Positions 1 to 64,000 of a DNA stretch of 64,000 nt are shown piece by piece (positions within the stretch are counted from its first letter, which is position 1; every line of letters starts with the position of its first letter). The notes beneath the pieces were generated by a model, which saw only the letters and a program-made list of their open reading frames with translations, made no database searches and was not told where the DNA came from. The stretch comes from Candidatus Thorarchaeota archaeon (GTDB lineage Archaea > Asgardarchaeota > Thorarchaeia > Thorarchaeales > Thorarchaeaceae). Location: positions 106 to 64,105 of the forward strand of contig SDNZ01000002.1 in the NCBI GenBank assembly GCA_004524565.1, written 5' to 3'. The position numbers and the translations under genes are program-made.

Positions 1-659
1 ACTTTCTTTCCCTTACCATGTGATTCACTGAACTCTGCAACTCTTTCTAGAACCTGTTTGAAGGACTTCTGGTGCTCAGTAGGAATTGCTTCTCGTGCTT
101 CTGTAGCAGAGAAACCGTAGTCAAAACCGTCTCCAAAGAGACCATTCCAATCCCAGTGCGGTCTTGCAAATCCCTTTGGTCTTTTCCACTTCATAGATTG
201 CTCATGCAACTGTCCAATCACTCTTCCAAGAGACCTGAAGTGTTTCGGATGAGCATTTTGCAACAGTCTGCCCTCAGACCATCCAACAAGTGTGCTGTTC
301 CTCTTTGCTGGTACTTTGTAGTTTCCATCCGCAACTGTTAACCAATTGCCATCTAGATTTCTGATGGGTTTTGGAACTGAAATTCCATCTTGGCTTAACG
401 CATATAGCCACTCCATCTCAGAAGTGATGTATTTAGGTTTCATGTAATTTGGTTGGTGAAGTCTTAGTGCATATCTTCCCGGTTCGATATGTTTTGGTGA
501 TGAATCTCCTTTCCGAACAGTGACTCGATATAATCCATTCCCAGTATAGGTGATGAATTTGAGATTGTTAGATTCTAGTCCATAGCTTTCAAGAGCTATC
601 TTGGCTATATTCCTTAGGCGAATTAAAAATCCTCTATACGTTATCTGACGAGATGACAT
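1..659 (-). CDS. Kinase-like phosphotransferase (aminoglycoside-phosphotransferase / homoserine-kinase-II-like family), N-terminal part; C-terminus lies outside the window
   Basis: Minus-strand frame is open from ATG (complement of 657-659) to the window edge. It is absent from the ORF track because it has no in-window stop. My translation is MSSRQITYRGFLIRLRNIAKIALESYGLESNNLKFITYTGNGLYRVTVRKG...YALRLHQPNYM...EMEWLYALSQDGISVPKPI, which resembles the N-lobe of APH-type kinases. The catalytic motifs would be off-window. Confidence 0.5.
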   Translation of the reverse strand, partial: MSSRQITYRGFLIRLRNIAKIALESYGLESNNLKFITYTGNGLYRVTVRKGDSSPKHIEPGRYALRLHQPNYMKPKYITSEMEWLYALSQDGISVPKPIRNLDGNWLTVADGNYKVPAKRNSTLVGWSEGRLLQNAHPKHFRSLGRVIGQLHEQSMKWKRPKGFARPHWDWNGLFGDGFDYGFSATEAREAIPTEHQKSFKQVLERVAEFSESHGKGKK

Positions 660-767
660 AATAATCACATCTTTTCCTAATGTAGAATTCGGGAATCAAT
701 TTGTCATTCCAACTTATTCTATATAATTTACTTTTTCAACGCGAATTTCAGTCTGCTCCCTCTTTCA

Positions 768-1193
768 CTAATTGATTTTCTTTCTCATGATGAGTTTGAA
801 CGGTTGGTAGTCCAGGGTGTGCCACGTATCCCATCCCTGTTGATTGCTTCTCATCACATCAAGTTCAATCACATTTTTACCATTTTCTTTCGCTAATCGA
901 TAGACCTCTTCTTCCATCATTTTTGTGATGCCTTGTCTTCGAAACTCAGGCTTAACGTAGGCATCCATCAGAATAGCGATTTTTCCTTGTTTCAAGGTCA
1001 ATCCTATTGTTGCAACAATCTCTTTTTCCTTTTCAACAACTAGGAGTTTGTACCTCTCATCTTTCAGTTTCTGCCGCACATACTTCTCAAGTGGTTTCAC
1101 TGAGCCCTCAATCCCATGGATGTGCTTTCTGAGTTCAAAAAGCATCTCTGCAAGTTCGGGAGCATCAGATGTTTCTGCATTTCTTATTTTCAT
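768..1193 (-). CDS. GNAT-family N-acetyltransferase
   Basis: 141 aa. Acetyl-CoA-binding motif A-like segment VKPEFRRQGITKMMEEE. The size and beta-strand pattern (LLVVEKEKEIVATIGL) are typical of GNAT. Confidence 0.8.
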   Translation of the reverse strand: MKIRNAETSDAPELAEMLFELRKHIHGIEGSVKPLEKYVRQKLKDERYKLLVVEKEKEIVATIGLTLKQGKIAILMDAYVKPEFRRQGITKMMEEEVYRLAKENGKNVIELDVMRSNQQGWDTWHTLDYQPFKLIMRKKIN

Positions 1194-1305
1194 CTTCCAA
1201 ACTCCTATAGTTCAATTCAGTGATTTTGTGTTATAGCGCTTTTCTCTATGCGCAAGGTAATCTAATATTCAATGGAAGACGGACTGTATACAACGGTGTT
1301 ATACT

Positions 1306-2892
1306 TTGCAGAGCCATGCAATCCAAGCCATCCTTATTACTGACAAAGGTGGAAGTCCTCGGTTCTACATGCAACTCGATCCAAAGGCACTCAATATGGA
1401 TCCAGTGATGGCGTCAAGCTTCTTCGCAGCCATTGATATGTTCTCCAAAGAAGTCTTTGATGAGAAACAACAGGTATGCTATGTGGATTATGGGACACGT
1501 CTATTCACATTGATTAATGGAGTAAAGACAAATCTGATTGCAGTAAGTATGCTACATCTAAGTCAGGAAGTTATAGAAATTCTGGACTCATTATTAGCAG
1601 AATTTGAACTTGATTGGCTTGAAGTCGTTGACCCATTCGAGTACAATTTTGATTCTTCATTTGTTGATGTATATTTAGAGTCTTTTGGAGAACGGGTTAT
1701 GGGCAGGTTGTCACTTACACTCCTAGCTGATTCATGGGTTCCGTATTTTACTATTCAACCCGAACGTATCAAATCTGTAGAGAGTATTCTCCTCAATTAT
1801 ATAAATGGCTCAAGCAGTGTGAAAGAGATAATTGAAGTGAGCAATTTATCAAGAAGGGAGGTTGCCTTAGATTTATCAAAACTCTGGGCTCATAGGGTCG
1901 TACGATTTCGAAATATGTTCAGCTTCAATGACTTCATGACCACTGGCACTCAATTCATTCGATATGTTCAAGCCACCTCAAATGAAACAAGAGACCTGCA
2001 GAATCTTCATCCTACAATGGCTGGAGTGATTCCACATTTAGCTGGATTGATTGATGGACGACGTACTGTTCGCGAAATACTAGCTGAGCTTGGGACGCGT
2101 CATGATGAAAGTGAATTACTTCGAGCATTGGACTATCTCATAGAAGTAGGAGTTATTCAAGCCCTCACACCAGAAAAAAGGAGAATCCTTCTTGTCAAAG
2201 AATCTCTTGAGCTGGCTGTTCGAGTAGCTGAAGGAACCTACAACAAAGCTGAAGCTACAAATGCGCTTCGCCATGTATTGAAGAAGACTAGTGCACCAGA
2301 AATTCTAAGTCAGTTGCAATTAAAGGAAGACAAGTGGGCAGTTGATTTTGATTTTAAGATACTCGAAGGTCTAGATAAACGACGGTTAATGCTACTATAC
2401 GGGGAATGGATGAAAGTCTTAGCACAATTTGTACAAGTATTGAACCCTTCAAGACTTGAACTCTTCATCAAGAATCTAACCACAGTATATGCTCAACGCA
2501 TTGTCAAACGATACTCCGCTATGGATTTGCGCGGCTTTGAGGAGTTCTCGTACTGGCTTGAAATTTTGAGCACTCCAACAAAACCACATGTTGGTGCTGT
2601 GCAAACGAGTCACCTCCACATAGCATGGTCAAATGCTATGGAAGAGCTAGCTTATCTTCTTGTGACAAGAGGTCATATTATTTACAAATCTGAGAGTATA
2701 ACTCAGATTCGCTCTGCATCTGGGACTCCCCTAATTGATCTTCTCCCTGAGGAATGGGTTGGTAGAGACCATGTCGAAACTTTTGAGCGTGTTATGGTTG
2801 AATACTCTAAACTCGGTCCTGCTGCTATACTGACTCTGCTCATCTTGGCAACACAACGAGCTATACTGTTACCACAGGAACTGATTATCTGA
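1306..2892 (+). CDS. Uncharacterised 528-aa protein with a longin/roadblock-like N-terminal domain and two winged-helix-like repeats; putative partner or regulator of the downstream small GTPase
   Basis: TTG start. The N-terminus AILITDKGGSPRFYMQLD...DPVMASSFFAAIDMFSKEVF...TNLIAVSM has the strand-helix pattern of longin/roadblock folds. Two internal repeats share the motif I(N/D)G..(S/T)V(K/R)EI...L..L: INGSSSVKEIIEVSNLSRREVALDLSKL and IDGRRTVREILAELGTRHDESELLRALDYLIEVGVI. The gene ends 78 nt before the GTPase gene on the same strand. The fold assignment is by eye only. Confidence 0.55.
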   Translation: MQSHAIQAILITDKGGSPRFYMQLDPKALNMDPVMASSFFAAIDMFSKEVFDEKQQVCYVDYGTRLFTLINGVKTNLIAVSMLHLSQEVIEILDSLLAEFELDWLEVVDPFEYNFDSSFVDVYLESFGERVMGRLSLTLLADSWVPYFTIQPERIKSVESILLNYINGSSSVKEIIEVSNLSRREVALDLSKLWAHRVVRFRNMFSFNDFMTTGTQFIRYVQATSNETRDLQNLHPTMAGVIPHLAGLIDGRRTVREILAELGTRHDESELLRALDYLIEVGVIQALTPEKRRILLVKESLELAVRVAEGTYNKAEATNALRHVLKKTSAPEILSQLQLKEDKWAVDFDFKILEGLDKRRLMLLYGEWMKVLAQFVQVLNPSRLELFIKNLTTVYAQRIVKRYSAMDLRGFEEFSYWLEILSTPTKPHVGAVQTSHLHIAWSNAMEELAYLLVTRGHIIYKSESITQIRSASGTPLIDLLPEEWVGRDHVETFERVMVEYSKLGPAAILTLLILATQRAILLPQELII

Positions 2893-2970
2893 TAGGAAAC
2901 TAATGGAACTTCCATCTCAAGAACTGTTATCTTGGATTTTGATATGCACACGTACGTAAGGTGATACTTT

Positions 2971-3483
2971 ATGCCAACCTATCTTCTCAAAATAGTCACA
3001 GTTGGAGCAGCTTCCGTCGGTAAGACCAGTATCATAATTCGATACTCATCTGGTACTTTCCGTGAACACTATTCACCAACCCTTGGTGTAGGTTTTGCAT
3101 ACAAGAAGATGGCTCTTGGCAAAGATAACGTGAACCTGCAAATTTGGGATTTAGGTTCTCAGGACTTTCTTGAGCGTACTCGTCAGAATTACTACTTGGG
3201 AGCTCAAGGTGCTATGTTCATGTATGATGTTACTTCTTGGGAATCATTCAATGACGTTATCGAATGGAAGAAAGAGGTCGATCGGAATTTGGATGATTAC
3301 CGTGCTATTTTAGTCGCTAACAAAGTTGATCTTGCGATGGATCGGGTCGTTTCTGCAGAGGAAGGACAACGGGTTGCTGACCAGATGGGCATTCCACATG
3401 TCGAAGTTTCAGTTAGACTTGATAAGAATGTAAATGATGCATTCGGAATGCTTGCCCAGAGCATAATTGATGCATTTAGCTAA
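2971..3483 (+). CDS. Small Ras-superfamily GTPase, Rab-like
   Basis: 170 aa. G1 is GAASVGKTS, switch I is YSPTLGVGF (Rab-like TIGxDF), G3 region is WDLGSQ (atypical versus DTAGQ), G4 is NKVD and G5-like is EVSVR. SD-like AAGGTGA sits 8 nt upstream of the ATG. There is no C-terminal Cys, so no CaaX or CC prenylation signal. Confidence 0.9.
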   Translation: MPTYLLKIVTVGAASVGKTSIIIRYSSGTFREHYSPTLGVGFAYKKMALGKDNVNLQIWDLGSQDFLERTRQNYYLGAQGAMFMYDVTSWESFNDVIEWKKEVDRNLDDYRAILVANKVDLAMDRVVSAEEGQRVADQMGIPHVEVSVRLDKNVNDAFGMLAQSIIDAFS

Positions 3484-3487
3484 ACAG

Positions 3488-4696
3488 TCAAAGGTAGAGA
3501 ACATCCTCAATTCCAGTTGTCAAGCGTTTAGCCTTTCCTTTGGTCACCGCATAGTCATTCTCGATTCGGACTCCACCTATCGATTCGAGGTAGACTCCAG
3601 GTTCGATTGCCATAACATTACCTTCAGCATAGAGATCTTGTCGGCTATAGGTACTTGGTAGTTCATGAACATCGAGGCCAATTCCATGACCGAGACCATG
3701 GGTCATTCCGTCTTTTGCATCAGGATTGAGCCTTCTTGAGTCAAATCCATGCTTCTTAAGAGTCTTGTAACATGCCATATTGACATCATCTATGATAGCA
3801 CCAGCTGTAAGCGCGTCAACTGTTGAATTAGCAGCATCCTCTACTGCTTCGAACATCTCACGGACTCTTTCTGGTACAGGACCCTTCACAAAGGTACGCG
3901 TCACATCAGCAATGTATCGTTCCTGTTTCAATCGTGGGAATACATCCATGATGATTGGAACCTCACTCTTGAGCTTGTCTTCAGCAACTCCGAGATAGTG
4001 CCAATCAAAGGCTCTCTCTCCAACAGCAAGAATCACATCCTCCGCAGACTCTGCACCTCTGTCTAAGAGGAAATGGTCAAGTGCGCTCTTTACCTTACCA
4101 ACGGTAAGAGGTTCGCCTCTATGCATCAGTACATTATTTGCACCGATATCGCTATCTTTGACCATCTCTATGATATGACTGATTGCATCTATGGTAGCAT
4201 CTCCTGCCTTTTTGATAATCCCAATCTCTTTTGCGGATTTTGTAGCACGTGCCTCTAATACAAGGTCTCTCACGACTTTGATTTCATATCCCATTTTCTG
4301 AAGCATGACCAAGTGGCTTGCAGGAAACTCATCTGGAACTCCCAGAATCTCTCCGGAGAATTGTTTCTTGAGGAGGTCCTCATAGTCTCTATCCTTATTA
4401 TCCCGGATTTTCTTATTCTCCCTTAGCAGCTGAAGATGAACTTCGGAAAGGTCATGAGTTTTCTTGATGAAACTCTCTTTCTTGACACGTTCAACTGCTA
4501 GGAACGATGAAGCAACGAGAGGTTCTTCTCCCTTGTTTTTCAGATAGGTTATTTGATCCGAGGATCGAAATCCCGTCAACCAGTATATGTTTGGGTTTTC
4601 GAATGCATTACCAAATGTCAGTAGTGCGTCAATTCCATATTGTTCCATAAGTGGATCGAGATTGTCATGCATTGAATTCGCCTTATTTTCGGACAC
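3488..4696 (-). CDS. M24-family Xaa-Pro aminopeptidase/dipeptidase
   Basis: 402 aa. Pita-bread metal-ligand region MTHGLGHGIGLDVHELP and ...AIEPGVY...GGVRIEND, with a creatinase-like N-terminal domain. Confidence 0.85.
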   Translation of the reverse strand: MSENKANSMHDNLDPLMEQYGIDALLTFGNAFENPNIYWLTGFRSSDQITYLKNKGEEPLVASSFLAVERVKKESFIKKTHDLSEVHLQLLRENKKIRDNKDRDYEDLLKKQFSGEILGVPDEFPASHLVMLQKMGYEIKVVRDLVLEARATKSAKEIGIIKKAGDATIDAISHIIEMVKDSDIGANNVLMHRGEPLTVGKVKSALDHFLLDRGAESAEDVILAVGERAFDWHYLGVAEDKLKSEVPIIMDVFPRLKQERYIADVTRTFVKGPVPERVREMFEAVEDAANSTVDALTAGAIIDDVNMACYKTLKKHGFDSRRLNPDAKDGMTHGLGHGIGLDVHELPSTYSRQDLYAEGNVMAIEPGVYLESIGGVRIENDYAVTKGKAKRLTTGIEDVLYL

Positions 4697-4720
4697 CGCG
4701 TTGCACTGTAAAAGGCTTGT

Positions 4721-5617
4721 CTATTTCTCCAAGTATCCCCTCATCCTTCTTTCAACATCAAATCGGGATGGGAAACAGTATGGTCCTTTTGTTTCCACAT
4801 TGAAAGAGGAACAAGTAGCTGCAAAGAGACCTGCACGTTTCAGGTTTGATGACTTCATATATTCAAGAAGAAAACCTATCGAGTAGACATCACCACAACC
4901 TGTAGCATCTATTTCTGCATCTGCTATGACAAGTGGAATTTTAATCTGCTCATTTCTGGTATAGATTACTGATCCTCTTCTATCATGAGTTACCAAGACG
5001 ATCCTTGGGCCTAGGTCTAGTATCCGCGAAACTGCAGATAGTTCTGATTCTCCCTCAACGGTCATTTTCAACTCTGATTCATTGAACTTGACTACATCCA
5101 CAAGACCAAGTATCTCATCGCGTTCAATCCAGTTTCTTGGAACAACTATACCACTGCTATCGATTGCCCTTACGTATCCTTGAACATCAATGGATGTTAT
5201 TTCTGCGTTCGAACGAGCAAGTCTAATGCAATCGATATCAAGCTCATCCGCAGTCAACGGTGAGAAATGGATGACCTTTGCATCAAGATATTCGTCTGGG
5301 AATTCTTGTGGTGTGATCTTCTCTGCCTGTGCCTCTACAATCTGCACTCGGTTCCCTTCTGCATCATACTTGTTTACAAATCTTGTAGATTTAGTATCTG
5401 CTCTATGGAGACCTGCAAGAACCAGTCCTGAGGACTTCAAGATATCCCAGTACTCTTGTTCGAAATCATCACCGACTTTAGAAATAATCCCTGCATCAAA
5501 TGCATTGATGGCGGGTGCAAGCATCGCATATGCAGTGCCTCCTCCAAGTGCCTCCCGCTTAGAATTTGGTGTGATTATGAGGTCTCTACTGAGATGTCCA
5601 ACTACAACAATGTCCAT
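4721..5617 (-). CDS. PfkB-family carbohydrate/nucleoside kinase (ribokinase-like)
   Basis: Motifs GGGTAYA (N-terminal GG) and DATGCGDVY (the DTxGAGD anion-hole motif). The ORF track extends to 5632 (TTG). The ATG at 5617 (MDIVVVGH...) is the more likely start. Confidence 0.85.
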   Translation of the reverse strand: MDIVVVGHLSRDLIITPNSKREALGGGTAYAMLAPAINAFDAGIISKVGDDFEQEYWDILKSSGLVLAGLHRADTKSTRFVNKYDAEGNRVQIVEAQAEKITPQEFPDEYLDAKVIHFSPLTADELDIDCIRLARSNAEITSIDVQGYVRAIDSSGIVVPRNWIERDEILGLVDVVKFNESELKMTVEGESELSAVSRILDLGPRIVLVTHDRRGSVIYTRNEQIKIPLVIADAEIDATGCGDVYSIGFLLEYMKSSNLKRAGLFAATCSSFNVETKGPYCFPSRFDVERRMRGYLEK

Positions 5618-5716
5618 CAAAATCACTACCAATAATGTACTGCATCACAATTCACCAATACCCTTTAACTTCTATGTCCTTTGACTTACGGAACATAAGG
5701 GAATTGTTTTAATCAA

Positions 5717-6031
5717 ATGTGTGTAACTTACCCGATTGAGTGTGGAAATTTGGCTCGAGTGTTAGTGAAGTTTTTTGCCACCGTCAGAGAAGCAACAGGA
5801 GTAAAGAATATCGAGATGGATGCAGATACTATTCGAGAACTACTTGATTCACTTCAAGAGACTTTTGGAGTGCGCTTCACACAGACAGTTATTAATACAG
5901 ATACTGGAAATTTGAAACAGTTTTTTTCATGTATGGTAAATGGAAAACGCATCGAGCTATTGGATGGTTATGATACCAAATTAGTGGATAACGATGCAGT
6001 GGCTCTATTTCCTCCAGTAGGGGGTGGATGA
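5717..6031 (+). CDS. MoaD/ThiS-type ubiquitin-fold small protein ending in a Gly-Gly(-Gly) tail
   Basis: The core VLVKFFATVREATGVK...ELLDSL...VNGKRI...DNDAVALFPPVGGG is classic MoaD/SAMP-like with a C-terminal GG. A TATA-like TTTTAATC at about 5704-5712 suggests the real start is internal (TTG 5750 or GTG 5759). The stop overlaps the next gene. Confidence 0.7.
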   Translation: MCVTYPIECGNLARVLVKFFATVREATGVKNIEMDADTIRELLDSLQETFGVRFTQTVINTDTGNLKQFFSCMVNGKRIELLDGYDTKLVDNDAVALFPPVGGG

Positions 6032-7442
6032 GATGAGTAGTTCCCTAACATCCAAACACCGTAGGCAGACTGATAGTGGTCGAGTTGATTTGGTAGTCAG
6101 AAATGCCCGTCTTCTTTTAGAATCTGGAATGGTCCATGGAGGAATTGGTGTAGCTAACGGTGTAATCTCAGTTATAGCTACAGATGAACATCTTCCAGAT
6201 GCAGAAATCGTGATTGATGCGCAAAATAAGATAGTGATGCCTGGGCTCATAGATGCTCATGCTCACATAGATGATCCCACGATGCAATCACATGAGAGTT
6301 TCTCTTCAGGGTCTCGTGCAGCTGCAGGTGGTGGTGTCACAACCTTCGTTGATATGCCCTTGACAAATCAGGTAGATACAGTCAAGATGGTTGATGAGAA
6401 AATAGCTACTGGTGAGTCCAACTCCGTTGTTGATTTCGCTTTCTATGCGGGGATGATGAACGCGTATAACATTTCCAATATCCCCTCTTTGGTTGAGCAC
6501 GGTGTGGCGGCATTCAAAGCCTTCACCTGTGAGCCGTATCAAGCAAATGCTGGAGTCATCACGAAATGTCTTAGTGAGGTTTCTGAGGTGGGTGGGCATA
6601 TCACAATACATTCTGAAGACCAGGGAATTATTGATGAGTTCAGGAAAGATCTGGACGGTGATTGGGACGCACCAATCAGCCATTCACTAGCACGACCTAA
6701 CATCGCTGAACAACTTGCTATCCGACAAAACATATCCATTGCATCTCAGACTGGAGGTCACTTGCACATTGCTCATGTAACAACTCATGAAGGTATGAAC
6801 GAGATAGAACGAGGGAAATCACGTGGAGTGATGGTTACTACTGAAGTCTGTCCTCATCATTTGGTATTCTATAGAGATGAGATGAATCGCTTAGGACCCA
6901 AGAGCAAGATGAATCCACCTCTACGATCCAAACAGGACAGAGCTGCATTATGGTCCGCTCTACTGCGGGGGATGATCGATATTACAGTTAGTGATCATGC
7001 TCCCTGTCCAATTGAGAAGAAGGACACTGGTAAAGATGACATAAGGGAAGCGTGGTCTGGCGTCGATGGAATTCAGATGATTCTTCGAGTCCTTCTCTCT
7101 GAAGGGATCAACAAGGGTCGATTATCCTTCTCCAAATTACTTCGAGTTAGTTCTAGAAATCCTGCAAAATTATTCGGGCTCTATCCAAAGAAGGGTGTGA
7201 TTAGAATTGGTTCAGATGCAGATTTTGTAATTGTTGACCCAACCAAAGAAGAGAAAATTAACGAGGATATGATGTTTTCAAAATGTGGGTGGACCCTTTA
7301 CGATGGGATGACGATGATAGGCGCTCCTCAAATGACCTTTGTACGTGGAGTGCAGGTCTACGGAGATGGTAAGATCCTGGCAAAACCTGGCCATGGTAAA
7401 TTCCAGGCTATGGGGAGTGGAAACAAACCTCTAGGAGATTGA
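6024..7442 (+). CDS. Cyclic amidohydrolase (dihydroorotase / allantoinase / hydantoinase family)
   Basis: 472 aa. Metal-ligand motifs in family order: LIDAHAHI (HxH), AFKAF (carbamylated Lys), HSED, IAHVTT, VSDHAP. Substrate specificity cannot be resolved by eye. Confidence 0.8.
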   Translation: MDEMSSSLTSKHRRQTDSGRVDLVVRNARLLLESGMVHGGIGVANGVISVIATDEHLPDAEIVIDAQNKIVMPGLIDAHAHIDDPTMQSHESFSSGSRAAAGGGVTTFVDMPLTNQVDTVKMVDEKIATGESNSVVDFAFYAGMMNAYNISNIPSLVEHGVAAFKAFTCEPYQANAGVITKCLSEVSEVGGHITIHSEDQGIIDEFRKDLDGDWDAPISHSLARPNIAEQLAIRQNISIASQTGGHLHIAHVTTHEGMNEIERGKSRGVMVTTEVCPHHLVFYRDEMNRLGPKSKMNPPLRSKQDRAALWSALLRGMIDITVSDHAPCPIEKKDTGKDDIREAWSGVDGIQMILRVLLSEGINKGRLSFSKLLRVSSRNPAKLFGLYPKKGVIRIGSDADFVIVDPTKEEKINEDMMFSKCGWTLYDGMTMIGAPQMTFVRGVQVYGDGKILAKPGHGKFQAMGSGNKPLGD

Positions 7443-7445
7443 AGC

Positions 7446-7934
7446 ATGACTGAACTCAAATTTGTATTTGGAGACCCCGATGTCTGCTCTGGTTGTATGG
7501 TCTGTGTGAATGTTTGTAGTATGTATTACTCCAAAGTGATTGGTCCTACACGATCAAGAGTCCGAGTAGTACGAATTGAACCTGCTCTTGATTTTCCTTT
7601 ATTCTGCAGAAATTGTGAGGACGCCCCATGTATCGCAGCATGTCCCGAAGGTGCCCTCAGTAGAACTTCCAAGGGAATAGTGATAGTGAATAATAGAAAG
7701 TGCAACGGTACTGGCGCATGTGTTGCCGCTTGTCCGTACAATGCAATACACATACACCCTGATACTGGAAAAGCTATCAAATGTATTCAATGCGGGCAGT
7801 GTGTTGATAGATGTCCCGCAGATGCACTCTTCATAACAACTACTGCTGAATTAGCTGAGCGTGATAAAGAGGGGAGAATGATGGCACTCCATAATGAGCA
7901 CGAAGATGAGCTCTATGAGAAGGAGGCTATGTAA
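7446..7934 (+). CDS. 4Fe-4S ferredoxin-domain protein (AOR-associated electron-transfer subunit)
   Basis: 162 aa with several Cys clusters: CSGCMVCVNVC, CRNCEDAPCIAACP, CNGTGACVAACP, CIQCGQCVDRCP. The start lies 4 nt after the upstream stop, and its stop shares a base with the AOR start (TAATG). Confidence 0.85.
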   Translation: MTELKFVFGDPDVCSGCMVCVNVCSMYYSKVIGPTRSRVRVVRIEPALDFPLFCRNCEDAPCIAACPEGALSRTSKGIVIVNNRKCNGTGACVAACPYNAIHIHPDTGKAIKCIQCGQCVDRCPADALFITTTAELAERDKEGRMMALHNEHEDELYEKEAM

Positions 7935-9799
7935 TGATAAGTGGTCTGGGTGGTGAGATTCTCTGGATTGATATGTCGAGAGGTAAAATCGAGAAGAAAA
8001 CCATTGATGAAGAACTAGTGAATAAATATCTCCTTGGAGCTGGATACCTTTCAAAAGTCCTGTATGATATGATACCTGCAGGAACAGATCCACTCGGTGA
8101 GAAGAATATCCTAGGAATTGCTACCGGTACACTCACTGGGTCAATGTTTCCCCAAGCTTCTAGACATGTAGTGGCTGCACTTTCACCTCTCACTGGAATT
8201 TGGGGTGAAAGCCACGCCGCAGGATTCTTTGGAGCTGAACTGAAATTAGCTGGCTATGATGCTATTATGTTCACAGGTGCATCAAAAGAGCCGCTCTATC
8301 TGAACATAGAAGACTCCAAAGTAGAGCTTCTTGATGCCTCACATTTGTGGGGAAAGGATGTATTTGAAACCGATGATATCATACGCAAAGGTCACAATCG
8401 AAAGTTCAGAACACTATCAATTGGACAGGCTGGAGAGAATCTGGTTAAATTTGCAGCAGTTATGAATGACCGAGATCGTGCGTCTGCTAGATCTGGATTA
8501 GGAGCAGTGATGGGTTCAAAGAAAATAAAGGCAATCTCTGTTCATGGAACTGGCAAGTTGGAAGTGGCGGACCCGAAGAACTACCTCAGACAAATGGACG
8601 TTTTCTATGAGCGAATGATGGCTAATCCCTTCACTCCCGGTCGAGTGAAGTATGGAACAACAAGTCTTGTTGAACTTATGCAGCACATTGGAAGACTACC
8701 AAGCTACAATATGAAGCAGGGTGTTTTTGAAGGATACGACAAGATTAGTGGCGATGCTATTAACGCGAAATACTTTGTAAAAGCACGAGCAGACTACTCC
8801 TGTCTCCAAAGGTGTGGTAGATACACAGCTGTGCGAAGTGGCCCATACAAGTTCATTGGTGGTGCACCAGAATTTGAAACACAGTCATCGATGGGCTCTC
8901 GATGTGGAAATGATAATCTGGAATCCGTTCTCTTTGGTCATCATCTAGCAAACCAGTATGGTATGGACACAATCTCATTAGGTGGAACTATATCCTGGGC
9001 TATGGAAGCGTGGGATGAGGGTCTCTTGACAGCTGAGGATACAGGTGGTATAGACCTAAGCTGGGGAAATGCTGATACCATCATTAAACTAACAAAGATG
9101 ATTGCACTGCGTGAAGGATTCGGAGATATCCTAGCTGAAGGTAGTGCTGCTGCTGCTGAAAGAATCGGTCGTGGTACTGACAAATTCGTTATGGCTGTGA
9201 AAAAACAGGAGATCGCAGGACAAGAGCCCAGAGCTCAGAAATCTATGGGTCTTGCAGCTGTAACTGCAGCTCGCGGAGCTGACCATCTCTACGCATTCCC
9301 TGTTCTCGATGAGGCGGGATTTGATGAAGATATAAAGAAACGTTTTGGAGAAGAATATCTGCCTGAGATGGCTGACCGTCTTAGTCCCAAGTACAAAGGG
9401 ATAATGGTCAAAGAGTGTGAAGATTTCATGGTCATGGTGGAGAGTGTAGGTCTCTGCAAGTATGGAACTCAGATACCACCCGAGTTCTATTATGATGATA
9501 TTGCACTCGCTCTGAAGGTACACAATGGATTGAACCTTACAGGAGTTCAACTCCAAGAGATTGGGGAGCGTATCGTAAATCTGAATCGTTTGTTCAATGC
9601 TCGATTCGGTGTATCTCGAAAAGATGATTGTCTTCCCGACCGTTTAACAAAAGAGAAGGCACCTCTGGGTCCATCTGCAGGTGAAGTAGTAGAACTTGAC
9701 CAGATGCTCACAGAGTACTATGATGTGCGAGGTTGGGATCAAGAGACTGGATTACCTCTAAAAGAAACTCTCAAACGACTCGGTTTAGATGGCTTATAG
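7934..9799 (+). CDS. aor: Aldehyde:ferredoxin oxidoreductase family (tungstopterin AOR-type)
   Basis: 621 aa. Family-typical N-terminus ILWIDMSRGKIEKKTIDEE...YLLGAGYLSK, an ...EPRAQKSMGL... region and the FeS/pterin region MVMVESVGLCKYG. Confidence 0.9.
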   Translation: MISGLGGEILWIDMSRGKIEKKTIDEELVNKYLLGAGYLSKVLYDMIPAGTDPLGEKNILGIATGTLTGSMFPQASRHVVAALSPLTGIWGESHAAGFFGAELKLAGYDAIMFTGASKEPLYLNIEDSKVELLDASHLWGKDVFETDDIIRKGHNRKFRTLSIGQAGENLVKFAAVMNDRDRASARSGLGAVMGSKKIKAISVHGTGKLEVADPKNYLRQMDVFYERMMANPFTPGRVKYGTTSLVELMQHIGRLPSYNMKQGVFEGYDKISGDAINAKYFVKARADYSCLQRCGRYTAVRSGPYKFIGGAPEFETQSSMGSRCGNDNLESVLFGHHLANQYGMDTISLGGTISWAMEAWDEGLLTAEDTGGIDLSWGNADTIIKLTKMIALREGFGDILAEGSAAAAERIGRGTDKFVMAVKKQEIAGQEPRAQKSMGLAAVTAARGADHLYAFPVLDEAGFDEDIKKRFGEEYLPEMADRLSPKYKGIMVKECEDFMVMVESVGLCKYGTQIPPEFYYDDIALALKVHNGLNLTGVQLQEIGERIVNLNRLFNARFGVSRKDDCLPDRLTKEKAPLGPSAGEVVELDQMLTEYYDVRGWDQETGLPLKETLKRLGLDGL

Positions 9800-9811
9800 A
9801 GATTGGTTCCT

Positions 9812-10048
9812 CTATTCACATGATGCACACACGTTCGTTATGGTGTCCTTGATACCATCCACCTTTCGGAGTTCGTTAACAACAAATGAACTCAATGCCT
9901 CTGGAGTCTTGAACGCACACTTGATCAGAAGGTCATAGGCTCCGTAGATAAGATATGCCTCTTCAACCTCATCAAGAGCTCGAATTACTTCCAATATGTT
10001 ACGCGACTTTGTCGACTCTACCTTGGCCATGATGAATGCGACTATCAC
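9812..10048 (-). CDS. Stand-alone Lrp/AsnC ligand-binding (RAM) domain protein
   Basis: 78 aa. VAFIMAKVE...VIRALDEVEEAYLIYGAYDLLIKC...ALSSFVVNELRKVDGIKDTIT matches the AsnC-type effector domain. There is no HTH part. Confidence 0.7.
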   Translation of the reverse strand: MIVAFIMAKVESTKSRNILEVIRALDEVEEAYLIYGAYDLLIKCAFKTPEALSSFVVNELRKVDGIKDTITNVCASCE

Positions 10049-10296
10049 TACAATCCCACCTTTGGTGCAGCTCTTCTTTCTCCTAAGTTAATCATAAATG
10101 TTCCTCATGATACTGCATTATCACACCAGCTCACTACAGTCTTTTCAAATCAGAAATTCTAGGTACTATGAAGGTGGCATTCGTGGTTGATTAGGATTCA
10201 CTATGATTAAGCTTTAATCGGAAATCTTACAATCTCACTGCGGAAGCTTAATAGCATCGAATTTAACGCCACGAATCTATCAATGGAGGCCCGCAC

Positions 10297-11355
10297 TTGT
10301 CCACAACAAGTCATACATCCAAAGTCGCCAATAAACCCAAAGATACAAAGAAATCCTTTGAGCCCCGAATTCTGGCAATGTGCTGTAATTGGTGCTCCTA
10401 CGCAGGAGCTGACCTGGCTGGCACCAGTAGGATGACTATGCCACCAAATCTTAGAGTCATTAGAGTTAACTGCACAGGACGTATTGATCCGTTATTTATA
10501 CTACAGGCTTTAGAAGCAGGCGCTGATGGGGTCTTAATCAGTGGATGTCATGAGGGCGATTGTCATTATGTCAGTGGCAATATAGTTTCCAAGAAACGAT
10601 TCCTATTCTTCAAGAAGATGCTAGAGGAGTTTGGTCTGGGAGATCGCGTTGATTTTGTCCATGTGTCCGCCGCAGAGGGCGATAAGTGGGCGGCGATAAC
10701 CACGGAATTTGTAGAGCGGATCAAGAAACTGGGTCCTACTCCGGTGAAAAATGTTACAAATCTCAGTGATATCTCTGTGGATGATGACCATTCGAGAAAG
10801 GCTCGTATTCATGAACTACTTGTTTCACTCAGTAATCGATTGGGATATCAACCAAAGAAGCCTTTGCATTTCAATCCCGATGAGGTTGCTGAGGGGTATG
10901 GATTCCCAAAGAGGGATCCTGACAAGTGTATTGGCTGTTATGCATGTTACAATGTCTGTCCTGAAGATGCCATTAAAATCGAGGATGTTCAGAATAAGCG
11001 AAGATATGGAACATTGCATGCACACTGTCTTGTCTGCAAAGAGTGTGAGAAAGTCTGTCCCCAAGAGGCAATAGTAATCTCTCCAGGTTTTGAACTTCTC
11101 TCATTTCTATTGAATGAACCACTCTGGGAGTTTGAGGTTCCTATGCAGAAGTGCTCTGAATGTGGTGAATACTTCAATCCAAAGCCATTCTGTGAGCATC
11201 TCGAGAAGAAAATCTCAGAGAAGAAAGCAAAAGAATCTCTTGAAGATCTTCATCTTCCTTTCAAACCCTACACAACATGCTCGGCTTGCAAGAGAAAGAA
11301 ACTTGCACAATCTGTAGCTGAGGTAGCGCATCCAGCATTGAAACGAATGAAATGA
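10297..11355 (+). CDS. MvhD/FlpD-like domain fused to a 2x[4Fe-4S] ferredoxin domain and a Cys-rich C-terminus
   Basis: TTG start with GGAGG 8 nt upstream. MvhD signature ILAMCCNWCSYAGADLAG...RVNCTGRIDP...ISGCHEGDCHY. Then CIGCYACYNVCPEDAI and CLVCKECEKVCPQEAI. The C-terminus carries CSECG...C...CSACK. Confidence 0.8.
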   Translation: MSTTSHTSKVANKPKDTKKSFEPRILAMCCNWCSYAGADLAGTSRMTMPPNLRVIRVNCTGRIDPLFILQALEAGADGVLISGCHEGDCHYVSGNIVSKKRFLFFKKMLEEFGLGDRVDFVHVSAAEGDKWAAITTEFVERIKKLGPTPVKNVTNLSDISVDDDHSRKARIHELLVSLSNRLGYQPKKPLHFNPDEVAEGYGFPKRDPDKCIGCYACYNVCPEDAIKIEDVQNKRRYGTLHAHCLVCKECEKVCPQEAIVISPGFELLSFLLNEPLWEFEVPMQKCSECGEYFNPKPFCEHLEKKISEKKAKESLEDLHLPFKPYTTCSACKRKKLAQSVAEVAHPALKRMK

Positions 11356-11364
11356 GGTATAAAA

Positions 11365-11856
11365 ATGTCAAAAAATGTCTTCTTAATCATGAATCGTTGC
11401 TTGGGATGTGAAGAGTGTGTTGAAGCGTGCAAGAGAGAGAATGGTAGTGCTCTTTGCTTTGTAGATAATTATCAAGGAGTTCCTGTTCCTTTTCGATGTG
11501 CACATTGTGAAGATGCCCCTTGTGAAAAGGTCTGTCCAACTGAAGCTATTTCGATCAAGAATGATATAGTACTGATTGATGCAGAGAAATGCATTGGATG
11601 TCGTTCCTGCGAATCCATATGCCCCTGGGGAGTACCAGTCTATAGGGAAACCCTGGGAAAGGTTGTCAAGTGCGATATGTGCGTAAACCGACAGAAGCTC
11701 GGTAAAGTTCCTGCATGCGTTGAAATGTGTCCTACTCAAGCCCTTGTCTTTGGAACTCGTGAGGAATTCATTGCGGATTATCATGAAACGACAGAAAAAC
11801 GGATTGAGAAAGCCGGCGGACATGCTAGTAGAATCATCTTACCACAGGAGGGTTAG
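11365..11856 (+). CDS. 4Fe-4S polyferredoxin (CooF/HycB/DmsB-like)
   Basis: 163 aa. Cys clusters CLGCEECVEAC, CAHCEDAPCEKVCP, CIGCRSCESICP, CDMC...PACVEMCP. GAGGT lies 7 nt upstream of the ATG. Confidence 0.85.
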   Translation: MSKNVFLIMNRCLGCEECVEACKRENGSALCFVDNYQGVPVPFRCAHCEDAPCEKVCPTEAISIKNDIVLIDAEKCIGCRSCESICPWGVPVYRETLGKVVKCDMCVNRQKLGKVPACVEMCPTQALVFGTREEFIADYHETTEKRIEKAGGHASRIILPQEG

Positions 11857-11858
11857 AA

Positions 11859-12257
11859 ATGGTCTGTGCCGTTGAAGCTGTCCCATATGAGAAAATCAAA
11901 GTACAATTCAAGAAAGGTGAGAGGATCTCAATTGTCACCTGCAATACCTGCACACGTTCACAGGAAGCAGGGGGTGCCAAGCTGATGGAGGAAATTGCTG
12001 GTCTCCTTGTGAATGATGTCGGTGTCGATGTTGTAGAAGAGATTGTACTTACAACAGGGTGCAATGCAGACTACTATGATCATGCAAATCCTACTGCAGA
12101 GGTCGATAAGATTCTCTGTCTGGGTTGTTGGGCTGGCTGGACTGTTATCAAAAACAAGTTTCCGAATATTCCAGTGGTTGCAGGTGTTAGAACATTAGGG
12201 GTACCTGCTCAATCGGATATGCTAAAGGTTGTTGCTCCAGAGGGGGTTGAACTATGA
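11859..12257 (+). CDS. Cys-motif protein of unknown function (paralog A of a tandem pair)
   Basis: 132 aa. ISIVTCNTCTRSQEAGGAKLMEEIAGLL...TTGC...ILCLGCWAG. Shares its motif layout with the next ORF. Starts 2 nt after the upstream stop. Confidence 0.55.
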   Translation: MVCAVEAVPYEKIKVQFKKGERISIVTCNTCTRSQEAGGAKLMEEIAGLLVNDVGVDVVEEIVLTTGCNADYYDHANPTAEVDKILCLGCWAGWTVIKNKFPNIPVVAGVRTLGVPAQSDMLKVVAPEGVEL

Positions 12258-12751
12258 TAGTAGTGCTTCGTAGTATGGACTACGAACAACTCAAGGAGCA
12301 TATCGTTGAAGCTGACAGGATAATTCTCTGGTCTTGTAATGACTGTACAAAATACTCCAATCTTGGAGGACGTAAGAATCTCGAATCTCTGGCTAAAGCT
12401 CTCGAAAAAGACGGATACAATGTCATTCATCAGGAATTAATTGGAGTTGGTTGCCAACCACCACTCATCCGACTTCGTTCCCAACACCCTGCTACCAAAG
12501 AGATCTTTAGCGAGGCTACAGTCCTAATTGTATTGGCTTGTACTGATGGATTTCTTAAAACACAGAAAGTGTTCAAGAAAATGAGGGTCATTCAAGTTGG
12601 AGAGAGCGTCGGTCTTGGAGTGTATTCAAAAGCAGAAGGAATGAAACTGGTCATTCCGCTTGAAGAAACTGGACTTCCTCCTTCTATAGAGGGGTACACA
12701 CTAGAAGAAGCAGCTAAGAAACTAGGGAAGAAATCAGGACCACTGGTTTGA
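12254..12751 (+). CDS. Cys-motif protein of unknown function (paralog B of a tandem pair)
   Basis: 165 aa. IILWSCNDCTKYSNLGGRKNLESLAKAL...GVGC...LIVLACTDG. ATGA overlap with the upstream gene. Confidence 0.55.
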   Translation: MIVVLRSMDYEQLKEHIVEADRIILWSCNDCTKYSNLGGRKNLESLAKALEKDGYNVIHQELIGVGCQPPLIRLRSQHPATKEIFSEATVLIVLACTDGFLKTQKVFKKMRVIQVGESVGLGVYSKAEGMKLVIPLEETGLPPSIEGYTLEEAAKKLGKKSGPLV

Positions 12752-12873
12752 ATATCCATCTCAGCTTTATTCCGCATGAAATCGCGGGAATTAGAAAAAA
12801 AGGCTCCTGGATGTTGTAAAATAAATTATTTATGATGAGGGTCAAGAAAGTACGAGAATCCTCTATCCGTTGA

Positions 12874-14184
12874 TCAAGGACCATCTTCAGCTATTGCGAA
12901 TACTAGTGAATATTTGGTTCCAATGACCTTAGACTCTTCGACAATATCTTTAGCGTGAACACGAGAACCACACATTTCAGAAAGACTTTGGATAAGAATG
13001 ATTCCAAGGCCTAAGCCAGGTGCAGTCTGCTCTGAAATGGAACTTTGATTATTCAAAAACATCTTGATATTGTCAGGAATACCTCCGCCACGGTCACTAA
13101 TTTCTAGAGTCACATGTGAATTCCCTGATCTTGTTTCAGTTACAAATAGGACATCACTACCGTGTTTGAAAGCGTTGTCAAAAATATTCCAGAGTAGCTC
13201 TTTAGAAAGACGGCAAGCAAGAACTTGTGTACTCTTTGATATCTCAATTTTTACTTGATCTGATTCTATTGAATATTCTGACATAACTCTCTGTTTAATA
13301 GAATCAACAAGAGTGAAAAGATGTGTGGGTTCTGGTTGTGGTTTGAATCGTGTGAGTGTCGAGGCTATTTCACGCATTTCATCAACAAAATCCTTTGCAC
13401 TATCCAAGGATGCTGAAGCCATATCGGTCCAATGGTCATTAACAATCCCTGCGCTCTCAGTAAGATCAAGAGCAAGCCTTGCCGCTTGAATGTAATTCCT
13501 GATATCATGTTGAACAAGGCTGGATATTATTTGGGTGACCTTATACTGCCTTTCAAGGTCTCGTGTGACCGTCCTCATGAATAGGGTCAACATGGAAGCT
13601 CCTGTAATGAGTACACCTATTGCTTGTATGACCATGAATGAAAGATAGTATTCTGGTATAATTGCTATAAAAGGAAATGATAACCATGAAAATCCCCACG
13701 TAATCAAACCAGAAAGAAGCCAAATTCTTGGTTGCCCCATAGATTCTGGTATGGCGTATACAGTCTTTGCTGAAAGAAGACATACATATGCTATATGTAA
13801 TCCTAGTGGAATGAATACGAAATAGAAGGGCCATGATAGCAAAAGGCCTATTATCAATAAAGCGCAGAATAGAACTATTCCTGCGACATAAACTGAAACC
13901 CTTTTTCTTGAAAGTTTCTTTCCCCGAGTTCCGTCCATGAAAAGGGTGGCTCCAACATAAAGCCCTGTGAGTGAAAAGACGTCTGTTATTATTAATGCAC
14001 TTGTTGATAGTATTACTCCCCAAAAAGCTCCTGCAGTGTAGATTACCCAACCAATAGCCCAAGTTCTATACATCTCACGTGTAGAATATCGGAGGAGACT
14101 CCAAGTTACTGTACCATACAATGTCACGAATGCTACAAACATGACATAATCTAGTACTAATTGGAGATCTTGCATTAAACTCAC
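12874..14184 (-). CDS. Membrane-bound sensor histidine kinase
   Basis: 436 aa. The N-terminal half is multi-TM. H-box SSLVQHDIRNYIQAA. HATPase_c motifs WNIFDNAFKHG, ISDRGGGIP, GLGLGIILIQSL. No response regulator is adjacent. Confidence 0.85.
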   Translation of the reverse strand: MSLMQDLQLVLDYVMFVAFVTLYGTVTWSLLRYSTREMYRTWAIGWVIYTAGAFWGVILSTSALIITDVFSLTGLYVGATLFMDGTRGKKLSRKRVSVYVAGIVLFCALLIIGLLLSWPFYFVFIPLGLHIAYVCLLSAKTVYAIPESMGQPRIWLLSGLITWGFSWLSFPFIAIIPEYYLSFMVIQAIGVLITGASMLTLFMRTVTRDLERQYKVTQIISSLVQHDIRNYIQAARLALDLTESAGIVNDHWTDMASASLDSAKDFVDEMREIASTLTRFKPQPEPTHLFTLVDSIKQRVMSEYSIESDQVKIEISKSTQVLACRLSKELLWNIFDNAFKHGSDVLFVTETRSGNSHVTLEISDRGGGIPDNIKMFLNNQSSISEQTAPGLGLGIILIQSLSEMCGSRVHAKDIVEESKVIGTKYSLVFAIAEDGP

Positions 14185-14339
14185 TACTCAGGGGATTCTT
14201 TGACACTCTTATATCGGTTCTATGTATAATATAAATAGATATCGTATATTAGTTTTACACATGTACTCATAATCAAGTAACAGACTTAGCACAATAGAAC
14301 TATCAGTTGGTTTGTGTCCTTTTATTTGGAGATGACCAA

Positions 14340-15032
14340 ATGACTGTAGGTGAAGAAATCCGAACCTTTGTCAATGAGAAACATTTCCCGCAATGGGGAA
14401 TCATCGGATCAATCATTGGTCTTGTCTTTATTCTGGTTCCACAGCTGTTCTATACTGGCACCCTAGGTGAACCGTTCTCAATGTTCAATCATTATGTTTC
14501 AGAACTTGGAGAACTAGGGGTCTCAGAGTTTGCGATGATGTTTAACATTGGACTGATGCTTGCAGGTATATTCTTTATTCCCTTTATGTTCGGTCTTGGA
14601 TTATATCTTGAAAACATTCTTGGAAAGATAGCAGCTGTAATAGGTGCTTTTTCATCTCTCTCCATCTATCTAGTCGGAATATATCCCATGAACAATGCAA
14701 CGATGCACGGAATAACCGCTATCTCCTTCTTTCTTAGTGGGCTTGTTATGACAGTTCTCTGGGCTCTTGCAATTCTCATGCAAAGGAATGTAAAGATCCC
14801 CAAGATATTCTCATTGGGTGGTTTTATCAACACTGCAATATTCGCACTATTCCTCTATGGCCCTTGGGAGAGTCTCGGAGCAATACGACCAGTATTCTCC
14901 ATGCGTGTCACACTGGAATGGGCAATCTATTTTGCAATAGTCAGTTACATGTTCATTCTTGCACTTTATGTTTGGCGAATAGAAAAGAACGCAGAGAGTC
15001 TACAGGAATACTCTCAGTCATTCCAAGAATAA
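14340..15032 (+). CDS. Polytopic membrane protein (DUF998-like)
   Basis: Six or so hydrophobic segments, with MFNHYVSELGELG after TM1. The ORF track starts at 14307 (TTG). The ATG at 14340 has GGAGA about 9 nt upstream. The 3' end overlaps the convergent leuS by 15 nt. Confidence 0.6.
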   Translation: MTVGEEIRTFVNEKHFPQWGIIGSIIGLVFILVPQLFYTGTLGEPFSMFNHYVSELGELGVSEFAMMFNIGLMLAGIFFIPFMFGLGLYLENILGKIAAVIGAFSSLSIYLVGIYPMNNATMHGITAISFFLSGLVMTVLWALAILMQRNVKIPKIFSLGGFINTAIFALFLYGPWESLGAIRPVFSMRVTLEWAIYFAIVSYMFILALYVWRIEKNAESLQEYSQSFQE

Positions 15033-17921
15033 TGAAACGCGTCCTGGCAATGCAAAGCGTGCTTTGTTCTGTGGATCATATTTTGGTTCTTCAGAATTAT
15101 GAACAATGACCTCTAACTTGAACTCATTCCCGATGTGAGTACTGGCATCTTTCAGAGCTGCAATCTCCTCATTAGCAGTAGCTGAATTATCCCACAAACC
15201 ATTCTCCTTTGCAATTCTATCGACAATATTTTTGACTTCTTTTCCATGCTTCCTGAACTCTTCGTTTGACATCAGATGTTTCATGATTTCACCTACAACT
15301 GTAGGTAATTTGGCATCACGAATACTATTCATTGCTTCAAACATCCATTCAGGTGCAACATAGATGTGGACTTTCGAAGCTTTCTTCCCTTTCAGCAACT
15401 TCTTGATTTCTCTAATATCTCGAATCGTGGACTCTACTACCTCGTGAGCATTCTCGACATTCTTGTCGATTAATTTCTTGTCTGGTTTTGGCCATGCTGC
15501 TAATGAGACATAATCGTCATGTCCCATTTTTGCCCACAATTCTTCACAAATATGAGGAGTCATGGGTGCTGTTAATCGGATCCACTTATCACAAATGTAG
15601 GCCATAGTTCCTTCACGTTCTTCTTTTGGAATCCCCTCTCTATTCAGATAGTGATTGACAGCCCGTATCATTTCCGAAGAAACATGGATGGCGTATTCTC
15701 GCAATCTGAAATTATCCAGCATATCTGTACTATCTTGAATCAGAGAGTTGACACGTGATAGAATCCATTGTGTTGCCATGGTCGGTTTATCCTTCTTCGA
15801 ATATGCTTGAGGTGTTTTCTTTGCATATTTGGTTACAACTTGGATGAATTGACGCATTCTATTCCTCATGGATGGTACATCTTTCTCTCTCCAATCCATT
15901 AAGGTTCCAGGCTCCGCTGCTGATACTGTATAAATTCTAAACAGGTCCGCCCCATATTTTTCAGGAATCTCCACTAATGGAATGACATTACCCTTACTCT
16001 TGCTCATCTTCTTACCTTCCATATTCATGTGTTCGTTGAAACTGATGCATTGTAACCAGTACTTTTCAGGGAATATTGCCACATGGTGGAAGATTGCAAA
16101 GCTCAAGTGATTGGAAATATGCGAAGGCGCAGTATGTCGTTGATCATTTGGGTACCAATACATAAACTCGTTACGCATAGTTTTCAATAACTCAATGTCA
16201 ATCTCAGTTGATTTGCTGACATTAGCAGGAGTTTTCTTTCCTAAGAATATGTATTCGAAGAAATCGGACGTCAACTGCTTGGGCCTTAGCTTGTTCTTTG
16301 TTATATGATGTGCTATTGTATAGTATGCCATGTAAATCGTAGAATCTGATAAAGATTCGATGATCCAGTCTGGATCGAATGGTAATCTTGTACCAATACC
16401 TCTTCTGCGAGCACACGGTCTTTGGGCTAACCAGTCAAAAGTGGCTTCGAATAAATTCCGGAACATATCGGGAGTAATTTCCATATTCTCTAATGCTCTA
16501 CGTGCATCCTCTTTCCAACCTGGGCTTGTATAGTCTAAGAACCACTGTCCTGCAAAGACTCCTACTTGTACGTCCGTACCACATCTACAAACTACAGGTC
16601 GCTGATCGGGTTCATAGAAGACATCCACATGATTAACCGTTCCTAACCACGTCACAACGTCTTCCTTGACATCCTGTATAGACCGACCTGAAAATTGAGC
16701 ACAGTTCTCTTTCATGACACCATCATAGAACTCTGCCTTGTAGATCTCTTGGGTCGCATCTTCCAATTTCTCAACCTCAGCTTGTGACTTGATATCTCTC
16801 TTCTCCACGGCATCTTTTGCAGGGAACTCGCTGTACCCCTTCATATCAATCATACCAATGATTCCAATACTGCGAACATCCTCTGATGAGATTCCGTACT
16901 GCGCTAAGTTTGATGGGTCCTCCCACAGGTCTCTCAGTGCGATATAGTCAAAAGGTGCATGTCCAGGAACTGAATAAACTACACCTGTTGCATTCTTAGG
17001 GTCAACAAATTCAGCAGGTAGAATGGGTATCTCATGATTATCATGAATCGCTCTGAAGTATTTCCCAATGATTTTTGAGCCTTTGAAACTTTCAATAATT
17101 TCTACTTCTTTAGCTTGCAACTTTAACTTCTCTACTGCTGCTTGGGATACTATCCATTTCTCTCCATCAACCATTGCCCAGACATACTTTGCCTTAGGGT
17201 TGATCCACATGTTAGTGACACCAAAGATAGTTTCAGGCCTTAGGGTTGCTGCAACCAAGTATCCATCTTCAAAGGGCCACTTGATGGCTGTGAACTCCTT
17301 GATTTTTGCAGTTTCTCCTTTTAGTATATCATCCTCTCCTACAGGATTTCCACATTTAGGGCAATACAGCAATGGATAGTTACCCTGTTTGACATATCCC
17401 TTTTCCATGAATTTTTGATACTGCCATTCGATGAACTTGTTGTAGGTCTTATCACCTGTAGTAAATCCACGTCGCCAATCAATACTGTAGCCAAGAGCTG
17501 CGAAATCTTGTGAGATCACTTTCGCAAAGAATGATGCAGTTGTCATAGCATCCTTGAATTTTACCAGTTGTGCATCAACCTTCTCCTCAGTATCAAAGTA
17601 AAGGCGTAGGTCTCTTTTGTACATCTCAATTGCATCAGGGTCTCCTGCTAGGACTCGGTCCACCATGCCCTGTATTGGTGTGCCAGTCATATGCGATGCC
17701 ATTGGGAATAATACATTGAATCCTTGCATACGCTTGTAACGAGCAATCAGGTCACCAATTGTATAGGTTCTCCCGTGACCAATATGCAATGCACCATTTA
17801 CATACGGATATGGAACAGTCAAGAAGAACTTCTTACGCTTAGGATCTGGATCTGCCTCGAAGATTCTGTCCTTTGCCCAGCGTTTTTGCCATTTCTTCTC
17901 AATCTTTGCAAATTCACTCAT
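15018..17921 (-). CDS. leuS: Leucyl-tRNA synthetase (archaeal type)
   Basis: 967 aa. HIGH motif (LHIGHGRTYTIGD), KMSKS motif (GKKMSKSKGNV), and a class Ia editing-domain insertion. Confidence 0.95.
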   Translation of the reverse strand: MSEFAKIEKKWQKRWAKDRIFEADPDPKRKKFFLTVPYPYVNGALHIGHGRTYTIGDLIARYKRMQGFNVLFPMASHMTGTPIQGMVDRVLAGDPDAIEMYKRDLRLYFDTEEKVDAQLVKFKDAMTTASFFAKVISQDFAALGYSIDWRRGFTTGDKTYNKFIEWQYQKFMEKGYVKQGNYPLLYCPKCGNPVGEDDILKGETAKIKEFTAIKWPFEDGYLVAATLRPETIFGVTNMWINPKAKYVWAMVDGEKWIVSQAAVEKLKLQAKEVEIIESFKGSKIIGKYFRAIHDNHEIPILPAEFVDPKNATGVVYSVPGHAPFDYIALRDLWEDPSNLAQYGISSEDVRSIGIIGMIDMKGYSEFPAKDAVEKRDIKSQAEVEKLEDATQEIYKAEFYDGVMKENCAQFSGRSIQDVKEDVVTWLGTVNHVDVFYEPDQRPVVCRCGTDVQVGVFAGQWFLDYTSPGWKEDARRALENMEITPDMFRNLFEATFDWLAQRPCARRRGIGTRLPFDPDWIIESLSDSTIYMAYYTIAHHITKNKLRPKQLTSDFFEYIFLGKKTPANVSKSTEIDIELLKTMRNEFMYWYPNDQRHTAPSHISNHLSFAIFHHVAIFPEKYWLQCISFNEHMNMEGKKMSKSKGNVIPLVEIPEKYGADLFRIYTVSAAEPGTLMDWREKDVPSMRNRMRQFIQVVTKYAKKTPQAYSKKDKPTMATQWILSRVNSLIQDSTDMLDNFRLREYAIHVSSEMIRAVNHYLNREGIPKEEREGTMAYICDKWIRLTAPMTPHICEELWAKMGHDDYVSLAAWPKPDKKLIDKNVENAHEVVESTIRDIREIKKLLKGKKASKVHIYVAPEWMFEAMNSIRDAKLPTVVGEIMKHLMSNEEFRKHGKEVKNIVDRIAKENGLWDNSATANEEIAALKDASTHIGNEFKLEVIVHNSEEPKYDPQNKARFALPGRVSLFLE

Positions 17922-18144
17922 CTGTAGTAACCTCTCTTGATGCTGAAGGATTAGTCAAATCCAAGATGGGGTCCTCTATAAAGGACTCGCAAAAGGAGTG
18001 TGTGTTAATTTGTAAGAACGCAATCCATCCTGGCTCACTCTCTCCACGTAAGATGAAGTAGCTTGCTTATTAGAGCTATGGTCAACTTGGTTTGACCTCT
18101 CCCCGTGGATTTGAACTACAAGCTTTCTTGGAGTCGAAAGAATT

Positions 18145-18828
18145 TTGAATCGAAAAGGGACGCTTCTTCATGCAATCCACGAAGATGAGTATCCTATGAA
18201 TCATAATTCTACCAGTGAGGATAGAGACATCCATAGATCACTACTACCCTACAATGAAGTTCTAGAGTTCTTTGAGCAACTTGAAAGAACTGGAAATGTA
18301 AAATCATACTGTAATGGATCGAATGATGCGGGTAGATGGATTTTTCAAATCTTCAACAAGGAGTTTATCGAGGAATTAGCAGCAGTGCTAAACAGGGCTT
18401 TGGGAAAGAGAAGAAAGAATCCCCCAATTCTTGAGGTAATGAGTGGTGATGGACGCTTAACAGAATTCCTGCAACCTCTAATCAAAAGACGGTGTATTGC
18501 AACTGATAGTAAAGATGGTCGGTACAATATTGGATATCCAAAATGGGTTGAAACTCTTGAGGCAATGGATGCAATCTCAAAGTACTCTCCATCTTTCGTC
18601 GTCATCTGCTGGGAACCATACCTCTCCATGACCGGGACTGAAATTGTGAAAACAGGAATACCTGTTGCATGGATTGGAAATCCCAACATGTGTGGTCACT
18701 CTGATATTTTCGGTAATCTCCATATCCCTTTGGAAAGCAAATTCGCTCTGAGTCGTCATGATTTCTTCCTAGCAAAGGACTTCAAGACTGACATTTTCTT
18801 TTTCAATTGTGAACCGGAGTGGATTTGA
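18145..18828 (+). CDS. Hypothetical protein, possibly a SAM-dependent methyltransferase fold
   Basis: 227 aa. ILEVMSGDGRLTEFL...CIATDSKDG resembles MTase motif I and post-I. This is weak. The likely start is ATG 18196. Confidence 0.4.
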   Translation: MNRKGTLLHAIHEDEYPMNHNSTSEDRDIHRSLLPYNEVLEFFEQLERTGNVKSYCNGSNDAGRWIFQIFNKEFIEELAAVLNRALGKRRKNPPILEVMSGDGRLTEFLQPLIKRRCIATDSKDGRYNIGYPKWVETLEAMDAISKYSPSFVVICWEPYLSMTGTEIVKTGIPVAWIGNPNMCGHSDIFGNLHIPLESKFALSRHDFFLAKDFKTDIFFFNCEPEWI

Positions 18829-18903
18829 AAAAAACTAAGGTCATACACTGCTTCATATTTTTCTTGAAAGCAATATGCACATTAGTTGACAGAAGGGCTT
18901 GCC

Positions 18904-19845
18904 ATGGTAAAAGCTAACGTTGATGCTGTCGATATTGATCCGAAAACAGGCACAACTCTTGGATTCTATTCATTTGGAGAAGAGCGACCTACCATCTTGA
19001 TTATTGCCGCTACTGATGGTGGTTCCGCTACAGATGTATATGCAAGTTATCTCATTATGAAACATCTTGAAAGTCTCGATCGAATTGATGGGTCTGTAAC
19101 AATTCTTCCTGTAGCTAACCCACTAGCCTTTAGACTTGGAGTTAAGGTATCCCCTCTCGATTCAAAGGACCTAGACTCCGTCTTTCCTGGTGATGAACAT
19201 GGGACAATAACAGAACGTACAGCATGGGAGATCTGGAGACGTGCATCTCAGGCGGATTACATTATTCACCTGAAGACCGGTAGACAGAACTGTGTCAGCC
19301 ATGTTGTAGCAATGCACAGAGAGTATATTCATGTGAGAAATGTTGCATCACAGATAGGTTTACCATTTGCAATACAATGCTTTGGACAACGGGGTTCATT
19401 GACCACAGAAGCTGCACATGAAGGCATTCCCATTGTTTCAATAGAAATGAGGGGTGATATTGACCAAGTAGATTCCCAAGCTGCTGTAGAAGTTCGAGAA
19501 GCTATTCTCAATTTTATGAGATTAAAGGATATGATATCGGGGGACCGAATAGAGACCTCAATCACGTTGACAGGGCGACTGCAACACATCAATGTTGATG
19601 CTGAGGGCTTTTTTATCCCGAGAGTGAATTTAGGTGAAACGGTACAGAGTGGCACCGTGATTGGAACTGTGCAAGATACGACGGAAATAATTTCTCCCTT
19701 CAATGGAGTCATTGTTTCCCTTAATCGTATGAATTATGTCTTTGAAGGTGATATTGTTGCAAGGGTCGCTCCATTGTTGAGTGATTATCGAGCATCAGAG
19801 CCAACGGAATCTGAAGACACTGTCCCTCCTCGAAGGAAATGGTAG
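18904..19845 (+). CDS. Succinylglutamate desuccinylase/aspartoacylase (AstE/AspA, M14-like) family protein, with the N-terminal Zn motif apparently not conserved
   Basis: TILIIAATDGGSATDVYASYLIMKHL...VTILPVANPLAF plus a C-terminal FFIPRVNLGETVQSGTVIGTVQD...PFNGVIVSL is the family layout. The usual HGxE position reads TDGGS. The ORF track starts at 18886 (TTG); there is an ATG at 18904. Confidence 0.65.
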   Translation: MVKANVDAVDIDPKTGTTLGFYSFGEERPTILIIAATDGGSATDVYASYLIMKHLESLDRIDGSVTILPVANPLAFRLGVKVSPLDSKDLDSVFPGDEHGTITERTAWEIWRRASQADYIIHLKTGRQNCVSHVVAMHREYIHVRNVASQIGLPFAIQCFGQRGSLTTEAAHEGIPIVSIEMRGDIDQVDSQAAVEVREAILNFMRLKDMISGDRIETSITLTGRLQHINVDAEGFFIPRVNLGETVQSGTVIGTVQDTTEIISPFNGVIVSLNRMNYVFEGDIVARVAPLLSDYRASEPTESEDTVPPRRKW

Positions 19846-20294
19846 TCATGACTGGAAATCTGAGTGAGACGCAACATCTAATGCGCATCAATGTAGGCGA
19901 TAAACGCCTCAGAGAAAAAGGAAAACTCCTCATCATCGGAAGCTGTATGGACAGATTCCCCAAGATTGTGAATGATTTCTCTGAGCGTAACGGTGGCCAA
20001 GCAGTCCTCCAACTATGTCTTGAAGAAACCCACGTCAATCAAGCCGGATTTAAAATCGGTTCTATTGTCAAGTATTCTAGTATCTCTGAAATCACAGCAC
20101 TTACTATCGATGGGAGTCCACACTGTGTGCAATTGCATTACGTCATCGATGATGTAAAGCGACACTTTGCGCCTGAACTTGTAACCAAGCACTTTGTTGT
20201 GGAAAAGGGGACTGTGCATGAGATCTCTTCTGATGCAGTTAGGAGATCAAGACATCTTTCTAAGATACAGAAGATGATAACTTTGGTAGAATAA
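19839..20294 (+). CDS. Hypothetical protein
   Basis: 151 aa. The start overlaps the upstream stop by 7 nt, so it is co-transcribed. No motif recognised. Confidence 0.45.
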   Translation: MVVMTGNLSETQHLMRINVGDKRLREKGKLLIIGSCMDRFPKIVNDFSERNGGQAVLQLCLEETHVNQAGFKIGSIVKYSSISEITALTIDGSPHCVQLHYVIDDVKRHFAPELVTKHFVVEKGTVHEISSDAVRRSRHLSKIQKMITLVE

Positions 20295-20865
20295 ATCCCG
20301 CATGCTTCTTGTACTCCAGATATTCTTCTCCATAGTGTAAGATAAGTTTCCGTTCTTCAAAGTACGCTCCAATCAAGGTATATCCAATCATTGAGATAAC
20401 GAATGTGAAAACTATTGGAAATGGATAGATCAAGGCTATTGATCCAAATGCCAAAATGGTAGCTAGATAGAGTGGATGTCTAATTCTTGCGTAGAGACCT
20501 CCTGTGATGAGCTCTGGTTTTCTATCTGTTCTCATATCTGCTACAGTGCTTACCGAAATTACCTTAGATGCTTTGGCAGCAACAATACCCCCTCCTATCA
20601 ACGCTAAGATTCCTGGGATGAACAGAAATGGTTGAATTAGGGTGGGGTCATTGATGAAATATAACCAATTCCAGAAATTCATCGAAAGAAAAGCGGCACC
20701 TAGTGTTAGTACACTAGTAAGTGTGAAGATTGTTGAATACCCTTCCTTTCCCCATCTATCAATAATTCTTCCTTTCACGCGTAATGCAGATACTCCACTA
20801 TGCTGTAGTCCGAATATTGACGACATCATGATTACGATGACATATTCTATCATAGAACTCACCAA
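20260..20865 (-). CDS. Membrane methyltransferase of the ICMT/PEMT (isoprenylcysteine carboxyl methyltransferase-like) family
   Basis: 201 aa, multi-TM. C-terminal signature GGLYARIRHPLYLATILAF...EERKLILHYGEEYLEYKK. Confidence 0.75.
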   Translation of the reverse strand: MVSSMIEYVIVIMMSSIFGLQHSGVSALRVKGRIIDRWGKEGYSTIFTLTSVLTLGAAFLSMNFWNWLYFINDPTLIQPFLFIPGILALIGGGIVAAKASKVISVSTVADMRTDRKPELITGGLYARIRHPLYLATILAFGSIALIYPFPIVFTFVISMIGYTLIGAYFEERKLILHYGEEYLEYKKHAGFILPKLSSSVS

Positions 20866-20943
20866 ATACCATTTTATTTACAAACAGAATGCTTATAAGT
20901 TAACTATTGTGTATTTAACTATTGTTAATAATAAAACGAGTGA

Positions 20944-21522
20944 ATGCTAATGAGCGAAGTAGCTAAAAACCCCTTCAAACCCCTCGAGATGTGGGATAAC
21001 ACGATGGTCACCATGAAAGAAGGTGATGAGAAGAAAAACGTAGATGCCAAACATTACAGGATTCGCTATCTTGTTGGAGAAAGCGAAGACAAACGCTTCG
21101 TGGATGGTGGTAGTGAAGAGATTTCAGCCTTTTCTGAGAAGACACTCTTCTTGATACCCTCAATTCACCGACTCACTGGGGATCCGTTCCATTATGATCA
21201 TGGACGAGTAGAAACTGTGAGTGGGACAGATAGAATCAGTGAACAAACCAAAGAACTACGAAGACACGCTGCCTGCGAGGAGCATAAGACAATCGAGGTC
21301 ATTTTTGAGAGTCCTGGTGTCGAGTGTTGTGCAATGACAAAGGAAGAAGCAGACAAGAAGCAAGTTCCTTTGCAATACCTTGCTGGTTATCTATTGGGTA
21401 AGAATGATGGATTACTTAAAATTGCTACATCAAAAACTGTTGTTGATGGTGGCCACGAGTACTTCGAGAACATCCACATCATTCCTGAAGCAACCATTAA
21501 GCAAATGGCATGTCTAGAATAA
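20944..21522 (+). CDS. Hypothetical protein
   Basis: 192-aa ORF followed by a hairpin plus T-tracts. No motif recognised. Confidence 0.45.
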   Translation: MLMSEVAKNPFKPLEMWDNTMVTMKEGDEKKNVDAKHYRIRYLVGESEDKRFVDGGSEEISAFSEKTLFLIPSIHRLTGDPFHYDHGRVETVSGTDRISEQTKELRRHAACEEHKTIEVIFESPGVECCAMTKEEADKKQVPLQYLAGYLLGKNDGLLKIATSKTVVDGGHEYFENIHIIPEATIKQMACLE

Positions 21523-21566
21523 ATTCTAGAATATCACTGAGGATGAATGTCTGATCATCTCCTTGT

Positions 21567-21636
21567 TCTAGTCGCCCCCACACGGCTAGACTTCCTTTCG
21601 CTTCAGCCTTCATCCTCGCCCTTTTTCCTCTTTTTT
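21567..21636 (+). terminator. Hairpin followed by pyrimidine/T-rich tracts (putative archaeal terminator)
   Basis: TCTAGTCG (21567-74) pairs with CGGCTAGA (21583-90), giving 8 bp with one G-U. This is followed by CTTTTTCCTCTTTTTT at 21621-36. Confidence 0.4.
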
Positions 21637-21696
21637 GTAGGAGCATATATTCTCTGAATCAAGAGATAACTCAAAGAATAAAGTGGGAAAAGAACA

Positions 21697-21966
21697 TTGT
21701 TTCATCAGCTTGAGAACCTAGATGGTCATTACCTAGAAGGATGGGAAGAAATCCGTAGCGCTCTTGAACACGTTGAAGCGATTCGACGTAATGGCCGCAA
21801 AGCGAAAGTTGAGATTGAAAACTCTAATGCTGATACAAAATTAAAAATCACATTGAGATCGACCGATGAACTCGATGAGTATTTCAATTCACATTTGCGT
21901 CAGCTAATTCTTCATGGTCTCAATGAAGATACAACTGTTGTAACTGGTAGAATTCATCTTCAATAA
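21697..21966 (+). CDS. Hypothetical protein
   Basis: 89-aa ORF with a TTG start and no recognised motif. Coding status is uncertain. Confidence 0.3.
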   Translation: MFHQLENLDGHYLEGWEEIRSALEHVEAIRRNGRKAKVEIENSNADTKLKITLRSTDELDEYFNSHLRQLILHGLNEDTTVVTGRIHLQ

Positions 21967-22178
21967 CAGAAAACTCTCATACGTATGTATGAGGAACATA
22001 TGTTTTCTTGGAAAATAGACCGGAAAATAGCTAGTACACAAGCTCTCGCATGCTTACACTTATATACACATAGATTAGCGCTTGTGGAAGCGTCTCTCTT
22101 GGGTTGCTATTTTGTGCATCGATATGAAGTACATCGGCGGCTATCTTTCAAGAGAGAAATAATTTAGGTGACAAAAAT

Positions 22179-23123
22179 ATGGCAAGACCAGTACGTGCTT
22201 CAACAGGCAGTGGAAAGGGTTCAGCAATCTGTTCTGTTTGTGGCGGCAGTGATTTTTATCAAGATCACACTCGTGGTGAATCAATCTGCACTTCGTGTGG
22301 TTGCGTAATTAATGAACGAAATCTAGACACAGGTCCCGAGTGGCGAGCATTTACAGCAGAAGAACGCAACGCAAGAGCTCGAACCGGCTCTCCCATGACT
22401 TTAACCATGGCTGACAAGGGTCTTGCAACAACTATTGGCTGGAGCGATCGTGATGCTAATGGTCGCGCAATTGCTGCTTCTAGTCGTGCAGCCATTTACC
22501 GAATGAGGAAATGGCAAATCCGAACTTTGGTTCATAGCTCTCAACACAGGAATCTTAGCATTGCAATGAGTGAGATGGATAGATTGACCTCACAGCTTGG
22601 TATTCCCCATGAAACCAAAGAGACCGCAGCTCTGGTCTACAGGAAAGCACTCAACAGGCGTCTAGTTAGAGGAAGGAGCATTGAAGGAATGGTAGCAGCT
22701 ACTATCTATCTATCCTGCAGAATTCACAAGATTCCCAGGCAACTTGATGAGATTGTAACTGAAGCTCGAGTTAACAGAAAGGAACTTGGACAATGCGTCC
22801 GACTCATTCTGAGAAATGTCGACGTAAAGGTGCCAATCCCATCAGCAAACGACCTCATGCCTCGAATTTCAGCAGATCTAGGTCTCGATGGAAAGACTGT
22901 TCATACTGCAATGAGCATCATCAACGAAGCACGTGAGAAGGGAATTACTGCAGGTAAGGACCCAGGTGGTCTCGCAGCAGCCGCCCTCTATATTGCTGGT
23001 ATCATTGAAGATGACAGGCGAACTCAGAGAGAGATTGCTGAAGCATCCAATGTGACTGAGGTAACTGTTAGGAACCGATACAAGGACCTAGCAAATAGCC
23101 TGAAAATTACAATCAAACCATAG
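22179..23123 (+). CDS. tfb: Transcription initiation factor IIB (TFB), paralog 1
   Basis: 314 aa. N-terminal Zn ribbon CSVCGGSDF...CTSCG, B-reader/linker, and two cyclin repeats (VRGRSIEGMVAATIYLSCR; GKDPGGLAAAALYIAGI...RTQREIAEASNVTEVTVRNRYK). AGGTGA lies 9 nt upstream of the ATG. Confidence 0.95.
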   Translation: MARPVRASTGSGKGSAICSVCGGSDFYQDHTRGESICTSCGCVINERNLDTGPEWRAFTAEERNARARTGSPMTLTMADKGLATTIGWSDRDANGRAIAASSRAAIYRMRKWQIRTLVHSSQHRNLSIAMSEMDRLTSQLGIPHETKETAALVYRKALNRRLVRGRSIEGMVAATIYLSCRIHKIPRQLDEIVTEARVNRKELGQCVRLILRNVDVKVPIPSANDLMPRISADLGLDGKTVHTAMSIINEAREKGITAGKDPGGLAAAALYIAGIIEDDRRTQREIAEASNVTEVTVRNRYKDLANSLKITIKP

Positions 23124-23214
23124 TGGTCGGGATTTTTCCCTTCCACTTTCTTCTTCTTTTTCCGCTATCCAACACATTCTTTTGCAGTATTATTAGTCAT
23201 CAATACTGACTGAC

Positions 23215-23964
23215 ATGAATCAATTCATCCTTGCTCTCTGTGGTTTACCCGCATCTGGAAAATCTACATTAGCCAATGCAATCCAGAAAGCTCTGAACTA
23301 TGAAGTTGAGATTGTCAGGACTGATGAATGGCGAGATATTGAGTACTATACTGATTGGGTACCAGAAAAGGAAAAGCCCGTTCGACAAAAGGCCCTGTCA
23401 AGAGTTAGCGAGCTTGTTGAAGAAGGGAAGAGTGTAATCCACGATGATACAAATTATTACACAAGTATGCGACACGATCTGTTCAAGATAGCACTTGAGA
23501 AACAATGTGGATTTGCGATAGTTCATGTTGCAACACCAGTTACTGTTGCACTTCAATGGAATCGGGAACGAGAAAACTCCAGGGTTCCTGATAGTGTTAT
23601 ACAAGATATTTTCGAACGGTTCGATAATCCTGGACATAGTTATTTGTGGGATACGGAAGATCTTGAGGTCTCTCTGGAGATTCAGAATATTGATGATGTT
23701 CTCCCTGATATCGTTGAGATTCTCAAAGAGATTGAACCTGCAAAAAAGCCTAAACCAAGACTAGTGACAAGTACAGAATTTACTCGATTGGATACTGCAA
23801 CAAGATTGGTAGTTTCAGAATTTCTACAAGAATATCCCGAATTCCGAGGAAACCGAGAAGTCTCAATCATACGTCGAAGTTTCTTACGGAAAGCTAGTGA
23901 ACGGAAAATACAACTTAAAGCTGTTCATAAACTCCTTTGGAGTGAACTGTCACGTTTACTGTGA
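23215..23964 (+). CDS. pstK: O-phosphoseryl-tRNA(Sec) kinase (PSTK)
   Basis: 249 aa. P-loop LCGLPASGKST, then DDTNYYTSMRHDL and FERFDNPGHSYLWD. From memory, these parallel the Methanocaldococcus PSTK motifs (DDTNYYNSMRRDL, FDEPGKKYKWD). The stop codon abuts the tRNA-Sec gene. Confidence 0.88.
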   Translation: MNQFILALCGLPASGKSTLANAIQKALNYEVEIVRTDEWRDIEYYTDWVPEKEKPVRQKALSRVSELVEEGKSVIHDDTNYYTSMRHDLFKIALEKQCGFAIVHVATPVTVALQWNRERENSRVPDSVIQDIFERFDNPGHSYLWDTEDLEVSLEIQNIDDVLPDIVEILKEIEPAKKPKPRLVTSTEFTRLDTATRLVVSEFLQEYPEFRGNREVSIIRRSFLRKASERKIQLKAVHKLLWSELSRLL

Positions 23965-24055
23965 TGGCGGCCTCCTAAGAGAATCGAACTCTCAACGCTT
24001 GCACGTTCACGGGTTTGAAGCCCGCGGAACCAGACCACCGGTCCTGTAGAAGGCC
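23965..24055 (-). tRNA. tRNA-Sec (anticodon UCA), archaeal/eukaryotic 9/4 fold, genomically encoded CCA
   Basis: Minus-strand sequence GGCCTTCTA-CA-GGACCGG-TGGT-CTGGTTC-CGCGGG-CTTCAAA-CCCGTG-AACGT-GCAA-GCGTT-G-AGAG-TTCGATT-CTCT-TAGGAGGCC-G-CCA. It has a 9-bp acceptor stem, a 7-bp D-stem with a 4-nt loop, a 6-bp anticodon stem, a loop with U33-UCA-A37, a long variable arm with a GCAA loop, and a 4-bp T-stem with a TTCGATT loop. Folded by hand. Confidence 0.9.
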
Positions 24056-24079
24056 ATTACTGAACATGTAGATGCAGAG

Positions 24080-24090
24080 CTTACTAAAAT
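24080..24090 (-). promoter_or_regulatory. Possible TATA-like element for tRNA-Sec
   Basis: The minus strand reads ATTTTAGTAAG about 25-35 nt upstream of the tRNA 5' end. The tRNA could alternatively be processed from the selB-spcS transcript. Confidence 0.25.
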
Positions 24091-24744
24091 CTAGAGGTAG
24101 CGGCCTATGACTGCATGCGTTCCCTTTTTCCACTCTATACTCTTTTTGGCTAATTCAGCAGCGATGTTTCCTGGTAGTGGTTGTTCACGAGGTAACGATT
24201 CAATATTTGATAACCAACCAGAAGTTGTAAGAGCTATTGTGTTAACACCTTCATCCCCCTCGGTTGCTTTGATTATCATCTCTCGCCCATGAGCAACTTG
24301 GTAGTACACTTCACTCAGTGGTGCTTTCTTCAAAATTTTATGGACAACCATATCCCAACATGTCTTTGCTACCAACGCCCTTCTAAGCTTGGATCTATCT
24401 TCCTCAGGAAGTGCTTCTAATTTACTAATGGATTCCTCTAGGTTTTCCATAATACCATCCAAGTAAACTTTGAGCGCAACCTCATCCTTACCCTGTGCGT
24501 GGAGTTCGACTGATGCTTCTTCCTCATTGACTTTAACCGATGCAAATGCCTTCTCGCCGGCAATTTGAAGAGAGAATTTCGCATCACCTTGAAAGCTTGT
24601 ACTCTCCGCTTCGCTGTACTGATCAAGAAGTACATTCGGCTTAGAAGCAATAGCATACCAAGCTACTCTGAAGACTGCAGCAGAATCCTCTGAGGCATAC
24701 TTTTGAATTTGAGAAATCTCAACCATATCGTCGTCTGCTTCCAC
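24091..24744 (-). CDS. Uncharacterised 217-aa protein embedded in the selenocysteine operon
   Basis: Starts 30 nt downstream of the spcS stop on the same strand and ends 35 nt before tRNA-Sec. Acidic N-terminus. No motif recognised, and no L7Ae-like or nucleotide-binding signature is visible. Confidence 0.6.
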   Translation of the reverse strand: MEADDDMVEISQIQKYASEDSAAVFRVAWYAIASKPNVLLDQYSEAESTSFQGDAKFSLQIAGEKAFASVKVNEEEASVELHAQGKDEVALKVYLDGIMENLEESISKLEALPEEDRSKLRRALVAKTCWDMVVHKILKKAPLSEVYYQVAHGREMIIKATEGDEGVNTIALTTSGWLSNIESLPREQPLPGNIAAELAKKSIEWKKGTHAVIGRYL

Positions 24745-24774
24745 GTGTCAGGCCCTCCCTCAAGGACAATATCA

Positions 24775-26094
24775 TTATCTACTAGCCTCCTTATAGAGTT
24801 TAGCCGTAGCTGTTTCAATGTCTTCTTTTCGTGCTCCAATAGCTGCATTCATCACGATATAGCTGTGAGGATAGTTTTCTGTTGATGATCCATAGTCCCC
24901 TTTCTTTACTGCTCTTGGTCCAGTCACTCGAGCATTATAGAGCCTTGCCCCTATTTCTTCTACATCCAAGCCATCCATAGTGATAGCAAATGCCACAGGA
25001 TTCCTTACTTCTAACAATCGTTGCCCAAGTTTTTCAGCAATAATCAGAAGACTTTCTTGTAACTGTGCTAGATTCTCCAATTGTTGTTTCTGAAGCTCTT
25101 TGTATCTCTCATAACCTATTGAAAGAAGAGCGGCAAGAGTTTGAATAACGGGAGCTGCGCTAGCACGTCCCGCATAGGTGTCTGAGACCCATGCGATTAA
25201 CTCTGATTTTGGAGAAACTACGATTGAACCTCCAACAGGAGTCAGGAAATTTTTGTCACTACTCTGTATGACTGCGTCAACTCTTCCAGCATCAATTGCT
25301 GACCGAATTTGCATCATGATCTCTTGAGATTGAACTCCATATGCATTGTTGATTATCAATGGAACATCATACTCTGAACAGAGACGAGCTATACTTTTTA
25401 CGGGGTCGGACTCTCGCGGTGGAAAGAATGTGGTTGTAGCGAGAACTGCACACGCTTCTGTATTGCTGATGCTCTTCTCAAATTCTCCAAGATTAACACG
25501 AACTGCATCACCTTCAATGACCGTGGGGATTTGCACTTCATCTAATCCTGCTAGAGCTATGCCTCGCTTGGGTGAGGTGTGATCTATTCTCGGATAGAGT
25601 ACCTTCTTTATGCCCACTTCTCTTCTGAGGGCACTCAATACCAATGCAATACTCATTCCTGTGGATACTGGTGTAACTATGCCTGCTTTCGTATTACTTA
25701 GTCCCAATTTTCTAATTGCATCTAGGGCTGTGTTATTTGCTACTTGTTGCATCAATGACGCACCAGCAGCCTTTGGTTGCGGAGCTGAAAGCTGACCACT
25801 TCTACCAATTCCATGGTTGAAATCAGCAGCTAAACTTGCTACATATGGGGATGCAACTCGTGCTTCACGTTCTCCCACTCTTGCGGCTTCTGGATCTTTG
25901 TCAGTATCCATCGACGAAAGAATCTGAACCATTAGTTCAAGTTGAGAATCTGTTAAACCTCTGTCTGGAAAGATTCGTCTATTTAGGACATCGCGAACTG
26001 GAGCGAGTAATGAGTCTATTGTTGTTCGACCTCTACGAGCCATACTTTCTGGAATCGTCTTGTCTAGAATCCTATCAATTTCATCATGGTCCAA
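24775..26094 (-). CDS. spcS: O-phosphoseryl-tRNA(Sec) selenium transferase (SepSecS)
   Basis: 439 aa. Motifs GEREARVASP...FNHGIGRSGQLSAPQPKAAGAS and the PLP-lysine region VIQSSDKNFLTPVGGSIV. Confidence 0.9.
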   Translation of the reverse strand: MDHDEIDRILDKTIPESMARRGRTTIDSLLAPVRDVLNRRIFPDRGLTDSQLELMVQILSSMDTDKDPEAARVGEREARVASPYVASLAADFNHGIGRSGQLSAPQPKAAGASLMQQVANNTALDAIRKLGLSNTKAGIVTPVSTGMSIALVLSALRREVGIKKVLYPRIDHTSPKRGIALAGLDEVQIPTVIEGDAVRVNLGEFEKSISNTEACAVLATTTFFPPRESDPVKSIARLCSEYDVPLIINNAYGVQSQEIMMQIRSAIDAGRVDAVIQSSDKNFLTPVGGSIVVSPKSELIAWVSDTYAGRASAAPVIQTLAALLSIGYERYKELQKQQLENLAQLQESLLIIAEKLGQRLLEVRNPVAFAITMDGLDVEEIGARLYNARVTGPRAVKKGDYGSSTENYPHSYIVMNAAIGARKEDIETATAKLYKEASR

Positions 26095-27478
26095 ATCTAT
26101 ATTCCTCCTCTACAAGACGTTCATACTGTATGATTTCATCCTGCATAACATCTTTGTCAAACTCTATCGAAACAACACCCCTTGTACCGAATGGTGCCCT
26201 AATAATCCCGACTGCACCACCTGCTGCAGTGACATGCAATCCAACAATGGATTCTGCGACGCTCTTTGCAGAAGCTAATCCTTCCACAAGTACGTCCGCA
26301 TCCCGTATTCTCTGAACCTTACCCTTTCGAATCTTCCTCTTGTTCAGGATGACTTTTCCTAAGATTTCGGAGACACTTCCAGAACCAATGATTCTCATTT
26401 CACTTGGTGATAGGTCCGTACGAATAAGTAACACTCTAGCACCCTCGTCTACAGCGATTGGTCGCTGGAATAGCAGAACCGCATCAAACGCTCCTGCCTT
26501 AAAATCATCAAGGACTACTCGAACTCCATTACGTACCTCGAACGGGATGACCTGTGCTGTTACCATTGGCATACCTATTGCAGCACTGATGACCATCCTC
26601 TGAGTGATTCTTCCCTGATAGAGTATATTGGTTTGTGCATGTACAACCATTGCATCAGCAATCGGAATTGATTTTGGTGACGCAATGTAGTCACCTCGTG
26701 TGATTTGTGTATGATCTATTTCTGGTACGTTTATTCCTACACGGTCTCCTGCAGATGCTTCTAATCGATTTGTGCTGAATGTTTGAATTGACCGAACTTT
26801 ACTAGTCAATCCAGAGGGAGAACATTCCACAACATCATTTACTGATAGATGACCACGAAGAATAGTACCTGTAACGACAGTGCCATGTCCTTTCACTGAA
26901 AACGCATGATCTATTGGCATCAACACAGGGCCTTCAACTATTCTTGTTCTAGGAACAATCACATTGAGAATCGCGCTGCGTAAATCATCGATGCCTTCTC
27001 CCTTTTGAGCTGAAACTGTAACATATTCTACTCTTTCGAATCCTGCATCTCTTACTATCTTCTTCATCATACCTTTTACTTCTGCTAACCGCTTATCTTT
27101 GACCAAGTCACTTTTTGTAATCGCGATTACAACAGAGTTGATGTCCAAAGAACGTAAGACAACAAGATGCTCTCCCGTCTGGATTTTTGGACCTTCGTCT
27201 GCAGCAACAGTGAGAATTGCACCATCAATGATGTTTGCACCAGCAACAACACTTCTGATGAGGTCTGCATGTCCTGGTGCATCCACGAGTGTTACAAGAT
27301 ACTTTTCAAGAACGAACATTGTAAAACCAAGGTCTATTGTGATTCCGCGTTCTTGGGCTTGTGGATGTTTATCTAATCCTGCTGTAGAAACTTGTTCACT
27401 AATAGCACGAGCTAATGCTGTCTTTCCATGGTCTATATGACCCATTAGACCAATGTGTACAGGCACTAATTTATCCAT
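26084..27478 (-). CDS. selB: Selenocysteine-specific elongation factor (archaeal SelB / EFSec-like)
   Basis: 464 aa. GTPase motifs GLMGHIDHGKTAL, DAPGH, TKSD and SAQKG, followed by beta-barrel domains and a C-terminal extension. The 3' end overlaps the spcS start by 11 nt. Confidence 0.85.
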   Translation of the reverse strand: MDKLVPVHIGLMGHIDHGKTALARAISEQVSTAGLDKHPQAQERGITIDLGFTMFVLEKYLVTLVDAPGHADLIRSVVAGANIIDGAILTVAADEGPKIQTGEHLVVLRSLDINSVVIAITKSDLVKDKRLAEVKGMMKKIVRDAGFERVEYVTVSAQKGEGIDDLRSAILNVIVPRTRIVEGPVLMPIDHAFSVKGHGTVVTGTILRGHLSVNDVVECSPSGLTSKVRSIQTFSTNRLEASAGDRVGINVPEIDHTQITRGDYIASPKSIPIADAMVVHAQTNILYQGRITQRMVISAAIGMPMVTAQVIPFEVRNGVRVVLDDFKAGAFDAVLLFQRPIAVDEGARVLLIRTDLSPSEMRIIGSGSVSEILGKVILNKRKIRKGKVQRIRDADVLVEGLASAKSVAESIVGLHVTAAGGAVGIIRAPFGTRGVVSIEFDKDVMQDEIIQYERLVEEEYRFGP

Positions 27479-27569
27479 ATTCTTTCCACATCTTCAGTGG
27501 CGGAATCAGACATAAAACCTTCCTCGGAACGTAGAGGAGTTTATTGGGACGATTGCCTGACAATAAATC

Positions 27570-27980
27570 ATGGTATCTAGATCTCTTGAGAAGATGATGC
27601 TCATTGCAGTAGGTCTCTCAACTGCAGTAATTATTGGAGTTCCTGTCTTACTTTATGCAATTGATACTATGTCGTATTCTACTCATCTTCAGAGTGCTCA
27701 GGTAGCAGCTGAAGATATCTTCACTGCGACTGAACGACTTGATACAGGGGAGGTTGAAAATCTCACCATTCGAGTTCACATACCAACAGGTATGTCGATG
27801 ATTGCTGATGTATCTACGTTAACAATATCAGTACTAATCAATGGTCAAACCACGAGTTGGTCTGATTCATACACTCACCAGATTGTGATCAATCCTCCAA
27901 CCGAAGCTGGTAATTATGATATAGAATTTACAATGGTTTCGAATGTAATTCATATCACATATACATTCATCTCATTCTAA
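27570..27980 (+). CDS. Hypothetical N-terminally membrane-anchored protein
   Basis: 136 aa. One N-terminal hydrophobic helix (MMLIAVGLSTAVIIGVPVLLYAI), then a beta-rich segment. It does not show a convincing class III (pilin) cleavage motif. Confidence 0.45.
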   Translation: MVSRSLEKMMLIAVGLSTAVIIGVPVLLYAIDTMSYSTHLQSAQVAAEDIFTATERLDTGEVENLTIRVHIPTGMSMIADVSTLTISVLINGQTTSWSDSYTHQIVINPPTEAGNYDIEFTMVSNVIHITYTFISF

Positions 27981-28070
27981 CACGCATCTATGTCACGTTA
28001 TGATAGCTCTTTCAGTTCAGCATAACGTTTTTAATCAGGCCACAAGCTCTCGCCGTTATCAGCGCTCTAG

Positions 28071-29144
28071 GTGAGGAATAAGCTCATGACTGAAGACGCC
28101 GAAAGGCTAGACGACATTGGTGAGGAAGAAGAAATTTCTGAGCCAGAGATAGAGATTGAAGAACCTGTCAAGAAGAAAGAAATGAAAGAAGCGAAAGAAA
28201 AGAAACCCAGAACAAATCCTCTTGGTATCCTTTTCAATCTTAGAATGCTTCGAAGATTTATTCAGATAGGATTCTTCATTGCCATCAATGCGTACATCTT
28301 TGTAGCATGGTTTCATATGCCTAACGTTACTGGATTCTTTCTTTCTTTTCGGAATATTATACCCTCGATCCCTATACTATCTCCACTTGAGGCACCATTT
28401 GCAGTGATTGCTGGTTCATTTGACACAATTCAACAGACATTCACTACAGGTCTATTCCCGTTCTTCACATTAGGTGCGATGATTATTATTCTCATCTTCG
28501 TTGGTCGCGCTCCTTGCGGTTGGATTTGCCCACTGGGCACCATCCAAGACTTTGTTACTCTACCCAAGAGAAACAAGATTCGTCCAGCTCCCAATACTGA
28601 AAGTGAACTCAGAAAGGTCAAAATATACATCTTCGTTATTGTCACCGGTCTAGCGGTTTGGTTGGGATTTGCACGAGCTACAGGAACTGGAGGACCACTT
28701 GAAGCCGCACTTGGTGCATTTGCAAATGATGCATTTGCTCCATTGAATCCTGCTAATATCTTGTTTAATATTATACCAAATTTGAATTGGCCCGAGGGTA
28801 TCAGTACACTATGGTATGTCTATTCATGGGGTTTTGCATGGCTCCAAATTGCTTTCGTTTCCATTATCTTCATTGTTTCCTTCTGGGTACCAAGGTGGTT
28901 CTGTAGATGGCTTTGTCCTGCAGGATGGCTCTATAGTATCTTTTCAAGAGAAGCATTGATTGGTATCGGAAGAAACCCTGCACGATGTACTCCTGATACG
29001 TGTAATGTCTGTGAAGTGGTCTGTCCAATGAATATCAGAATCAGGAAGTTTCCATATCAGCATATGCACAGTCCTGATTGTATAATGTGTCTGGAATGTA
29101 AAAGTCACTGCCCAAATAATGCCATAGTAATACGATTCTCATAG
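28071..29144 (+). CDS. NapH/MauN/NosR-type membrane polyferredoxin
   Basis: 357 aa. CGWICPLGT and CRWLCPAGW (CxxCP motifs at TM ends) plus C-terminal CNVCEVVCP and CIMCLECKSHCP. Acidic/Lys-rich N-terminal tail. GTG start at 28071 or ATG at 28086. Confidence 0.75.
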   Translation: MRNKLMTEDAERLDDIGEEEEISEPEIEIEEPVKKKEMKEAKEKKPRTNPLGILFNLRMLRRFIQIGFFIAINAYIFVAWFHMPNVTGFFLSFRNIIPSIPILSPLEAPFAVIAGSFDTIQQTFTTGLFPFFTLGAMIIILIFVGRAPCGWICPLGTIQDFVTLPKRNKIRPAPNTESELRKVKIYIFVIVTGLAVWLGFARATGTGGPLEAALGAFANDAFAPLNPANILFNIIPNLNWPEGISTLWYVYSWGFAWLQIAFVSIIFIVSFWVPRWFCRWLCPAGWLYSIFSREALIGIGRNPARCTPDTCNVCEVVCPMNIRIRKFPYQHMHSPDCIMCLECKSHCPNNAIVIRFS

Positions 29145-29513
29145 GCTGATAGAATCAGTTTTTTTGAGGACCTTATTAAATTCATCATTTAGTTTGGAAA
29201 AGATTTCAACAAGGCGGAGTCCTTCTTCAGTGACTCGTGCACCACCTCCCCCAACTGTACCCCCCTTGTAGGTTTCTACAAGACGCACTCCTAGTTTCTT
29301 TTCTATCTTCTTAATGACTCCCCATGCATAACGATATGACATTCCCAGTATCTGTGCCCCTTTGGTAATTGTTCCTTGTTCATGAACTGCTTTCAAAATT
29401 GCACATGCACCTGGGCCAAAAATATACTCTCCATTTCTTTCGAACCATAGTTTATAATTGGATTTCAAGTCCTGGGTTTTGCCATCCTTTTCTGACAATT
29501 GGACACTCTCCAA
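29139..29513 (-). CDS. ModE-N-terminal-like winged-helix regulator (molybdate/tungstate-regulator-type HTH)
   Basis: 124 aa. GACAILKAVHEQGTITKGAQILGMSYRYAWGVIKKIEKKLGVRLVETYKGGTVGGGGARVTEEG matches the ModE/LysR-type HTH layout. There is no Mop domain. Confidence 0.7.
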   Translation of the reverse strand: MESVQLSEKDGKTQDLKSNYKLWFERNGEYIFGPGACAILKAVHEQGTITKGAQILGMSYRYAWGVIKKIEKKLGVRLVETYKGGTVGGGGARVTEEGLRLVEIFSKLNDEFNKVLKKTDSISL

Positions 29514-29552
29514 TTTGGTAATAATTCGAAATGCGTGAGTTGAAACTCTAAC

Positions 29553-29810
29553 CTAGTGCCCCCACCGAAGTCTTTCACCTTTTGTGTCTTTCTTGAAGGC
29601 TTTCTTTACAATCTTCCAGTGATCCGCACACAGGTAGGTCTTCCTATCCCGAGCATCCTTTACTTTGAGACCCGAGGAAGTAACACTTGGCATGATTCTC
29701 ACTGTGGCAAAAGATCTCTTCGATGATTTTCTGCACCCCAAAATACTGCATTCTTTCGTAGACGTAGACGACACTTGTGACACTTCGAATGTGTATCTGT
29801 GCTTAGCCAT
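29553..29810 (-). CDS. Small basic protein with a C2CH zinc-finger-like spacing
   Basis: 85 aa. C22-x4-C27 ... C71-x2-H74 (CSILGC ... LCADHW). Lys/Arg-rich. Confidence 0.45.
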   Translation of the reverse strand: MAKHRYTFEVSQVSSTSTKECSILGCRKSSKRSFATVRIMPSVTSSGLKVKDARDRKTYLCADHWKIVKKAFKKDTKGERLRWGH

Positions 29811-29831
29811 TATAATGTTAGCGCCTACGGT

Positions 29832-30824
29832 CTAATCATGACCTGTACGAGGTGTAAGGACCGCACCTTTAGTGAAATCAAACATAATCCTCTTCTCTCC
29901 ACCCATTGAGAGTTTTACTACACGTGTATCATCTACACTTCCAATTCTGCATGCTGACAAATCATGTTCCTCTGCAATCTGTTTCAGTTTTAGAAAATTT
30001 TCCTCTCTAGTTGCAACTAAGAATCCAAGAGAGATATACATGCGAAGCCAATCTTCCAGTTTAATTTGTTGAGGTCTCGCTCTATCAATCATATCCAGGT
30101 CGATAGTACCACCTTTTCCAGAATACTCCAGCATCATTGCTGCAGTACCAGCAATACCTGCAACTGACACATCTTTTGATGCAGTAACAAGATTTCCCTC
30201 AGCAATATCGTTCATCACCGAAAGGCGTTTCACAACATTTTCTGAGGGTCTATCTGTTACTGAATCCCATCCCAGCTGATAATGTTCTCCTCTCTGACCA
30301 GTTCGATCAAACAGTACAACAAGAATATTGTCATCTTCTGCACCCCCTGCAGTAAGGATACAGCTTTTTTGAACTGTGCCTGTAGCAGATCCTACAACAT
30401 AAGTGGATGTTGAGTTTGGATTAGTATGCCCTCTAACTATGGGTATCTTGAAGGTATGCGAACCTCGGATCAGACCATCCAACATAGCCTCACCAATCTC
30501 CGGGTTTGAATAGGATAATGCTACAGCAAATGAAGTTGGCGTTCCACCTGCCGCATAGATATCCATGATATTTGCTAGTACTGCATTGAATCCAGCGGCA
30601 CTAGGATGTTGCAAGCATAAATCTTCAACAATTGCATCGGTAGTGAGAAGAACTAACTCGTCAGAGTCGGTCCCTATAGCAGCTGAATCTTCTCCGAGAC
30701 TGTGGGGTGTATCTCCCCTAAATGAACTCATTCGAAGCTTGTCTATAATTGATGGTAGAACGAATTTACGAGATATGCCATCAAAGCTGACCAGCATTTC
30801 AAGAATATCGTCAAGGCGAGTCAA
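29832..30824 (-). CDS. AIR-synthase-related protein (PurM/ThiL/SelD/HypE superfamily), specificity unknown
   Basis: 330 aa. SLGEDSAAIG...LLTTDAIVED...GFNAVLANIMDIYAAGGTP ... IPIVRGHTNP ... KDVSVAGIAGTAAMMLEYS is the superfamily layout. TTG start with GGTGA 5 nt upstream. It lacks the SelD N-terminal G-(C/U)-x-x-K loop. Confidence 0.75.
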   Translation of the reverse strand: MTRLDDILEMLVSFDGISRKFVLPSIIDKLRMSSFRGDTPHSLGEDSAAIGTDSDELVLLTTDAIVEDLCLQHPSAAGFNAVLANIMDIYAAGGTPTSFAVALSYSNPEIGEAMLDGLIRGSHTFKIPIVRGHTNPNSTSTYVVGSATGTVQKSCILTAGGAEDDNILVVLFDRTGQRGEHYQLGWDSVTDRPSENVVKRLSVMNDIAEGNLVTASKDVSVAGIAGTAAMMLEYSGKGGTIDLDMIDRARPQQIKLEDWLRMYISLGFLVATREENFLKLKQIAEEHDLSACRIGSVDDTRVVKLSMGGEKRIMFDFTKGAVLTPRTGHD

Positions 30825-30855
30825 AGGGTATCACCCATTTAATGACCACCTGATT

Positions 30856-30984
30856 CTATGGTGGTCCACTCAGAAATCCAATCGCGAATGCAGCCTGGCC
30901 TAACAGGATGCCAATACCAAGTAACGATAATCCAATCATGAAATAGATGAGCGCTCTCATCTCAGGACGAATTTCTTCTAACAC
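30856..30984 (-). CDS. Possible 42-aa hydrophobic mini-protein
   Basis: Not in the ORF track (<60 aa). GTG start with GGTGA about 7 nt upstream. Hand-translated as (M)LEEIRPEMRALIYFMIGLSLLGIGILLGQAAFAIGFLSGPP. Lies 31 nt upstream of the PurM-like gene on the same strand. Confidence 0.25.
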   Translation of the reverse strand: MLEEIRPEMRALIYFMIGLSLLGIGILLGQAAFAIGFLSGPP

Positions 30985-31068
30985 TACAATTCACCTTCGC
31001 GTGACTGCGATTGCCTTCGTGCTGCTTATAGACATTTTGGGCTGTACATGAGAAGCAAGTGTTCTCAA

Positions 31069-31371
31069 TTATTCACGTCGCCCAAGCTTCTTAGCAATAT
31101 CCTTGGGTATTGCATCAGGATAGTCTATATCACGTGGTAGAGGAGCTGCTGTTTCTATCTTCTTGGTGACTGGTTTACATCTGCCATCATCGCTCATTCT
31201 TCGATCCAAACATTTTCCGAATTTACACCATGGACCATCACATTCTTCATCAATCCACGTACACCAGATTTCCTTTTTACCTGCTCTCTGTCTGATTTTC
31301 ATCGCAGGAGGTTGCTTATCACATTTGAAACTCTTACAAAGTGGTGTGCATTCCACATAACCCGTTGCCAT
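31069..31371 (-). CDS. Cys-rich small protein of unknown function
   Basis: 100 aa with 8 Cys (CTPLCKSFKC ... WCTWIDEECDGPWCKFGKC ... GRCKP) and a basic C-terminus. Confidence 0.5.
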   Translation of the reverse strand: MATGYVECTPLCKSFKCDKQPPAMKIRQRAGKKEIWCTWIDEECDGPWCKFGKCLDRRMSDDGRCKPVTKKIETAAPLPRDIDYPDAIPKDIAKKLGRRE

Positions 31372-31406
31372 TGCATCGCACTCCTAGATCATGCTTATTG
31401 TTTGTG

Positions 31407-32207
31407 TTATCTCTTATCAGCTAGCCTTAGTAGTTCATCCAGTCTTTCCTGACCGCCTTCTACAACAGTGATACATCTCTGAAGTCTTGCTTTAGAAACT
31501 TCATACTTTTCTCTGGAGACATCACCAATTTTGAACTTAGCATCTAATCGGCTCATCTCTTTGTCTAGTATCTTCAAGGTTTTTTTGATTCCCTTTGACC
31601 AAATCTTCCCTGTCTTGATTGCATCTTTAAGGTTAGATCGAAGGTCTTTGATAGTTTGAAGAATCTCGACCTTTTGTTCCTTATAGATCTCTTTGTCAAC
31701 AGTTCCTGCAATCTCCTCCAATTTGGACAATCGCGCTTCATGTTTATCAAGGGAGTCAAGAATTTGCTCAATGACAAGTTTTTCCTTTACAGAAGTCAGT
31801 TCTCGTCTTCTGTTCTTCATCTGTTCAAACTCAGTGCGTAATGCTTCCGCCCGTGTTGTAAGAACAGCCTTGTCCGCCTTTTGTAACTGCAAAGCTTGTC
31901 TTGTTGCTTTTATCTTCTCAATCATCCTATCCAATTCATTATCAAGCACATTGAGTTCTGCATGAGCCAGCAGAATCGCGCCTGCATCATAGTGCATATT
32001 CTCAATAGTGACTTCAAAATGTGGTAGAGATGAAGGCTCAATTTTCTGAATTTCCTCAGAGATACCCAATTCTGGTTCAAGCACTAAATCATGCTCTGGT
32101 TGAATCTCTTTCTCATTCTGTATGAGTGGTTCTCCACAGAGTTTACAGAATTTACCTTCTGGAACTTCAAGACCGCACGATGGACATGCAACAAGTGGTT
32201 CCGGCAT
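31407..32207 (-). CDS. Zinc-ribbon plus long coiled-coil protein
   Basis: 266 aa. N-terminal CPSCGLEVPEGKFCKLCGEPL, then about 170 aa of heptad-like charged sequence. Confidence 0.6.
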   Translation of the reverse strand: MPEPLVACPSCGLEVPEGKFCKLCGEPLIQNEKEIQPEHDLVLEPELGISEEIQKIEPSSLPHFEVTIENMHYDAGAILLAHAELNVLDNELDRMIEKIKATRQALQLQKADKAVLTTRAEALRTEFEQMKNRRRELTSVKEKLVIEQILDSLDKHEARLSKLEEIAGTVDKEIYKEQKVEILQTIKDLRSNLKDAIKTGKIWSKGIKKTLKILDKEMSRLDAKFKIGDVSREKYEVSKARLQRCITVVEGGQERLDELLRLADKR

Positions 32208-32269
32208 TATTTGCTCCTTCCACTACATAGATAGCTCCGACTAGTCGGATAATTTAGTTAATTCATAAT

Positions 32270-32587
32270 TCATGTTAACTTAGCTAATCGGCTTGCAACT
32301 TCATCGAGTTGGGCTTTCGTTGTAACAATAGTAATGACTCCATAGGTTGGTAGTACCTTCAACTCCTCAACAAGGAGTGCTATTGCTTTTACTGCATCAA
32401 TTTCTTTCTTATCCAATGAACCATCTGGAAAAGTAAGTGATGCTTCAACCCACTTCACTTTCGTGTCGTCGGCTGGGAATAGGCAATAGATGTAGTCATC
32501 GTTACTGCATATGAAAGATGGCGAGTTCTCCCATGCTAGGGCGAGCATCGCACCAAAGTCCTTTGCGTTCGCAGCTTTGTCAGCCAT
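32270..32587 (-). CDS. Hypothetical protein
   Basis: 105-aa ORF, same strand as its neighbours. No motif recognised. Confidence 0.45.
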   Translation of the reverse strand: MADKAANAKDFGAMLALAWENSPSFICSNDDYIYCLFPADDTKVKWVEASLTFPDGSLDKKEIDAVKAIALLVEELKVLPTYGVITIVTTKAQLDEVASRLAKLT

Positions 32588-32668
32588 TAGGATTCATCCT
32601 CGGGCTAGATGTTATGCAAATGAACACAGTTGCTAACTTAATTGTTTTGGCCATGGACTCCGAGTGAT

Positions 32669-33253
32669 TTATGGTCGATGCCATGCAAAGGAATAATGCG
32701 CTATCTCCCCATTGTCTTTTACTGTGGCTATAATGAACCGTTTTCGAACACTGGTTGCCAATCTTCCAGCTCTTACAATATCTAATGGAACTACGCCTAC
32801 CTTTTGAGGGATAACATGTACAAGGAATGGCGCGTGATCTAGACCAGGACCTTTTTCGTACACCGCAAAATCAGTACCAAATTTCAAACCTGGGCGAACA
32901 ATATAGCCAAGCTCTCGTAATTGTGAATAGACTAGAAATCTATCTTTGAAATCTTCAGAAGTTCCTAAACCAAGTTCAAGAATCTCATCAAGGGTTAGAA
33001 CATGATTATCCTTGGAATCCAAGACTTGTGTTCTACCTGTTTTCGTAAGATATGCACATTCCAGAAGAGATAGCTCGAGTGGTTTGTCGAAAACAGAGGA
33101 TTTTGGTTTTCTAATTCCTACCGGTTGCCCAAAATACCCCTTCTTGTAAAGTGGCATACCTTGTTCAGGATTCCAAACAATAGCTCGGTCACCCACCAAT
33201 CTAGCTATTGCAACGGTGGATGTTTCTTCTGTCAAATCATGACACCTTATCAC
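32669..33253 (-). CDS. endA: tRNA-splicing endonuclease
   Basis: 194 aa. C-terminal catalytic domain FLVYSQLRELGYIVRPGLKFGTDFAVYEKGPGLDHAPFLVHV. Confidence 0.85.
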   Translation of the reverse strand: MIRCHDLTEETSTVAIARLVGDRAIVWNPEQGMPLYKKGYFGQPVGIRKPKSSVFDKPLELSLLECAYLTKTGRTQVLDSKDNHVLTLDEILELGLGTSEDFKDRFLVYSQLRELGYIVRPGLKFGTDFAVYEKGPGLDHAPFLVHVIPQKVGVVPLDIVRAGRLATSVRKRFIIATVKDNGEIAHYSFAWHRP

Positions 33254-33912
33254 ATGTTTAGAGTAAGTGAAAGCGTCCTGATAGTGATTGCAGCATCCTC
33301 TCCAAAGTTAGCAATATCCTCCATCATATTGATGAAATCCCGGAATCGTAACAGTATGGCTACAGGAATATCTGCTGGATATAGTAAGGACACAATATCA
33401 CGTTGTAAGATATCGATTTTCTTTTCTAGCGCACAAATGGCATCAGCTCGTTTCATGGACTCTTCCATATTAATTGAGAGAAATCGTACTGCCTCTCGCT
33501 GCTGAGTTATCTCTTCAATCACCGACTCACTCAGCTCGTTGATTTTCTCCTTCAATACACCCTCCGGAGTCCATTTGTCAATGATTGCTGCTAAGTGATA
33601 CAGGCACCATTCTGCTCCGTCAGCAAATTTATCATTATAATGAACAAGTCGGAGAAGATCCTCTCGCTGCATCAGTGTCTGTGCTTTTGCTAGTTCATTT
33701 AATATGGTGCGTTTAAGGTCATCACCTTTCTCTTCAAGTGCAGTGACCTTCTCAAGATCCTCTTTTGTAATAGAGCCCTTTCCAGCTAACCAATCAACTA
33801 CCGCATTTGCAACCATCTTGCTTGCAGCTAGTGCTTGTCGAAAATGCTCTTCTAACATCTGAGTGATGTTACTCAATTCAGAGGTAAGGAATCTATCGTT
33901 ATCAAGAACCAT
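33250..33912 (-). CDS. DUF47 / PhoU-like helical protein
   Basis: 220 aa, all-helical repeats (..LEEKGDDLKRTILNEL..., ...LEKKIDILQRDIVSLL...). The stop overlaps the endA start by 4 nt. Confidence 0.6.
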   Translation of the reverse strand: MVLDNDRFLTSELSNITQMLEEHFRQALAASKMVANAVVDWLAGKGSITKEDLEKVTALEEKGDDLKRTILNELAKAQTLMQREDLLRLVHYNDKFADGAEWCLYHLAAIIDKWTPEGVLKEKINELSESVIEEITQQREAVRFLSINMEESMKRADAICALEKKIDILQRDIVSLLYPADIPVAILLRFRDFINMMEDIANFGEDAAITIRTLSLTLNM

Positions 33913-33993
33913 TTCTCACACCCATCTTAAGCTGCAGTGCTTTGGAGTATCTTTTTAATTCTTCTGGATATCACGCACAACGAGGATTTCTCT

Positions 33994-34791
33994 ATGGAAT
34001 TATGGCAGATTATCGTTGCACTCATTCAAGGTCTTGCTGAATGGTTACCTATCAGCAGCGAAGGTCTACTTGCGTTTTACATAAACAACTTTGTACCTGC
34101 ACAAAAAGATAACATCCTTACTCTGGTTGTTTGGCTTCATCTAGGCACTTCCTTAGCTGTCATTGTACGATATCCAAGAATTATCCTCGACCTAATTTCT
34201 TTGAAAGATAGAATTCTATTGAAACGTTTGATTATTGCCACAATTGGAACTGCTGCAACTGCAATCCCTCTCTACATCATCCTCAAGGACAGTATAGTGC
34301 TATTTCAGGGCATGCTGCTGAATATGCTTGTAGGTGGTTTACTCTTGGTAACTGCTCTGGTCTTGTATCTACCAACACGCGTATCTACTGTTGATAGCCA
34401 GGAAATCGAAACTAGGGACGTTACAGATAAAGAAGCACTAGTAACGGGTCTTGTTCAAGGTTCTGCAGTTCTCCCAGGACTTAGTCGTTCAGGAGTCACT
34501 GTATCTTCACTACTAATGCAAAAAGTCGATAAAGAAACCGCCTTCCGATTTAGTTTCTTGATGTCCGTACCTGCAGTGTTAGGAATTCTCGCTTTAGAAA
34601 TTGTCACGGGGGATGCAATTCTCCCAAATGTTGAACTCGTGGATATGATACTCATCGAAGCAATTGTATTCATTGTAGGTCTTGTATCAATGGAATTTCT
34701 ATTACGATTAGCTAGAAGGGTACGCTTCTGGAAATTATGTTTGGTCCTAGCTCTAATTGCAATATTGTTTGGAATTGCCACTTTGCCTTGA
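33994..34791 (+). CDS. uppP: Undecaprenyl-diphosphate phosphatase (UppP/BacA family)
   Basis: Motifs GLAEWLPISSEG and LPGLSRSGVTVSS. Multi-TM. The ORF track begins at 33937 (GTG). The ATG at 33994 (MELWQIIVALIQG) fits family N-termini better. Confidence 0.85.
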   Translation: MELWQIIVALIQGLAEWLPISSEGLLAFYINNFVPAQKDNILTLVVWLHLGTSLAVIVRYPRIILDLISLKDRILLKRLIIATIGTAATAIPLYIILKDSIVLFQGMLLNMLVGGLLLVTALVLYLPTRVSTVDSQEIETRDVTDKEALVTGLVQGSAVLPGLSRSGVTVSSLLMQKVDKETAFRFSFLMSVPAVLGILALEIVTGDAILPNVELVDMILIEAIVFIVGLVSMEFLLRLARRVRFWKLCLVLALIAILFGIATLP

Positions 34792-34797
34792 AGGTCA

Positions 34798-35517
34798 CTA
34801 CTCTGACCGTTTCTGGAACATTATAGCTATTGGCGCATTGGCTTTCCTCCACTCTGCCAGTTTTCCCTCGTAATTGAGGGGAATGGGGTGCCTACCGTGA
34901 TTACCTATTATGATGAATAATGTATCCTCTCGTGCTTGACGAAGTAGTACTTTAATCCAGTTATCTGTTCGTCGTACTATTTTTTCCAGAAGTGTCTTTG
35001 GTGGAGTTCTATGACCATACTGAGCATATAGGCTTTCAAAATCAAGAAAGTGAAGATACAATAGTTCGCTCTTGAATATGTGTTTGGTAGATTCGATATA
35101 GGTTGCCATGTCATCTCGGGGATTAACAGTGTATCCTGGGCCAAAACCAAAATTGGACATATCCTGTTCCCTGCAAACAACTCTGACGACTTTCCCATGT
35201 GATTTTACAAAATTTATCAGGTGAAAATCTGGATGCGGTCCATGGAGGAAAGTATTGATCAATGGCACCGCGTAAGGATCCTCTGTTTCAATGACAGCTA
35301 GTGCTTCCATATTCTTGATTAATGCTTCAGGTTTATAGACAACTGCCTCAAACAACCCGAAGTTGTCAATAACGACTATGACCACAGCTTTTGCGTTGAA
35401 CTTCTTCAATAGTTCTTGGTTTGCTGGTAAGAGTCCCTCTGGAACCTCAATTTTGAGAAATCCCAAGATTGTTGATGGGAATTCCAATGCGGTGGTTCTA
35501 ACCTGTGGGAACGACAT
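34798..35517 (-). CDS. Hypothetical protein, possibly alkaline-phosphatase-superfamily metalloenzyme fold
   Basis: 239 aa. VIVVIDNFG ... LHFLDFESLYAQYGH ... FIIIGNHG loosely recall AP-superfamily metal-ligand blocks. Weak. Confidence 0.4.
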   Translation of the reverse strand: MSFPQVRTTALEFPSTILGFLKIEVPEGLLPANQELLKKFNAKAVVIVVIDNFGLFEAVVYKPEALIKNMEALAVIETEDPYAVPLINTFLHGPHPDFHLINFVKSHGKVVRVVCREQDMSNFGFGPGYTVNPRDDMATYIESTKHIFKSELLYLHFLDFESLYAQYGHRTPPKTLLEKIVRRTDNWIKVLLRQAREDTLFIIIGNHGRHPIPLNYEGKLAEWRKANAPIAIMFQKRSE

Positions 35518-35660
35518 TCCTTTTCCTCAATCCTCTACTACCATTTACTATTAGGGACACTCAATAACTTTTGGTGAACGTCCTCAGCGTATTCAATATC
35601 ATACTAAATACTATGCCCTCCCTCTTTAACCTATGGAAGGATTATTAGGGATTGCACATT

Positions 35661-35681
35661 ATCGACCATCTTGAGGTCGAT
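35661..35681 (+). promoter_or_regulatory. Hairpin overlapping the Shine-Dalgarno motif of the Get3/ArsA gene
   Basis: ATCGACC (35661-67) pairs with GGTCGAT (35675-81), a perfect 7-bp inverted repeat with a 7-nt loop. The 3' arm contains the GAGGT SD, 3 nt before ATG 35684. Confidence 0.3.
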
Positions 35682-35683
35682 TC

Positions 35684-36652
35684 ATGACTCTCGCAGATGT
35701 AGTTTATAATGACTCAGTCAAATTCATCCTTTCTGGTGGGAAGGGTGGTGTTGGAAAGACAAGCTGTGCAGGTGCCATGGCTGTGCTTTCTGCTAATCGC
35801 GGATTTCGAACACTTGTTCTCTCCACTGATCCAGCTCATAGTCTAAGTGATAGTTTTGATCAGGACCTTTCTGGAGGAGAAGTCATCCCAATTGAAGGGT
35901 TCAAGAATCTCTGGGGCATGGAGATAAATACAGAGAAAGGTATGCAAGATTTTCAGCAAACTCTTGGAGAGAGTCAATTGGGTCCTGAAGCTGAAATGGC
36001 TTCTTCCCTTATGGGTGATATGACTGGAATGTCACCTCCCGGATCTGATGAAGCGATGGCATTTGGAAAAATCTTGGAATTCATTGAGGATGCATCATAT
36101 GACCGAGTCATCTTTGATACCGCACCAACCGGGCATACGCTTAAGCTTCTGGAATTGCCTGATTTGCTCGATTCTTGGCTGGGAAAAATGCTGACCTTGC
36201 GTCAGAGACTCAGTTCCATGATGGGCGGTCTCAGAAGTATGCTGGGTGGAGCACAACAAGAGGACAATTCCTGGGAGATGCTCCAACAGACGAAAGATAA
36301 GATACGGGCTGCCAGTGTTCAGCTGTCAGACCCCAATATAACTCAGTTCGTCGTAGTCATGATTCCTGAAGCAATGGCTGTATTCGAAACTCAGCGACTA
36401 CTACTAAGTCTGAAGAAGTGGAATATACCTGCAAATATTATTGTTGTAAATCAGCTAGTACCTCCTAATCCCTCCTGTCAATTCTGCTCGAAACGTTATG
36501 AAATGCAACAGAATAACCTGAAAGATATTGCAGAACTCTATTCCGATATGACTCTGATTGAAGTCCCTCTCTTCGATGGTGAAATACGAGGAATCGAAGA
36601 ATTAACAAGACTGGGAAAGATACTAACTGGTGAAAAGGAGGAATACTTGTGA
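35684..36652 (+). CDS. Get3/ArsA-family ATPase (tail-anchored protein targeting factor homolog)
   Basis: 322 aa. Deviant Walker A GGKGGVGKTS, then DPAHSLSD and DTAPTGHTLKLL. Met-rich helices (EMASSLMGDMTGM; LSSMMGGLRSMLGG). CxxC (CQFC) as in Get3 dimer-zinc sites. Confidence 0.88.
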   Translation: MTLADVVYNDSVKFILSGGKGGVGKTSCAGAMAVLSANRGFRTLVLSTDPAHSLSDSFDQDLSGGEVIPIEGFKNLWGMEINTEKGMQDFQQTLGESQLGPEAEMASSLMGDMTGMSPPGSDEAMAFGKILEFIEDASYDRVIFDTAPTGHTLKLLELPDLLDSWLGKMLTLRQRLSSMMGGLRSMLGGAQQEDNSWEMLQQTKDKIRAASVQLSDPNITQFVVVMIPEAMAVFETQRLLLSLKKWNIPANIIVVNQLVPPNPSCQFCSKRYEMQQNNLKDIAELYSDMTLIEVPLFDGEIRGIEELTRLGKILTGEKEEYL

Positions 36653-36753
36653 GACGTGAAACTCGGAAAAAAATAATCTCATTCATTTTTGTTCTGATAT
36701 TCTTAGGCTCAATGGCTGCGACGATAATTTTCATTTTCAAGCCATGGACCTGA
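36649..36753 (+). CDS. Possible 34-aa tail-anchor-like mini membrane protein
   Basis: Not in the ORF track. The GTG overlaps the Get3 stop (GTGA), with GGAGG 8 nt upstream. Translation (M)RRETRKKIISFIFVLIFLGSMAATIIFIFKPWT has a basic N-terminus and a single C-terminal TM. Confidence 0.4.
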   Translation: MRRETRKKIISFIFVLIFLGSMAATIIFIFKPWT

Positions 36754-36769
36754 ATTAGAAATGGGGTAA

Positions 36770-36913
36770 TCACGCGCCTTTAACACGTTTGACAACTGGT
36801 GGACGGACCTTGTATAGGATTCTGCCACCGCAGTATGGGCACTTGACTCCGGGGAGTGTTTTAAGACCTTCTGGAGTTACTTCTCTATGACAACTATGAC
36901 ATGTATATACCAC
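36770..36913 (-). CDS. rpoP: DNA-directed RNA polymerase subunit P (RpoP / Rpb12 homolog)
   Basis: Not in the ORF track (47 aa). GTG start. (M)VYTCHSCHREVTPEGLKTLPGVKCPYCGGRILYKVRPPVVKRVKGA has the C-x2-C ... C-x2-C zinc ribbon with the RILYK signature. Confidence 0.8.
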   Translation of the reverse strand: MVYTCHSCHREVTPEGLKTLPGVKCPYCGGRILYKVRPPVVKRVKGA

Positions 36914-37035
36914 GGTGAGTCACCACGTTGTTTTGCGATTCTATGTCAATATGAAGCTTTGCTTACGGTGTTTAAATTGTGAGTGTAGTGGGTGAACCTA
37001 TTCTTTTAATACTGCCAAATGGATTATAATAATGG

Positions 37036-38601
37036 GTGGATTACTTGCATGCGAAGTATTACTCTCTCTTCTTGTTAGTTATTCTTGCTAGTCCTCTATG
37101 TTTTGCTTTTACACCAAGTACTGGTATCCCGATGCCAATACAACATTCATCAGCAGCAATCGCAGACACAACATCCTTCGTAAGAGGACCAACAGTAAAT
37201 CTAGTTACAAATGAATCCGCATTGATTTTCTGGCGAACTGAGGGCGTGACTAATGCAACGGTCTGGTATGGTTTGAACACCTCAGTAATCGAGTCTGTTG
37301 TGAACACGACTCTCGATACAGACCACAGAATTCAACTAACGGGATTAGAGATTGATTCCAAATACTTCTACAAAGTGTCTTCAAATAATACGGAAAGTGC
37401 TCTCTATCATTTCCGAACGGCACCTCCTGATGGTGAAGAATTCAAAATGATTGTTATTGGTGACAATCGACCGGCATCAATTAGTTACATTCAACCTGAT
37501 GAATTCAAGCAACTAGCTCAGATGATTATTGATGAGGCGCCTCATATAGTAATAATGTCTGGAGATTATGTCCTTGATGTCAGCGCAGATGATTCGTATA
37601 ATCTCGCAGGCTGGGCAGCTTTCACAAACATAAGTGACTCAATAGGACATTATGCTCCAATCTATGGCGCTCTTGGAAATCACGACACTGGAGCAAAGAC
37701 TGGTACATTAAGGTTACAATACTACTTTGATGCTTTCGAACACTATAATGAACCATCTACATATTTTTCATTCGACTATGCCGGCACTCATTTTGCAATA
37801 ATAGACACCGAGATACAACACTATGAAGGAAGGATTACCGGTGATCAATACACATGGCTCGTAAATGATTTAGAATCCAGTGATTGCTCGATTAAATATG
37901 TCGTCGGACATCGCCCGATGTATCCACTAAGTCATATCGGGGATTCGATTGATAGTAATCCTACGGAACGTGCAAGGCTTCAGCAGCTCTTTGAAGATCA
38001 GAATGTGACAGCATACATCTGTGGTCACGATCATCTTTTCGACAGACTCACAGTTAATGGACTAGTACATCTAATATCTGGTGGAGGTGGGGCACCACCC
38101 TACGATACTTTCTGGGGCGATGCATATTACCACTACATGCGAATCAATTCTAGTTATAGTCACGTAAACATGTCTACAATCAAACTGAACGGTGAAATAG
38201 GTTATAATTACCAATTGCCATATTTGGGCCCCCTTGAAATTGCAATTCGAGTTCTTGGGAATGGAAGCACAGCACAAACTGGGACACTACCTGAAATTTA
38301 CTTCAGTGAAGAACCAAGCCAAATATACTATTCATGGGATTTAGGAGTGAATCAAACAGAACTGACCGGACTTCCTAACATCAATGGACAGCATAGTCTT
38401 GATGTGTATGCATTAGATTCCGATGATGTCTGGACCCATGAGCGTTTTGTTTTGACAACTGTAGGTGCAACACCGACCACTACAGCTCCGCCACCTTTAG
38501 TACTCGATCCGCTCTTGATAGGAGGAATTGCAGTTGCAGGAATTGTAGTAGTTGTGGTCGTCATCGTCTTCCGACGCCGTCAGGTTCCATTATCTGGTTG
38601 A
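37036..38601 (+). CDS. Secreted/anchored calcineurin-like metallophosphoesterase (purple-acid-phosphatase-like)
   Basis: 521 aa. N-terminal signal-like helix, FN3-like PAP N-domain (VWYG...YFYKV), motifs GDNR, GDYV, GNHD, GHRP, GHDH. Thr/Pro linker plus a C-terminal TM and RRRQ anchor. Confidence 0.85.
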   Translation: MDYLHAKYYSLFLLVILASPLCFAFTPSTGIPMPIQHSSAAIADTTSFVRGPTVNLVTNESALIFWRTEGVTNATVWYGLNTSVIESVVNTTLDTDHRIQLTGLEIDSKYFYKVSSNNTESALYHFRTAPPDGEEFKMIVIGDNRPASISYIQPDEFKQLAQMIIDEAPHIVIMSGDYVLDVSADDSYNLAGWAAFTNISDSIGHYAPIYGALGNHDTGAKTGTLRLQYYFDAFEHYNEPSTYFSFDYAGTHFAIIDTEIQHYEGRITGDQYTWLVNDLESSDCSIKYVVGHRPMYPLSHIGDSIDSNPTERARLQQLFEDQNVTAYICGHDHLFDRLTVNGLVHLISGGGGAPPYDTFWGDAYYHYMRINSSYSHVNMSTIKLNGEIGYNYQLPYLGPLEIAIRVLGNGSTAQTGTLPEIYFSEEPSQIYYSWDLGVNQTELTGLPNINGQHSLDVYALDSDDVWTHERFVLTTVGATPTTTAPPPLVLDPLLIGGIAVAGIVVVVVVIVFRRRQVPLSG

Positions 38602-40175
38602 ACAACTTCACCTGCAACTAGTCCACTACTAAGAACCTTTGAAACACGAACATCAAGTAGGGTTCCTGGAGAGTAACCTCCAGGGACAGTCATCAATGGT
38701 CCCTCCTCTAGCGGATTTACCATTGTGTATCCATGGCGGACCCAAGACGGTTCAGCTGCTATTCCTCGCAATATCTTTCCAAGGTAGTTATCCTTCTTCT
38801 CTCGATTGATTTTATCTGCTTCTTGTCTGAGTAGTAATCCAAGCTCATCTTTTGTGGACGATTCTGGATACTTCTCGAAGGCTGAACCTGGTAAGGGACG
38901 AAAACCGTACAGGATTATTCTCTCCGCACCTGCCTTGCTGACTTCTCTCATTACCTCTATTGACTCAGTAATGGTTTCTTCATCTTCTCCTGGTAATCCG
39001 TAGATGAAGTAAACAAAAGGATTCATTCCGTACTTTGTTGCTATGCGTACTGCAGAGATAACATCACCTGGAGAACCGCACTTTCCAATATCTCGCAAGT
39101 GTTTTTCCGAACCAGTCTCAAGTCCGATATTGGGAGAACTCGACATCATAGAATCAACTAGTGTCTTTGCTACATCTTCAGTAAACAAACATGCCTTCAT
39201 GTTCTCAATTGCAATATGGGCGGTCTTATTGGTAACCTGTGGTAGTGCGTTCAATCTCTCCAATAGGTCTCTAATTGCATTCAGATTAGCCGGAGGATAG
39301 CATGGATCTGTTAGTGGTTCATTTCCTCGCATGAAGTCTAGAAATCCTGGAGACTCGAGTACAATCCGATGAACTCCCAAGTCGAGTAATTCACGAACTT
39401 CTTCAACAATGACTTCCGTTGTGCGACTACGAGGCGGACCCCACGTTCCTGGCACACTACAAAATCCGCATCCTGGCGGTATATCTTCTGGACAATTCAT
39501 TCTTGCTGCAGGATCATCCGCATCACAATTACCACAATCAGAGCATTGCCGCCCATCCTCAAGTCGAAGGTTAGTTCTTCTGAAGTTGGAGCAGCCACGA
39601 GTCACCTCGACGTACACTTTGCTTGCTTGATACGCTCTGTAATCAATAATCCTGGTTGTTGATGGTCTGTAATCATCAGAGAGCGCTTTGGAAGGAATAA
39701 AGTCTCTCGGTTTTGTTGTTACAATCTTTCCGCCTGCAGGATAGGCAACTCCTCTTACTTCGGATAACTCTACATATTTGTCAAGGAATCCCTTTGTTAC
39801 TAATTCTTCAAGAGTAGCTTCTCCTTCTCCTATCACAATAACATCGGGATTCAACTCTATCAGAGATAACGGATCTGCAGAAATTGGGCCACCGATGAGG
39901 AGTCTTCCATGGGTACGCGAACCGTACCATAATTTAACGAATTTAGTGACTGCAGGAAGGTCCATGGTCATTGCACTAATTGCGGCATGGTCAAACTTTC
40001 GGAGGATTGCCCGTTTTTCAAGAATCTCTTCCACTCTATGGATCTGACAAGGGATATCGTTATTTTCAAGCACTCCCGCCACTGCTCTCGGTCCACATCC
40101 TATCGAATCTCGTGAACTCCGACGCTGACCTGTCCCTGCACTGAGGGCATCCACAATAAGCACTCTATTTGTCAT
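38580..40175 (-). CDS. Radical SAM protein with a B12-binding-like N-terminal domain and a TRAM-like C-terminus
   Basis: 531 aa. EVTRGCSNF ... CSDCGNC ... PPGCGFCSV Cys cluster region, TIM-barrel-like middle, and a C-terminal PGTLLDVRVSKVLSSGLVAGEVV. Confidence 0.75.
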   Translation of the reverse strand: MTNRVLIVDALSAGTGQRRSSRDSIGCGPRAVAGVLENNDIPCQIHRVEEILEKRAILRKFDHAAISAMTMDLPAVTKFVKLWYGSRTHGRLLIGGPISADPLSLIELNPDVIVIGEGEATLEELVTKGFLDKYVELSEVRGVAYPAGGKIVTTKPRDFIPSKALSDDYRPSTTRIIDYRAYQASKVYVEVTRGCSNFRRTNLRLEDGRQCSDCGNCDADDPAARMNCPEDIPPGCGFCSVPGTWGPPRSRTTEVIVEEVRELLDLGVHRIVLESPGFLDFMRGNEPLTDPCYPPANLNAIRDLLERLNALPQVTNKTAHIAIENMKACLFTEDVAKTLVDSMMSSSPNIGLETGSEKHLRDIGKCGSPGDVISAVRIATKYGMNPFVYFIYGLPGEDEETITESIEVMREVSKAGAERIILYGFRPLPGSAFEKYPESSTKDELGLLLRQEADKINREKKDNYLGKILRGIAAEPSWVRHGYTMVNPLEEGPLMTVPGGYSPGTLLDVRVSKVLSSGLVAGEVVQPDNGT

Positions 40176-40305
40176 GACTATGGAAAAAAAAGTGGAATTG
40201 TGCTATTTACTCTTGCCTAAGACCTCGCCCTATAACTTTTAAGGCACTGTGGACACTTCTCCCCCAGCACAATGCTAAAACCAAATCTTAGGAGTACATA
40301 ACTGC

Positions 40306-40650
40306 GTGAGTGACGACGAAGGCGGAATCTGCCCGAATTGCGGTTTGCCTAAAGACCTGTGTGTCTGTGAGACTATAGCACAGGAAGAGGCAAGAATTAG
40401 TGTGACTGTCGAGCGTAGAAAGTGGGGACGTTTAACCACTATTGTTGAAGGTTTTGACAAGAATATCGATATTGGAGATCTAGCCACGAAGCTGAAGGCC
40501 AAGTTAGCGTGTGGTGGTGCTGCGAAGCACGGTCATATCGAACTTCAAGGAGACCATAGAGGTGTCATTGGAGGGGTTCTTGCCAAACTTGGATTCCCTG
40601 AAGAAATGGTCCAAATTGATTGGACTTTCCAGAGTAAGGGAAGACGTTAG
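40306..40650 (+). CDS. sui1: Translation initiation factor aSUI1 (eIF1 homolog)
   Basis: 114 aa. CPNCGLPKDLCVC followed by ISVTVERRKWGRLTTIVEGFD...LATKLKAKLACGG...IELQGDHR. GTG start. Confidence 0.9.
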   Translation: MSDDEGGICPNCGLPKDLCVCETIAQEEARISVTVERRKWGRLTTIVEGFDKNIDIGDLATKLKAKLACGGAAKHGHIELQGDHRGVIGGVLAKLGFPEEMVQIDWTFQSKGRR

Positions 40651-40737
40651 TCTATCTCCATCTCCTCGAGGGGATGGAGTGCATCTATTTTATCAAAATA
40701 GTGCGAACTAGGACTACGGTTTGAAAGAGAGAGTACG

Positions 40738-41706
40738 CTATCCCAAACTCATCGAATCGATTCCTAGTTTCTTTACAATCTCCTTGTATCGGTTTCGAAC
40801 AGTGACTTCTGTGACTCTAGCCACTTCAGCAATCTCTCGCTGTGTCCTTCGTTCATCTAGCATGATTGAGGCTACGTAGATTGCGGCTGCTGCCAGTCCA
40901 AGGGGGTCTCTTCCAATTGTAAGACCCATTGTTCTACTCTGATGCAGTATCTCAACTGTCCGTAATTGTACTGGACTGGAAAGCTCAAGCTCGGAAGCAA
41001 AACGAGAGATGTAATCAATTGGGTTAGATAATGGTATCTTAATTGCCAAACTCCGAAGAAGAAGTCGATAGCATTGACCTAACTTCTTTCTATCAACTCT
41101 TGATGAGTCTGCTACCTCATCTAGCGGTCTAGGCTTCTGTCTGATTCTACAAGCAGCATAAAGTGTCGCTGCAACCATTGCCTCTATTGAACGACCGCGA
41201 ACCAATTTCTTGATTATTGATTTTCGGTAAAGAAGCGCTGCAAGTTCTCTAATTGGTCCAGGTATTCCTAATTGTGAGGACAAACGCTCCAGCTCGCTCA
41301 TCGCCTGAGCGAGGTTTCTATCCATGCTTGAATGCACTCTACTCCGAATCTGCCATTTTCGCAAACGATAGATTTCAGACCTACGAGTTGGACTGAGCTT
41401 CCTTCCTGAAGTGTCTCGGTCTCTCCAATCAATGACCGTGGATAATCCCTTATCATGAACAGTATAGCGAACCGGTGCTCCAACTCTACTTCGAGAATCA
41501 CTTTCTTCAGCACTGAATGCTCTCCATTCAGCACCAGTATCAATACGGTGATCTGAAAGAACTAGGCCGCAACCTCCACACACCCGCTCTCCTCGAGCCA
41601 AGTCTTCTATGACTGAAGTTGAATGGCATTCAGAACACTCGATTGGTTCTGATAGAGAATCAGCACCTGTATCTTTCTTCCTTTCGGTACTTCCAGTACG
41701 GTCCAA
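40738..41706 (-). CDS. tfb: Transcription initiation factor IIB (TFB), paralog 2
   Basis: 322 aa. Zn ribbon CSECHS...CGGCG and two cyclin repeats, ending ...RTQREIAEVARVTEVTVRNRYK. Clearly paralogous to 22179-23123. Confidence 0.95.
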   Translation of the reverse strand: MDRTGSTERKKDTGADSLSEPIECSECHSTSVIEDLARGERVCGGCGLVLSDHRIDTGAEWRAFSAEESDSRSRVGAPVRYTVHDKGLSTVIDWRDRDTSGRKLSPTRRSEIYRLRKWQIRSRVHSSMDRNLAQAMSELERLSSQLGIPGPIRELAALLYRKSIIKKLVRGRSIEAMVAATLYAACRIRQKPRPLDEVADSSRVDRKKLGQCYRLLLRSLAIKIPLSNPIDYISRFASELELSSPVQLRTVEILHQSRTMGLTIGRDPLGLAAAAIYVASIMLDERRTQREIAEVARVTEVTVRNRYKEIVKKLGIDSMSLG

Positions 41707-41841
41707 CCTCTCTCCTCCGTTTGTTGGTACCGGACATGACCGCCAGTATTCACTGCCAAGTCATTGTACCGATGACAGTCTCCCGGGACCCACAAAAAAC
41801 AATTTGGGAAAATTCTCTTTTAATACTTCTGAGTTTCCGTT

Positions 41842-42774
41842 CTACGTGGTTTGCTCGTGACCTTTTTCTGTAATGATGATTGTATGTTCATGCTGTGAAA
41901 CAAATTCACCCTTTTCCTCAGTCAAGATGCTATGTCCAAAGAGTGCACCGTTCTGTCGCAACTCTTTGATTGCCATTTTGAGGGTGGCATGCTTCATACG
42001 TTCAGCTAACCATCGTTCTGCAAAGGGAAACTCTTTGTACTCTTTTCTGGCGATACCAAGGAATTGTTTTGATCCCTTGAATCGCACTGGCACTCTAACT
42101 GGTAGAAGTTGATATATTGTAGGATTGGGCAGGTCCGTAATATTCCCTGAACCTGTGCTAGCAAAAGTTTCGACTGCGTAGACTTCGCCTTCTTCAACAA
42201 GAACCTCTGATTTACCGCTCACACATGGTACCTGCTTTTCAGCATGAAGTTCATACTCTTTCAATTGATGTCCTGTAAGCTGTTTGATTGGTTGAAAACC
42301 TGCACTTGTAATAGTGTCCTCAATGAGTGCACCAATCGTATTTAGTTTTGCACCAGGTCTCATCATTCGTATTGCTACTTTTGTCGCAGTTTCCGCTGCT
42401 TTGACTAGTTCTTGATGGTCCGGATTGAGTGCAACAGTAAAAGCAGTGTCTGCAATGCAGCCATCTACATGGGACCCACAATCAACAGTCACAAGGTCTC
42501 CCTCTTCTATCACGGTCTCATCATTGAGAGGAGATGTATAATGAGCTGCAATTTGGTTCAGTGAAACGTTACAGGGAAATGATGTGCCAGATGAGTTTGC
42601 ACGGATGTGATCTTCGACAACATTGATGATGTCAAGTACCTTTGTGCCAGGCTCGATCATTGGACGCGCTAGAGCAAGGGCCTCTTTAGCAACAACTCCA
42701 GCACGACGCCACTTGTCCCAATTGTCTACTACTTCTTCATCAGTTCCAGTTTCTTTGGGCTTTTCTTCTGACAC
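41842..42774 (-). CDS. map: Methionine aminopeptidase, type 2
   Basis: 310 aa. Pita-bread fold with the type-2 insertion. Metal-ligand context VTVDCGSHVDGCIADTA, LTGHQL, YAVETFAS, QHEHTIIIT. Confidence 0.9.
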   Translation of the reverse strand: MSEEKPKETGTDEEVVDNWDKWRRAGVVAKEALALARPMIEPGTKVLDIINVVEDHIRANSSGTSFPCNVSLNQIAAHYTSPLNDETVIEEGDLVTVDCGSHVDGCIADTAFTVALNPDHQELVKAAETATKVAIRMMRPGAKLNTIGALIEDTITSAGFQPIKQLTGHQLKEYELHAEKQVPCVSGKSEVLVEEGEVYAVETFASTGSGNITDLPNPTIYQLLPVRVPVRFKGSKQFLGIARKEYKEFPFAERWLAERMKHATLKMAIKELRQNGALFGHSILTEEKGEFVSQHEHTIIITEKGHEQTT

Positions 42775-42838
42775 AATTGTTCACTGTCCTTATTGGTCCT
42801 AATTTAGTGGATAGATAAAAGTGACGATGGGACAATAC

Positions 42839-43234
42839 TTAGGAAAGTACCTGTTCAATTCGTCGTGCGGTTCTAGACATTGAGAAGAACATGTATCCTA
42901 TATTGGCTCGTTTATTCGTGAGAACAACCAGAATCGCGTCTGCTCCTGCATCACATATGATGATATACCCGCTCTCACCTTCGATAAGCATCCTGACTAA
43001 AGGTCCACGCTTAAGTTGTTTGAACACTTTTCGAGTGGCTTCTTGAATCTGTGTTGACCTTCCAGCGATTACATCTTCTTCAGGGATCTTTTTGTCATCA
43101 AAGCCATCCGGATAGTGGGAATGGATTGTCAGCCCTTGCGATTTTGATATAATTGCACTAGCTTCCACATTTCCTTGGGAGGCTCTACTCAAATCTAAAA
43201 GAAGTTCTTTCAACATTTCAGTCTTCGATGACAC
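42839..43234 (-). CDS. Roadblock/LC7 (MglB-like) domain protein
   Basis: 131 aa. ...GNVEASAIISKSQGLTIHS...RMLIEGESGYIIICDAGADAILVVLTNKRANIGYMFFSM is the typical roadblock strand/helix pattern. Confidence 0.75.
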   Translation of the reverse strand: MSSKTEMLKELLLDLSRASQGNVEASAIISKSQGLTIHSHYPDGFDDKKIPEEDVIAGRSTQIQEATRKVFKQLKRGPLVRMLIEGESGYIIICDAGADAILVVLTNKRANIGYMFFSMSRTARRIEQVLS

Positions 43235-43284
43235 GGGTTTGAAAACCTCCCAATGAGTCGAGCATCAAAAGGGGTGCCAAGTAT

Positions 43285-44058
43285 TTAAACTCTCTTGGCG
43301 CCTGCTTCCTTGAGACCTTTAACTATCTTCTTGAGACCTTCGCCTTTATCCTGTTGCACTTGCTTTTCGATGTAAGTTCCTTGAACAACAATCGAAGCTC
43401 CTGCATTTACAGCATTCACAACGGATTCTTTGTCGTTAAAGCCACCACCTGTTATAACCGGTATCTCAATGAATTGAGAAACTGTTCTAATCATCTCTGG
43501 TGGCACTCCTCCACCCTCTGCACCACTCCCTGCTTCAAGGTATACAAGTTTCATTCCCAGTAGCTCTGCAGCAATTGCATACATTGCAGGTAACTTTGGT
43601 TTGTCTCGAAGGAATGGTTTAGCATCTCCTACCCATGCGGCAGTCTTTCCAGGTGCTACCATCAGATATGCCATGGCTATTGCTTCTATCCCTGTCATTT
43701 TGACCTTTGGAGCAGCAAGTGCCTGTGCTCCAATGATCCAGTATGGATTGGTGCTATTCAACAGAGACATGAAGAACATTGCATCCGCATGTTCCGATAC
43801 ACCAGTAATATTTCCTGGAAAGAGAATTGTAGGAATCTCTACAGCTTCACTAATTTTTGCAACAGCCTCATCAATGACCCCAAAGATGGTACTTCCTCCC
43901 ACCATAATGGCATCACTCCCTGCCTTCTCTACTAATATTGCTTGTTCGACAACATTCGCAATACTAGTCGAAAGCGGATCTGGATCAAGTAGTGAGAAGT
44001 GGCAAGCGCCATCTGATGCAATCTTTTCTGTGATGTATTTCCATACCTTTCCAGACAT
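43285..44058 (-). CDS. Geranylgeranylglyceryl phosphate synthase (PcrB/GGGPS family)
   Basis: HFSLLDPD, MVGGST, LEAGSGAEGG, ITGGGF. The ORF track extends to 44178, but the ATG at 44058 has GGAGG 7 nt upstream and gives a family-typical length. Confidence 0.85.
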   Translation of the reverse strand: MSGKVWKYITEKIASDGACHFSLLDPDPLSTSIANVVEQAILVEKAGSDAIMVGGSTIFGVIDEAVAKISEAVEIPTILFPGNITGVSEHADAMFFMSLLNSTNPYWIIGAQALAAPKVKMTGIEAIAMAYLMVAPGKTAAWVGDAKPFLRDKPKLPAMYAIAAELLGMKLVYLEAGSGAEGGGVPPEMIRTVSQFIEIPVITGGGFNDKESVVNAVNAGASIVVQGTYIEKQVQQDKGEGLKKIVKGLKEAGAKRV

Positions 44059-44306
44059 GGTGTAACCTCCAACTGTATGTGTCTTCGGTCCCGTCTGGCT
44101 TTTTACGGTTGTGGTGATGCTCTTGTCTTTGATTAGAACAGAATTCCTCTTGGCAATTGTGTGAGTATTGTCTAACATAACTATATCAAAGTCAGCTCCC
44201 GAAACACTTTATTGCACTAGCTCGACGGCGCAGGTATCCGATGGAATCAGTATGAACAATACTTTGCCATCGAAAATATAGGCTGGATTGAATTCGAGGA
44301 TTAAAT

Positions 44307-46280
44307 ATGTCTGAAAAGAAGATTGGTGTCTTCATCTGCCACTGTGGAAGTAATATTGCTGGCGTTGTTGATATCGAAAAAGTATTGGAAGCCATCCGTG
44401 AGTTACCAAATGTTGAGGTGACTGAAGACTACAAGTATGTCTGCTCCAAGCCCGGTCAACAGATTCTGAAAGATCATATCAAGAGTAGTCGACTTGATGG
44501 TATTGTCATCGCTGCATGTAGTCCTCGTATGCACGAACCAACATTTAGGCAGGCTATGCGAGAGGCTGGTCTCAATCCTTACCTTTTGGAGATTGCTAAC
44601 ATTCGAGAACACGACTCTTGGATTCATTCAGACGATCCTGAAGCAGCCACCGAGAAGGCAATCGATCTTGTTAGAATGGCTATTGCACGAGCAAGACTTC
44701 TTGTACCTCTTGATGAACCAGAAGTCACGATAAAGAAGTCCACTCTTATTATTGGAGCGGGGATTGCTGGAATCAGCGCAGCTCTTGATCTTGCGAATGC
44801 TGGATTCAAAGTTCACTTAGTTGAGAGGGAACCCAGTATTGGCGGCAAGATGGCTCGCTGGGACAAGACATTTCCTACCCTTGATTGCTCTAGCTGTATT
44901 CTTACACCTCGTATGGCTGAGGTCGGAGCACATCCCAATATTGACCTTATCACCTTGGCTGAAGTTGAATCCGTTGATGGATTTGTTGGGAACTTCAAAG
45001 TAAAGATTAGACAAAGTCCAAGGTATGTTGACCTTGAAACCTGTACGTCATGTGGTGACTGCAGTGAAATTTGTCCTGTTGATATCCCTGCCGCTTTCGA
45101 AGCTCAATTATCCTACAGGAAGGCGATTTACATCCCCTTTGCACAAGCAGTTCCATCTGCATACCTTCTTGACATGGACAATTGTTTGGGTGTTGATGCA
45201 GTTCGGTGTGGTAAGTGCAAGGACAAATGCGAAGCCGGCGCAATCAATTATGATGACAAGGAGAAAATCATCGAGATTGAAGTTGGCACAATTATCGTTT
45301 CTACAGGATTTGAGTTATTTGATGCAACTAAGAAGCCAGAGTATGGTTATGGTGAGTTTTCTAATGTTGTTAACATAGGTGAGGTTGAGCGCATGCTCAG
45401 TTCAGCCGGTCCTACACAGGGTCACATTGTAAGACCCTCAGATCTTGCAAAACCCAAGAAAATAGTCTATGTCCAGTGTGTCGGAAGTCGTGATGAACTC
45501 ACCAACAAGTACTGCTCCCGAGTATGTTGCATGACTGCAATCAAACAGGCTCGCATGATTCGTGATAAGACTGGAATTGCTGTTTACATCTTCTATATCG
45601 ATCTCAGAACCTTTGGAAAAGGTTACGAAGAATTTTATGAGAGCACAGCAAAAGCAGGTGTTACTTTCATTCGTGGAAGAGTTGGAGAGATCTTCCAAGA
45701 TGACGAGACCCAGAGTTTGATTGTTCGAGGTGAGGACACTCTGCTTGGAAAACCAATCCAGTTGACTGGTGTGGATCTTGTTGTTCTCTCAACTGGCGTT
45801 GTTGCACCTGATTCAACAAAGAAAGTTGCACATGCACTGAATCTTAGTGTATCACCTGACGGATTCCTGTTAGAAGCCCACCCCAAACTTCGTCCTGTTG
45901 ATTCATTTAATGATGGTATCTTTGTGGCTGGAATGGCACAGGGTCCCAAGGATATTCCTGATACAGTGGCTCAAGCAAAAGCTGCAGCTTCTGGTGCAAT
46001 GGCACTCATGGGCAAAGGAAAGATCAACGTTGATCCATACTTCTCTGTCGTTAATGAGGACAAGTGTGCAGGCTGCCAAGTCTGTATCTCTGTCTGCCCC
46101 TACAATGCAATATCACTGAATGAGCGAGGTCATGCAGAGATCAATCCCGCATTGTGCAAGGGTTGTGGAACCTGTACATCAACATGTGCAAGTGGCGCAA
46201 TTGCTTCACAACATTATACAGACGGACAGATTGCAGCCATGATAACAGAATACCTAGCAGCTCGAGAGGAATCCTCGTAG
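44307..46280 (+). CDS. hdrA: Heterodisulfide reductase subunit A (HdrA)-like flavo-FeS protein
   Basis: 657 aa. N-terminal FICHCGSNIAG, FAD motif IIGAGIAGISAALDLA, DKTFPTLDCSSCILTPRM, ferredoxin motifs CTSCGDCSEICP, CAGCQVCISVCP, CKGCGTCTSTC, and YCSRVCCM. The frame is uninterrupted (Cys form, no in-frame TGA). Confidence 0.9.
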   Translation: MSEKKIGVFICHCGSNIAGVVDIEKVLEAIRELPNVEVTEDYKYVCSKPGQQILKDHIKSSRLDGIVIAACSPRMHEPTFRQAMREAGLNPYLLEIANIREHDSWIHSDDPEAATEKAIDLVRMAIARARLLVPLDEPEVTIKKSTLIIGAGIAGISAALDLANAGFKVHLVEREPSIGGKMARWDKTFPTLDCSSCILTPRMAEVGAHPNIDLITLAEVESVDGFVGNFKVKIRQSPRYVDLETCTSCGDCSEICPVDIPAAFEAQLSYRKAIYIPFAQAVPSAYLLDMDNCLGVDAVRCGKCKDKCEAGAINYDDKEKIIEIEVGTIIVSTGFELFDATKKPEYGYGEFSNVVNIGEVERMLSSAGPTQGHIVRPSDLAKPKKIVYVQCVGSRDELTNKYCSRVCCMTAIKQARMIRDKTGIAVYIFYIDLRTFGKGYEEFYESTAKAGVTFIRGRVGEIFQDDETQSLIVRGEDTLLGKPIQLTGVDLVVLSTGVVAPDSTKKVAHALNLSVSPDGFLLEAHPKLRPVDSFNDGIFVAGMAQGPKDIPDTVAQAKAAASGAMALMGKGKINVDPYFSVVNEDKCAGCQVCISVCPYNAISLNERGHAEINPALCKGCGTCTSTCASGAIASQHYTDGQIAAMITEYLAAREESS

Positions 46281-46327
46281 GTAAGAAGTTATCTTGCAGA
46301 AAGTTTGTCAGAGAGATAGTGGAGAAT

Positions 46328-46948
46328 ATGAACGACATAACCGTGGCTATCCTTGCAGGTGGTTCTTCAAAGCGCTTTGGATCCGATAAAGCATTAGCAG
46401 AGTTCCAAGGAAAACCACTCATTTTACATATGTTGGATATTGCCAAACGAATTTCCTCCACTATTCTTGTTGTGGTTTCAGATGAAGAACAGGGGAATCG
46501 TCTGGACCCATATGTAAAGAATGCAAAGATTGTCATCGATCCTGAAGGAGAACCAAAGTGTGCTTTAACAGGCGCACTCACTGCTTTTGAGCATACAGAA
46601 ACCACCCACGTCATTCTATTACCAGTTGACACTCCTTTGGCCGAACCTGAGCTCCTCAAGATGCTTATTCGACTTAGTCCAGGACATGGTGCTGTTATTC
46701 CATCCTGGCCTTCTGGTTACATTGAACCACTTCATTCAGTATACCATGCAGAGCATGCATATGCTCTTGGCTTGGACATCATGGAGCAAGGACTCCGTCG
46801 GATGAGCGACCTTCTTGATAGGATTCAACATGTTCTCTATGTATCCACAGAGACTCTCAATCAGTTTGATCCTGATCTAGACACTTTTGTTAATTTCAAT
46901 ACTCTCAAGGAATTAAAAGATGCAGAGAGGAAAAGAACTCGTAGGTAA
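46328..46948 (+). CDS. mobA: Molybdenum/tungsten cofactor guanylyltransferase (MobA-like)
   Basis: The N-terminus MNDITVAILAGGSSKRFGSDKAL...GKPL fits MobA. The ORF track start at 46154 would overlap hdrA; ATG 46328 is preferred. Confidence 0.8.
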   Translation: MNDITVAILAGGSSKRFGSDKALAEFQGKPLILHMLDIAKRISSTILVVVSDEEQGNRLDPYVKNAKIVIDPEGEPKCALTGALTAFEHTETTHVILLPVDTPLAEPELLKMLIRLSPGHGAVIPSWPSGYIEPLHSVYHAEHAYALGLDIMEQGLRRMSDLLDRIQHVLYVSTETLNQFDPDLDTFVNFNTLKELKDAERKRTRR

Positions 46949-47131
46949 TTATTACTAACTGTCTGTTGGAACACAAGAGTCCTTTTGTTACTTCACTCCC
47001 AATTGTATAACGTGGGAGAGTTCTGCACTCTTCAACCATTGTCGTTAGATGCCCCCAGATTCCAAAAACGGACCCTTCTCTCCTTTTTATCACTCTGGAG
47101 TGTGTGCAAACTCTCCCTCTTATTTCTAAAT

Positions 47132-48220
47132 CTATACATCAACATTCTCATAACGGATTCTACAGGTGCCTTCATGACCAACCATACAGGGACCATAAGG
47201 ATCCATTGGAGTGCATCGTTTTCCAAATAACTTGCAATCTACTGGGTCGACCATTCCTAAGATAACTTCATGACATCTGCACCCTGGAAGAAGGTCTATC
47301 GATTCTATTTCAGGAAAGTCAAATTTAACTCTTGCATCATGTTCTGCAAATTCTTTCCTGATGAAGTAACCTGACTTTGGAATAATCCCGAGACCTCTCC
47401 ATGGTGCATCATCGATACGGAATGCTTGATTCAGAACTTTCTGTGCTGCAATATTCCCTTCAGGTCGAACAACGCGTGTGTACTCATTCTCGGAATCTGC
47501 TCTCCCTTCATCAAGCTGAACCAAAATCATCCTGATGGCTTCTAGAACATCAAGTGGTTCGAAGCCCGCAGCAACACATGGAGTCTTGGTTTTTTCAGCA
47601 AAAGATTGGAATGCATTTGTCCCAACAATTGCGGCTACATGACCTGGAGTTATGAATCCATCAACATCGAATCCCTCTATATCCACAAGCAGATCCATTG
47701 CTGGAGGAATAACTTTGAGAGAGGTCAATATCGAGAAGTTAGATGGTGGTCTTCGAATCAGCTCAAGTGCCATTGTAGGTGCAGTGGTTTCAAAACCTGC
47801 TCCAATAAATACAACTTCTTTTTCTGGATTCTTTTTTGAAATCTCTACGGCTTCACTGACTCCATATACAATTCGAACATCAGCACCCTTTACGCGTTCT
47901 TTTGCGAGTGAGGATTTTGTTGAAGGGACTTGAAACATATCGCCAAAAGTCGCGATGATATGCCCTTGGCGAGCCAGTTCAATAGCCATATCTACATCTT
48001 CTGCTGCACATACGCAAACAGGACATCCTGGACCAGCTACCAGATTGAGCCCTTCTGGGAGAAGCGCTCTGAGTCCATGCTGACTTATTGTATCTTCATG
48101 TGTTCCACAGACATGAATTATACGCAGTTGCTTCCCTTTAGCTCGAAACTTGATCTCTTTGGTGATTGCTTCAGCATATCTAGGGTCTCTAAATCCAGCA
48201 GTTCCACTCATAGGTATCAA
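47132..48220 (-). CDS. hypD: [NiFe]-hydrogenase maturation factor HypD
   Basis: 362 aa. Motifs HVCGTHEDTI, GPGCPVCV, GFETTAP, PGHV, and C-terminal Cys residues. Confidence 0.9.
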   Translation of the reverse strand: MIPMSGTAGFRDPRYAEAITKEIKFRAKGKQLRIIHVCGTHEDTISQHGLRALLPEGLNLVAGPGCPVCVCAAEDVDMAIELARQGHIIATFGDMFQVPSTKSSLAKERVKGADVRIVYGVSEAVEISKKNPEKEVVFIGAGFETTAPTMALELIRRPPSNFSILTSLKVIPPAMDLLVDIEGFDVDGFITPGHVAAIVGTNAFQSFAEKTKTPCVAAGFEPLDVLEAIRMILVQLDEGRADSENEYTRVVRPEGNIAAQKVLNQAFRIDDAPWRGLGIIPKSGYFIRKEFAEHDARVKFDFPEIESIDLLPGCRCHEVILGMVDPVDCKLFGKRCTPMDPYGPCMVGHEGTCRIRYENVDV

Positions 48221-48273
48221 ACCTACTCCGTGCTCAACGGATGTGCATAAAAATAACGACTTATGGCTCTTAC

Positions 48274-48606
48274 TTATTTTGAAGGAATCTCATAACCTTC
48301 AAGAATTGCTAGGGCTTCCCCAACAGTAATGGAAAGTTTACCCGCGAGTTCCTTTGGTGTAATCTTTGGGTTTTGAGGAATTATCTTACTGTGGGCATAG
48401 CCAGCTCGATTTGGAAACAACGGATTGTTTCTGGCAGTTTCAATAAGGATAGACCATAGTGGATGACCCTTGAAATCTGCTACATCGATGTCAATAGTTC
48501 TACCTGACTCGTATTTGACTGATCTCACATTCGGTATGTCCGAACTGTCTGTTTTCTTGTCTCTGGTTTGCTTATCTAGTCTGTCCTGTTTCACAGCAGA
48601 GTCCAT
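48274..48606 (-). CDS. Hypothetical protein
   Basis: 110 aa. The C-terminal ITPKELAGKLSITVGEALAILEGY could be an HTH. Weak. Confidence 0.4.
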   Translation of the reverse strand: MDSAVKQDRLDKQTRDKKTDSSDIPNVRSVKYESGRTIDIDVADFKGHPLWSILIETARNNPLFPNRAGYAHSKIIPQNPKITPKELAGKLSITVGEALAILEGYEIPSK

Positions 48607-48846
48607 CCTGAATATTCCCGGCGTACCTCAAAAGAGTTGAGGACAATGTTGTATTTCACTTGAACTTGATATAAGCCTTCGGGAATTGTACTCATTGTAT
48701 GGAAAAATCGCGCCATGTGACAGGTCCCTCGAAAAAACACACCTCTCTTCCAATTTAGTTCCCATTAGTAAGGTTTAACAAGTAAGCTCTAAAAGCATCT
48801 ATTTAGAAAAATATGACCATACGGTCAAACATGGGGAATGTAATTA

Positions 48847-49143
48847 TTGCCTCACGGCATACGTAGAATTGTACTGGACGTTTTGAAACCGCACAGTCCG
48901 CGATTGACGGACCTTGCAATAATGTTGACACGAGACGAACGTGTGAGTGGTCTGAATATTTCATTGAAAGAAGTAGACCAGAACACAGAGAGCATCACAA
49001 TCACTGTTGAAGGAGATGACCTGCGTTTTGATACTATCAAGGAAATACTAGAGCAAGCTGGTGCAGTCATTCACTCGATAGACCAAGTAGTTGCTGGTCG
49101 GATATTTGTAGAAGAGGTAACCCTTCAACCAGAGAACTCCTAA
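48847..49143 (+). CDS. DUF211-like (COG1888-type) small archaeal protein
   Basis: 98 aa. IRRIVLDVLKPHSPRLTDLA...GLNISLKEVDQNTESITITVEGDDL.FD.IKEILEQAGAVIHSID matches my recollection of this family. TTG start. Confidence 0.65.
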   Translation: MPHGIRRIVLDVLKPHSPRLTDLAIMLTRDERVSGLNISLKEVDQNTESITITVEGDDLRFDTIKEILEQAGAVIHSIDQVVAGRIFVEEVTLQPENS

Positions 49144-49148
49144 AAGTA

Positions 49149-49763
49149 CTATCGTCTGCTGATTTGGTCTGAGAGATACTTACTCTCAACCTCTATCTTA
49201 CGACGAACCAGATTATAGATTTCTTGTTCAAATACCGCAGGGACTATTTTAACGACATTGCAGAGCTGGTCTACTATTTTCTCTGCGAGATGTTCTGGAG
49301 CTTCAACGTTTCTACTGATGATACTTTTAACAACCTCTTCACCAACACTTGCACGAACAACAGAATCTAGAACACTAGCAATGATTCCCTGAGGATCCAT
49401 GAAAAATGGTAACAGTGTATTATCGTGAAGTACGGAGAATCCTAATTTCTCACAGATACTCTCTGTATACCATTCCAGACTTGATTCTTTCATCATAAGT
49501 TTAGAGGCAAAGTTTGACTTGGTAAGTGGGTTTGGATGACTCCATGGATGTCTTGTTACAATGTAGAGTGCCGCCGAGAAGAAGGGATCTTCCTCTCTTG
49601 GAATACCCTCACGTGATATGAACCGTCGCACCAGATCTAGTGCCATCTTTTCATATCTACTCTCAATTTTCTTTTCTTTGTAAAACTCATGAGCATTAAG
49701 CACCATCGATACAATCACTTGAGGACTAACTGCCAAATCATCGTGCTCGTGGTGTGATGCCAT
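49149..49763 (-). CDS. Hypothetical helical protein (one segment is cyclin-box-like)
   Basis: 204 aa. ALDLVRRFISREGIPREEDPFFSAALYIVTRH...LTKSNFASKL loosely recalls a TFB/cyclin repeat. Weak. Confidence 0.45.
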   Translation of the reverse strand: MASHHEHDDLAVSPQVIVSMVLNAHEFYKEKKIESRYEKMALDLVRRFISREGIPREEDPFFSAALYIVTRHPWSHPNPLTKSNFASKLMMKESSLEWYTESICEKLGFSVLHDNTLLPFFMDPQGIIASVLDSVVRASVGEEVVKSIISRNVEAPEHLAEKIVDQLCNVVKIVPAVFEQEIYNLVRRKIEVESKYLSDQISRR

Positions 49764-49874
49764 CTGCTCCTCTCCGGACTTTCACTGAATGAGTTGTATC
49801 CCTAGAAATCTGCTTCCGTGTTATATTCTTTTGCAATGGAAGTGAAGGTCTGTTCTTATAGGCGCCACACTCAT

Positions 49875-50444
49875 TCATCTAGCACTGTAGGTCTTTTCCA
49901 GTGCCCATCGGAGTGCTGTATGTATCTCTTTTTGTCGAGCATCATCACCAATATTGCGAATTATCATTTCATCGAGAATATTGTCTTCCGCATTTACTTC
50001 GAAATCGAATGCATCCTCCCATTCGATCTCTCCATTTTCAACACGATGTCGATCTTCTTGTTGGAACTTTCCTAATATTCTTTCGAGAAAGAAACGAGCA
50101 AATGCTCCTCGAGTGATGTCATAGACTGCGTGTTCTGCCGGAATAATTCTCATTGTCTGCTCAATTGTTTCAACCATTCCAAGTTCAAGATTACCTGCTT
50201 TATTCATTATAGTAATTGTCTGTGATTCTCCTGTTTCAATAATCGAAGTTGGCCGAGCTGTGGTACCTTCTTTTGGGATTGCCGCATCAGCAGTTACAAA
50301 ACTACCTCTAGCAATTTGTGCATCAAGTGACTCAATGTGTACCTCTAATCTGGCAATCATATCCTTCAGTCTATCTATTTCTGAGTTCAATTCAGTTCGT
50401 ATTTTTAGAAGAACTTGGATCTCTGGATTCGACACTTCATACAC
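49875..50444 (-). CDS. Hypothetical protein with an N-terminal coiled coil
   Basis: 189 aa. The segment EIQVLLKIRTELNSEIDRLKDMIARLEVHIESLDAQI has a heptad pattern. Confidence 0.45.
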   Translation of the reverse strand: MYEVSNPEIQVLLKIRTELNSEIDRLKDMIARLEVHIESLDAQIARGSFVTADAAIPKEGTTARPTSIIETGESQTITIMNKAGNLELGMVETIEQTMRIIPAEHAVYDITRGAFARFFLERILGKFQQEDRHRVENGEIEWEDAFDFEVNAEDNILDEMIIRNIGDDARQKEIHTALRWALEKTYSAR

Positions 50445-50544
50445 CTTCTAGACTAATCAATTCAGCGTCTAATCATATATCTGTGCATGTATTATTTTAT
50501 CTCATTGAATCCGAGTCAAAAACAGGTAATTTGATTCGATAGCA

Positions 50545-50769
50545 CTAACTCTCTACTTCAACAACAGAAATCGCAAAATCTGGGCACTCCATCTCACAGA
50601 GGCGACAGACTACACATGCATCTAGATCTGCAACAACTGGTAGGTAGAAACCTCTATTATCTACCACATCTGCTTTCTTCAGCACACCGTGGGAACAAAC
50701 AGAGATACAAATATGGCAACCTTTGCACATTTTGGGGTCAACGTCTATCTGTTTTGCTTTTTTTGCCAT
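50545..50769 (-). CDS. 2x[4Fe-4S] ferredoxin
   Basis: 74 aa from ATG 50769: MAKKAKQIDVDPKMCKGCHICISVCSHGVL...CVVCRLCEMECPDFAI. The 129-aa ORF-track version adds an implausible N-terminal extension. Confidence 0.75.
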   Translation of the reverse strand: MAKKAKQIDVDPKMCKGCHICISVCSHGVLKKADVVDNRGFYLPVVADLDACVVCRLCEMECPDFAISVVEVES

Positions 50770-50887
50770 CGTAGCATTCCCAATTTCCACGCATTGTGCG
50801 CAAGATATAACCGTATTTATTTGACCAGAGAGATAGACCATTATATACTCAAGATAGTAGTAGTTTAGTGAAGGCGAGGTAGTCCTG

Positions 50888-51601
50888 GTGAAGCAGTTCG
50901 TAGTATTCATGTGCCCAAAGTGCAAAGGGTTCACAAATTCCCCGTTTGGTCAGAAACGGAGAAGATGTAGTTATTGTGGGAGCATCATTGACATAACCAA
51001 AGCCAACCTTGCATTGTTTGACTCTCCAGAACAAGCCTCTGCTGCAGTTAAGCTATTTAATGCTTCAAAGGGCGGGGATGACTTCAAAGATGCTGTGGAA
51101 CGCTCACGCGAGCGAGTCAAGTCTTTCGTGCCATCAGAACGCGTTAGTGCGGATGATATTACAAACAACGATGATGAACCTGCACCTGAAGGAAAACGAA
51201 GACGTTTAATGACCATCTTGGAGAAAGAAGCTCACGGGCAATCGTGCACACTTGATAGACTAGAAGAGCTGACAACAGAAGATAGACTAGCTTGGTCTTG
51301 GGTCGAAAAGCAACTAGAGAGTCTATCAAACAATGGAGCACTTATCTTTCCAAAACCTTGGACTGTTCAGCTTGTGATTACCGAGGACAAAGAATCCTCC
51401 CCTGATCTTTCAACTAGGGATGTTTCTTCAGAAATCATTGAATTACTTGAAAAGAGTGGAGGTCCACTCAAAGTTGACGAGATTATCCGTCACTTCGAAC
51501 AAGTGGGAATTTCAGAGGCATCGGTCGATAGTTCACTAGAACGCCTCTTACGTAATGGAGCTATCTTCCAACCTAGCGTCACTAGCGTAAGTCTAGTCTA
51601 A
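50888..51601 (+). CDS. Zinc-ribbon (DUF1922-like) protein with a C-terminal winged-helix-like region
   Basis: 237 aa. FMCPKCKGF...RRRCSYCGSII at the N-terminus. The C-terminal part EIIELLEKSGGPLKVDEIIRHFEQVGISEASVDSSLERLLRNGAIF looks like a wHTH. Confidence 0.55.
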   Translation: MKQFVVFMCPKCKGFTNSPFGQKRRRCSYCGSIIDITKANLALFDSPEQASAAVKLFNASKGGDDFKDAVERSRERVKSFVPSERVSADDITNNDDEPAPEGKRRRLMTILEKEAHGQSCTLDRLEELTTEDRLAWSWVEKQLESLSNNGALIFPKPWTVQLVITEDKESSPDLSTRDVSSEIIELLEKSGGPLKVDEIIRHFEQVGISEASVDSSLERLLRNGAIFQPSVTSVSLV

Positions 51602-51641
51602 GTAATTCGATTCATTGAATAGGTTTCAAATGTATTAGTTT

Positions 51642-52040
51642 GTGATAGTAATGCCAATTGTTGAACTCGTAGCCCAAAAAGCGCTGGAACGAAATCCAGA
51701 CATTGGTCTCGAGATAGTTGATTTGATTGTTCTACTGTGGATGTTTTCAAATCCATATGATAATCATCGACGTCAACTTAGTTCAATGAGAAATATATTG
51801 AAGATGAGTGAGACCTTACAAATTCCTGGTGGTGGGCTTGATGTCACGGAAGACGAACTCACTCAAATCGTTCTTGGAAGCTTGCAGAAACTCAAGAAGA
51901 AGAAATTAGTATACATTCAGAGTGCTGGCGTTCATTATATAAAAGGGACCCTAACTGATGCGGGAATCAAGCTTATCGAAGACTCAGTACGGACCCCTGT
52001 CCTAAGACGTGTGACTGCTGAATTTGGTAACAATCCTTAG
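51642..52040 (+). CDS. Hypothetical protein
   Basis: 132-aa ORF (GTG 51642 or ATG 51651). No motif recognised. Confidence 0.4.
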   Translation: MIVMPIVELVAQKALERNPDIGLEIVDLIVLLWMFSNPYDNHRRQLSSMRNILKMSETLQIPGGGLDVTEDELTQIVLGSLQKLKKKKLVYIQSAGVHYIKGTLTDAGIKLIEDSVRTPVLRRVTAEFGNNP

Positions 52041-52114
52041 AGAATTCTCGTTCAGGTGCATAGATTTAAATGCGAAACTCTTCCGAAACCGAGTTAGTCG
52101 CAGATAGAACGTGA

Positions 52115-52175
52115 CTGTTTCAGAACCGATGGAAGCAGTACAGGCATCTAGTTCTGCTCGCGAGAACAGCCTGTA
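52115..52175 (+). other. Nested stem-loops in the long region upstream of the uL22 gene (possible structured leader or small RNA)
   Basis: CTGTTTC (52115-21) pairs with GAAGCAG (52132-38), 7 bp with one G-U. TACAGG (52139-44) pairs with CCTGTA (52170-75), enclosing GTTCT (52151-55) paired with AGAAC (52163-67). A TATA-like ATTTAAAT lies at 52064-71. Folded by eye only. Confidence 0.3.
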
Positions 52176-52280
52176 AACGTGTGCCGGTAGGATTTGGAGT
52201 GGTTAATAGTTGCGGCAAAGACTTTGAGTTTACAACAGCAAAGTAAGCTTAGAAAAGTCCCACAGCGGAAGTGAGGCAAT

Positions 52281-52745
52281 ATGCCATCATATGGATATTC
52301 AATCATAGGCATTGATCCCGACAGAACAGCCATTGCAAGTGGAAGGAATATACGGGTCTCTCCAAAACAGTGCAGAGAAGTTTGTGCTGAAATTCGAGGA
52401 ATGATGCTGGACAAAGCGATCGAACTCCTTGAACAAGTTATGGAAGAGAAAGCATGGATTCCTTATAGACGTCACAATAAGAAACGTGGACACCACTCTG
52501 GAATGAAAAAGTGGATGTCAGGTGGTCATCCGGTCAAAGCTTCAGAACATATTCTGAAAATACTGCGTAACGCGGAAGCAAATGCAGACAATAAAGGTCT
52601 GGATATTGATCGACTAAGAATAGCTCATGCTGTTACGCATAGAGGACGGGCCTACAAGAAATACATCGAGAGAGCTTTCGGCCGAAGTACTCCTTACACT
52701 GAGAACACTTCTCATGTAGAAATAGTATTAGAAGAGGTTGGTTAA
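52281..52745 (+). CDS. rpl22: 50S ribosomal protein uL22
   Basis: 154 aa. ...ASGRNIRVSPKQCREVCAEIRGM...HVEIVLEE. First gene of the cluster. GTGAGG SD. Confidence 0.95.
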   Translation: MPSYGYSIIGIDPDRTAIASGRNIRVSPKQCREVCAEIRGMMLDKAIELLEQVMEEKAWIPYRRHNKKRGHHSGMKKWMSGGHPVKASEHILKILRNAEANADNKGLDIDRLRIAHAVTHRGRAYKKYIERAFGRSTPYTENTSHVEIVLEEVG

Positions 52746-53660
52746 ATGTCAGCTGTAAAATACTTCATAGAACAAAACTCTCGTCGCCTAGCAATAGACG
52801 AATTCTTGGGCCATGAGCTAAATGCTGCTGGTTACGGTGGTGTTGAAATCAGAAAGATGCCCATGAAGACAGAAGTCGTAGTTCATGCTTCAAGACCTGG
52901 TGTGGTCATTGGTCGAAGAGGTGCCAAGATCAGAGAACTTACTTACATTCTTGAGAACGAGTTTGGTATAGAGAATGTTCAGGTTGAGGTCAATGAGATA
53001 GAGAATCCATGGTTGGATGCTGCTGTAATGGCATCACGACTAGCGAGACAGCTAGAGCGAGGCGTTCGATTCCGCAGAATGGCATATTGGATTCTACGAA
53101 GAGTTATGAGAGCTGGGGCTGTTGGCTGTGAGATTATCGTTAAGGGTAAACTCTCTAGCAGAAGAGCCCGGTATCAGAAATTCAAACAGGGTGTTATCGC
53201 TAAAACTGGCGAACCCGCTGATCTGTTTGTAGATGAAGCTGATGACAGAGCAGTTCTCAAGCCTGGGGTCATAGGTATCAAGGTTCGAATTATGCGCCCT
53301 GAAACTAAACTACCAGGAATAATCAAAATTAAAGCTCCCAAGCCTAAGAAGCCTGAGGAGATTGCACTTGTTAAGACACCTGGCGAAGAGACTACTGAAG
53401 AAGAAGAAGAAGCAGTAGAGGAATCTCTTGAAGGTATCACAGATATTGATGAACTTCGCGAGCTGGAAGAACTTGATGGACTTGAGCTTGTAGAAGATGT
53501 AACCACAACCGAAGAACTTCCAGATATTGATGATGCTCCAATTGAAGTTCCTGAAGAGGAACCAAAGAAACCTGCACCTGAAGGTGCGGAAAAAGTGGAG
53601 GAAAACATCATAGATGATCTAGAAGAACTAGATGCATTGGACGAGGAGGTTAGTGAGTAA
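52746..53660 (+). CDS. rps3: 30S ribosomal protein uS3 with a long acidic C-terminal extension
   Basis: 304 aa. KH-domain core (VIGRRGAKIRELT), then about 100 aa of E/D-rich tail. Confidence 0.95.
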   Translation: MSAVKYFIEQNSRRLAIDEFLGHELNAAGYGGVEIRKMPMKTEVVVHASRPGVVIGRRGAKIRELTYILENEFGIENVQVEVNEIENPWLDAAVMASRLARQLERGVRFRRMAYWILRRVMRAGAVGCEIIVKGKLSSRRARYQKFKQGVIAKTGEPADLFVDEADDRAVLKPGVIGIKVRIMRPETKLPGIIKIKAPKPKKPEEIALVKTPGEETTEEEEEAVEESLEGITDIDELRELEELDGLELVEDVTTTEELPDIDDAPIEVPEEEPKKPAPEGAEKVEENIIDDLEELDALDEEVSE

Positions 53661-53872
53661 TGGCTGGACTCAGTACCAAAGAAATTCGCAAGCTCACGCC
53701 GGCTGAACGTCAGAAGAAACTCGAAGAGCTCTACAACGAGATGTCCAGCATCAGAGTTGATGTTGCCACTGGTGGTGGCACTGAAAATCCGTATAAAATT
53801 CGAAATGTACGAAAGGCTATCTCTCGCATCCTGACAATTCAGCGAGAAGAAGAACTGGAGGTCACCAAATGA
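53660..53872 (+). CDS. rpl29: 50S ribosomal protein uL29
   Basis: 70 aa. KEIRKLTPAERQKKLEELYNEM...IRNVRKAISRILT. Confidence 0.95.
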   Translation: MAGLSTKEIRKLTPAERQKKLEELYNEMSSIRVDVATGGGTENPYKIRNVRKAISRILTIQREEELEVTK

Positions 53873-54153
53873 GAATAGCCCCCGAGAATATAGTAAGACA
53901 CGAACTCACAGGTCTTGTGACACATATTGTTGAGTCAAGAGACCCCACTCTGAAATGCAGAAGTGGAATCATTCTTGGAGAAACAAAGGAGATGATCCGT
54001 TTGGATACCAAGAGTGGCGAGGTAAACGTTCCAAAAAGCGTCTGTGTCTTTGACATCACCCTTCCCAATGGTGCAGTGGTCCGCGTTGACGGCAGTGTGC
54101 TACATGGAAGACCAGAGGATAGAATGAAGAAACGCCTCAATAGGAGCTGGTGA
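53869..54153 (+). CDS. rnp1: RNase P protein component 1 (Rpp29/Pop4 homolog)
   Basis: 94 aa. HELTGLVTHIVESRDPTLKCRSGIILGETKEMIRLDT...VDGSVLHGRPEDR. It sits in the canonical position between uL29 and uS17. Confidence 0.9.
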   Translation: MRIAPENIVRHELTGLVTHIVESRDPTLKCRSGIILGETKEMIRLDTKSGEVNVPKSVCVFDITLPNGAVVRVDGSVLHGRPEDRMKKRLNRSW

Positions 54154-54521
54154 GAATGGCTGAAACCAAAACTAAGGTTCGGAACATTGGCATACCAAAT
54201 GTGGAGCCGCCAGAGAAGACATGTAATGATATTCATTGCCCATTCCATGGAAACCTCTCAGTAAGAGGTAGAGTCATGGAGGGGTTAGTGACTAGCACGC
54301 AAATGTACAACACAATAGTATTCCAGCAGGATTTTCTAAGTCTTGTTAAGAAATACGCTCGATACGAACGACGCAGATCAAAGAAACTTGCACATCTTCC
54401 ACCATGCATTGATGTCAAAATTGGTGACACAGTGAAGGTTGTTGAATGCAAACCTTTGAGCAAGAATGTGTCATGTGTCGTTGTTGCAGTAACGCATTCT
54501 GAAGGAGCACAGGAGGAATAA
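54150..54521 (+). CDS. rps17: 30S ribosomal protein uS17
   Basis: 123 aa. RGRVMEGLVTS...KKYARYERRRSKKLAHLPPCIDVKIGDTVKVVECKPLSK. Confidence 0.95.
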   Translation: MRMAETKTKVRNIGIPNVEPPEKTCNDIHCPFHGNLSVRGRVMEGLVTSTQMYNTIVFQQDFLSLVKKYARYERRRSKKLAHLPPCIDVKIGDTVKVVECKPLSKNVSCVVVAVTHSEGAQEE

Positions 54522-54524
54522 TCA

Positions 54525-54947
54525 ATGTCACGAAAAGTCGGTAGAGGAATTAGAAAATTCATACCACGGATTGCTAGAGGTTTACCAATTGGAGCTACAC
54601 TCTTGTGTGCTGATAATTCCGGAGCAAAAGAACTCCAACTGATTACGGTCTTCGGATACAAAGGAAAACTGCGGAAACTCGGCAAAGCTGGAGTAGGAGA
54701 CCTGGTCAATGTATCAGTTCAGAAAGGAAAACAAGAACTGAGGAAGCAAGTGCTTCAGGCAGTTATTGTACGACAGCGACAAGCCTTCAGGAGACCTGAT
54801 GGTACTTGGATGCAATTTGAGGATAACGCAGCAGTTCTGGTCAAACCTGGTGGAGAACCCCAAGGTTCAGAACTCAGGGGTCCTATGGCAAGGGAAGTCA
54901 CTCTGAAATGGCCTCGAGTGGCAGCAATTGCTTCAAAGATAGTGTGA
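54525..54947 (+). CDS. rpl14: 50S ribosomal protein uL14
   Basis: 140 aa. LLCADNSGAKELQLI...GDLVNVSVQKG...FEDNAAVLV. Confidence 0.95.
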   Translation: MSRKVGRGIRKFIPRIARGLPIGATLLCADNSGAKELQLITVFGYKGKLRKLGKAGVGDLVNVSVQKGKQELRKQVLQAVIVRQRQAFRRPDGTWMQFEDNAAVLVKPGGEPQGSELRGPMAREVTLKWPRVAAIASKIV

Positions 54948-54958
54948 AGGTGAATGAA

Positions 54959-55348
54959 ATGACAAAGAAAGTAAGTTCAAAGTCCCCTGGAAAGCAACGA
55001 AAGAGGATATACAGTTCTCCCATTCACGCTAACAAGAAACGGCTCAAGTGTAGACTTGACGAGTTCTTGCAAGAAGAATATGGACTAAGATCGTTAGTTG
55101 TTAAGACTGGTGATCTTGTTAAAATTATGAGAGGCCAGTTCCGTGATACAGAAGGCAAAGTCATCAGAGTGGACTACAAAGATGTTGAAGTTTTCCTTGA
55201 CAGTGCCACTGTCACAAAAGCTGATGGAAAAGAAGTGAATATTGCAATTCACCCATCCAATATCATGCTTGTGAAACTTGAGTTGGATGATGAGAGAAAA
55301 CAGCTCATCGAGAGCAAAGTAATGAAAATCGCGGAGAGTGAAGAATAG
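54959..55348 (+). CDS. rpl24: 50S ribosomal protein uL24
   Basis: KQRKRIYSSPIHANKKRLKCRL...VKTGDLVKIMRGQFRDTEGKVIRVD. The start is ambiguous (GTG 54944 or 54950, or ATG 54959). The ORF-track start at 54908 overlaps uL14. Confidence 0.9.
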   Translation: MTKKVSSKSPGKQRKRIYSSPIHANKKRLKCRLDEFLQEEYGLRSLVVKTGDLVKIMRGQFRDTEGKVIRVDYKDVEVFLDSATVTKADGKEVNIAIHPSNIMLVKLELDDERKQLIESKVMKIAESEE

Positions 55349-56101
55349 ATGACAAGAAGAGGTCAGAAGAAGCATCTGAAGCGCTTTCCAGCGCCAAGGT
55401 ACTGGCCAATTAAGAGAAAAACAGGTAAGTTCACAACTCGCGTTATTCCTGGCCCTCATCCCCGAGAGCATTGTTTAACATTAGCAATAGTTCTACGAGA
55501 GGTCTTGGGATATGCTGAGAATATGCGTGAAGTAAGAGCCATTCTCTCTAGCGGTCAAGTAAAAGTTGATGGACATATTCGAAAAGATCCTCGATTCCCA
55601 GTAGGTATTATGGATGTGCTTGACATAACAACCTCTGGAGAAAGGTTCCGTCTTATTCCAAAGAAACGTGGTGGATACAATCTTGTCAAAATAGATGACA
55701 AGGAAGCAGAATTCAAACTCTGCAGGATTGAAACCAAGTCGATGGTCTCTGGTGGAAAAATTCAGTTGGGTCTACATGATGGTCGCACACTTCTTCTGCC
55801 AGAAGGTGAAAAACCATCGAAATACAATACACTTGATACTCTCAAGATAGGTATCCCTGAGCAGAAGATACTGGGGTCTCTTGAACTTGAAAATGGTGTA
55901 TATGCAGTAGTATCAAGGGGAAGGAACGTTGGCAATGAAGGAAAAGTCATTGAGATTGCTAAGCGTGTGGGTACACATGCTAGCACAGTGACATTGGAAG
56001 ATCCTGAAGGAAACCGATTCCAGACAGCATTAGAATACGTGTTTGTTGTAGGTAAGACCAAACCCGAAGTCCGGCTTCAAGTAGATGGAGGTAGTTCTTG
56101 A
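55349..56101 (+). CDS. rps4e: 30S ribosomal protein eS4
   Basis: 250 aa. GQKKHLKRFPAPRYWPIKRK...REVRAILSSGQVKVDG. Confidence 0.95.
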   Translation: MTRRGQKKHLKRFPAPRYWPIKRKTGKFTTRVIPGPHPREHCLTLAIVLREVLGYAENMREVRAILSSGQVKVDGHIRKDPRFPVGIMDVLDITTSGERFRLIPKKRGGYNLVKIDDKEAEFKLCRIETKSMVSGGKIQLGLHDGRTLLLPEGEKPSKYNTLDTLKIGIPEQKILGSLELENGVYAVVSRGRNVGNEGKVIEIAKRVGTHASTVTLEDPEGNRFQTALEYVFVVGKTKPEVRLQVDGGSS

Positions 56102-56676
56102 TGAGCATTGAGAATGAAAAAATCTACATTGACGATTGGAAAGCATATCCAATGAGAGAGCCTTTCATAGCAAAGGTAGTCGTGGATATCTGTACAGGGG
56201 GCGGTGATGACCTTAACAGAGCTACAACAATCCTTGAGCAACTTACTGGTCAGACTCCGGTTCAATCCAAAGCTCGTCAAACAGTACGTGATTTCGGAAT
56301 CCGCCGGAATGAACCGATAGCTGTTAGAGTCACTCTTCGTAATAAAATCGCAGAGGATTTTCTCAAGAGGACCATGAAGGCTAAGGATGATGTACTCCTC
56401 CTGAAAAATTGGGATGATGACGGTAATTTCGCATTTGGAATAGCTGAGCACATCAATATTCCTAATGTCAAATACGATCCGCAACTTGGAGTACAAGGAA
56501 TGAACATTACCGTCTGTGTTGAACGACCTGGTTACAGGGTAAAGCGACGACGCAGACGAAAAGCAAAGGTACCATACAGGCACAGGCTTACCCCCGAGGA
56601 GAGCATGGTGTTTGTCAAGACTAAGTTTGGTATTGAGATACTAGAAAAGGAGCGAGAACGGACATACCTGTTCTGA
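56098..56676 (+). CDS. rpl5: 50S ribosomal protein uL5
   Basis: 192 aa. MREPFIAKVVVDICTGGGD...FGIRRNEPIAVRVTLR...FGIAEHI. Confidence 0.95.
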   Translation: MMSIENEKIYIDDWKAYPMREPFIAKVVVDICTGGGDDLNRATTILEQLTGQTPVQSKARQTVRDFGIRRNEPIAVRVTLRNKIAEDFLKRTMKAKDDVLLLKNWDDDGNFAFGIAEHINIPNVKYDPQLGVQGMNITVCVERPGYRVKRRRRRKAKVPYRHRLTPEESMVFVKTKFGIEILEKERERTYLF

Positions 56677-56687
56677 GGTGATTATAG

Positions 56688-56858
56688 ATGAGTACAAAGA
56701 AAGATCGTAGTCGTCCACGAAAGAAAAGTGGTAAGGGCAATAGAACCTGCGTCCGTTGTGGCACACATCAGGCTATCATTAGATCGTATAACCTGTACAT
56801 GTGCAGACGTTGTTTTAGAGAAACAGCGGAAAAGCTCGGATTCCGGAAGTACCAGTAA
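56688..56858 (+). CDS. rps14: 30S ribosomal protein uS14 (zinc-binding type)
   Basis: Not in the ORF track (56 aa). [56 protein letters not shown] has a CxxC...CxxC motif. Confidence 0.95.
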
Positions 56859-56874
56859 GGAGGTCTTAGAGAAA

Positions 56875-57267
56875 ATGACACTACTAGACCCATTGGCTGA
56901 TGCAATGTCTAACATCTACAACAGTGAGATTGTTGGCAAAGCCGAAGTGGTGATTGCACCTGCATCTAACCTGATTGAAAAGGTACTGCAAGTTATGCAG
57001 TCAAAGGGATACATTGGTGAATTCGAACGTATTGACGATGGGAATGCGGGTAGATTCCGTATTCAACTCATGGGACGTACGAACAAATGTGGCGTAATCA
57101 AACCCAGATTTCCAGTTAGACGGGACGGCTTTGAAAAATATGAGAAGCGATTCCTCCCAGCTTACAACTATGGAATTCTAATCGTCACAACACCCGCCGG
57201 TGTGATGACTCACCAGGATGCAAAGACCCGAGGAATCGGTGGAAGACTACTAGCATATGTATATTGA
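56875..57267 (+). CDS. rps8: 30S ribosomal protein uS8
   Basis: 130 aa from ATG 56875 ([18 protein letters not shown]...), with GGAGG upstream. The ORF-track start at 56728 overlaps the uS14 gene in another frame. Confidence 0.95.
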
Positions 57268-57280
57268 GGTGATCTGACAA

Positions 57281-57844
57281 ATGTCTAAAGAAGCAGTCTA
57301 TGAGAAACGGATTGAAATCACTAGTGAATGTCAGGTATCTCTTGAAGGTAAAACAATCACTGTTACTGGTCCGAAAGGAACTCTTCAACGTTCATTTCCA
57401 GAACCTCAGACGACTATCAAGATTGAAGGCAATGAAGTTATTGTGGGAACACATGTCAGTAGGAAACGTGCTAGAGCTTTGGTAGGTACTGTTATAGCTC
57501 ATTTACGTAATATGCAACTTGGTGTTACCCTCGGTTATGAATACGAGATGAAGATTGTTTACAGCCACTTTCCAATCACTGTGGAGCAACAAGGCAATAT
57601 CATGATAATCAAGAATTTCATCGGTGAACGTGGAAATAGAAGCGCAAATTTGATTGGCGATATTGATATTCGGATAACTGAAGATGAGATATTCATCAGT
57701 GGAATCAACATAGAGCATGTATCACAAAGCGCTGCAAATATTCAGCAAGCCTGTAGGATTCGAGATAAGGATAGGCGAGTCTTCATGGATGGAATCTATG
57801 TAATCCGGAAGACGAAGGGTGAAGAGGTTAAGTCCATTGTATAG
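57281..57844 (+). CDS. rpl6: 50S ribosomal protein uL6
   Basis: 187 aa. The two-domain uL6 pattern (VTVTGPKGTLQRSF...; VYSHFPITVEQQGN...IKNFIGER). Confidence 0.95.
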   Translation: MSKEAVYEKRIEITSECQVSLEGKTITVTGPKGTLQRSFPEPQTTIKIEGNEVIVGTHVSRKRARALVGTVIAHLRNMQLGVTLGYEYEMKIVYSHFPITVEQQGNIMIIKNFIGERGNRSANLIGDIDIRITEDEIFISGINIEHVSQSAANIQQACRIRDKDRRVFMDGIYVIRKTKGEEVKSIV

Positions 57845-57855
57845 GAGGCAACAAG

Positions 57856-58695
57856 ATGTCAAAGAAACCAGAATTAAGTGACCTGCCCGGATTGGGCCCC
57901 AAGCTAGAAGAGAAGCTAAGAGAGGCCGGAGTAAAGACAGTGTTGAATCTGTCTCGGGCAAAGGCTGACAAGCTTGCGGCAAAAGTAGAAGGACTAAGTG
58001 AATCACGAGCTGAAACATTGATTGCAGCTGCCCAAGATGCACTTCCAAGCACAGCCCCTCCTAAGAAAGAAGCCAAACCTAAGACAACTGAGGTAAAAGC
58101 TGAGAAGTCCAAGAAAAAAGCAGAACCTAAGGCTGAAAAAATAAAGGTCAAAGCTGAAGATAAACCAAAAGCTGAAGCAAAGCCAAAGGTTAAACCAAAA
58201 GCCAAGGCCACGCCAAAACCAAAGAAGGTAAAGACGAAGCCTGAAACTCCTGCAAGATTCTTGAAAGTAGAACAGAGAATTGTCCGACTCGCAGATAACA
58301 AGAAGAAACGCAAACCCCGATTCCGCGCAGACCAAGCACATCGTTGGATTCGTATAACTGATCGATGGCGAAAAGTACGTGGAATTGATAGTTATACACG
58401 CCAGAAGAAGAAAGGCAGAATTGCTATGGTCGCTTCTGGTTATCGTTCACCAAAAGCAGTTCGATATTTACACCCATCGCTGTACGAAGAAGTGATAGTA
58501 CACAGACCTGCAGATCTTGAGGGTCTTGATGCTGATATTCACGCAGTACGTATTGGTGGTAGTGTCGGTGGAAGAAAGCGTCAGTTAATTTTAGCTGAAG
58601 CAGATGCAAAACTATTGCACGTGCTCAATCCTGGCACGACCGAAGAGATTGGTGAAGAAGATCTCTTCACAGATCTTGACTTGGAGGAGGACTAG
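57856..58695 (+). CDS. rpl32e: 50S ribosomal protein eL32 with an N-terminal helix-hairpin-helix-like module and a Lys/Ala/Pro-rich linker
   Basis: 279 aa. The eL32 core starts at about RKPRFRADQAHRWIRITDRWRKVRGIDS...GYRSPK.VR. The N-terminal 150 aa contain LSDLPGLGPKLEEKLREAGVKTVLNL (HhH-like) and KAE/KPK repeats. Confidence 0.9.
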   Translation: MSKKPELSDLPGLGPKLEEKLREAGVKTVLNLSRAKADKLAAKVEGLSESRAETLIAAAQDALPSTAPPKKEAKPKTTEVKAEKSKKKAEPKAEKIKVKAEDKPKAEAKPKVKPKAKATPKPKKVKTKPETPARFLKVEQRIVRLADNKKKRKPRFRADQAHRWIRITDRWRKVRGIDSYTRQKKKGRIAMVASGYRSPKAVRYLHPSLYEEVIVHRPADLEGLDADIHAVRIGGSVGGRKRQLILAEADAKLLHVLNPGTTEEIGEEDLFTDLDLEED

Positions 58696-58697
58696 TA

Positions 58698-59144
58698 ATG
58701 AAACTCTCCACACAAAAGAGACTCGCTGCCGATGTCATGAAAATAGGCCAATCCCGTGTATGGATTGATCCTCAATTTGAAGATGAAGTCAGTCTTGCAA
58801 TCACAAGAGATGACGTTAAACGTCTGATTGATGAAGGAGCTATCCAGAAGAAACGAGCAATCGGTGTGAGTAGAGGCCGAGCCCGTCATATTCTCAACCA
58901 GAAGAGAAAGGGTCAACGAAAGGGACCTGGCAGAAAGAAAGGCAAGGCATCATCAAACATGAGTGGTAAAGAACGCTGGATGATGAAAATTCGTCCAATG
59001 CGTAAGGAACTACGGATTCTACGTGATACAGGAAAAATCACACCTAAGGTCTATCGCGAACTCTACTTGAAAGCCAAAGGAAATGCATTCCGTAATACTG
59101 CTCACCTTCGTACATACATATCAGAGAGGAGGCTGTCCAAGTAA
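58698..59144 (+). CDS. rpl19e: 50S ribosomal protein eL19
   Basis: 148 aa. LSTQKRLAADVMKIGQSRVWIDP...RGRARHILNQKRKGQRKGPGRKKG. Confidence 0.95.
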   Translation: MKLSTQKRLAADVMKIGQSRVWIDPQFEDEVSLAITRDDVKRLIDEGAIQKKRAIGVSRGRARHILNQKRKGQRKGPGRKKGKASSNMSGKERWMMKIRPMRKELRILRDTGKITPKVYRELYLKAKGNAFRNTAHLRTYISERRLSK

Positions 59145-59905
59145 TGGCACATGGACCAACATACAGAGTAAAGTTCAGACGCCGCCGAGAGGGCAAGACA
59201 AACTACTATCGTCGAAAAAGCCTTCTACAATCAAGGCGTCCAAGACTGGTCGTAAGAAAGACAAACACAAGTACACTGGTTCAGATCATAACCGCTAACG
59301 TTGTTGGTGATATGACCCTAGCATCAGCTATTGCCAGTGAATTGTCTGATCATGGTTGGAACGCAGGTACTGGTAACCTCCCTGCAGCTTATCTTACTGG
59401 ATTTCTTGCAGGACTACGAGCAAAGAATAGAGGAGTCAAAGAGGCAGTCCTTGATGTAGGTCTCAATCCACCTATCAAGGGCTCAAGAATCTATGCAGCA
59501 CTCAAAGGTGTAGTCGATGCTGGTATTGAAGTGCCCCATAGCCCAGAGATTCTTCCTGATGAAGATCGAATTTCTGGTAAACATATCGTTGATAGCTATG
59601 AACACTACAGCACTATCAAAGAAACTCAGATGTTCTCCAAAATTGGTAAACCTAAGACCACTATCACGACAATTCCAAAGCAATTTGACAATGTGAAGAA
59701 AACCCTTCTAGAGATTCCCGCTGCGACTCTAAAGAAGACGAAGACTCGAAAGGCACCTGCAAAGGCTGCTAAAAAACCAGCGGCAAAGAAACCAAAGAAG
59801 GAAGTTCCTGAGGTTAAACCACCTCGCGCTGTGCCAAGGAAACCCAAGCCCAAGAAGCTGATCGCTCGAGGTAAGGGTAAGAAAGGCAAGAGGAGCAAGA
59901 AATAG
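59144..59905 (+). CDS. rpl18: 50S ribosomal protein uL18 with a Lys-rich C-terminal tail
   Basis: 253 aa. GPTYRVKFRRRREGKTNYYRRKSLL..RPRLVVRKTN core. The last 60 aa or so are K/P/A-rich. Confidence 0.95.
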   Translation: MAHGPTYRVKFRRRREGKTNYYRRKSLLQSRRPRLVVRKTNTSTLVQIITANVVGDMTLASAIASELSDHGWNAGTGNLPAAYLTGFLAGLRAKNRGVKEAVLDVGLNPPIKGSRIYAALKGVVDAGIEVPHSPEILPDEDRISGKHIVDSYEHYSTIKETQMFSKIGKPKTTITTIPKQFDNVKKTLLEIPAATLKKTKTRKAPAKAAKKPAAKKPKKEVPEVKPPRAVPRKPKPKKLIARGKGKKGKRSKK

Positions 59906-59915
59906 GGGATGATTT

Positions 59916-60593
59916 GTGATGAGTAAACAAAGAAGACGAAGAGCACCCCGAGCTGAAGTCAATCCGTTAGATGAATGGGTACCAAAGACAAAACTTGGCA
60001 GATTAGTCAAGGATGGTCACATTAACAGTATAGAAGAGATATTGCGAAACAACTACAGAATCAGGGAGCCTGAGATTGTTGATGCTCTGTTCCCAGATTT
60101 GAGACAGGAAGTTGTAGATGTTAGCATGGTGCAACGACAGTCTGATAGCGGGCAGCAGAAAAGCTTCAGATTGACTGTTATTATTGGAAACGGTGAAGGT
60201 GTACTCGGGATTGGAATTGGCAAAGCCCCAGAATTTGTGCCTGCAGTACGAGCTGCTGAAGCACGAGCTAAACTAAACATCACAATGTTCAGGAGAGGCT
60301 GCGGTTCCTGGGAATGTCGATGTCATGATCCACACAGTATTCCATTCGAGGTAGATGGCACCTCTGGGTCGGTTAAAGTTACACTGAGACCTGCACCTAA
60401 AGGAACTGGTCTTGTGACTGCAGATGTGGGTAAGATTGTTCTCAGAATCGCTGGGCTTCATGATGTATGGTCTATTACAAAAGGGCGGTCCAGAACCTCA
60501 TCTAACTTTGCCAAAGCATTCGTTAAGGCACTCACAAAGACATACAGAATGCTTCCACCTCAAGAGTGGGTATCATCAGGAGTGACTGAGTGA
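59916..60593 (+). CDS. rps5: 30S ribosomal protein uS5
   Basis: 225 aa. WVPKTKLGRLV...VVDVSMVQRQSDSGQQKSFRLTVIIGNGEGVLGIGIGKA. Confidence 0.95.
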   Translation: MMSKQRRRRAPRAEVNPLDEWVPKTKLGRLVKDGHINSIEEILRNNYRIREPEIVDALFPDLRQEVVDVSMVQRQSDSGQQKSFRLTVIIGNGEGVLGIGIGKAPEFVPAVRAAEARAKLNITMFRRGCGSWECRCHDPHSIPFEVDGTSGSVKVTLRPAPKGTGLVTADVGKIVLRIAGLHDVWSITKGRSRTSSNFAKAFVKALTKTYRMLPPQEWVSSGVTE

Positions 60594-61078
60594 TGAGTGA
60601 AACAGAGAAACTGATCTTAGCTATCAGAGTACGAGGTCAGGTTAGAGTTCGCCCTCAAATCGAGGACACTCTTGATAAACTTCTACTCGGGCGGCTGCAT
60701 CAAGCTAGACTATTTACACTCTCATCAAGCTTGAGCGGGATGATTGCAAAGTCAAAAGACTATATCACATGGGGTGAACCAACTGAGGAAGTAGTTGAGA
60801 AGCTTCTCAGGAAGCGAGGTCGTCTTCCAGCTAATGGTAGATTGACCGATGCCTATGTGAAGAAGAACTCAAGCCATAGTAGTATCAAAGCTTTAGCAAA
60901 GGCGATTGTTTCAGGAACAGGTAAAGTATCTGATGTTGAAGGTTTGAAGCCAGTCTTTAGATTGACACCACCATCAAAAGGGTACAAAGGTAAGAAACGA
61001 AGCCTCCCGGTAGGCATGGGTGGTATTACTGGAGATCGTGGTGAAGGTATAAACGAACTCGCGGTAAGTATGATGTGA
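60590..61078 (+). CDS. rpl30: 50S ribosomal protein uL30
   Basis: 162 aa. LAIRVRGQVRVRPQIEDTLDKLLLGRLHQARL. Confidence 0.93.
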   Translation: MMSETEKLILAIRVRGQVRVRPQIEDTLDKLLLGRLHQARLFTLSSSLSGMIAKSKDYITWGEPTEEVVEKLLRKRGRLPANGRLTDAYVKKNSSHSSIKALAKAIVSGTGKVSDVEGLKPVFRLTPPSKGYKGKKRSLPVGMGGITGDRGEGINELAVSMM

Positions 61079-61088
61079 GGTTAGTAAA

Positions 61089-61607
61089 ATGTCTTGGGAC
61101 AACGATGATGAAGCCAGAAAGAATTTGCGCCGATACTTGGGCGATTTCATTCCTGAAGAAATGATTCAGCAGATAGAAGAAATGATGGAACGGATGATGT
61201 CAGGAATGAATGAAGGTGCATTTATGGATCCTGAAAAGTTTCAGGAGCTCCTCAGAAATCCTGAGGGAATCAATCCATTCACCTTTGGCTTCTCGATGAG
61301 ACTTGGCCCAGACGGAAAGCCCATGATGCAGAAATTTGGAAACACACCAGGAACAGAAGAGCACACTCTAGAACCCTTGGTAGATGTTGTAGAGGAAGAT
61401 GATGAAATCATCGTTGTAGCTGAGGTCCCTGGAGTTGAGAGGGATGAGATCAAGGTTCGAATCAAAGGATCTTCGTTAACAATCCATGCGGAGAATCCAG
61501 AGCGGCCATATCACAAGGTCATCGAATTGCCCTCCAAAGTAATGAAAGACGAAGCAAAATCAGCAATACGCAACGGTGTGCTGGAAGTACGATTGAAGAA
61601 AGCATAA
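61089..61607 (+). CDS. Small heat-shock protein (Hsp20/alpha-crystallin family) inserted in the ribosomal-protein cluster
   Basis: 172 aa. Alpha-crystallin domain EPLVDVVEEDDEIIVVAEVPGVERDEIKVRIKGSSLTIHAE...YHKVIELPSKV...AKSAIRNGVLEVRLKK. It lies 10 nt after the uL30 stop and 13 nt before the uL15 start. Confidence 0.85.
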   Translation: MSWDNDDEARKNLRRYLGDFIPEEMIQQIEEMMERMMSGMNEGAFMDPEKFQELLRNPEGINPFTFGFSMRLGPDGKPMMQKFGNTPGTEEHTLEPLVDVVEEDDEIIVVAEVPGVERDEIKVRIKGSSLTIHAENPERPYHKVIELPSKVMKDEAKSAIRNGVLEVRLKKA

Positions 61608-61620
61608 GGAGAAAGCAGCC

Positions 61621-62070
61621 ATGCAGAAACGAAAATCAAAGAAAATTAACAAATTGAGAGGTCAACGGTCAGCCGGATACGGGTTCACTAAAGGACATAG
61701 AGCCGCAGGACAAAGAGGCGGAAAGGGAATGGCCGGTTCAAAGAAGCATCACTACATCAAAATAATGATAGAAAACCCAAGATACTTTGGTAAGTGGGGC
61801 TTCAAAAGACCACAGAAGCTGCTAGATACTCCAGTTGTTCTCAATATTGGTGAGATTGATGAAGCTGCAGATCGACTCGTAGAAAAAGGCATTGCGACAA
61901 TGACTGGGAAGCGATACAATATTGACGTTTCCAGGCTTGGCATTGACCGAATTCTTGGGTCTGGAAAAGTCACTCGAAAGCTAAACCTGACTGGTGTTCA
62001 ATCCATCACCCCCCGTGCAAGGGAAAAAGTTACGGGTATTGGTGGTACTATTGACCTGCCAGCTGAGTAG
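61621..62070 (+). CDS. rpl15: 50S ribosomal protein uL15
   Basis: 149 aa. KINKLRGQRSAGYGFTKGHRAAGQRGGKGMAGSKKHH. Confidence 0.95.
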   Translation: MQKRKSKKINKLRGQRSAGYGFTKGHRAAGQRGGKGMAGSKKHHYIKIMIENPRYFGKWGFKRPQKLLDTPVVLNIGEIDEAADRLVEKGIATMTGKRYNIDVSRLGIDRILGSGKVTRKLNLTGVQSITPRAREKVTGIGGTIDLPAE

Positions 62071-62271
62071 GTATAATACTTCACTGACCATGTAGGACGT
62101 GGGTCTTTCTGATTAACTATGTTGAATCATAGTTGTCGAGAACCTATGGTGAAAAGTCTGTGTGGACAGGATAATTACTCAGATTCATCCCAGACAACAT
62201 ACCCATCACTCCAACAGTTTTGAGATGAGTTGACTAACTACTATCCATTGAGTACGTTTGCTCTTATTACG

Positions 62272-62282
62272 ATATATTTAAA
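62272..62282 (+). promoter_or_regulatory. TATA-like element upstream of secY
   Basis: ATATATTTAAA lies about 50-60 nt upstream of the secY start. AGGAG at 62316-20 serves as the SD (10 nt before TTG 62331). Confidence 0.35.
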
Positions 62283-62330
62283 GGTGCAGCAAATCTCGAC
62301 CGACAAAATACCTGCAGGAGTCAATCTATT

Positions 62331-63854
62331 TTGACCTCGATGTTTCTAAGAGCTTTGTCACCATTTGTCAGGGTAATGCCTGAAGTAAGGGCGCCTGACC
62401 GAGAGGTGAGTTTCCGCGAAAAATTTGTTTGGACCGCTGGGGTTCTCATAATCTTCCTGATCATGTCCCACATGCCGCTTTATGGAGTTGATAGGACAGT
62501 AGGAACAGACTATCTATGGGCTATGCGAGTTATCCTTGCTAGCACTAGAGGAACTCTCATGGAGTTGGGTATAGGACCAATCGTAACTGCAGGTCTGGTC
62601 ATGCAGCTCCTTTCAGGTTCAAAAATAATTAATGTAGACTTTGGAGATCCAGAAGACCGTGCACTCTTTACTGGTGGTCAGAAAGTCATTGCACTCTTCA
62701 TGACTGGCTTTCAGGCTATTGCTTACATTGCTGGAAATGCCTATGGTGCACTTACACCAACAAATGCACTCCTCGTCTTTGCACAATTGTTGATGGCTGG
62801 AATTATTGTTATTCTTATGGATGAACTTGTACAGAAGGGTTGGGGTCTTGGTTCTGGAGTATCACTCTTCATCATGACCAATGTTGCGGGTCAAGTTCTG
62901 TTCAACATGCTTGACTTTACCCAGACTGAGGGTGTTGGCCCAGCAGGTTACATCGGTGCAGATCCTACTAATCCAGAAGCTACTGGTCTTCCAAAGGGAA
63001 TCATCGCAGCAATTATCGCGAACATCATGCGTGCCTTTGGTATTGGAACAACTACTGGTCAAGCTGTGGATGCGTCGTGGTTCGTCTTTAGAGACACATT
63101 TTCACCCAGTCTCTTCTCACTCATGATTACGTTTGTAATATTCGGAGCGGTCATTTGGCTAGAATCTGTGCGTGTAGAAATACCTCTACAATATGCCAAG
63201 TACAGAGGAATGAAGGCAAGATATCCTATCAAACTCCTCTACACTTCAAACATCCCTGTCATTCTGGCACAGGCACTCTACGCAAATATTCTGTTCTTTG
63301 GACAGATGATATGGAGTGCAGCGAATAGTGACAACAGTAATCCGTTCTTGAGTTGGATTGGAACGTTTGTGCGGGAGGAGTCATCAGGACGGATGATTGC
63401 TACGTATGGCTTGGCGAAATACATAACGCCGCCGCAAGGCATCTTCAGTCTTGTCCAGGAAGGAGCTGAAGGTTGGGTTCACGTTATCATCTATGCCTCG
63501 CTTATGATACTCCTCTGTTGGGGCTTCTCGAAAGTGTGGGTTGATATCAGTGGTATCGCGCCTCGAGATGTATCTCGACAGTTGCTCAACTCCGGTTACA
63601 TGGTTCCTGGGTTCAGGACTAGTGAGAAGGTCATGGAGCGATTGCTAGAGCGCTACATTCCCATAGTCGCAGGGCTTGGAGGTTTCCTCATCGGAGTGCT
63701 CGCCGCTACGGCGGATATCTTTGGAGCTCTGGCGAGTGGAACGGGGATATTGCTGATGGTGTCAATCATAAAGCAGTATTACGAACAAATTGCGAAGGAG
63801 CAACTTGCAGGCATGGGCGGCGAAGGAGTCGCTGGTCTGTTAGGAATACTGTAG
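62331..63854 (+). CDS. secY: Protein translocase subunit SecY (Sec61-alpha homolog)
   Basis: 507 aa, 10-TM layout. ...FREKFVWTAGVLIIFLIMSHMPLYG..., GIGPIVTAGLVMQLL, NIPVILAQAL. TTG 62331 has better SD spacing than the alternative ATG 62340. Confidence 0.95.
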   Translation: MTSMFLRALSPFVRVMPEVRAPDREVSFREKFVWTAGVLIIFLIMSHMPLYGVDRTVGTDYLWAMRVILASTRGTLMELGIGPIVTAGLVMQLLSGSKIINVDFGDPEDRALFTGGQKVIALFMTGFQAIAYIAGNAYGALTPTNALLVFAQLLMAGIIVILMDELVQKGWGLGSGVSLFIMTNVAGQVLFNMLDFTQTEGVGPAGYIGADPTNPEATGLPKGIIAAIIANIMRAFGIGTTTGQAVDASWFVFRDTFSPSLFSLMITFVIFGAVIWLESVRVEIPLQYAKYRGMKARYPIKLLYTSNIPVILAQALYANILFFGQMIWSAANSDNSNPFLSWIGTFVREESSGRMIATYGLAKYITPPQGIFSLVQEGAEGWVHVIIYASLMILLCWGFSKVWVDISGIAPRDVSRQLLNSGYMVPGFRTSEKVMERLLERYIPIVAGLGGFLIGVLAATADIFGALASGTGILLMVSIIKQYYEQIAKEQLAGMGGEGVAGLLGIL

Positions 63855-63860
63855 AATAAG

Positions 63861-63895
63861 GAGGGGATCATTCATCCCCTCTCCTCTCATTTTTA
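63861..63895 (+). terminator. Perfect hairpin plus T-tract after secY
   Basis: GAGGGGAT (63861-68) pairs with ATCCCCTC (63874-81) across a 5-nt loop, followed by ...CATTTTT. Confidence 0.45.
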
Positions 63896-64000
63896 CATCA
63901 ATATTTGAAGTTGAAAAAAAAGAGAGAGGATTAACCCCTCTCATAAACAATCTAAAACCCAATATCTAGATTTACAATCTTATTTTGCTTGACCTGATAC

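Follow-up and report, generated by a model that had tools for sequence, protein, structure and literature searches.

The window, a stretch of 64,000 nucleotides from a Candidatus Thorarchaeota archaeon (Asgard group; contig SDNZ01000002.1), carries a two-gene module that is probably a self-contained GTPase switch, made up of an NPRL2/NPRL3-like regulator and a dedicated, cognate Rab-like GTPase, with GAP-type action favoured. A sequence-only reading of this DNA had proposed the gene pair as a candidate GTPase-regulator module, and both the predicted fold and the co-conservation of the two genes supported the proposal. The regulator idea held up, although the protein family itself was already known, an NPRL2-like family being described in the preprint text of Liu et al. 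(bioRxiv 10.1101/2020.10.19.343400).

The two-gene locus

The two open reading frames on which the proposal was based, of 528 and 170 amino acids, were present in the ORF list on the same strand, separated by a 78 nt spacer (2893–2970). The N-terminal peptide quoted for the larger one, AILITDKGGSPRFYM...SSFFAAIDMFSKEVF, was found at aa 8–51, and the motif YSPTLGVGF, quoted for the smaller one, at aa 34–42. The genes and their putative translation signals, as read from the sequence, are:

1295–1298, + strand: GGTG, putative Shine-Dalgarno-like motif 7 nt 5′ of the TTG start
1306–2892, + strand: NPRL2/NPRL3-like gene, long fused type (528 aa, TTG start; ORF list)
2960–2964, + strand: GGTGA, Shine-Dalgarno-like motif 6 nt 5′ of the GTPase ATG
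2971–3483, + strand: Rab-like GTPase gene, type A (170 aa, ATG start; Pfam Ras)

The TTG start is supported by the conservation of residues 4–21, which include strand beta-1, in 44 homologues sharing this start position, together with the GGTG 7 nt upstream. Most ortholog loci had a GGTGA/GGTG-like motif at the same position before the GTPase start, and one locus had AGGAGG. The large gene and the GTPase gene are presumably co-transcribed, and unrelated metabolic genes in the opposite orientation flanked the two-gene unit on either side.

A Rab-like GTPase with a family-specific switch II

The small protein had been called a Rab-like member of the Ras superfamily, and this was confirmed by its match to Pfam Ras (3.7e-44); the match to Pfam Gtr1_RagA was only 0.025, which makes the protein Rab-like and not Rag-like. 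Among solved structures its best relatives were Rab1A (top), Rab3 and Rab35, at 5e-34 to 1e-31; a Thorarchaeota Rab of known structure, 7ezb, matched at 1e-31. The nucleotide-binding motifs are:

3004–3030, + strand: P-loop G12-AASVGKTS-20; G12, G17, K18, T19 and S20 invariant in the family alignment
3070–3096, + strand: switch I YSPTLGVGF; T37 invariant
3145–3171, + strand: switch II WDLGSQDFL; serine for the canonical DxxG glycine, catalytic Gln64 kept
3319–3330, + strand: G4 motif NKVD; N117, K118 and D120 invariant

The family conserves GxxxxGKT, T37, D60, Q64, NKxD and SV[KR], the sole deviation being the serine in DxxG. The sequence WD[LM]GSQ was present in 64 of the 65 linked GTPases of the genome loci and in 47 metagenome loci, giving a family-specific switch II signature of WD[LM]GSQD; unlinked neighbour GTPases had WDLAGQ, WDLSGQ or WDxGGQ instead. 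An MglA-style intrinsic arginine beside the switch I threonine was absent from the family alignment. The C-termini (e.g. ...IIDAFS) contained no cysteine motif for prenylation, and the solved Thor-Rab has likewise been reported to lack a C-terminal cysteine motif (PMC10933270).

The large protein combines a longin domain with two winged helices

An AlphaFold2 (AF2) model of the 528-aa protein (pLDDT 78.9, pTM 0.69) starts with a longin domain, continues with two winged helices and ends in a C-terminal half made of helices. The by-eye calls of a longin/roadblock-like N-terminus and of two winged-helix repeats agreed with the model: AF2 with DSSP gave a beta-beta-alpha-beta-beta-beta-alpha order at aa 6–104, which is longin topology, and the winged-helix units lay at approximately aa 158–214 and 236–288. 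The domains are:

1306–1620, + strand: longin domain, aa 1–105, without an N-terminal helix (DSSP of the AF2 model)
1351–1362, + strand: G16-S17-P18-R19, a ‘G-x-P’ followed by a basic residue, in the beta1-beta2 loop (family alignment)
1777–1947, + strand: winged helix 1, aa ~158–214, holding ‘INGS..VKEI’ (AF2 model, Pfam HTH_NPRL3)
2011–2169, + strand: winged helix 2, aa ~236–288, holding ‘IDGRRTVREI’; an internal repeat of winged helix 1 (AF2 model)
2170–2580, + strand: helical domain, aa 289–425 (AF2)
2623–2889, + strand: C-terminal module, aa ~440–528, fused in the long type (stand-alone counterparts in paralogous operons)

Domain-level Foldseek matches of the longin region were LAMTOR/MP1, MglB and zeta-COP. 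Strand beta-1 begins at residue 6 of the model, and because no helix precedes it the N-terminal domain is longin and not roadblock; roadblock topology was also rejected on the match to Pfam MAPKK1_Int (0.0078), whose alignment begins only at profile position 16.

The C-terminal half, modelled on its own (aa 289–528; pLDDT 81.8, pTM 0.80), had no solved structural relative, as a Foldseek search of the PDB returned nothing better than E 1.5, and its helical domain (aa 289–425), which is specific to Asgard archaea, had no Pfam match. The C-terminal module was encoded as its own gene of ~103–118 aa in paralogous operons, where the stand-alone ORFs L052:7266–7601 and L072:7256–7567 overlapped the stop codon of the core gene. 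Stand-alone representatives were ~80–140 aa, mostly ~100–118 aa, and matched positions 438–525 of the family profile.

As a single query the 528-aa protein had no match in the PDB, and all of its Pfam and NCBIfam matches were sub-threshold. We found 148 homologues, all annotated ‘hypothetical’ and nearly all from Thorarchaeota, with a few from MAGs labelled Promethearchaeota; the closest, 93% identical, was from a Candidatus Thorarchaeota MAG. A profile search of 1.84 billion representatives returned only 133 clusters, the distant members of which were archaeal longin plus winged-helix proteins, with no eukaryotic NPRL2/3 among them and no sequence bridge to eukaryotes. Distant relatives matched Fuz_longin_1 (2.7e-5), Sybindin (6.7e-6), TrmB (7 members), HTH_47 (5 members) and DUF742 (1 member).

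The two winged helices, together with the TrmB, HTH_47 and DUF742 matches, would suit a winged-helix transcription factor with DNA binding gated by the GTPase, like the actinobacterial conservon. We consider this highly improbable, given that the protein as a whole is acidic (pI 5.5), as is winged helix 2 (pI 5.1), with winged helix 1 close to neutral (pI 8.5; 7 basic versus 6 acidic residues), and that the homologous winged helices of NPRL2/3 are protein-protein modules.

The two genes are linked in both directions and were duplicated together

Co-conservation of the two genes, set as a test beforehand, was borne out by counting their linkage both ways. Of the 66 genome loci informative for linkage, 59 had a GTPase gene ≤250 nt downstream of the large gene, and in three further genome loci it sat behind an inserted gene; locus L017, at first sight a counter-example, was uninformative, with a masked run of N directly downstream. 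On metagenome contigs the partner lay directly upstream of 36 of 38 GTPases with the switch II signature, compared to 1 of 30 non-signature Ras-like GTPases. Linkage was nearly one-to-one in both directions, and chance adjacency was rejected on these counts.

The large protein occurs as two paralog classes, long and short, which paired concordantly with two GTPase classes in all 87 of 87 loci: the long type with the type-A GTPase, and the short type with a separate C-module and the type-B GTPase. At least 13 genomes carried a long as well as a short paralog. The module has thus been duplicated as a unit.

No GTPase lay next to a third paralog (L018, L046, L057), nor next to the large gene in the loci labelled Heimdallarchaeota, which counts against the reading of the module as a cognate switch. 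On the contigs labelled Heimdallarchaeota, the core and C-module flanked an ODP-family di-iron sensor protein (Pfam ODP 2.4e-50). This arrangement, with the sensor in the place of the GTPase, would fit a large protein that is an effector or scaffold, with the GTPase as the switch that receives the input, and the NPRL2-like core and C-module as an adaptor that hands the signal on. The large C-terminal half without a known fold could then be an output domain, and the preprint text of Liu et al. describes NPRL2-like longins fused to two-component signalling domains (bioRxiv 10.1101/2020.10.19.343400). No conserved downstream partner was found in the neighbourhoods of the module, however, which weakens the effector reading. 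To our knowledge, every characterised similar longin/roadblock partner of a small GTPase (NPRL2/3, MglB, Ragulator) alters its nucleotide state, which also argues against it, and we judge an effector or scaffold role improbable.

Similarity to NPRL2 and NPRL3

NPRL2 and NPRL3 (Npr2 and Npr3 in yeast) are subunits of GATOR1/SEACIT, the GAP for RagA/Gtr1. They were among the analogues named before any database search, and the choice proved apt in both structure and sequence-profile comparisons. The 11 best PDB matches of the large protein by Foldseek were all GATOR1/SEACIT complexes, with alignments of 346–501 columns (E 7e-6 to 7e-4) and chain lengths that fit NPRL2/NPRL3. The best match of the family profile in the PDB was human NPRL2 (residues 174–265, E 0.0027), located at the winged helices. 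An hhalign comparison of the family with an NPRL2 alignment paired aa 144–273 with NPRL2 173–315, spanning both winged helices (probability 70%, E 4e-5, 129 columns). These sequence comparisons give moderate support for homology of the winged-helix region to NPRL2 residues ~174–315.

Pfam HTH_NPRL3 was the commonest family match, although sub-threshold (7 of 44 members, best 2.4e-4), and winged helix 1 on its own matched it at 5e-4. The curated Pfam cut-offs were missed for both HTH_NPRL3 (16.3–20.4 bits versus 27.2) and NPR2 (12 bits versus 27.5), and Pfam NPR3 had no match to the family. Aligning the longin domain with that of NPRL2 by hhalign gave a probability of 0.2% and no sequence similarity, so the link to NPRL2 rests on the fold and the winged helices.

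The module shares with GATOR1 NPRL2/NPRL3 the order of an N-terminal longin followed by winged-helix domains, a putatively equivalent G-(x)-P in the beta1-beta2 loop and the finding of two paralogs together in a genome. It differs in that the genes are presumably operon-encoded, that its GTPase, Rab-like and 170 aa long, lacks the Rag roadblock C-terminal domain, and that the large protein has ~240 extra C-terminal residues of unmatched helical fold. The Arg78 finger of NPRL2 would map, by secondary structure, to the beta4-beta5 loop, the longin sequences not being alignable; the equivalent loop here (aa 71–75) contained no conserved arginine, a further difference on this putative mapping.

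Within the longin domain P18 was at least 90% conserved in the family, while residue 19 was R or K in all long-type proteins and L or Q in the short type. R65 was replaced by histidine in 13 long-type loci, and no arginine of the domain was invariant across both paralog classes. It has been proposed that longins of the GAP type are marked by a GP motif closing the beta1-beta2 loop, a motif reported absent from non-GAP longins (PMC12290439); G16-x-P18 has one extra residue between the G and the P. The conserved Gly/Pro motif before beta-2 resembles that in the longins of FLCN-FNIP, C9orf72-SMCR8 and the Asgard FLCN/SMCR8-type proteins (PMC12290439). The large protein differs from FLCN-FNIP and C9orf72-SMCR8 in having no DENN domain, G-x-P in place of GP and no conserved candidate for an arginine finger.

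Direction of regulation

In the cognate-switch reading, which we favour, the longin domain would bind the GTPase at its switch regions, probably serving as a platform in dimeric form, by analogy with NPRL2-NPRL3, FLCN-FNIP, MglB and Ragulator, and this docking would set the nucleotide state; the winged helices and C-terminal half may mediate assembly or output. GAP activity is the most likely direction, with a little less than half of the weight; roughly a quarter goes to GEF action and the rest to an effector or scaffold role. The NPRL2-like architecture points to a GAP, as do the conserved G-x-P where GAP-type longins carry GP, the R or K that comes next throughout the long type, and a GTPase that keeps its catalytic Gln64 and is without the MglA-style arginine. 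Pointing away from a GAP are the lack of R19 in the short-type paralogs, the histidine at R65 in those 13 loci, the aa 71–75 loop without a conserved arginine and a partner that is Rab-like, not Rag-like. Because no conserved arginine lies where the NPRL2 finger would map, GEF and effector roles retain some weight.

Longin platforms acting on eukaryotic Rabs are mostly GEFs. With a Rab-like partner, distant relatives that match Fuz_longin_1 and Sybindin, and no invariant arginine finger, the large protein could be a GEF of the Mon1-Ccz1, TRAPP or DENN kind, which would open the nucleotide pocket and load GTP. However, the whole-protein structural matches were to NPRL2/3 and not to Mon1/Ccz1 or TRAPP subunits, and the AF2 model has a single longin domain, compared to three consecutive ones in the tri-longin Rab GEFs Mon1-Ccz1, Fuzzy-Inturned and Hps1-Hps4. 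The G-x-P loop, a motif reported absent from non-GAP longins (PMC12290439), is also present, and on balance we regard a GEF as unlikely, while giving it appreciable weight.

Taken together, the two modules may represent a prokaryotic forerunner of GATOR1-Rag, in which long and short paralogs would heterodimerise via their longins and control a paralogous GTPase pair, the serine-for-glycine switch II making the GTPases strictly partner-dependent. We put this forward as a speculative reading with a small chance of being correct; if it were true, an NPRL2/3-type heterodimeric GTPase regulator would have existed in archaea before Rags gained their roadblock domains.

Comparison with other prokaryotic systems

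MglB is the bacterial roadblock GAP of the Ras-like MglA, and the actinobacterial conservon comprises CvnB (roadblock), CvnC (DUF742 winged helix) and CvnD (GTPase). These systems resemble the present one in pairing a small GTPase with a protein of the roadblock/longin superfamily within one prokaryotic operon; the conservon also includes a winged-helix protein, and MglB was among the domain-level structural matches. The module described here differs in its longin topology, in the fusion of longin and winged helices in one protein, and in a GTPase that is Rab-like and not MglA-like, with no intrinsic arginine.

Liu et al. (2020/2021; bioRxiv 10.1101/2020.10.19.343400) report, in the preprint text, an ‘NPRL2-like’ family in most Thor MAGs, and the family analysed here matches it by architecture and by a distribution almost confined to Thorarchaeota. 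That preprint text mentions no linked GTPase, co-duplicated modules, split or fused C-module or switch II signature, and no description of the dedicated-GTPase operon was found in the literature examined. The preprint text also describes an operon of a LAMTOR1-like roadblock protein, a Rab-like GTPase and a DENN protein in most Asgard lineages. Judged from that description, both operons are conserved Asgard linkages of a Rab-like GTPase with eukaryote-type regulators of the mTORC1 branch, but the regulators are DENN and roadblock proteins in one and NPRL2-like in the other, and the module reported here is essentially confined to Thorarchaeota whereas the other occurs in most Asgard lineages.

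Asgard genomes encode dozens of small GTPases and longin/roadblock proteins, and the matching of regulators to GTPases is mostly unsettled. Cognate pairs cannot be read from the MK-D1 genome because its small GTPase and longin/roadblock genes are generally not in operons (Tran et al. 2024). The near one-to-one pairing found here, which has survived duplication of the whole module, provides two defined, soluble pairs for direct biochemistry. With these pairs, GAP and GEF activity could be told apart for an archaeal longin protein of the NPRL2-like kind, and they bear on whether the longin-GAP mechanism of GATOR1, folliculin and C9orf72-SMCR8 predates eukaryotes.

Organisation of the gene pair

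Two open reading frames of 528 and 170 amino acids, 78 nt apart, were present exactly as the sequence-only reading had described them. The features of the locus are as follows.

768–1193, opposite strand to the pair: GNAT acetyltransferase, upstream flank
1306–2892, + strand: large-protein gene, 528 aa, TTG start
2971–3483, + strand: GTPase gene, 170 aa, ATG start
3145–3171, + strand: switch II WDLGSQDFL of the GTPase (aa 59–67)
3488–4696, opposite strand to the pair: M24 peptidase, downstream flank, followed by a PfkB kinase

As both flanks are unrelated metabolic genes on the opposite strand, the pair forms a stand-alone two-gene unit. The TTG start was supported by the conservation of residues 4–21 in homologues with an identical start site, and by a GGTG 7 nt upstream. 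A Shine-Dalgarno-like GGTGA was found 5–9 nt ahead of the start codon of the GTPase gene, both in the window and in most orthologous loci, which would fit an operon-internal gene.

Elsewhere in the window, a same-strand cluster (5717–9799, +) is made up of two pairs of overlapping or abutting genes: one pair codes for a ThiS-like protein and an amidohydrolase, the other for a 4Fe-4S ferredoxin and an aldehyde:ferredoxin oxidoreductase. ARAGORN predicted a tRNA-Sec (anticodon TCA; 23965–24055, −), the sole tRNA found in the 64-kb window. The region 52000–62000 was unusual compared to the rest of the window, with a sustained purine-rich bias of the + strand (GC skew about 0.16, AT skew 0.16–0.28) and listed ORFs that were all short (250–304 aa).

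The GTPase is Rab-like with an altered switch II

The GTPase matched Pfam Ras at 3.7e-44, compared to 0.025 for Gtr1_RagA. Its best solved relatives were Rab1A, Rab3 and Rab35, and the solved Thor-Rab 7ezb matched at 1e-31. These similarities bear out the earlier Rab-type assignment and identify the protein as a Rab-like GTPase. The P-loop, T37, D60, Q64 and NKxD are retained; a C-terminal cysteine is lacking. In its switch II, WD[LM]GSQDFL, the glycine of the canonical DxxG is replaced by serine. This replacement was present in 64 of the 65 linked GTPases from genome loci; unlinked Ras-like neighbours carried WDLAGQ, WDLSGQ or WDxGGQ in place of the GSQ signature. By analogy with Ras G60 mutants, the serine may constrain the rearrangement of switch II.

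The large protein resembles NPRL2 and NPRL3

A search of 5.8 billion clusters revealed 148 relatives of the large protein, nearly all from Thorarchaeota MAGs. The closest was 93% identical; all were annotated as hypothetical and none of the 148 had a Pfam domain. When 1.84 billion representatives were searched exhaustively with the family profile, only 133 clusters were obtained; the family is small and essentially limited to Asgard archaea.

An AlphaFold2 model built from a 44-sequence alignment (pLDDT 78.9, pTM 0.69) showed the following architecture.

aa 6–104: longin-topology domain, beta-beta-alpha-beta-beta-beta-alpha
aa ~158–214 and ~236–288: two winged helices with the common motif I[ND]G..[ST]V.EI
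aa 289–425: helical domain
aa ~431–440: linker of low confidence
aa 444–528: small helical module, the C-module (last ~90 aa of the protein, window 2623–2889)

The N-terminus had been read as longin or roadblock; the longin topology was upheld, and the roadblock alternative was not, the roadblock-type N-terminal helix being absent. The two winged-helix-like repeats were recovered as winged helices. Modelled separately, aa 289–528 gave a confident structure (pLDDT 81.8, pTM 0.80) with no structural relative in the PDB (best E 1.5); the C-module had neither a Pfam match nor a structural relative.

When the full model was compared with the PDB using Foldseek, the best 11 matches were all chains of GATOR1, the eukaryotic complex containing NPRL2 and NPRL3, or its yeast counterpart SEACIT (8adl_S, 9o5a_H/C, 9o5d_D, 9h4q_T, 9v0j_A/B, 7t3a_B/C, 8fw5_C and 7t3b_C; E 7e-6 to 7e-4; 346–501 columns aligned). 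This output identifies complexes and not subunits, the chain lengths being compatible with NPRL2/NPRL3. TM-scores were low (0.20–0.29) because domain orientations differ. The next matches, Ragulator, MglB and zeta-COP, covered only the N-terminal domain. The best PDB match of the family profile was human NPRL2 (E 0.0027; aa 143–229 against NPRL2 174–265), and hhalign against a vertebrate NPRL2 alignment spanned both winged helices (probability 70%, E 4e-5). HTH_NPRL3 was the commonest Pfam match of the family, found in 7 of 44 members and always below the cut-off, as it was on the isolated winged-helix domain (5e-4). The longin domain showed no sequence similarity to that of NPRL2, so for this domain the link is one of structure and not of sequence. 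The resemblance to NPRL2/3, which the sequence-only reading had named among its analogues, holds at the level of the family.

The two genes are linked in both directions

Of 79 genome loci, 66 extended to the C-module and were followed by 700 nt or more of unmasked DNA. In 59 of these a signature GTPase on the same strand started no more than 250 nt downstream; in three it lay 1.4–3.6 kb away beyond an inserted gene, and in four it was absent, three of them (L018, L046 and L057) carrying a third paralog. The reverse search began from the GTPase on metagenome contigs and gave 47 GSQ loci, 38 with at least 600 nt upstream. An NPRL-like gene was directly upstream in 36 of the 38, compared to 1 of 30 non-signature GTPases with sufficient upstream DNA. 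Linkage is therefore tight in both directions; the feature is real, and its first interpretation was correct.

In L045 (MAG labelled Promethearchaeota) a 285-aa ORF (7655–8509) separates the NPRL2-like gene from the GTPase; it is a probable partial duplication, its similarity to the NPRL2-like protein being confined to the helical part (aa ~290–425).

Paralogs and module variants

The pair has been duplicated as a unit. In the long type, the protein is fused (about 526 aa), carries R/K at position 19 and is paired with a type-A GTPase (switch I TLG[TV]GF). In the short type, the core measures about 420 aa, residue 19 is non-basic, the GTPase is of type B (TLGADF), and a separate C-module gene of about 105 aa overlaps the core stop codon (~103–111 aa; L052:7266–7601, L072:7256–7567). 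The C-module, fused in the window and separate in paralogous operons, reflects a gene fusion or fission event. The protein type matched the GTPase type in every one of 87 loci, and both modules were encoded in at least 13 genomes. Some short-type operons (L055:7702–8964, L066:1856–4426, L119–L122) contain an unrelated large ORF between C-module and GTPase, which starts with a hydrophobic, signal-like segment and places the GTPase 1.4–3.6 kb away.

The third paralog, also found in L041 and perhaps L017, shared about 60% identity with the protein of the window. It had no adjacent GTPase; the gene after it, on the opposite strand, encodes a class-V aminotransferase. The third paralog shared genomes with a GTPase-linked copy.

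On two contigs labelled Heimdallarchaeota (L075:5980–8305, L077:6001–8302), a ~420-aa NPRL2-like core, an ODP-family protein and a C-module are encoded one after the other, their starts and stops overlapping, and no GTPase is present. The ODP protein (256 aa, Pfam ODP 2.4e-50) is a di-iron sensor with a metallo-beta-lactamase fold that appears to replace the GTPase. That the core and C-module here flank a sensor keeps alive the alternative that the large protein is an effector or scaffold.

Proposed mechanism

The large protein would bind the GTPase in a complex, its longin platform touching the switch regions and controlling the nucleotide state. We favour a GAP role because of the NPRL2-like architecture; because a conserved G16-x-P18 occupies the place of the GP motif, a proposed mark of GAP-type longins (PMC12290439); because the next residue is R/K in all long-type proteins; and because the GTPase retains Gln64 and has no intrinsic arginine beside T37. 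Against this, no arginine was invariant across both paralog classes, the beta4-beta5 loop (placed as the NPRL2 Arg78 site by secondary-structure mapping) held no conserved arginine, and R65 was histidine in 13 loci. A GEF role is the rival suggested by the Rab-like partner. Longin platforms mostly serve as GEFs for eukaryotic Rabs, which also counts against a GAP.

The large protein is built like NPRL2/NPRL3, and we propose that it may work like them. Unlike GATOR1 proper, it scores under Pfam cut-offs, its linked partner is not a Rag GTPase, and an arginine finger could not be demonstrated.

The family and its NPRL2 resemblance have already been published (Liu et al.). In the texts searched, neither the dedicated GTPase partner nor the co-duplication of the modules was mentioned, and the same held for the switch II signature and for the C-module as a split or fused unit. 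Asgard GTPases (MK-D1) and their regulators do not, as a rule, share operons (Tran et al. 2024); the pair is therefore a useful test case, and it offers a clear experimental path.

Follow-up and report, generated by a model that had tools for sequence, protein, structure and literature searches.

Nearly a whole selenocysteine (Sec) pathway lies at a single locus of an archaeal genome, raising the questions of whether these genes form a working system for Sec synthesis and decoding, and what the additional protein encoded among them does. We analysed this locus within a 64-kb stretch of DNA, hereafter the window. The DNA comes from a Candidatus Thorarchaeota MAG (the window matches EU528_00785 at 100%), which bears out the Asgard-like host suggested by the original prediction, as does a Roadblock/LC7 gene at 42839-43234. 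Four genes of the cluster, EFSec-SepSecS-Sel_Asgard-tRNA-Sec, are arranged in tandem on the minus strand, with PSTK convergent on the plus strand. The features of the locus and its surroundings are as follows:

23215..23964, plus strand: PSTK, O-phosphoseryl-tRNA(Sec) kinase, 249 aa, convergent with the other genes
23965..24055, minus strand: tRNA-Sec, anticodon UCA, 91 nt (ARAGORN, Rfam RF01852)
24056..24090, minus strand: 35-nt spacer with an A/T-rich box, ATTTTAGTAAG, read from the sequence
24091..24744, minus strand: Sel_Asgard (orf217), Asgard-restricted protein, 217 aa (NCBIfam NF045535)
24775..26094, minus strand: SepSecS (SpcS), O-phosphoseryl-tRNA(Sec) selenium transferase, 439 aa, overlapping the EFSec stop at its start
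26084..27478, minus strand: EFSec (archaeal SelB), Sec-specific elongation factor, 464 aa, leading the apparent operon
27479..27569, no strand: divergent EFSec/orf136 intergenic region, 91 nt, putative shared promoter region
27570..27980, plus strand: orf136, small protein with an N-terminal hydrophobic helix, divergent and a conserved locus partner
29553..30824, minus strand: conserved pair of an AIR-synthase-like gene (29832-30824) and orf85 (29553-29810)

The identities originally proposed for SelB, SepSecS and PSTK all held, with Sec-specific families and solved structures giving the best matches. EFSec scored 276.7 bits against TIGR00475 selB (cutoff 242), compared with 165 bits against the EF-Tu model (cutoff 452), and matched PDB 4AC9 (M. 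maripaludis SelB) at 6e-91 over residues 7-449, almost its full length, versus about 1e-40 for EF-Tu. It contains the Pfam domains GTP_EFTU, D2, aSelB_III and eEFSec_4th, and its G1 (GHIDHGKT), G3 (DAPGH) and G4 (TKSD) motifs are all present. SepSecS scored 470 bits against TIGR03531 (cutoff 225) and 1.9e-118 against Pfam SepSecS, carries the PLP-lysine motif SSDKNF at residues 278-283, and matched PDB entries for SepSecS (2Z67, 5e-111; human, 5e-77) far better than SepCysS (merely 1e-4). For PSTK, the top NCBIfam match was TIGR03574 selen_PSTK (2.5e-42), its 145 bits falling under the strict cutoff of 290.5, and it matched Pfam KTI12 (1.9e-35), a family shared with a non-Sec paralogue. These PSTK scores are what speaks for reading the genes as non-Sec paralogues (aIF2-gamma/EF1A, another PLP enzyme and KTI12) beside an unusual suppressor tRNA. 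However, the sole PDB matches of PSTK were to M. jannaschii PSTK (3ADB/3A4L, 1.4e-23), and it has both a Walker A motif (GLPASGKS) and an RxxxR motif (RENSR, residue 119). A better score for a non-Sec paralogue, the test set beforehand, was found for none of the three proteins; Sec-specific models and structures won by wide margins.

The RNA gene argues in the same direction. ARAGORN assigns 23965-24055 as tRNA-SeC, and the sequence scored 59.2 bits against the Sec-specific covariance model RF01852 (gathering score 47), in line with the tRNA-Sec originally read from its UCA anticodon. Its fold has the 9/4 architecture, with a 9-bp acceptor, a 4-bp T stem, a 7-bp D stem with a 4-nt loop, a 6-bp anticodon stem, a 5-bp variable arm, a G discriminator and an encoded CCA. 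Across 38 distinct homologues, 99.3% of cells were paired and 16 of 31 pairs varied on both sides, including pair 9-79, a level matched by none of 500 shuffles. Sec-minus relatives moreover lack PSTK along with the rest of the Sec genes, the four genes being lost jointly in related genomes. Taken with the family-model and solved-structure matches, which effectively refute it, the paralogue reading has almost no probability left.

The coordinates and spacings given in the original prediction all stand. EFSec and SepSecS overlap by 11 nt (TTGGACCATGA, read from the sequence), SepSecS starts at a TTG with a Shine-Dalgarno-like GAGGAGG box 9 nt 5' of it, and a 30-nt gap separates SepSecS from Sel_Asgard, which starts at a GTG with GAGGGAGGG just 5'. 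This overlap, the short gap and the strong RBS-like boxes make it most likely that EFSec, SepSecS and Sel_Asgard share a transcript and are coupled in translation. Sel_Asgard is followed after 35 nt by tRNA-Sec, whose encoded CCA end immediately adjoins the end of the PSTK stop codon at 23964. Within the 35-nt spacer, the box ATTTTAGTAAG precedes the tRNA 5' end by about 23-33 nt; equivalent spacers elsewhere span 28-99 nt, and many have a conserved AAGCTTAAGT box at a comparable distance. The tRNA is thus probably transcribed from its own putative archaeal promoter.

To what extent is this arrangement conserved? The order EFSec-SepSecS-Sel_Asgard-tRNA-Sec with convergent PSTK was complete in 44 related loci and partial in 18 more, and of 73 informative loci, 62 had SepSecS upstream of Sel_Asgard, counts that include some duplicates between collections. 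Finding the same order in so many loci places it far above chance. Compactness, with nearly the whole pathway within 4.3 kb, would suit a horizontally acquired mobile island, an origin already disfavoured that we regard as very improbable. The locus has a GC content of 0.42-0.44, against 0.40-0.46 over the window, and shows no integrase, repeat or other tRNA boundary. It is surrounded by core genes (TFIIB, LeuRS, tRNA-intron endonuclease, SUI1 and ribosomal proteins) whose synteny is conserved among Thorarchaeota and, in part, in other Asgard classes. The flat base composition and the neighbourhood synteny kept in about 70 related loci indicate a native core locus rather than a mobile island.

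A native locus might still be silent. Sec has been lost repeatedly in this clade, and a decaying remnant in an organism that is Sec-free, like roughly a fifth of Thorarchaeia, is a reading for which several observations could be cited. A close relative (L049, Sel_Asgard 79% identical) is in mid-loss, with EFSec and SepSecS destroyed and tRNA-Sec and PSTK intact. A scan of the 64-kb window for in-frame TGA-joined ORF pairs gave no convincing candidate, and tblastn with genuine Sec-containing SelD queries from Thorarchaeia and Sifarchaeia found no match within it; as originally noted, SelD and TGA-interrupted ORFs are both missing from the window, and it contains no selenoprotein gene or SECIS element either. 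The FrhD/FlpD homologue in the window is a Cys form. Nevertheless, we consider a remnant improbable, as none of the four ORFs is truncated, their catalytic motifs are intact, and the tRNA scores 59.2 bits compared with 46.0 for the decayed copy of another relative (L009). Comparison with close relatives shows purifying selection on each of the four protein genes (dN/dS 0.03-0.18); the range is 0.07-0.18 for EFSec, SepSecS and PSTK together, with 0.12-0.18 for EFSec and 0.07-0.09 for SepSecS. The locus is very probably native and functional, serving Sec synthesis and decoding by a pathway of the archaeal/eukaryal PSTK-SepSecS type.

What is known of these families suggests how such a locus would work in this organism. 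SerRS, encoded elsewhere, would charge tRNA-Sec with serine, and PSTK, transcribed convergently to the other cluster genes, would phosphorylate Ser-tRNA(Sec). SepSecS would then turn Sep-tRNA(Sec) into Sec-tRNA(Sec) using selenophosphate supplied by SelD, which would lie outside the window and in Thorarchaeia is a selenoprotein itself. EFSec would bring Sec-tRNA(Sec) to UGA codons in mRNAs that encode selenoproteins and contain eukaryote-like SECIS elements, and Sel_Asgard would most likely act as a protein-binding accessory or adaptor whose function overlaps with the Sec system without being limited to it.

Conserved genes also flank the cluster. Nearly every Thorarchaeota locus, Sec-minus ones among them, contains orf136, which has no match in Pfam or NCBIfam, and a homologue (24% identity, E 2e-6) lies divergently beside Sel_Asgard in a Sec-less lineage (L035); orf136 is independent of Sec. 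The AIR-synthase-like gene contains AIRS_N and AIRS_C domains, and its top NCBIfam match was methanogenesis marker 2 (224 bits, under the cutoff of 365). It was rejected as a candidate SelD, scoring 36.9 bits against the selD model (cutoff 125) and being missed by Thorarchaeia SelD queries. Its partner orf85 is basic, with a C-x4-C...C-x2-H pattern. In a Jordarchaeia locus (L085), the same pair (29% identity, E 6e-46, and 33% identity, E 2e-13, respectively) lies directly downstream of EFSec-SepSecS-Sel_Asgard, and the pair is kept in Sec-minus Thorarchaeota; its membership of the Sec system is uncertain.

We then compared the cluster with known Sec systems. Bacterial selC and selA-selB loci likewise cluster a Sec-specific tRNA with an elongation factor and a Sec synthase. 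Bacterial SelA, however, works directly on Ser-tRNA(Sec) without a PSTK step, and bacterial SelB has a SECIS-binding winged-helix extension; bacterial SelB structures matched the window EFSec at 2.3e-42 (5LZB) and 1.2e-39 (4ZU9), against 6e-91 for archaeal SelB. The machinery of Methanococcales and Methanopyrus comprises orthologous enzymes, which are the best PDB matches for all three proteins (4AC9, 2Z67 and 3ADB/3A4L), and a tRNA-Sec likewise of 9/4 form with a long D stem. In Methanococcales, by contrast, Sec genes are dispersed rather than clustered and SECIS elements are of an archaeal, not eukaryote-like, type; a Sel_Asgard homologue was not found in these methanogens, matches being confined to Asgard-labelled or unlabelled metagenomic contigs. 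Eukaryotic machinery (eEFSec, SepSecS, PSTK, SBP2 and SECp43) has the PSTK/SepSecS route in common with the window, whose EFSec carries a C-terminal domain matching Pfam eEFSec_4th and has human eEFSec as a homologue (4e-53), alongside human SepSecS (5e-77). Unlike eukaryotes, Asgard archaea have no SBP2 that could be found (PMC11227280, PMC4989117).

The closest counterpart is the Asgard Sec-encoding system (Mariotti et al. 2016, PMC4989117; PMC11227280), which has the same tRNA-Sec, PSTK, SepSecS, EFSec and extra family (NF045535) in the same host group, with SelD likewise encoded elsewhere; the window locus itself shows no difference. The original prediction had limited the pathway among archaea to Methanococcales, Methanopyrus and Lokiarchaeota, a range now outdated: Sec is used by 77.4% of Thorarchaeia (PMC11227280, ISME J 2024), a paper that also cites earlier reports of Sec in Thorarchaeia and Jordarchaeia and finds SelD to be a selenoprotein in >90% of Sec users. 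Nor is the one-locus arrangement, singled out as notable in the original prediction, new. An Asgard-only hypothetical protein beside secS, efSec and pstk has already been described (PMC11227280) and has an NCBIfam model, and the window is an instance of this known Asgard Sec locus.

What, then, is the extra protein? Sel_Asgard scored 229.9 bits against NF045535, "Sel_Asgard, putative selenocysteine system protein" (cutoff 132), and a Pfam search gave no match. A search of 1.84 billion representatives recovered a family of just 17 clusters at 50% identity, with no homologues beyond Asgard-labelled or unlabelled metagenomic contigs. The order EFSec-SepSecS-Sel_Asgard is shared by Jordarchaeia (Sel_Asgard 23% identical) and a further divergent lineage. 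A confident AF2 model (pLDDT 92.4, pTM 0.88) predicts an N-terminal beta-alpha-beta4 domain (8-85) and a C-terminal five-helix bundle (88-214); this predicted two-domain structure is new here and has no significant PDB neighbour (no fold at E<1e-3). The protein has a pI of 4.9 and a net charge of -11 (pI ~5 and -6 to -11 in most members), and its alignment contains eight invariant residues (F25, D131, R154, E155, I158, W205, K206 and I213), with no conserved Cys and no catalytic motif. Its acidity, the lack of a conserved Cys or catalytic motif and the pairing of an alpha/beta domain with a helical bundle make an accessory or adaptor that binds proteins, rather than an enzyme, the most likely reading of Sel_Asgard.

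Sel_Asgard could instead be a dedicated trans-acting factor for Sec synthesis or insertion and the true fifth component of the island, either as an SBP2-like bridge from eSECIS-like elements or the ribosome to EFSec, or as a scaffold channelling tRNA-Sec from SepSecS to EFSec. In Thorarchaeota, in Jordarchaeia and in two other divergent lineages, its gene directly follows SepSecS in the same orientation, its family is tiny and Asgard-linked, and NCBI curators named it for the selenocysteine system; the authors of PMC11227280 suggested that unknown genes may take the SBP2 role in Asgard archaea. We nevertheless find this dedicated role doubtful, if worth weighing. An acidic protein is atypical of direct RNA binders, Sel_Asgard has no likeness in sequence or fold to SBP2/L7Ae or RRM proteins, and Lokiarchaeia, the largest group of Sec users, are missing from its taxon-labelled matches, although this is absence of evidence only.

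A further counterargument comes from relatives that have lost the Sec genes at this locus. In at least four independent Thorarchaeota lineages and one deep lineage, Sel_Asgard is intact while the adjoining Sec genes are deleted or pseudogenised, with EFSec and SepSecS gone at the locus and, as a rule, tRNA-Sec and PSTK as well. Loci with a deletion of EFSec and SepSecS still have the EFSec/orf136 intergenic region, including GGTTTTATG, upstream of Sel_Asgard. In these Sec-minus lineages its dN/dS is 0.07-0.10, equal to that of Sec-plus relatives. Retention without local Sec genes speaks against a strictly Sec-bound role, making Sel_Asgard the weakest step of the proposed mechanism. Relative to the known Asgard locus, what is new is this persistence of Sel_Asgard under purifying selection after repeated loss of its Sec neighbours, suggesting that its role probably overlaps with the Sec system yet is not confined to Sec decoding.

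The selenocysteine (Sec) locus of this Thorarchaeote is a canonical PSTK/SepSecS-type locus that is intact and under selection. All coordinates and spacings of the original prediction were reproduced exactly by the ORF table, ARAGORN and the raw sequence, and the genes show operon-like packing:

26084-27478, minus strand, EFSec (SelB)
24775-26094, minus strand, SepSecS, overlapping EFSec by 11 nt
24091-24744, minus strand, the 217-aa ORF Sel_Asgard (orf217), 30 nt past SepSecS
23965-24055, minus strand, tRNA-Sec of 91 nt with anticodon UCA, 35 nt past the 217-aa ORF
23215-23964, plus strand, PSTK, with its stop codon directly against the encoded 3' CCA of the tRNA

SepSecS starts with TTG and the 217-aa ORF with GTG; a GAGG-rich box precedes each of these internal starts, and both start positions are the same in homologues. 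The 217-aa protein matches EU528_00785 from a Candidatus Thorarchaeota MAG at 100% identity. Compared with close relatives, the genes of the Sec locus are under purifying selection (dN/dS 0.03-0.18).

The tRNA, called tRNA-SeC by ARAGORN, matched the full Rfam model RF01852 (positions 1-91) at 59.2 bits against a gathering threshold of 47 (E = 1.8e-9). Its arms comprise a 9-bp acceptor stem, a 4-bp T stem, a 7-bp D stem with a 4-nt loop, a 6-bp anticodon stem and a 5-bp variable arm, such that it combines the UCA anticodon with a 13-bp acceptor plus T helix, an extended D stem and a long variable arm; the 9/4 acceptor/T form is common to archaeal and eukaryal tRNA-Sec. Across 38 distinct homologues, 99.3% of the cells of the cloverleaf were paired, and of its 31 pairs, 16 showed changes in both partners, among them pair 9-79, the ninth of the acceptor stem (AU in 32, GC in 3, CG in 2 and GU in 1). 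None of 500 shuffled controls reached these pairing and covariation values.

SepSecS scored 470 bits with TIGR03531 (cutoff 225) and 396 bits with Pfam PF05889, carries the PLP-binding lysine motif SSDKNF at residues 278-283, and matched 2Z67 in the PDB at 5e-111, compared with just 1e-4 for SepCysS. EFSec scored 276.7 bits with TIGR00475 (cutoff 242), whereas the EF-Tu, EF1A and aIF2-gamma models fell far under their own cutoffs; it has the GTPase motifs G1, G3 and G4 and the Sec-specific Pfam domains aSelB_III (PF21440, 1.7e-9) and eEFSec_4th (PF21131, 3.1e-7), and matched 4AC9 over its full length at 6e-91, compared with ~1e-40 for EF-Tu. PSTK lies under the trusted cutoff of TIGR03574 (145 versus 290.5 bits); nevertheless, this is its best NCBIfam family, covering model positions 1-233 of 249. 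It retains the Walker A motif GLPASGKS at residue 10 and an RxxxR motif (RENSR) at 119, and its sole PDB match is the Methanocaldococcus jannaschii PSTK (1.4e-23). Where EFSec, SepSecS and tRNA-Sec have been lost in related loci (L009, L011, L012, L061 and L063), PSTK has been lost with them. The gene identities of the original prediction thus hold: Sec-specific models recognize the tRNA, SepSecS and EFSec, TIGR03574 is the best family match of PSTK despite the score under its cutoff, and the model scores, motifs and PDB matches exposed no better-scoring paralogue. From what is known of these families, PSTK is predicted to convert Ser-tRNA(Sec) to Sep-tRNA(Sec), from which SepSecS would form Sec-tRNA(Sec) with selenophosphate, and EFSec would then deliver the product.

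The locus sits among core genes:

15018-17921, LeuRS
22179-23123, TFIIB, flanking the Sec locus
32.7-33.9 kb, a tRNA-intron endonuclease and a PhoU-like gene
40-43 kb, SUI1 and Roadblock/LC7 genes
52-62 kb, a ribosomal-protein operon

GC content is flat across the window (0.40-0.46), and Thorarchaeota genomes and metagenomes share a recurrent block consisting of an AIR-synthase-like (AIRS-like) gene, its small partner orf85, a ModE-like gene, a NapH-like gene (-), orf136 (-), EFSec, SepSecS, orf217, tRNA-Sec, PSTK (-) and TFIIB (-). Given these core flanks, the even composition and the recurrent synteny, the term 'island' in the original prediction describes a compact native locus; base composition and synteny argue against a mobile element.

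The transcription units of the locus are predicted from sequence. The spacer between Sel_Asgard and tRNA-Sec, which is 28-99 nt long across loci, frequently contains an A/T-rich box (AAGCTTAAGT in loci L013-L031; ATTTTAGTAAG in the window, 24056-24090) ~22-33 nt upstream of the tRNA, and this box looks like an archaeal TATA/BRE-type promoter of tRNA-Sec. Some variation in layout was also observed. A Thorarchaeota-like metagenomic locus (L075, 1337-1540) keeps SepSecS, Sel_Asgard and tRNA-Sec, and TFIIB begins only 70 nt past the tRNA, so PSTK is missing from its usual site and was either moved or lost. Further proteins of 350-360 aa, either one or a pair of paralogues, are encoded immediately upstream of EFSec or in the interval separating it from PSTK in Jordarchaeia and a related divergent lineage (L033, 1689-3871; L039, 3799-4881); both L033 paralogues gave only weak nucleotidyltransferase (NTP_transf_2) matches, and the L039 protein has no recorded Pfam match.

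The original prediction also held that neither SelD nor a TGA-interrupted ORF is visible in the window, and both searches came back empty. In tblastn searches of the 64 kb with Sec-containing SelD queries from Thorarchaeia and Sifarchaeia, drawn from the supplement of PMC11227280, there were no matches. Nor did the window yield a credible selenoprotein gene when all six frames were scanned for two ORFs linked in frame by a single TGA; the three plausible pairs proved to be separate genes (amidohydrolase plus ferredoxin, FlpD-Fer4 plus ferredoxin, and B12/radical-SAM plus a 75-aa tail that could not be annotated). The scan surfaced the following metabolic genes:

6024-9799, plus strand, an amidohydrolase, a ferredoxin and an aldehyde:ferredoxin oxidoreductase in a row, ordinary metabolic genes
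10297-11355, plus strand, a protein of the FlpD/MvhD(FrhD) family with a fused 4Fe-4S domain, homologous to Asgard FrhD
38580-40175, minus strand, a B12-binding radical-SAM enzyme, an ordinary metabolic gene

The FlpD/FrhD homologue is followed after 9 nt by a ferredoxin gene in the same frame (the pair spans 10297-11856, plus strand). It is the Cys form, as the two sites occupied by Sec in Asgard FrhD selenoproteins are both Cys. We also considered the AIRS-like ORF (29832-30824) as a cryptic SelD and rejected it: it scored 36.9 bits with the selD model TIGR00476 (cutoff 125) and better with the methanogenesis marker 2 and sll0787-type families, its N terminus lacks the Cys/Sec-x-x-Lys loop, and SelD(U) queries from Thorarchaeia gave no matches there. 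SelD and the selenoprotein genes would be encoded elsewhere than in the window. A survey that scored the Sec trait by at least three machinery genes plus at least one selenoprotein gene (PMC11227280) provides a yardstick. The window contains four machinery genes (tRNA-Sec, PSTK, SepSecS and EFSec) and no selenoprotein gene, so Sec use by the organism cannot be demonstrated from the window itself.

That survey, which covered >400 Asgard genomes (ISME J 2024, PMC11227280), reported Sec use in 85.9% of Lokiarchaeia/Helarchaeales, 77.4% of Thorarchaeia and 57.1% of Sifarchaeia/Borrarchaeales, with SelD itself a selenoprotein in >90% of Asgard Sec users; according to the same paper, reports of Sec in Thorarchaeia and Jordarchaeia are older still. 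The original prediction, which among archaea placed the PSTK/SepSecS route only in Methanococcales, Methanopyrus and Lokiarchaeota-type Asgard genomes, was therefore out of date on this point. The Discussion of PMC11227280 further mentions an Asgard-only hypothetical protein often found near secS, efSec and pstk; our literature search found no mention of the Sel_Asgard protein in any other paper. In the window, Sel_Asgard scores 229.9 bits (cutoff 132) with the NCBIfam equivalog NF045535, 'Sel_Asgard, putative selenocysteine system protein'. Taken together, the clustering remark and this match mean that the gene arrangement was already known. As an example of the Asgard Sec system, the locus is a textbook case, correctly recognized but already known, rather than a new kind of system.

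Sel_Asgard forms a small family. An exhaustive HMMER search of 1.84 billion representatives recovered 17 clusters at 50% identity. At 90% identity, the family comprises ~300 clusters, nearly all labelled Thorarchaeota, and a second, profile-based homology search returned the same close Thorarchaeota relatives only. Divergent members occur in Jordarchaeia/Freyarchaeota (23% identity) and in three lineages with no class label, in which the names of cluster members for neighbouring genes give only 'Promethearchaeota'. The protein had no Pfam match at E <= 0.01, and a profile search of PDB sequences was empty (best E 0.22). It is acidic, with a pI of ~4.9-5.4 and, in most members, a net charge of -6 to -11, and it lacks a conserved cysteine. 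A very confident AlphaFold2 model (pLDDT 92.4, pTM 0.88) predicts an N-terminal beta-alpha-beta4 domain and a C-terminal five-helix domain, and the latter holds most of the invariant residues (D131, R154, E155, I158, W205, K206 and I213). Foldseek searches of the PDB with the full model and with the C-terminal domain found nothing below E = 1e-3. The best matches of the N-terminal half were DcrB, RnlA, the PGM C-domain and AlkA (TM <= 0.42); for the C-terminal domain, the Vps28 C-terminal four-helix bundle ranked first (E = 0.046; TM on the target 0.69-0.74), ahead of generic four-helix bundles. These matches were set aside and nothing was built on them. One 268-aa protein (P0122), from a 1.1-kb ENA contig, joins an unrelated N-terminal extension of ~140 aa to the C-terminal helical domain of Sel_Asgard only, which hints, from a single short contig, that this domain can act as a separate module.

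The association of Sel_Asgard with adjacent Sec genes is frequent and has repeatedly been broken. Among 73 loci in which the upstream side could be judged (some being the same contig from two collections), SepSecS lies upstream of Sel_Asgard in 62 and is absent in 11, and these 11, which lack adjacent SepSecS and EFSec, show deletion scars or pseudogenes. We refer to such loci as Sec-minus, a status judged at the Sel_Asgard locus itself; their assemblies may carry a second Sec locus elsewhere. Sec-minus loci come from JBHIAE01 (K_3_bin.28), JBHLRV01 (TM2M.101), JBHLRZ01 (TM2M.152), SDBU01000121, VAPA010211001, Ga0255052_10000683 and GCA_053940065. In L009 (7487-9194), EFSec codons 1-122 persist, split by frameshifts into three pieces and joined to the final 28 codons of SepSecS, together with 12 codons of PSTK and a tRNA-Sec reduced to 46.0 bits with mispairs in three stems. 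L011 and L012 (~7836-8737) have one deletion scar in common, a SepSecS 3' tail, and tRNA-Sec and PSTK are gone completely; L061 and L063 (~5700-6750) are missing all four Sec genes. In L049 (5582-6000), from a close relative of the window organism, EFSec and SepSecS are reduced to a fusion of the EFSec start, an internal piece of EFSec and the tail of SepSecS. Both tRNA-Sec and PSTK remain intact there, indicating a loss in progress. Each of four Sec-minus groups is nested among Sec-plus sisters in a neighbour-joining tree, implying four or more independent losses. In a deep lineage (L035-L038 and L083), whose LeuRS is 52% identical to that of the window, the locus contains orf133 (-), Sel_Asgard and TFIIB but no Sec gene. 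Recurrent loss in Thorarchaeota fits the 77% figure for Sec use in PMC11227280. The supplement of that study gave no classification for the assemblies with Sec-unlinked copies of Sel_Asgard; one of them, GCA_016840135, is simply absent from its selenoprotein files.

In every Sec-minus case, Sel_Asgard itself is intact, with its ribosome-binding site and the former EFSec promoter region kept upstream. Its dN/dS in Sec-minus pairs (0.096 for L011/L012, 0.089 for L061/L063 and 0.068 for L035/L083, the last at dS 1.76) is indistinguishable from that in Sec-plus pairs (0.03-0.13). Sec-minus copies also exceed the NF045535 cutoff of 132 (222 bits for L012, 8001-8651; 212 bits for L009, 8001-8645), and automatic annotation would therefore label them as selenocysteine system proteins despite local loss of the Sec genes.

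Several neighbours behave similarly, with orf136, the AIRS-like gene and orf85 persisting in Sec-minus genomes too. No family matches orf136 (27570-27980, plus strand), a small protein with a hydrophobic helix at its N terminus. In Thorarchaeota, it is the conserved divergent partner of the EFSec operon; at loci that lack the Sec genes, it is divergent from Sel_Asgard alone, as is its homologue (7481-7882, minus strand) in the Sec-less L035 lineage, a different Asgard class. The AIRS-like gene and orf85, a small basic protein with a C-x4-C...C-x2-H pattern, form a conserved pair (window, 29553-30824, minus strand; L085, 7187-8470; L084, ~7089-8467). This pair lies ~2-3 kb beyond EFSec in Thorarchaeota and directly downstream of EFSec-SepSecS-Sel_Asgard in Jordarchaeia; a further lineage has orf85 and a NapH-like gene convergent with Sel_Asgard. 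Between the Sec operon and the AIRS-like gene, NapH-like and ModE-like genes are conserved across Thorarchaeota, and in the window (28071-29513) a NapH/MauN-like membrane polyferredoxin (Fer4_5) convergently overlaps a ModE-type HTH regulator fragment. These genes mark a conserved neighbourhood with a putative tie to selenium, and orf136 and the AIRS-like/orf85 pair provide additional leads.

Sel_Asgard resembles neither an enzyme nor a selenium carrier, nor is it like a typical RNA binder; the simplest interpretation is a protein-binding adaptor. Most likely, it is a non-catalytic accessory with a function that is not confined to Sec decoding. Its frequent position beside SepSecS would suit a dedicated SBP2-like Sec factor, a less likely reading, weakened by its upkeep in Sec-minus loci. 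An Asgard-specific trans-acting factor for Sec synthesis or insertion that also has a second, Sec-independent function seems improbable to us. In this scenario, it might serve as an adaptor of undescribed fold, linking SepSecS or EFSec with the ribosome or with eukaryote-like SECIS elements in place of the missing SBP2; the second function would explain survival after Sec loss and might be common to orf136 and the AIRS-like/orf85 neighbours. We favour the accessory with a broader role.

Interest in the Asgard Sec system stems from its position between the archaeal and eukaryotic ways of recoding UGA. No candidate for an Asgard-specific Sec factor other than Sel_Asgard has been published, and a curated NCBI model already spreads the name 'selenocysteine system protein'. 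The maintenance of Sel_Asgard by purifying selection after repeated, independent deletions of the Sec genes calls for caution with the NF045535 annotation and narrows the hypotheses to test. The value added here is modest: the name may overstate the role of this gene.

Follow-up and report, generated by a model that had tools for sequence, protein, structure and literature searches.

A protein family encoded beside the selenocysteine genes of Asgard archaea is retained where those genes are missing

In eukaryotes, the L7Ae-type protein SBP2 acts as the adaptor between EFSec and a kink-turn-like SECIS element. How the SelB of archaea finds its SECIS is an open question, and the only Asgard candidate that has been publicly flagged is the protein family described by the NCBIfam equivalog model NF045535.1 ("Sel_Asgard, putative selenocysteine system protein"; curated cutoff 132 bits), a name whose basis is gene neighbourhood only. 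The Discussion of PMC11227280 (ISME J 2024) similarly noted a hypothetical protein ("e.g. MBD3157761.1") confined to Asgard archaea and frequently encoded near secS, efSec and pstk. As the Asgard restriction and the proximity to selenocysteine (Sec) genes described there are exactly the behaviour of the NF045535 family, MBD3157761.1 is likely to be a member of it; that description, unlike the present comparison, did not analyse carriers that lack Sec. A functional study of the family was not found in our literature search. The family is therefore already known as a Sec candidate, and what is new here is its double dissociation from Sec and a predicted promoter embedded in the neighbouring gene.

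The member studied here, ORF217, lies on a Thorarchaeota contig, within a stretch of 64,000 nucleotides that was analysed as a whole (GCA_004524565.1 SDNZ01000002.1:106-64105; "the window"). Its immediate surroundings are as follows.

23215..23964, plus strand: PSTK-like kinase of KTI12 fold (TIGR03574, 145 bits, below the cutoff of 290.5)
23965..24055, minus strand: tRNA-Sec, anticodon TCA (ARAGORN; Rfam RF01852, 59.2 bits)
24091..24744, minus strand: ORF217, 217 aa, GTG start, NF045535 member (229.9 bits against a cutoff of 132)
24775..26094, minus strand: SepSecS (spcS; PF05889, E 1.9e-118; TIGR03531, 470 bits)
26084..27478, minus strand: archaeal SelB/EFSec (selB; TIGR00475, 276.7 bits; aSelB_III; eEFSec_4th)

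The minus-strand order is thus SelB, SepSecS, ORF217, tRNA-Sec, with an 11-nt overlap between SelB and SepSecS; PSTK is convergent on tRNA-Sec and a TFB gene lies beyond it. A first-pass annotation of this DNA had described a 217-aa ORF between SepSecS and tRNA-Sec with gaps of 30 and 35 nt, and the coordinates and both gaps agreed on re-measurement (30 nt from the end of SepSecS to ORF217, 35 nt from ORF217 to tRNA-Sec). ORF217 is a real gene, since 295 homologues were found at E<=1e-3, an identical protein (TFG33229.1) is held at NCBI from a Candidatus Thorarchaeota MAG, the reading frame was uninterrupted in all 69 Thorarchaeota-type copies extracted, and pairwise dN/dS between copies was 0.05-0.10.

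ORF217 is a member of the NF045535 family (E 2.4e-68), its residues 19-213 aligning end to end with positions 3-194 of the 195 in the model, and a Thorarchaeota homologue, P0075, already carries the name "putative selenocysteine system protein" in NCBI. The earlier statement that no family motif was recognised in the ORF stands for Pfam, where the scan gave 0 matches, but not for NCBIfam. PDB sequence searches with the single sequence and with a profile, and further family scans, returned no match to ORF217. A profile search of 1.84 billion (1.84e9) representative proteins recovered only 22 representatives of the family, which is thus very small; one of them, the 562-aa P0137, looks spurious. 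The query was a Thorarchaeota-only profile, and a divergent Jordarchaeales member was missed by the same profile. All named matches were from Asgard archaea (Thorarchaeota, Promethearchaeota, Hermodarchaeota, Hodarchaeota, Odinarchaeia and Jordarchaeia/Freyarchaeota). Full-length members were found in Thorarchaeia, Jordarchaeia/Freyarchaeota, Odinarchaeia (including Odinarchaeum yellowstonii LCB_4) and a clade with members labelled Hodarchaeota, with further ones in the more divergent Jordarchaeales form and in a Thorarchaeota-like lineage (P0130). Relatives from Thorarchaeota, Jordarchaeia, Odinarchaeia and the Hodarchaeota-like clade scored 85-189 bits against NF045535. We refer to any family member, of about 210-220 aa, as ORF21x.

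The proposal that ORF217 is an accessory factor of the Sec pathway (a partner of SelB, a SECIS adaptor or a protein for tRNA-Sec handling, with Sec-less lineages keeping the gene for a second job) draws first on its neighbours. Across 66 GTDB Thorarchaeota species loci, a full SepSecS gene lay directly upstream of the ORF in 56 and tRNA-Sec lay downstream in 52; the gene was kept less than 1 kb from selB-spcS in 56 of the 66 and in two Jordarchaeia arrangements. The first of these, in Jordarchaeaceae/Freyarchaeota, repeats the order SelB-SepSecS-ORF219 with an ORF that is only about 22% identical, and the second, in Jordarchaeales, places a 189-aa member in divergent orientation about 850 bp from selB; Sec is used in both groups. 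Nearness to selB-spcS across two Asgard classes has outlasted most of the surrounding gene block, which hints at functional coupling. In an exploratory comparison of evolutionary rates, for which relatedness among the sequences precludes a valid p-value, the ORF covaried weakly with SelB and SepSecS (residual correlation 0.21-0.26). Control genes gave -0.07 to 0.13 and the Sec genes 0.36-0.52 among themselves, and PSTK did not covary with the ORF (r 0.04). Guilt by association is a legitimate argument for ORF217 and has already been drawn twice, by NCBIfam and by PMC11227280, and the accessory reading also gains from the fact that the SECIS partner of archaea is still not identified in the literature. 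Taking all of the evidence presented below together, we nevertheless consider it unlikely, at about one chance in four, that ORF217 is a true Sec accessory factor.

Against a dedicated role stand those Thorarchaeota loci from which the Sec genes have gone. At seven of the 66 species loci (L010, L018, L021, L025, L027, L031 and L046) SelB, SepSecS, tRNA-Sec and PSTK are missing, with fragments of SelB, SepSecS and PSTK persisting in L031, and in all seven an uninterrupted ORF of 215-224 aa still stands between ORF136 and TFB. In every Sec loss the genes on both sides of the ORF were removed and the ORF itself was spared. Sec-minus status was judged at the loci, so that Sec genes relocated elsewhere would be missed. 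On a tree of three flanking genes, which covers the six Sec-minus loci that have all three, these six are scattered among Sec-plus relatives, and at least five independent losses of Sec are therefore implied.

Two of the Sec-minus loci, L025 and L027, share one deletion scar, and their divergence therefore post-dates the loss. Between their ORFs, differences were counted at 13 of 500 non-synonymous sites and at 34 of 148 synonymous ones, which gives a dN/dS of 0.096 (p 6e-14 against neutrality by Fisher's test), close to the range of Sec-plus pairs (dN/dS 0.047-0.091). Of the 34 residues that hardly vary among Sec-plus copies, 33-34 are retained in Sec-minus copies. Purifying selection on the ORF is undiminished after loss of Sec at the locus; the relaxed selection expected of a dedicated Sec component once its pathway has been lost was not seen. 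These data show, at the level of the loci, that the selected function of ORF217 is independent of the neighbouring Sec genes. As Sec-less relatives keep the gene intact and under selection, ORF217 is probably not a dedicated Sec factor.

The sequence upstream of the ORF pointed in the same direction. Three putative signals were noted in the window.

24081..24089, minus strand: AT-rich motif TTTTAGTAA, 26-34 nt upstream of the tRNA-Sec 5' end
24753..24761, minus strand: Shine-Dalgarno-like motif GAGGGAGGG, 8 nt upstream of the GTG start
24789..24802, minus strand: BRE/TATA-like motif TAAACTCTATAAGG, within the last SepSecS codons, 44 nt upstream of the ORF217 start

The BRE/TATA-like motif (consensus CAAACTCTATAAGG, with TAAACTCTATAAGG as the version in the window) was found in 66 of 69 loci, the Thorarchaeota-type copies on which intactness and motif counts are based, at a near-fixed distance, in most cases 42-47 nt, from the start and with up to 4 mismatches allowed; 6.7% of random windows matched. 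In Sec-plus loci the motif overlaps the last SepSecS codons, where codon choice is strongly biased (AAA 0.87, TAT 1.00, AAG 0.96; the median is 0.45). It was retained in all seven Sec-minus Thorarchaeota loci, 38-53 nt upstream of the start, though SepSecS has been deleted there, and between L025 and L027 the roughly 75 nt that precede the start are nearly unchanged, with divergence setting in farther upstream, a phylogenetic footprint. A Shine-Dalgarno-like GAGGGAGG or GGGAGG stands 7-9 nt before the start in most Thorarchaeota loci. We infer that in Thorarchaeia ORF217 has its own predicted BRE/TATA-like promoter inside the last spcS codons, and that it would be translated from its own putative Shine-Dalgarno site, with read-through from selB-spcS into ORF217 also possible. 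The AT-rich TTTTAGTAA is a possible, weak candidate for a TATA box of tRNA-Sec, AAGCTTAAGTCC-type motifs being present at about the same distance from tRNA-Sec in many other Thorarchaeota loci. Given these conserved upstream motifs, the cluster probably comprises several transcription units and not one. The earlier placement of the ORF inside a single Sec transcription unit fits the shared strand and the short gaps, but the conserved BRE/TATA-like and Shine-Dalgarno-like motifs point to a separate promoter.

The dissociation from Sec extends beyond Thorarchaeota. According to PMC11227280, Sec is used only in Lokiarchaeia/Helarchaeales, Thorarchaeia (77%) and Sifarchaeia/Borrarchaeales, with earlier reports cited for Jordarchaeia, and Odinarchaeia and the Hodarchaeota-like clade are reported to be without it; no Odinarchaeia entry was found in selenoprotein files of its supplement. 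Family members are nonetheless present in Odinarchaeum LCB_4 (a closed genome of 1.42 Mb), in other Odinarchaeia and in the Hodarchaeota-like clade, and no Sec gene or tRNA-Sec was found within 10 kb of them. The converse was seen in Helarchaeota, where no family member was found within 10 kb of a selB-spcS locus, and the exhaustive profile search gave no member labelled Lokiarchaeia, Helarchaeota or Sifarchaeia. This last absence is to be read only as "not detected", since the Thorarchaeota-only profile failed to recover the Jordarchaeales form as well. A Sec-machinery neighbourhood is accordingly present in the window, in Thorarchaeota and in Jordarchaeia, and absent in Odinarchaeia, the Hodarchaeota-like clade and the Sec-minus Thorarchaeota loci.

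Both halves of this pattern weigh against the accessory reading; the Sec users without a detected member have the same eukaryote-like SECIS. The first-pass annotation had suggested that orthologues should co-occur exclusively with the Sec machinery and be present in other Sec-using relatives. The former is largely contradicted by Odinarchaeia, the Hodarchaeota-like clade and the seven Thorarchaeota loci, and the latter, with the qualification just given for the profile, by the Helarchaeota locus and by Lokiarchaeia and Sifarchaeia. At the level of loci, the family does not show the pattern of presence with Sec and loss with Sec. The Sec association of the gene is real and is not exclusive, so that the earlier description of ORF217 as a Sec-pathway candidate keeps its footing in the lasting association with selB-spcS in Thorarchaeia and Jordarchaeia but is undercut by orthologues in Sec-less lineages and by a Helarchaeota locus that lacks the gene.

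An explanation for an association of this kind was offered by the wider gene block. The rest of the conserved Asgard synteny block, beyond selB, spans 28071..34791 in the window.

28071-29144, plus strand: NapH/MauN-like Fer4_5 protein
29139-29513, minus strand: ModE-like HTH
29553-29810, minus strand: small C2CH zinc protein
29832-30824, minus strand: AIR-synthase-like protein
about 31141-31365, minus strand: Cys-rich ORF
31407-32207, minus strand: 266-aa ORF
32285-32578, minus strand: ORF of roughly 100 aa
32669-33253, minus strand: EndA
33250-33912, minus strand: PhoU_div
33937-34791, plus strand: BacA

Gene order in the window thus runs from ORF217 through spcS, selB and ORF136 to Fer4_5, the ModE-like HTH, the C2CH protein and the AIR-synthase-like gene, and then from the Cys-rich ORF to BacA. 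Odinarchaeia and the Hodarchaeota-like clade share the family member, the small zinc protein, a zinc-ribbon coiled-coil protein, the roughly 100-aa ORF, EndA, PhoU_div and BacA; Fer4_5 is found in addition in the Hodarchaeota-like clade and the Cys-rich ORF in Odinarchaeia, and Sec genes are found in neither. In Helarchaeota, selB-spcS and Fer4 occur together with the zinc-ribbon protein and the Cys-rich ORF, and there is no family member; in Jordarchaeales, selB-spcS and the family member are accompanied by the small zinc protein and the AIR-synthase-like gene. These arrangements are most simply explained if the position of ORF21x beside selB-spcS goes back to one ancestral Asgard block of mixed functions, from which different lineages lost different genes. 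The ancestral block would have run from EndA, PhoU_div and BacA, by way of the zinc-ribbon, Cys-rich and small zinc proteins and Fer4_5, to ORF21x and selB-spcS; Sec genes would later have been lost in Odinarchaeia, the Hodarchaeota-like clade and several Thorarchaeota, and ORF21x would have been lost, at least locally, in Helarchaeota. As the block holds unrelated functions, adjacency within it is weak evidence of shared function. Two other ideas about the neighbours were dropped: the AIR-synthase-like gene as a hidden Sec gene, since Sec-minus loci keep it too, and Fer4_5 or the small zinc protein as an obligatory partner, since order and orientation vary between classes.

The protein itself was examined by structure prediction. 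An AlphaFold model of full-length ORF217 (pLDDT 81.4, pTM 0.79) has an N-terminal beta-alpha-beta4 domain at about residues 8-85 and long helices after it; the C-terminal domain, residues 88-217, is a five-helix bundle, which when modelled alone reached a pLDDT of 93.7. Foldseek with the full model gave no match in the PDB at E<=1e-3. The N-terminal domain is weakly TBP-like or Mog1-like (TM-score about 0.3) and has the secondary-structure order of TBP-like (beta-alpha-beta4-alpha) domains, which were its top, weak Foldseek matches. Examples are domain 4 of phosphoglucomutase, the N-terminal domain of RnlA and Bet v 1/PYL proteins, all of which we take to belong to one TBP-like fold class (SCOP). 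The TM-scores of 0.25-0.30 and E of at least 0.009 speak for a resemblance in topology and do not demonstrate homology. Residues that are invariant or nearly so across the family are F25, A55, D131, Y147, A151, R154, E155, L178, W205 and K206. The bundle carries the family-invariant D131, Y147, A151, R154, E155, W205 and K206, and in the model the invariant residues sit on bundle helices 2, 3 and 5.

The best structural match of the bundle was the four-helix C-terminal bundle of Vps28 (2j9w; TM-score 0.55 on the query and 0.70 on the target, rmsd 3.4 A, probability 1.00), which raised the idea that the bundle is a module of this kind and ORF217 an ESCRT-related Asgard protein unrelated to Sec; an EAP30-like gene (a weak Pfam match) also lies about 4 kb away in Hodarchaeota-like loci. 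The Foldseek E value of 0.053 is however not significant, and the match was rejected on this ground. Helical bundles match promiscuously, the next matches here being designed bundles and cytochrome b562, the Pfam VPS28 family was absent even at E<=10, the ORF217 bundle has five helices and not four, and its N-terminal domain is unlike that of Vps28. We regard an ESCRT-related identity as very improbable. Strong structural similarity to an unrelated housekeeping family, which the first-pass annotation had named as telling against a Sec role, likewise did not emerge from Foldseek searches with the AlphaFold models.

A further alternative is that ORF217 carries selenium or sulfur, delivering selenide or selenophosphate to SepSecS, which the gene adjoins, and a single cysteine, C129, is indeed invariant within Thorarchaeota. 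C129 is not conserved outside Thorarchaeota, however; no Cys column is conserved family-wide, several members are without any Cys, and no rhodanese, NifS, SelD or thioredoxin-like signature was found by Pfam or NCBIfam. As no Cys or Sec residue is conserved across the family, the carrier reading is largely refuted, the more so as the gene is retained where Sec is absent, and we give it hardly any weight; the earlier suggestion of selenium delivery is argued against by the same lack of a conserved Cys.

The adaptor role that the first-pass annotation had proposed for ORF217, that of SBP2, found little in the protein to build on. ORF217 has no L7Ae domain and no similarity to SBP2 in sequence or structure, and neither an L7Ae nor any other RNA-binding domain appeared in the Pfam and NCBIfam scans or among the structural matches. 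The Thorarchaeota protein is acidic overall (pI 4.9, net charge -11), as are those of the Hodarchaeota-like clade (pI about 4.9-5.5 in both groups), and only its last 52 residues are basic (pI 9.4), a feature that favours the accessory reading. The distribution of the family, unlike that expected of an SBP2-like factor, does not follow Sec use. For these reasons the earlier guesses at a SECIS/SelB adaptor or at tRNA-Sec handling fare poorly. In its most specific form, the accessory reading would make ORF217 in Sec-using Thorarchaeia and Jordarchaeia the missing adaptor between EFSec (SelB) and a eukaryote-like SECIS, or an escort of tRNA-Sec, and thus a counterpart in function of SBP2 or SECp43, though unrelated to them in fold, with an older second function that would keep it in Sec-less lineages; we hold this to be improbable, at roughly one chance in eight.

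The reading that we prefer, though by a modest degree of belief only slightly better than even, is that ORF21x is a Sec-independent Asgard housekeeping protein with an inherited position beside the Sec genes. Judged from the models, it would be a soluble two-domain protein in which a TBP-like alpha/beta N-terminal domain is joined to a five-helix bundle, without cofactor or catalytic signatures; no nucleotide-binding motif was found in ORF217. Such a protein may be a non-enzymatic binding or adaptor protein that acts through the conserved helical face, in a housekeeping process common to Sec-using and Sec-lacking Asgard archaea. If its long-standing neighbours are taken as the sole guide, one might guess at a role in translation or tRNA metabolism.

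The expectation of a Sec role for the family is lowered by these findings because repeated loss of Sec has been survived with unchanged constraint, Sec-less classes carry the gene, and the gene sits in an old mixed block with what appears to be its own promoter. If the Sec link is true after all, the family would have a bearing on the origin of the eukaryotic Sec-insertion machinery. As a practical warning, the curated label "putative selenocysteine system protein" probably over-annotates the family and is too specific, since the proteins of Odinarchaeum LCB_4 (143 bits) and the Hodarchaeota-like P0133 (139 bits) pass the NF045535 cutoff and come from clades reported to be Sec-less.

The selB-spcS gene pair (SelB and SepSecS) was found to lie within a few kb of an AIR-synthase/PurM-superfamily gene in Thorarchaeota, in Jordarchaeales and at L086, a locus on the 717 kb JGI metagenome contig Ga0334965_0000001. 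A block of about ten genes of unrelated functions, its order still recognisable across several Asgard classes, was present in the window (28071-34791) and at five compared loci (L067, L068, L079, L081 and L084), with members including a NapH-like ferredoxin, small zinc, Cys-rich, zinc-ribbon coiled-coil and ~100-aa proteins, EndA, PhoU_div and BacA. Three genes of the neighbourhood are as follows.

Window 29832-30824, minus strand; L084:1462-2439; L086:6690-7610: AIR-synthase/PurM-superfamily gene.
Window 29553-29810, minus strand; L067:10670-10885; L068:10633-10863; L079:10695-10910: small basic protein, 71-85 aa.
Window 27570-27980, plus strand: ORF136, conserved, 133-141 aa, with a hydrophobic N-terminus MVSRSLEKMMLIA...

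The families nearest to the AIR-synthase-like gene of the window were 'methanogenesis marker 2' and sll0787, both under cutoff, and its match to SelD was weak only. The small basic protein displays a CxxC...CxxH spacing resembling that of a THAP-type C2CH zinc finger, with a weak Pfam THAP match (E 0.03); this small zinc protein is conserved in Thorarchaeota, Odinarchaeia, a Hodarchaeota-like clade and Jordarchaeales, and directly adjoins the NF045535 family member in Odinarchaeia and the Hodarchaeota-like clade. ORF136, which gave no family match, is transcribed in the direction away from selB in Thorarchaeota and is fast-evolving (dN/dS up to 0.39).

The PSTK of the window (23215-23964, plus strand) scored 145 bits against TIGR03574, far under the curated cutoff of 290.5, and its stop codon is followed, with no spacer, by the 3' end of tRNA-Sec (23965-24055, minus strand), whose gene converges on it. 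At L086 (7753-10008), one 751-aa gene encodes both PSTK-type kinase domains (KTI12/AAA_33) and SelB domains (GTP_EFTU, D2, aSelB_III), with SepSecS immediately downstream; from this domain content, the gene looks like a PSTK-SelB fusion.

Thorarchaeota loci lacking the Sec genes retain the AIR-synthase-like gene too, and two of them provide snapshots of a decaying Sec cluster. Remnants at L031:7899-10386 comprise an N-terminal SelB fragment of 102 aa, a C-terminal SepSecS fragment of 117 aa and a PSTK fragment; at L021:9684-9962, the last ~85 nt of SepSecS are fused straight onto a piece of SelB G-domain coding sequence.

The SepSecS homologues included three labelled Bathyarchaeia (P0249, P0278 and P0305), ~58-60% identical to the Jordarchaeia enzyme and one of them on a 2.73 Mb contig, as well as a Njordarchaeum entry (P0289). 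These homologues suggest that Sec machinery may be present outside the archaeal groups usually cited for Sec.
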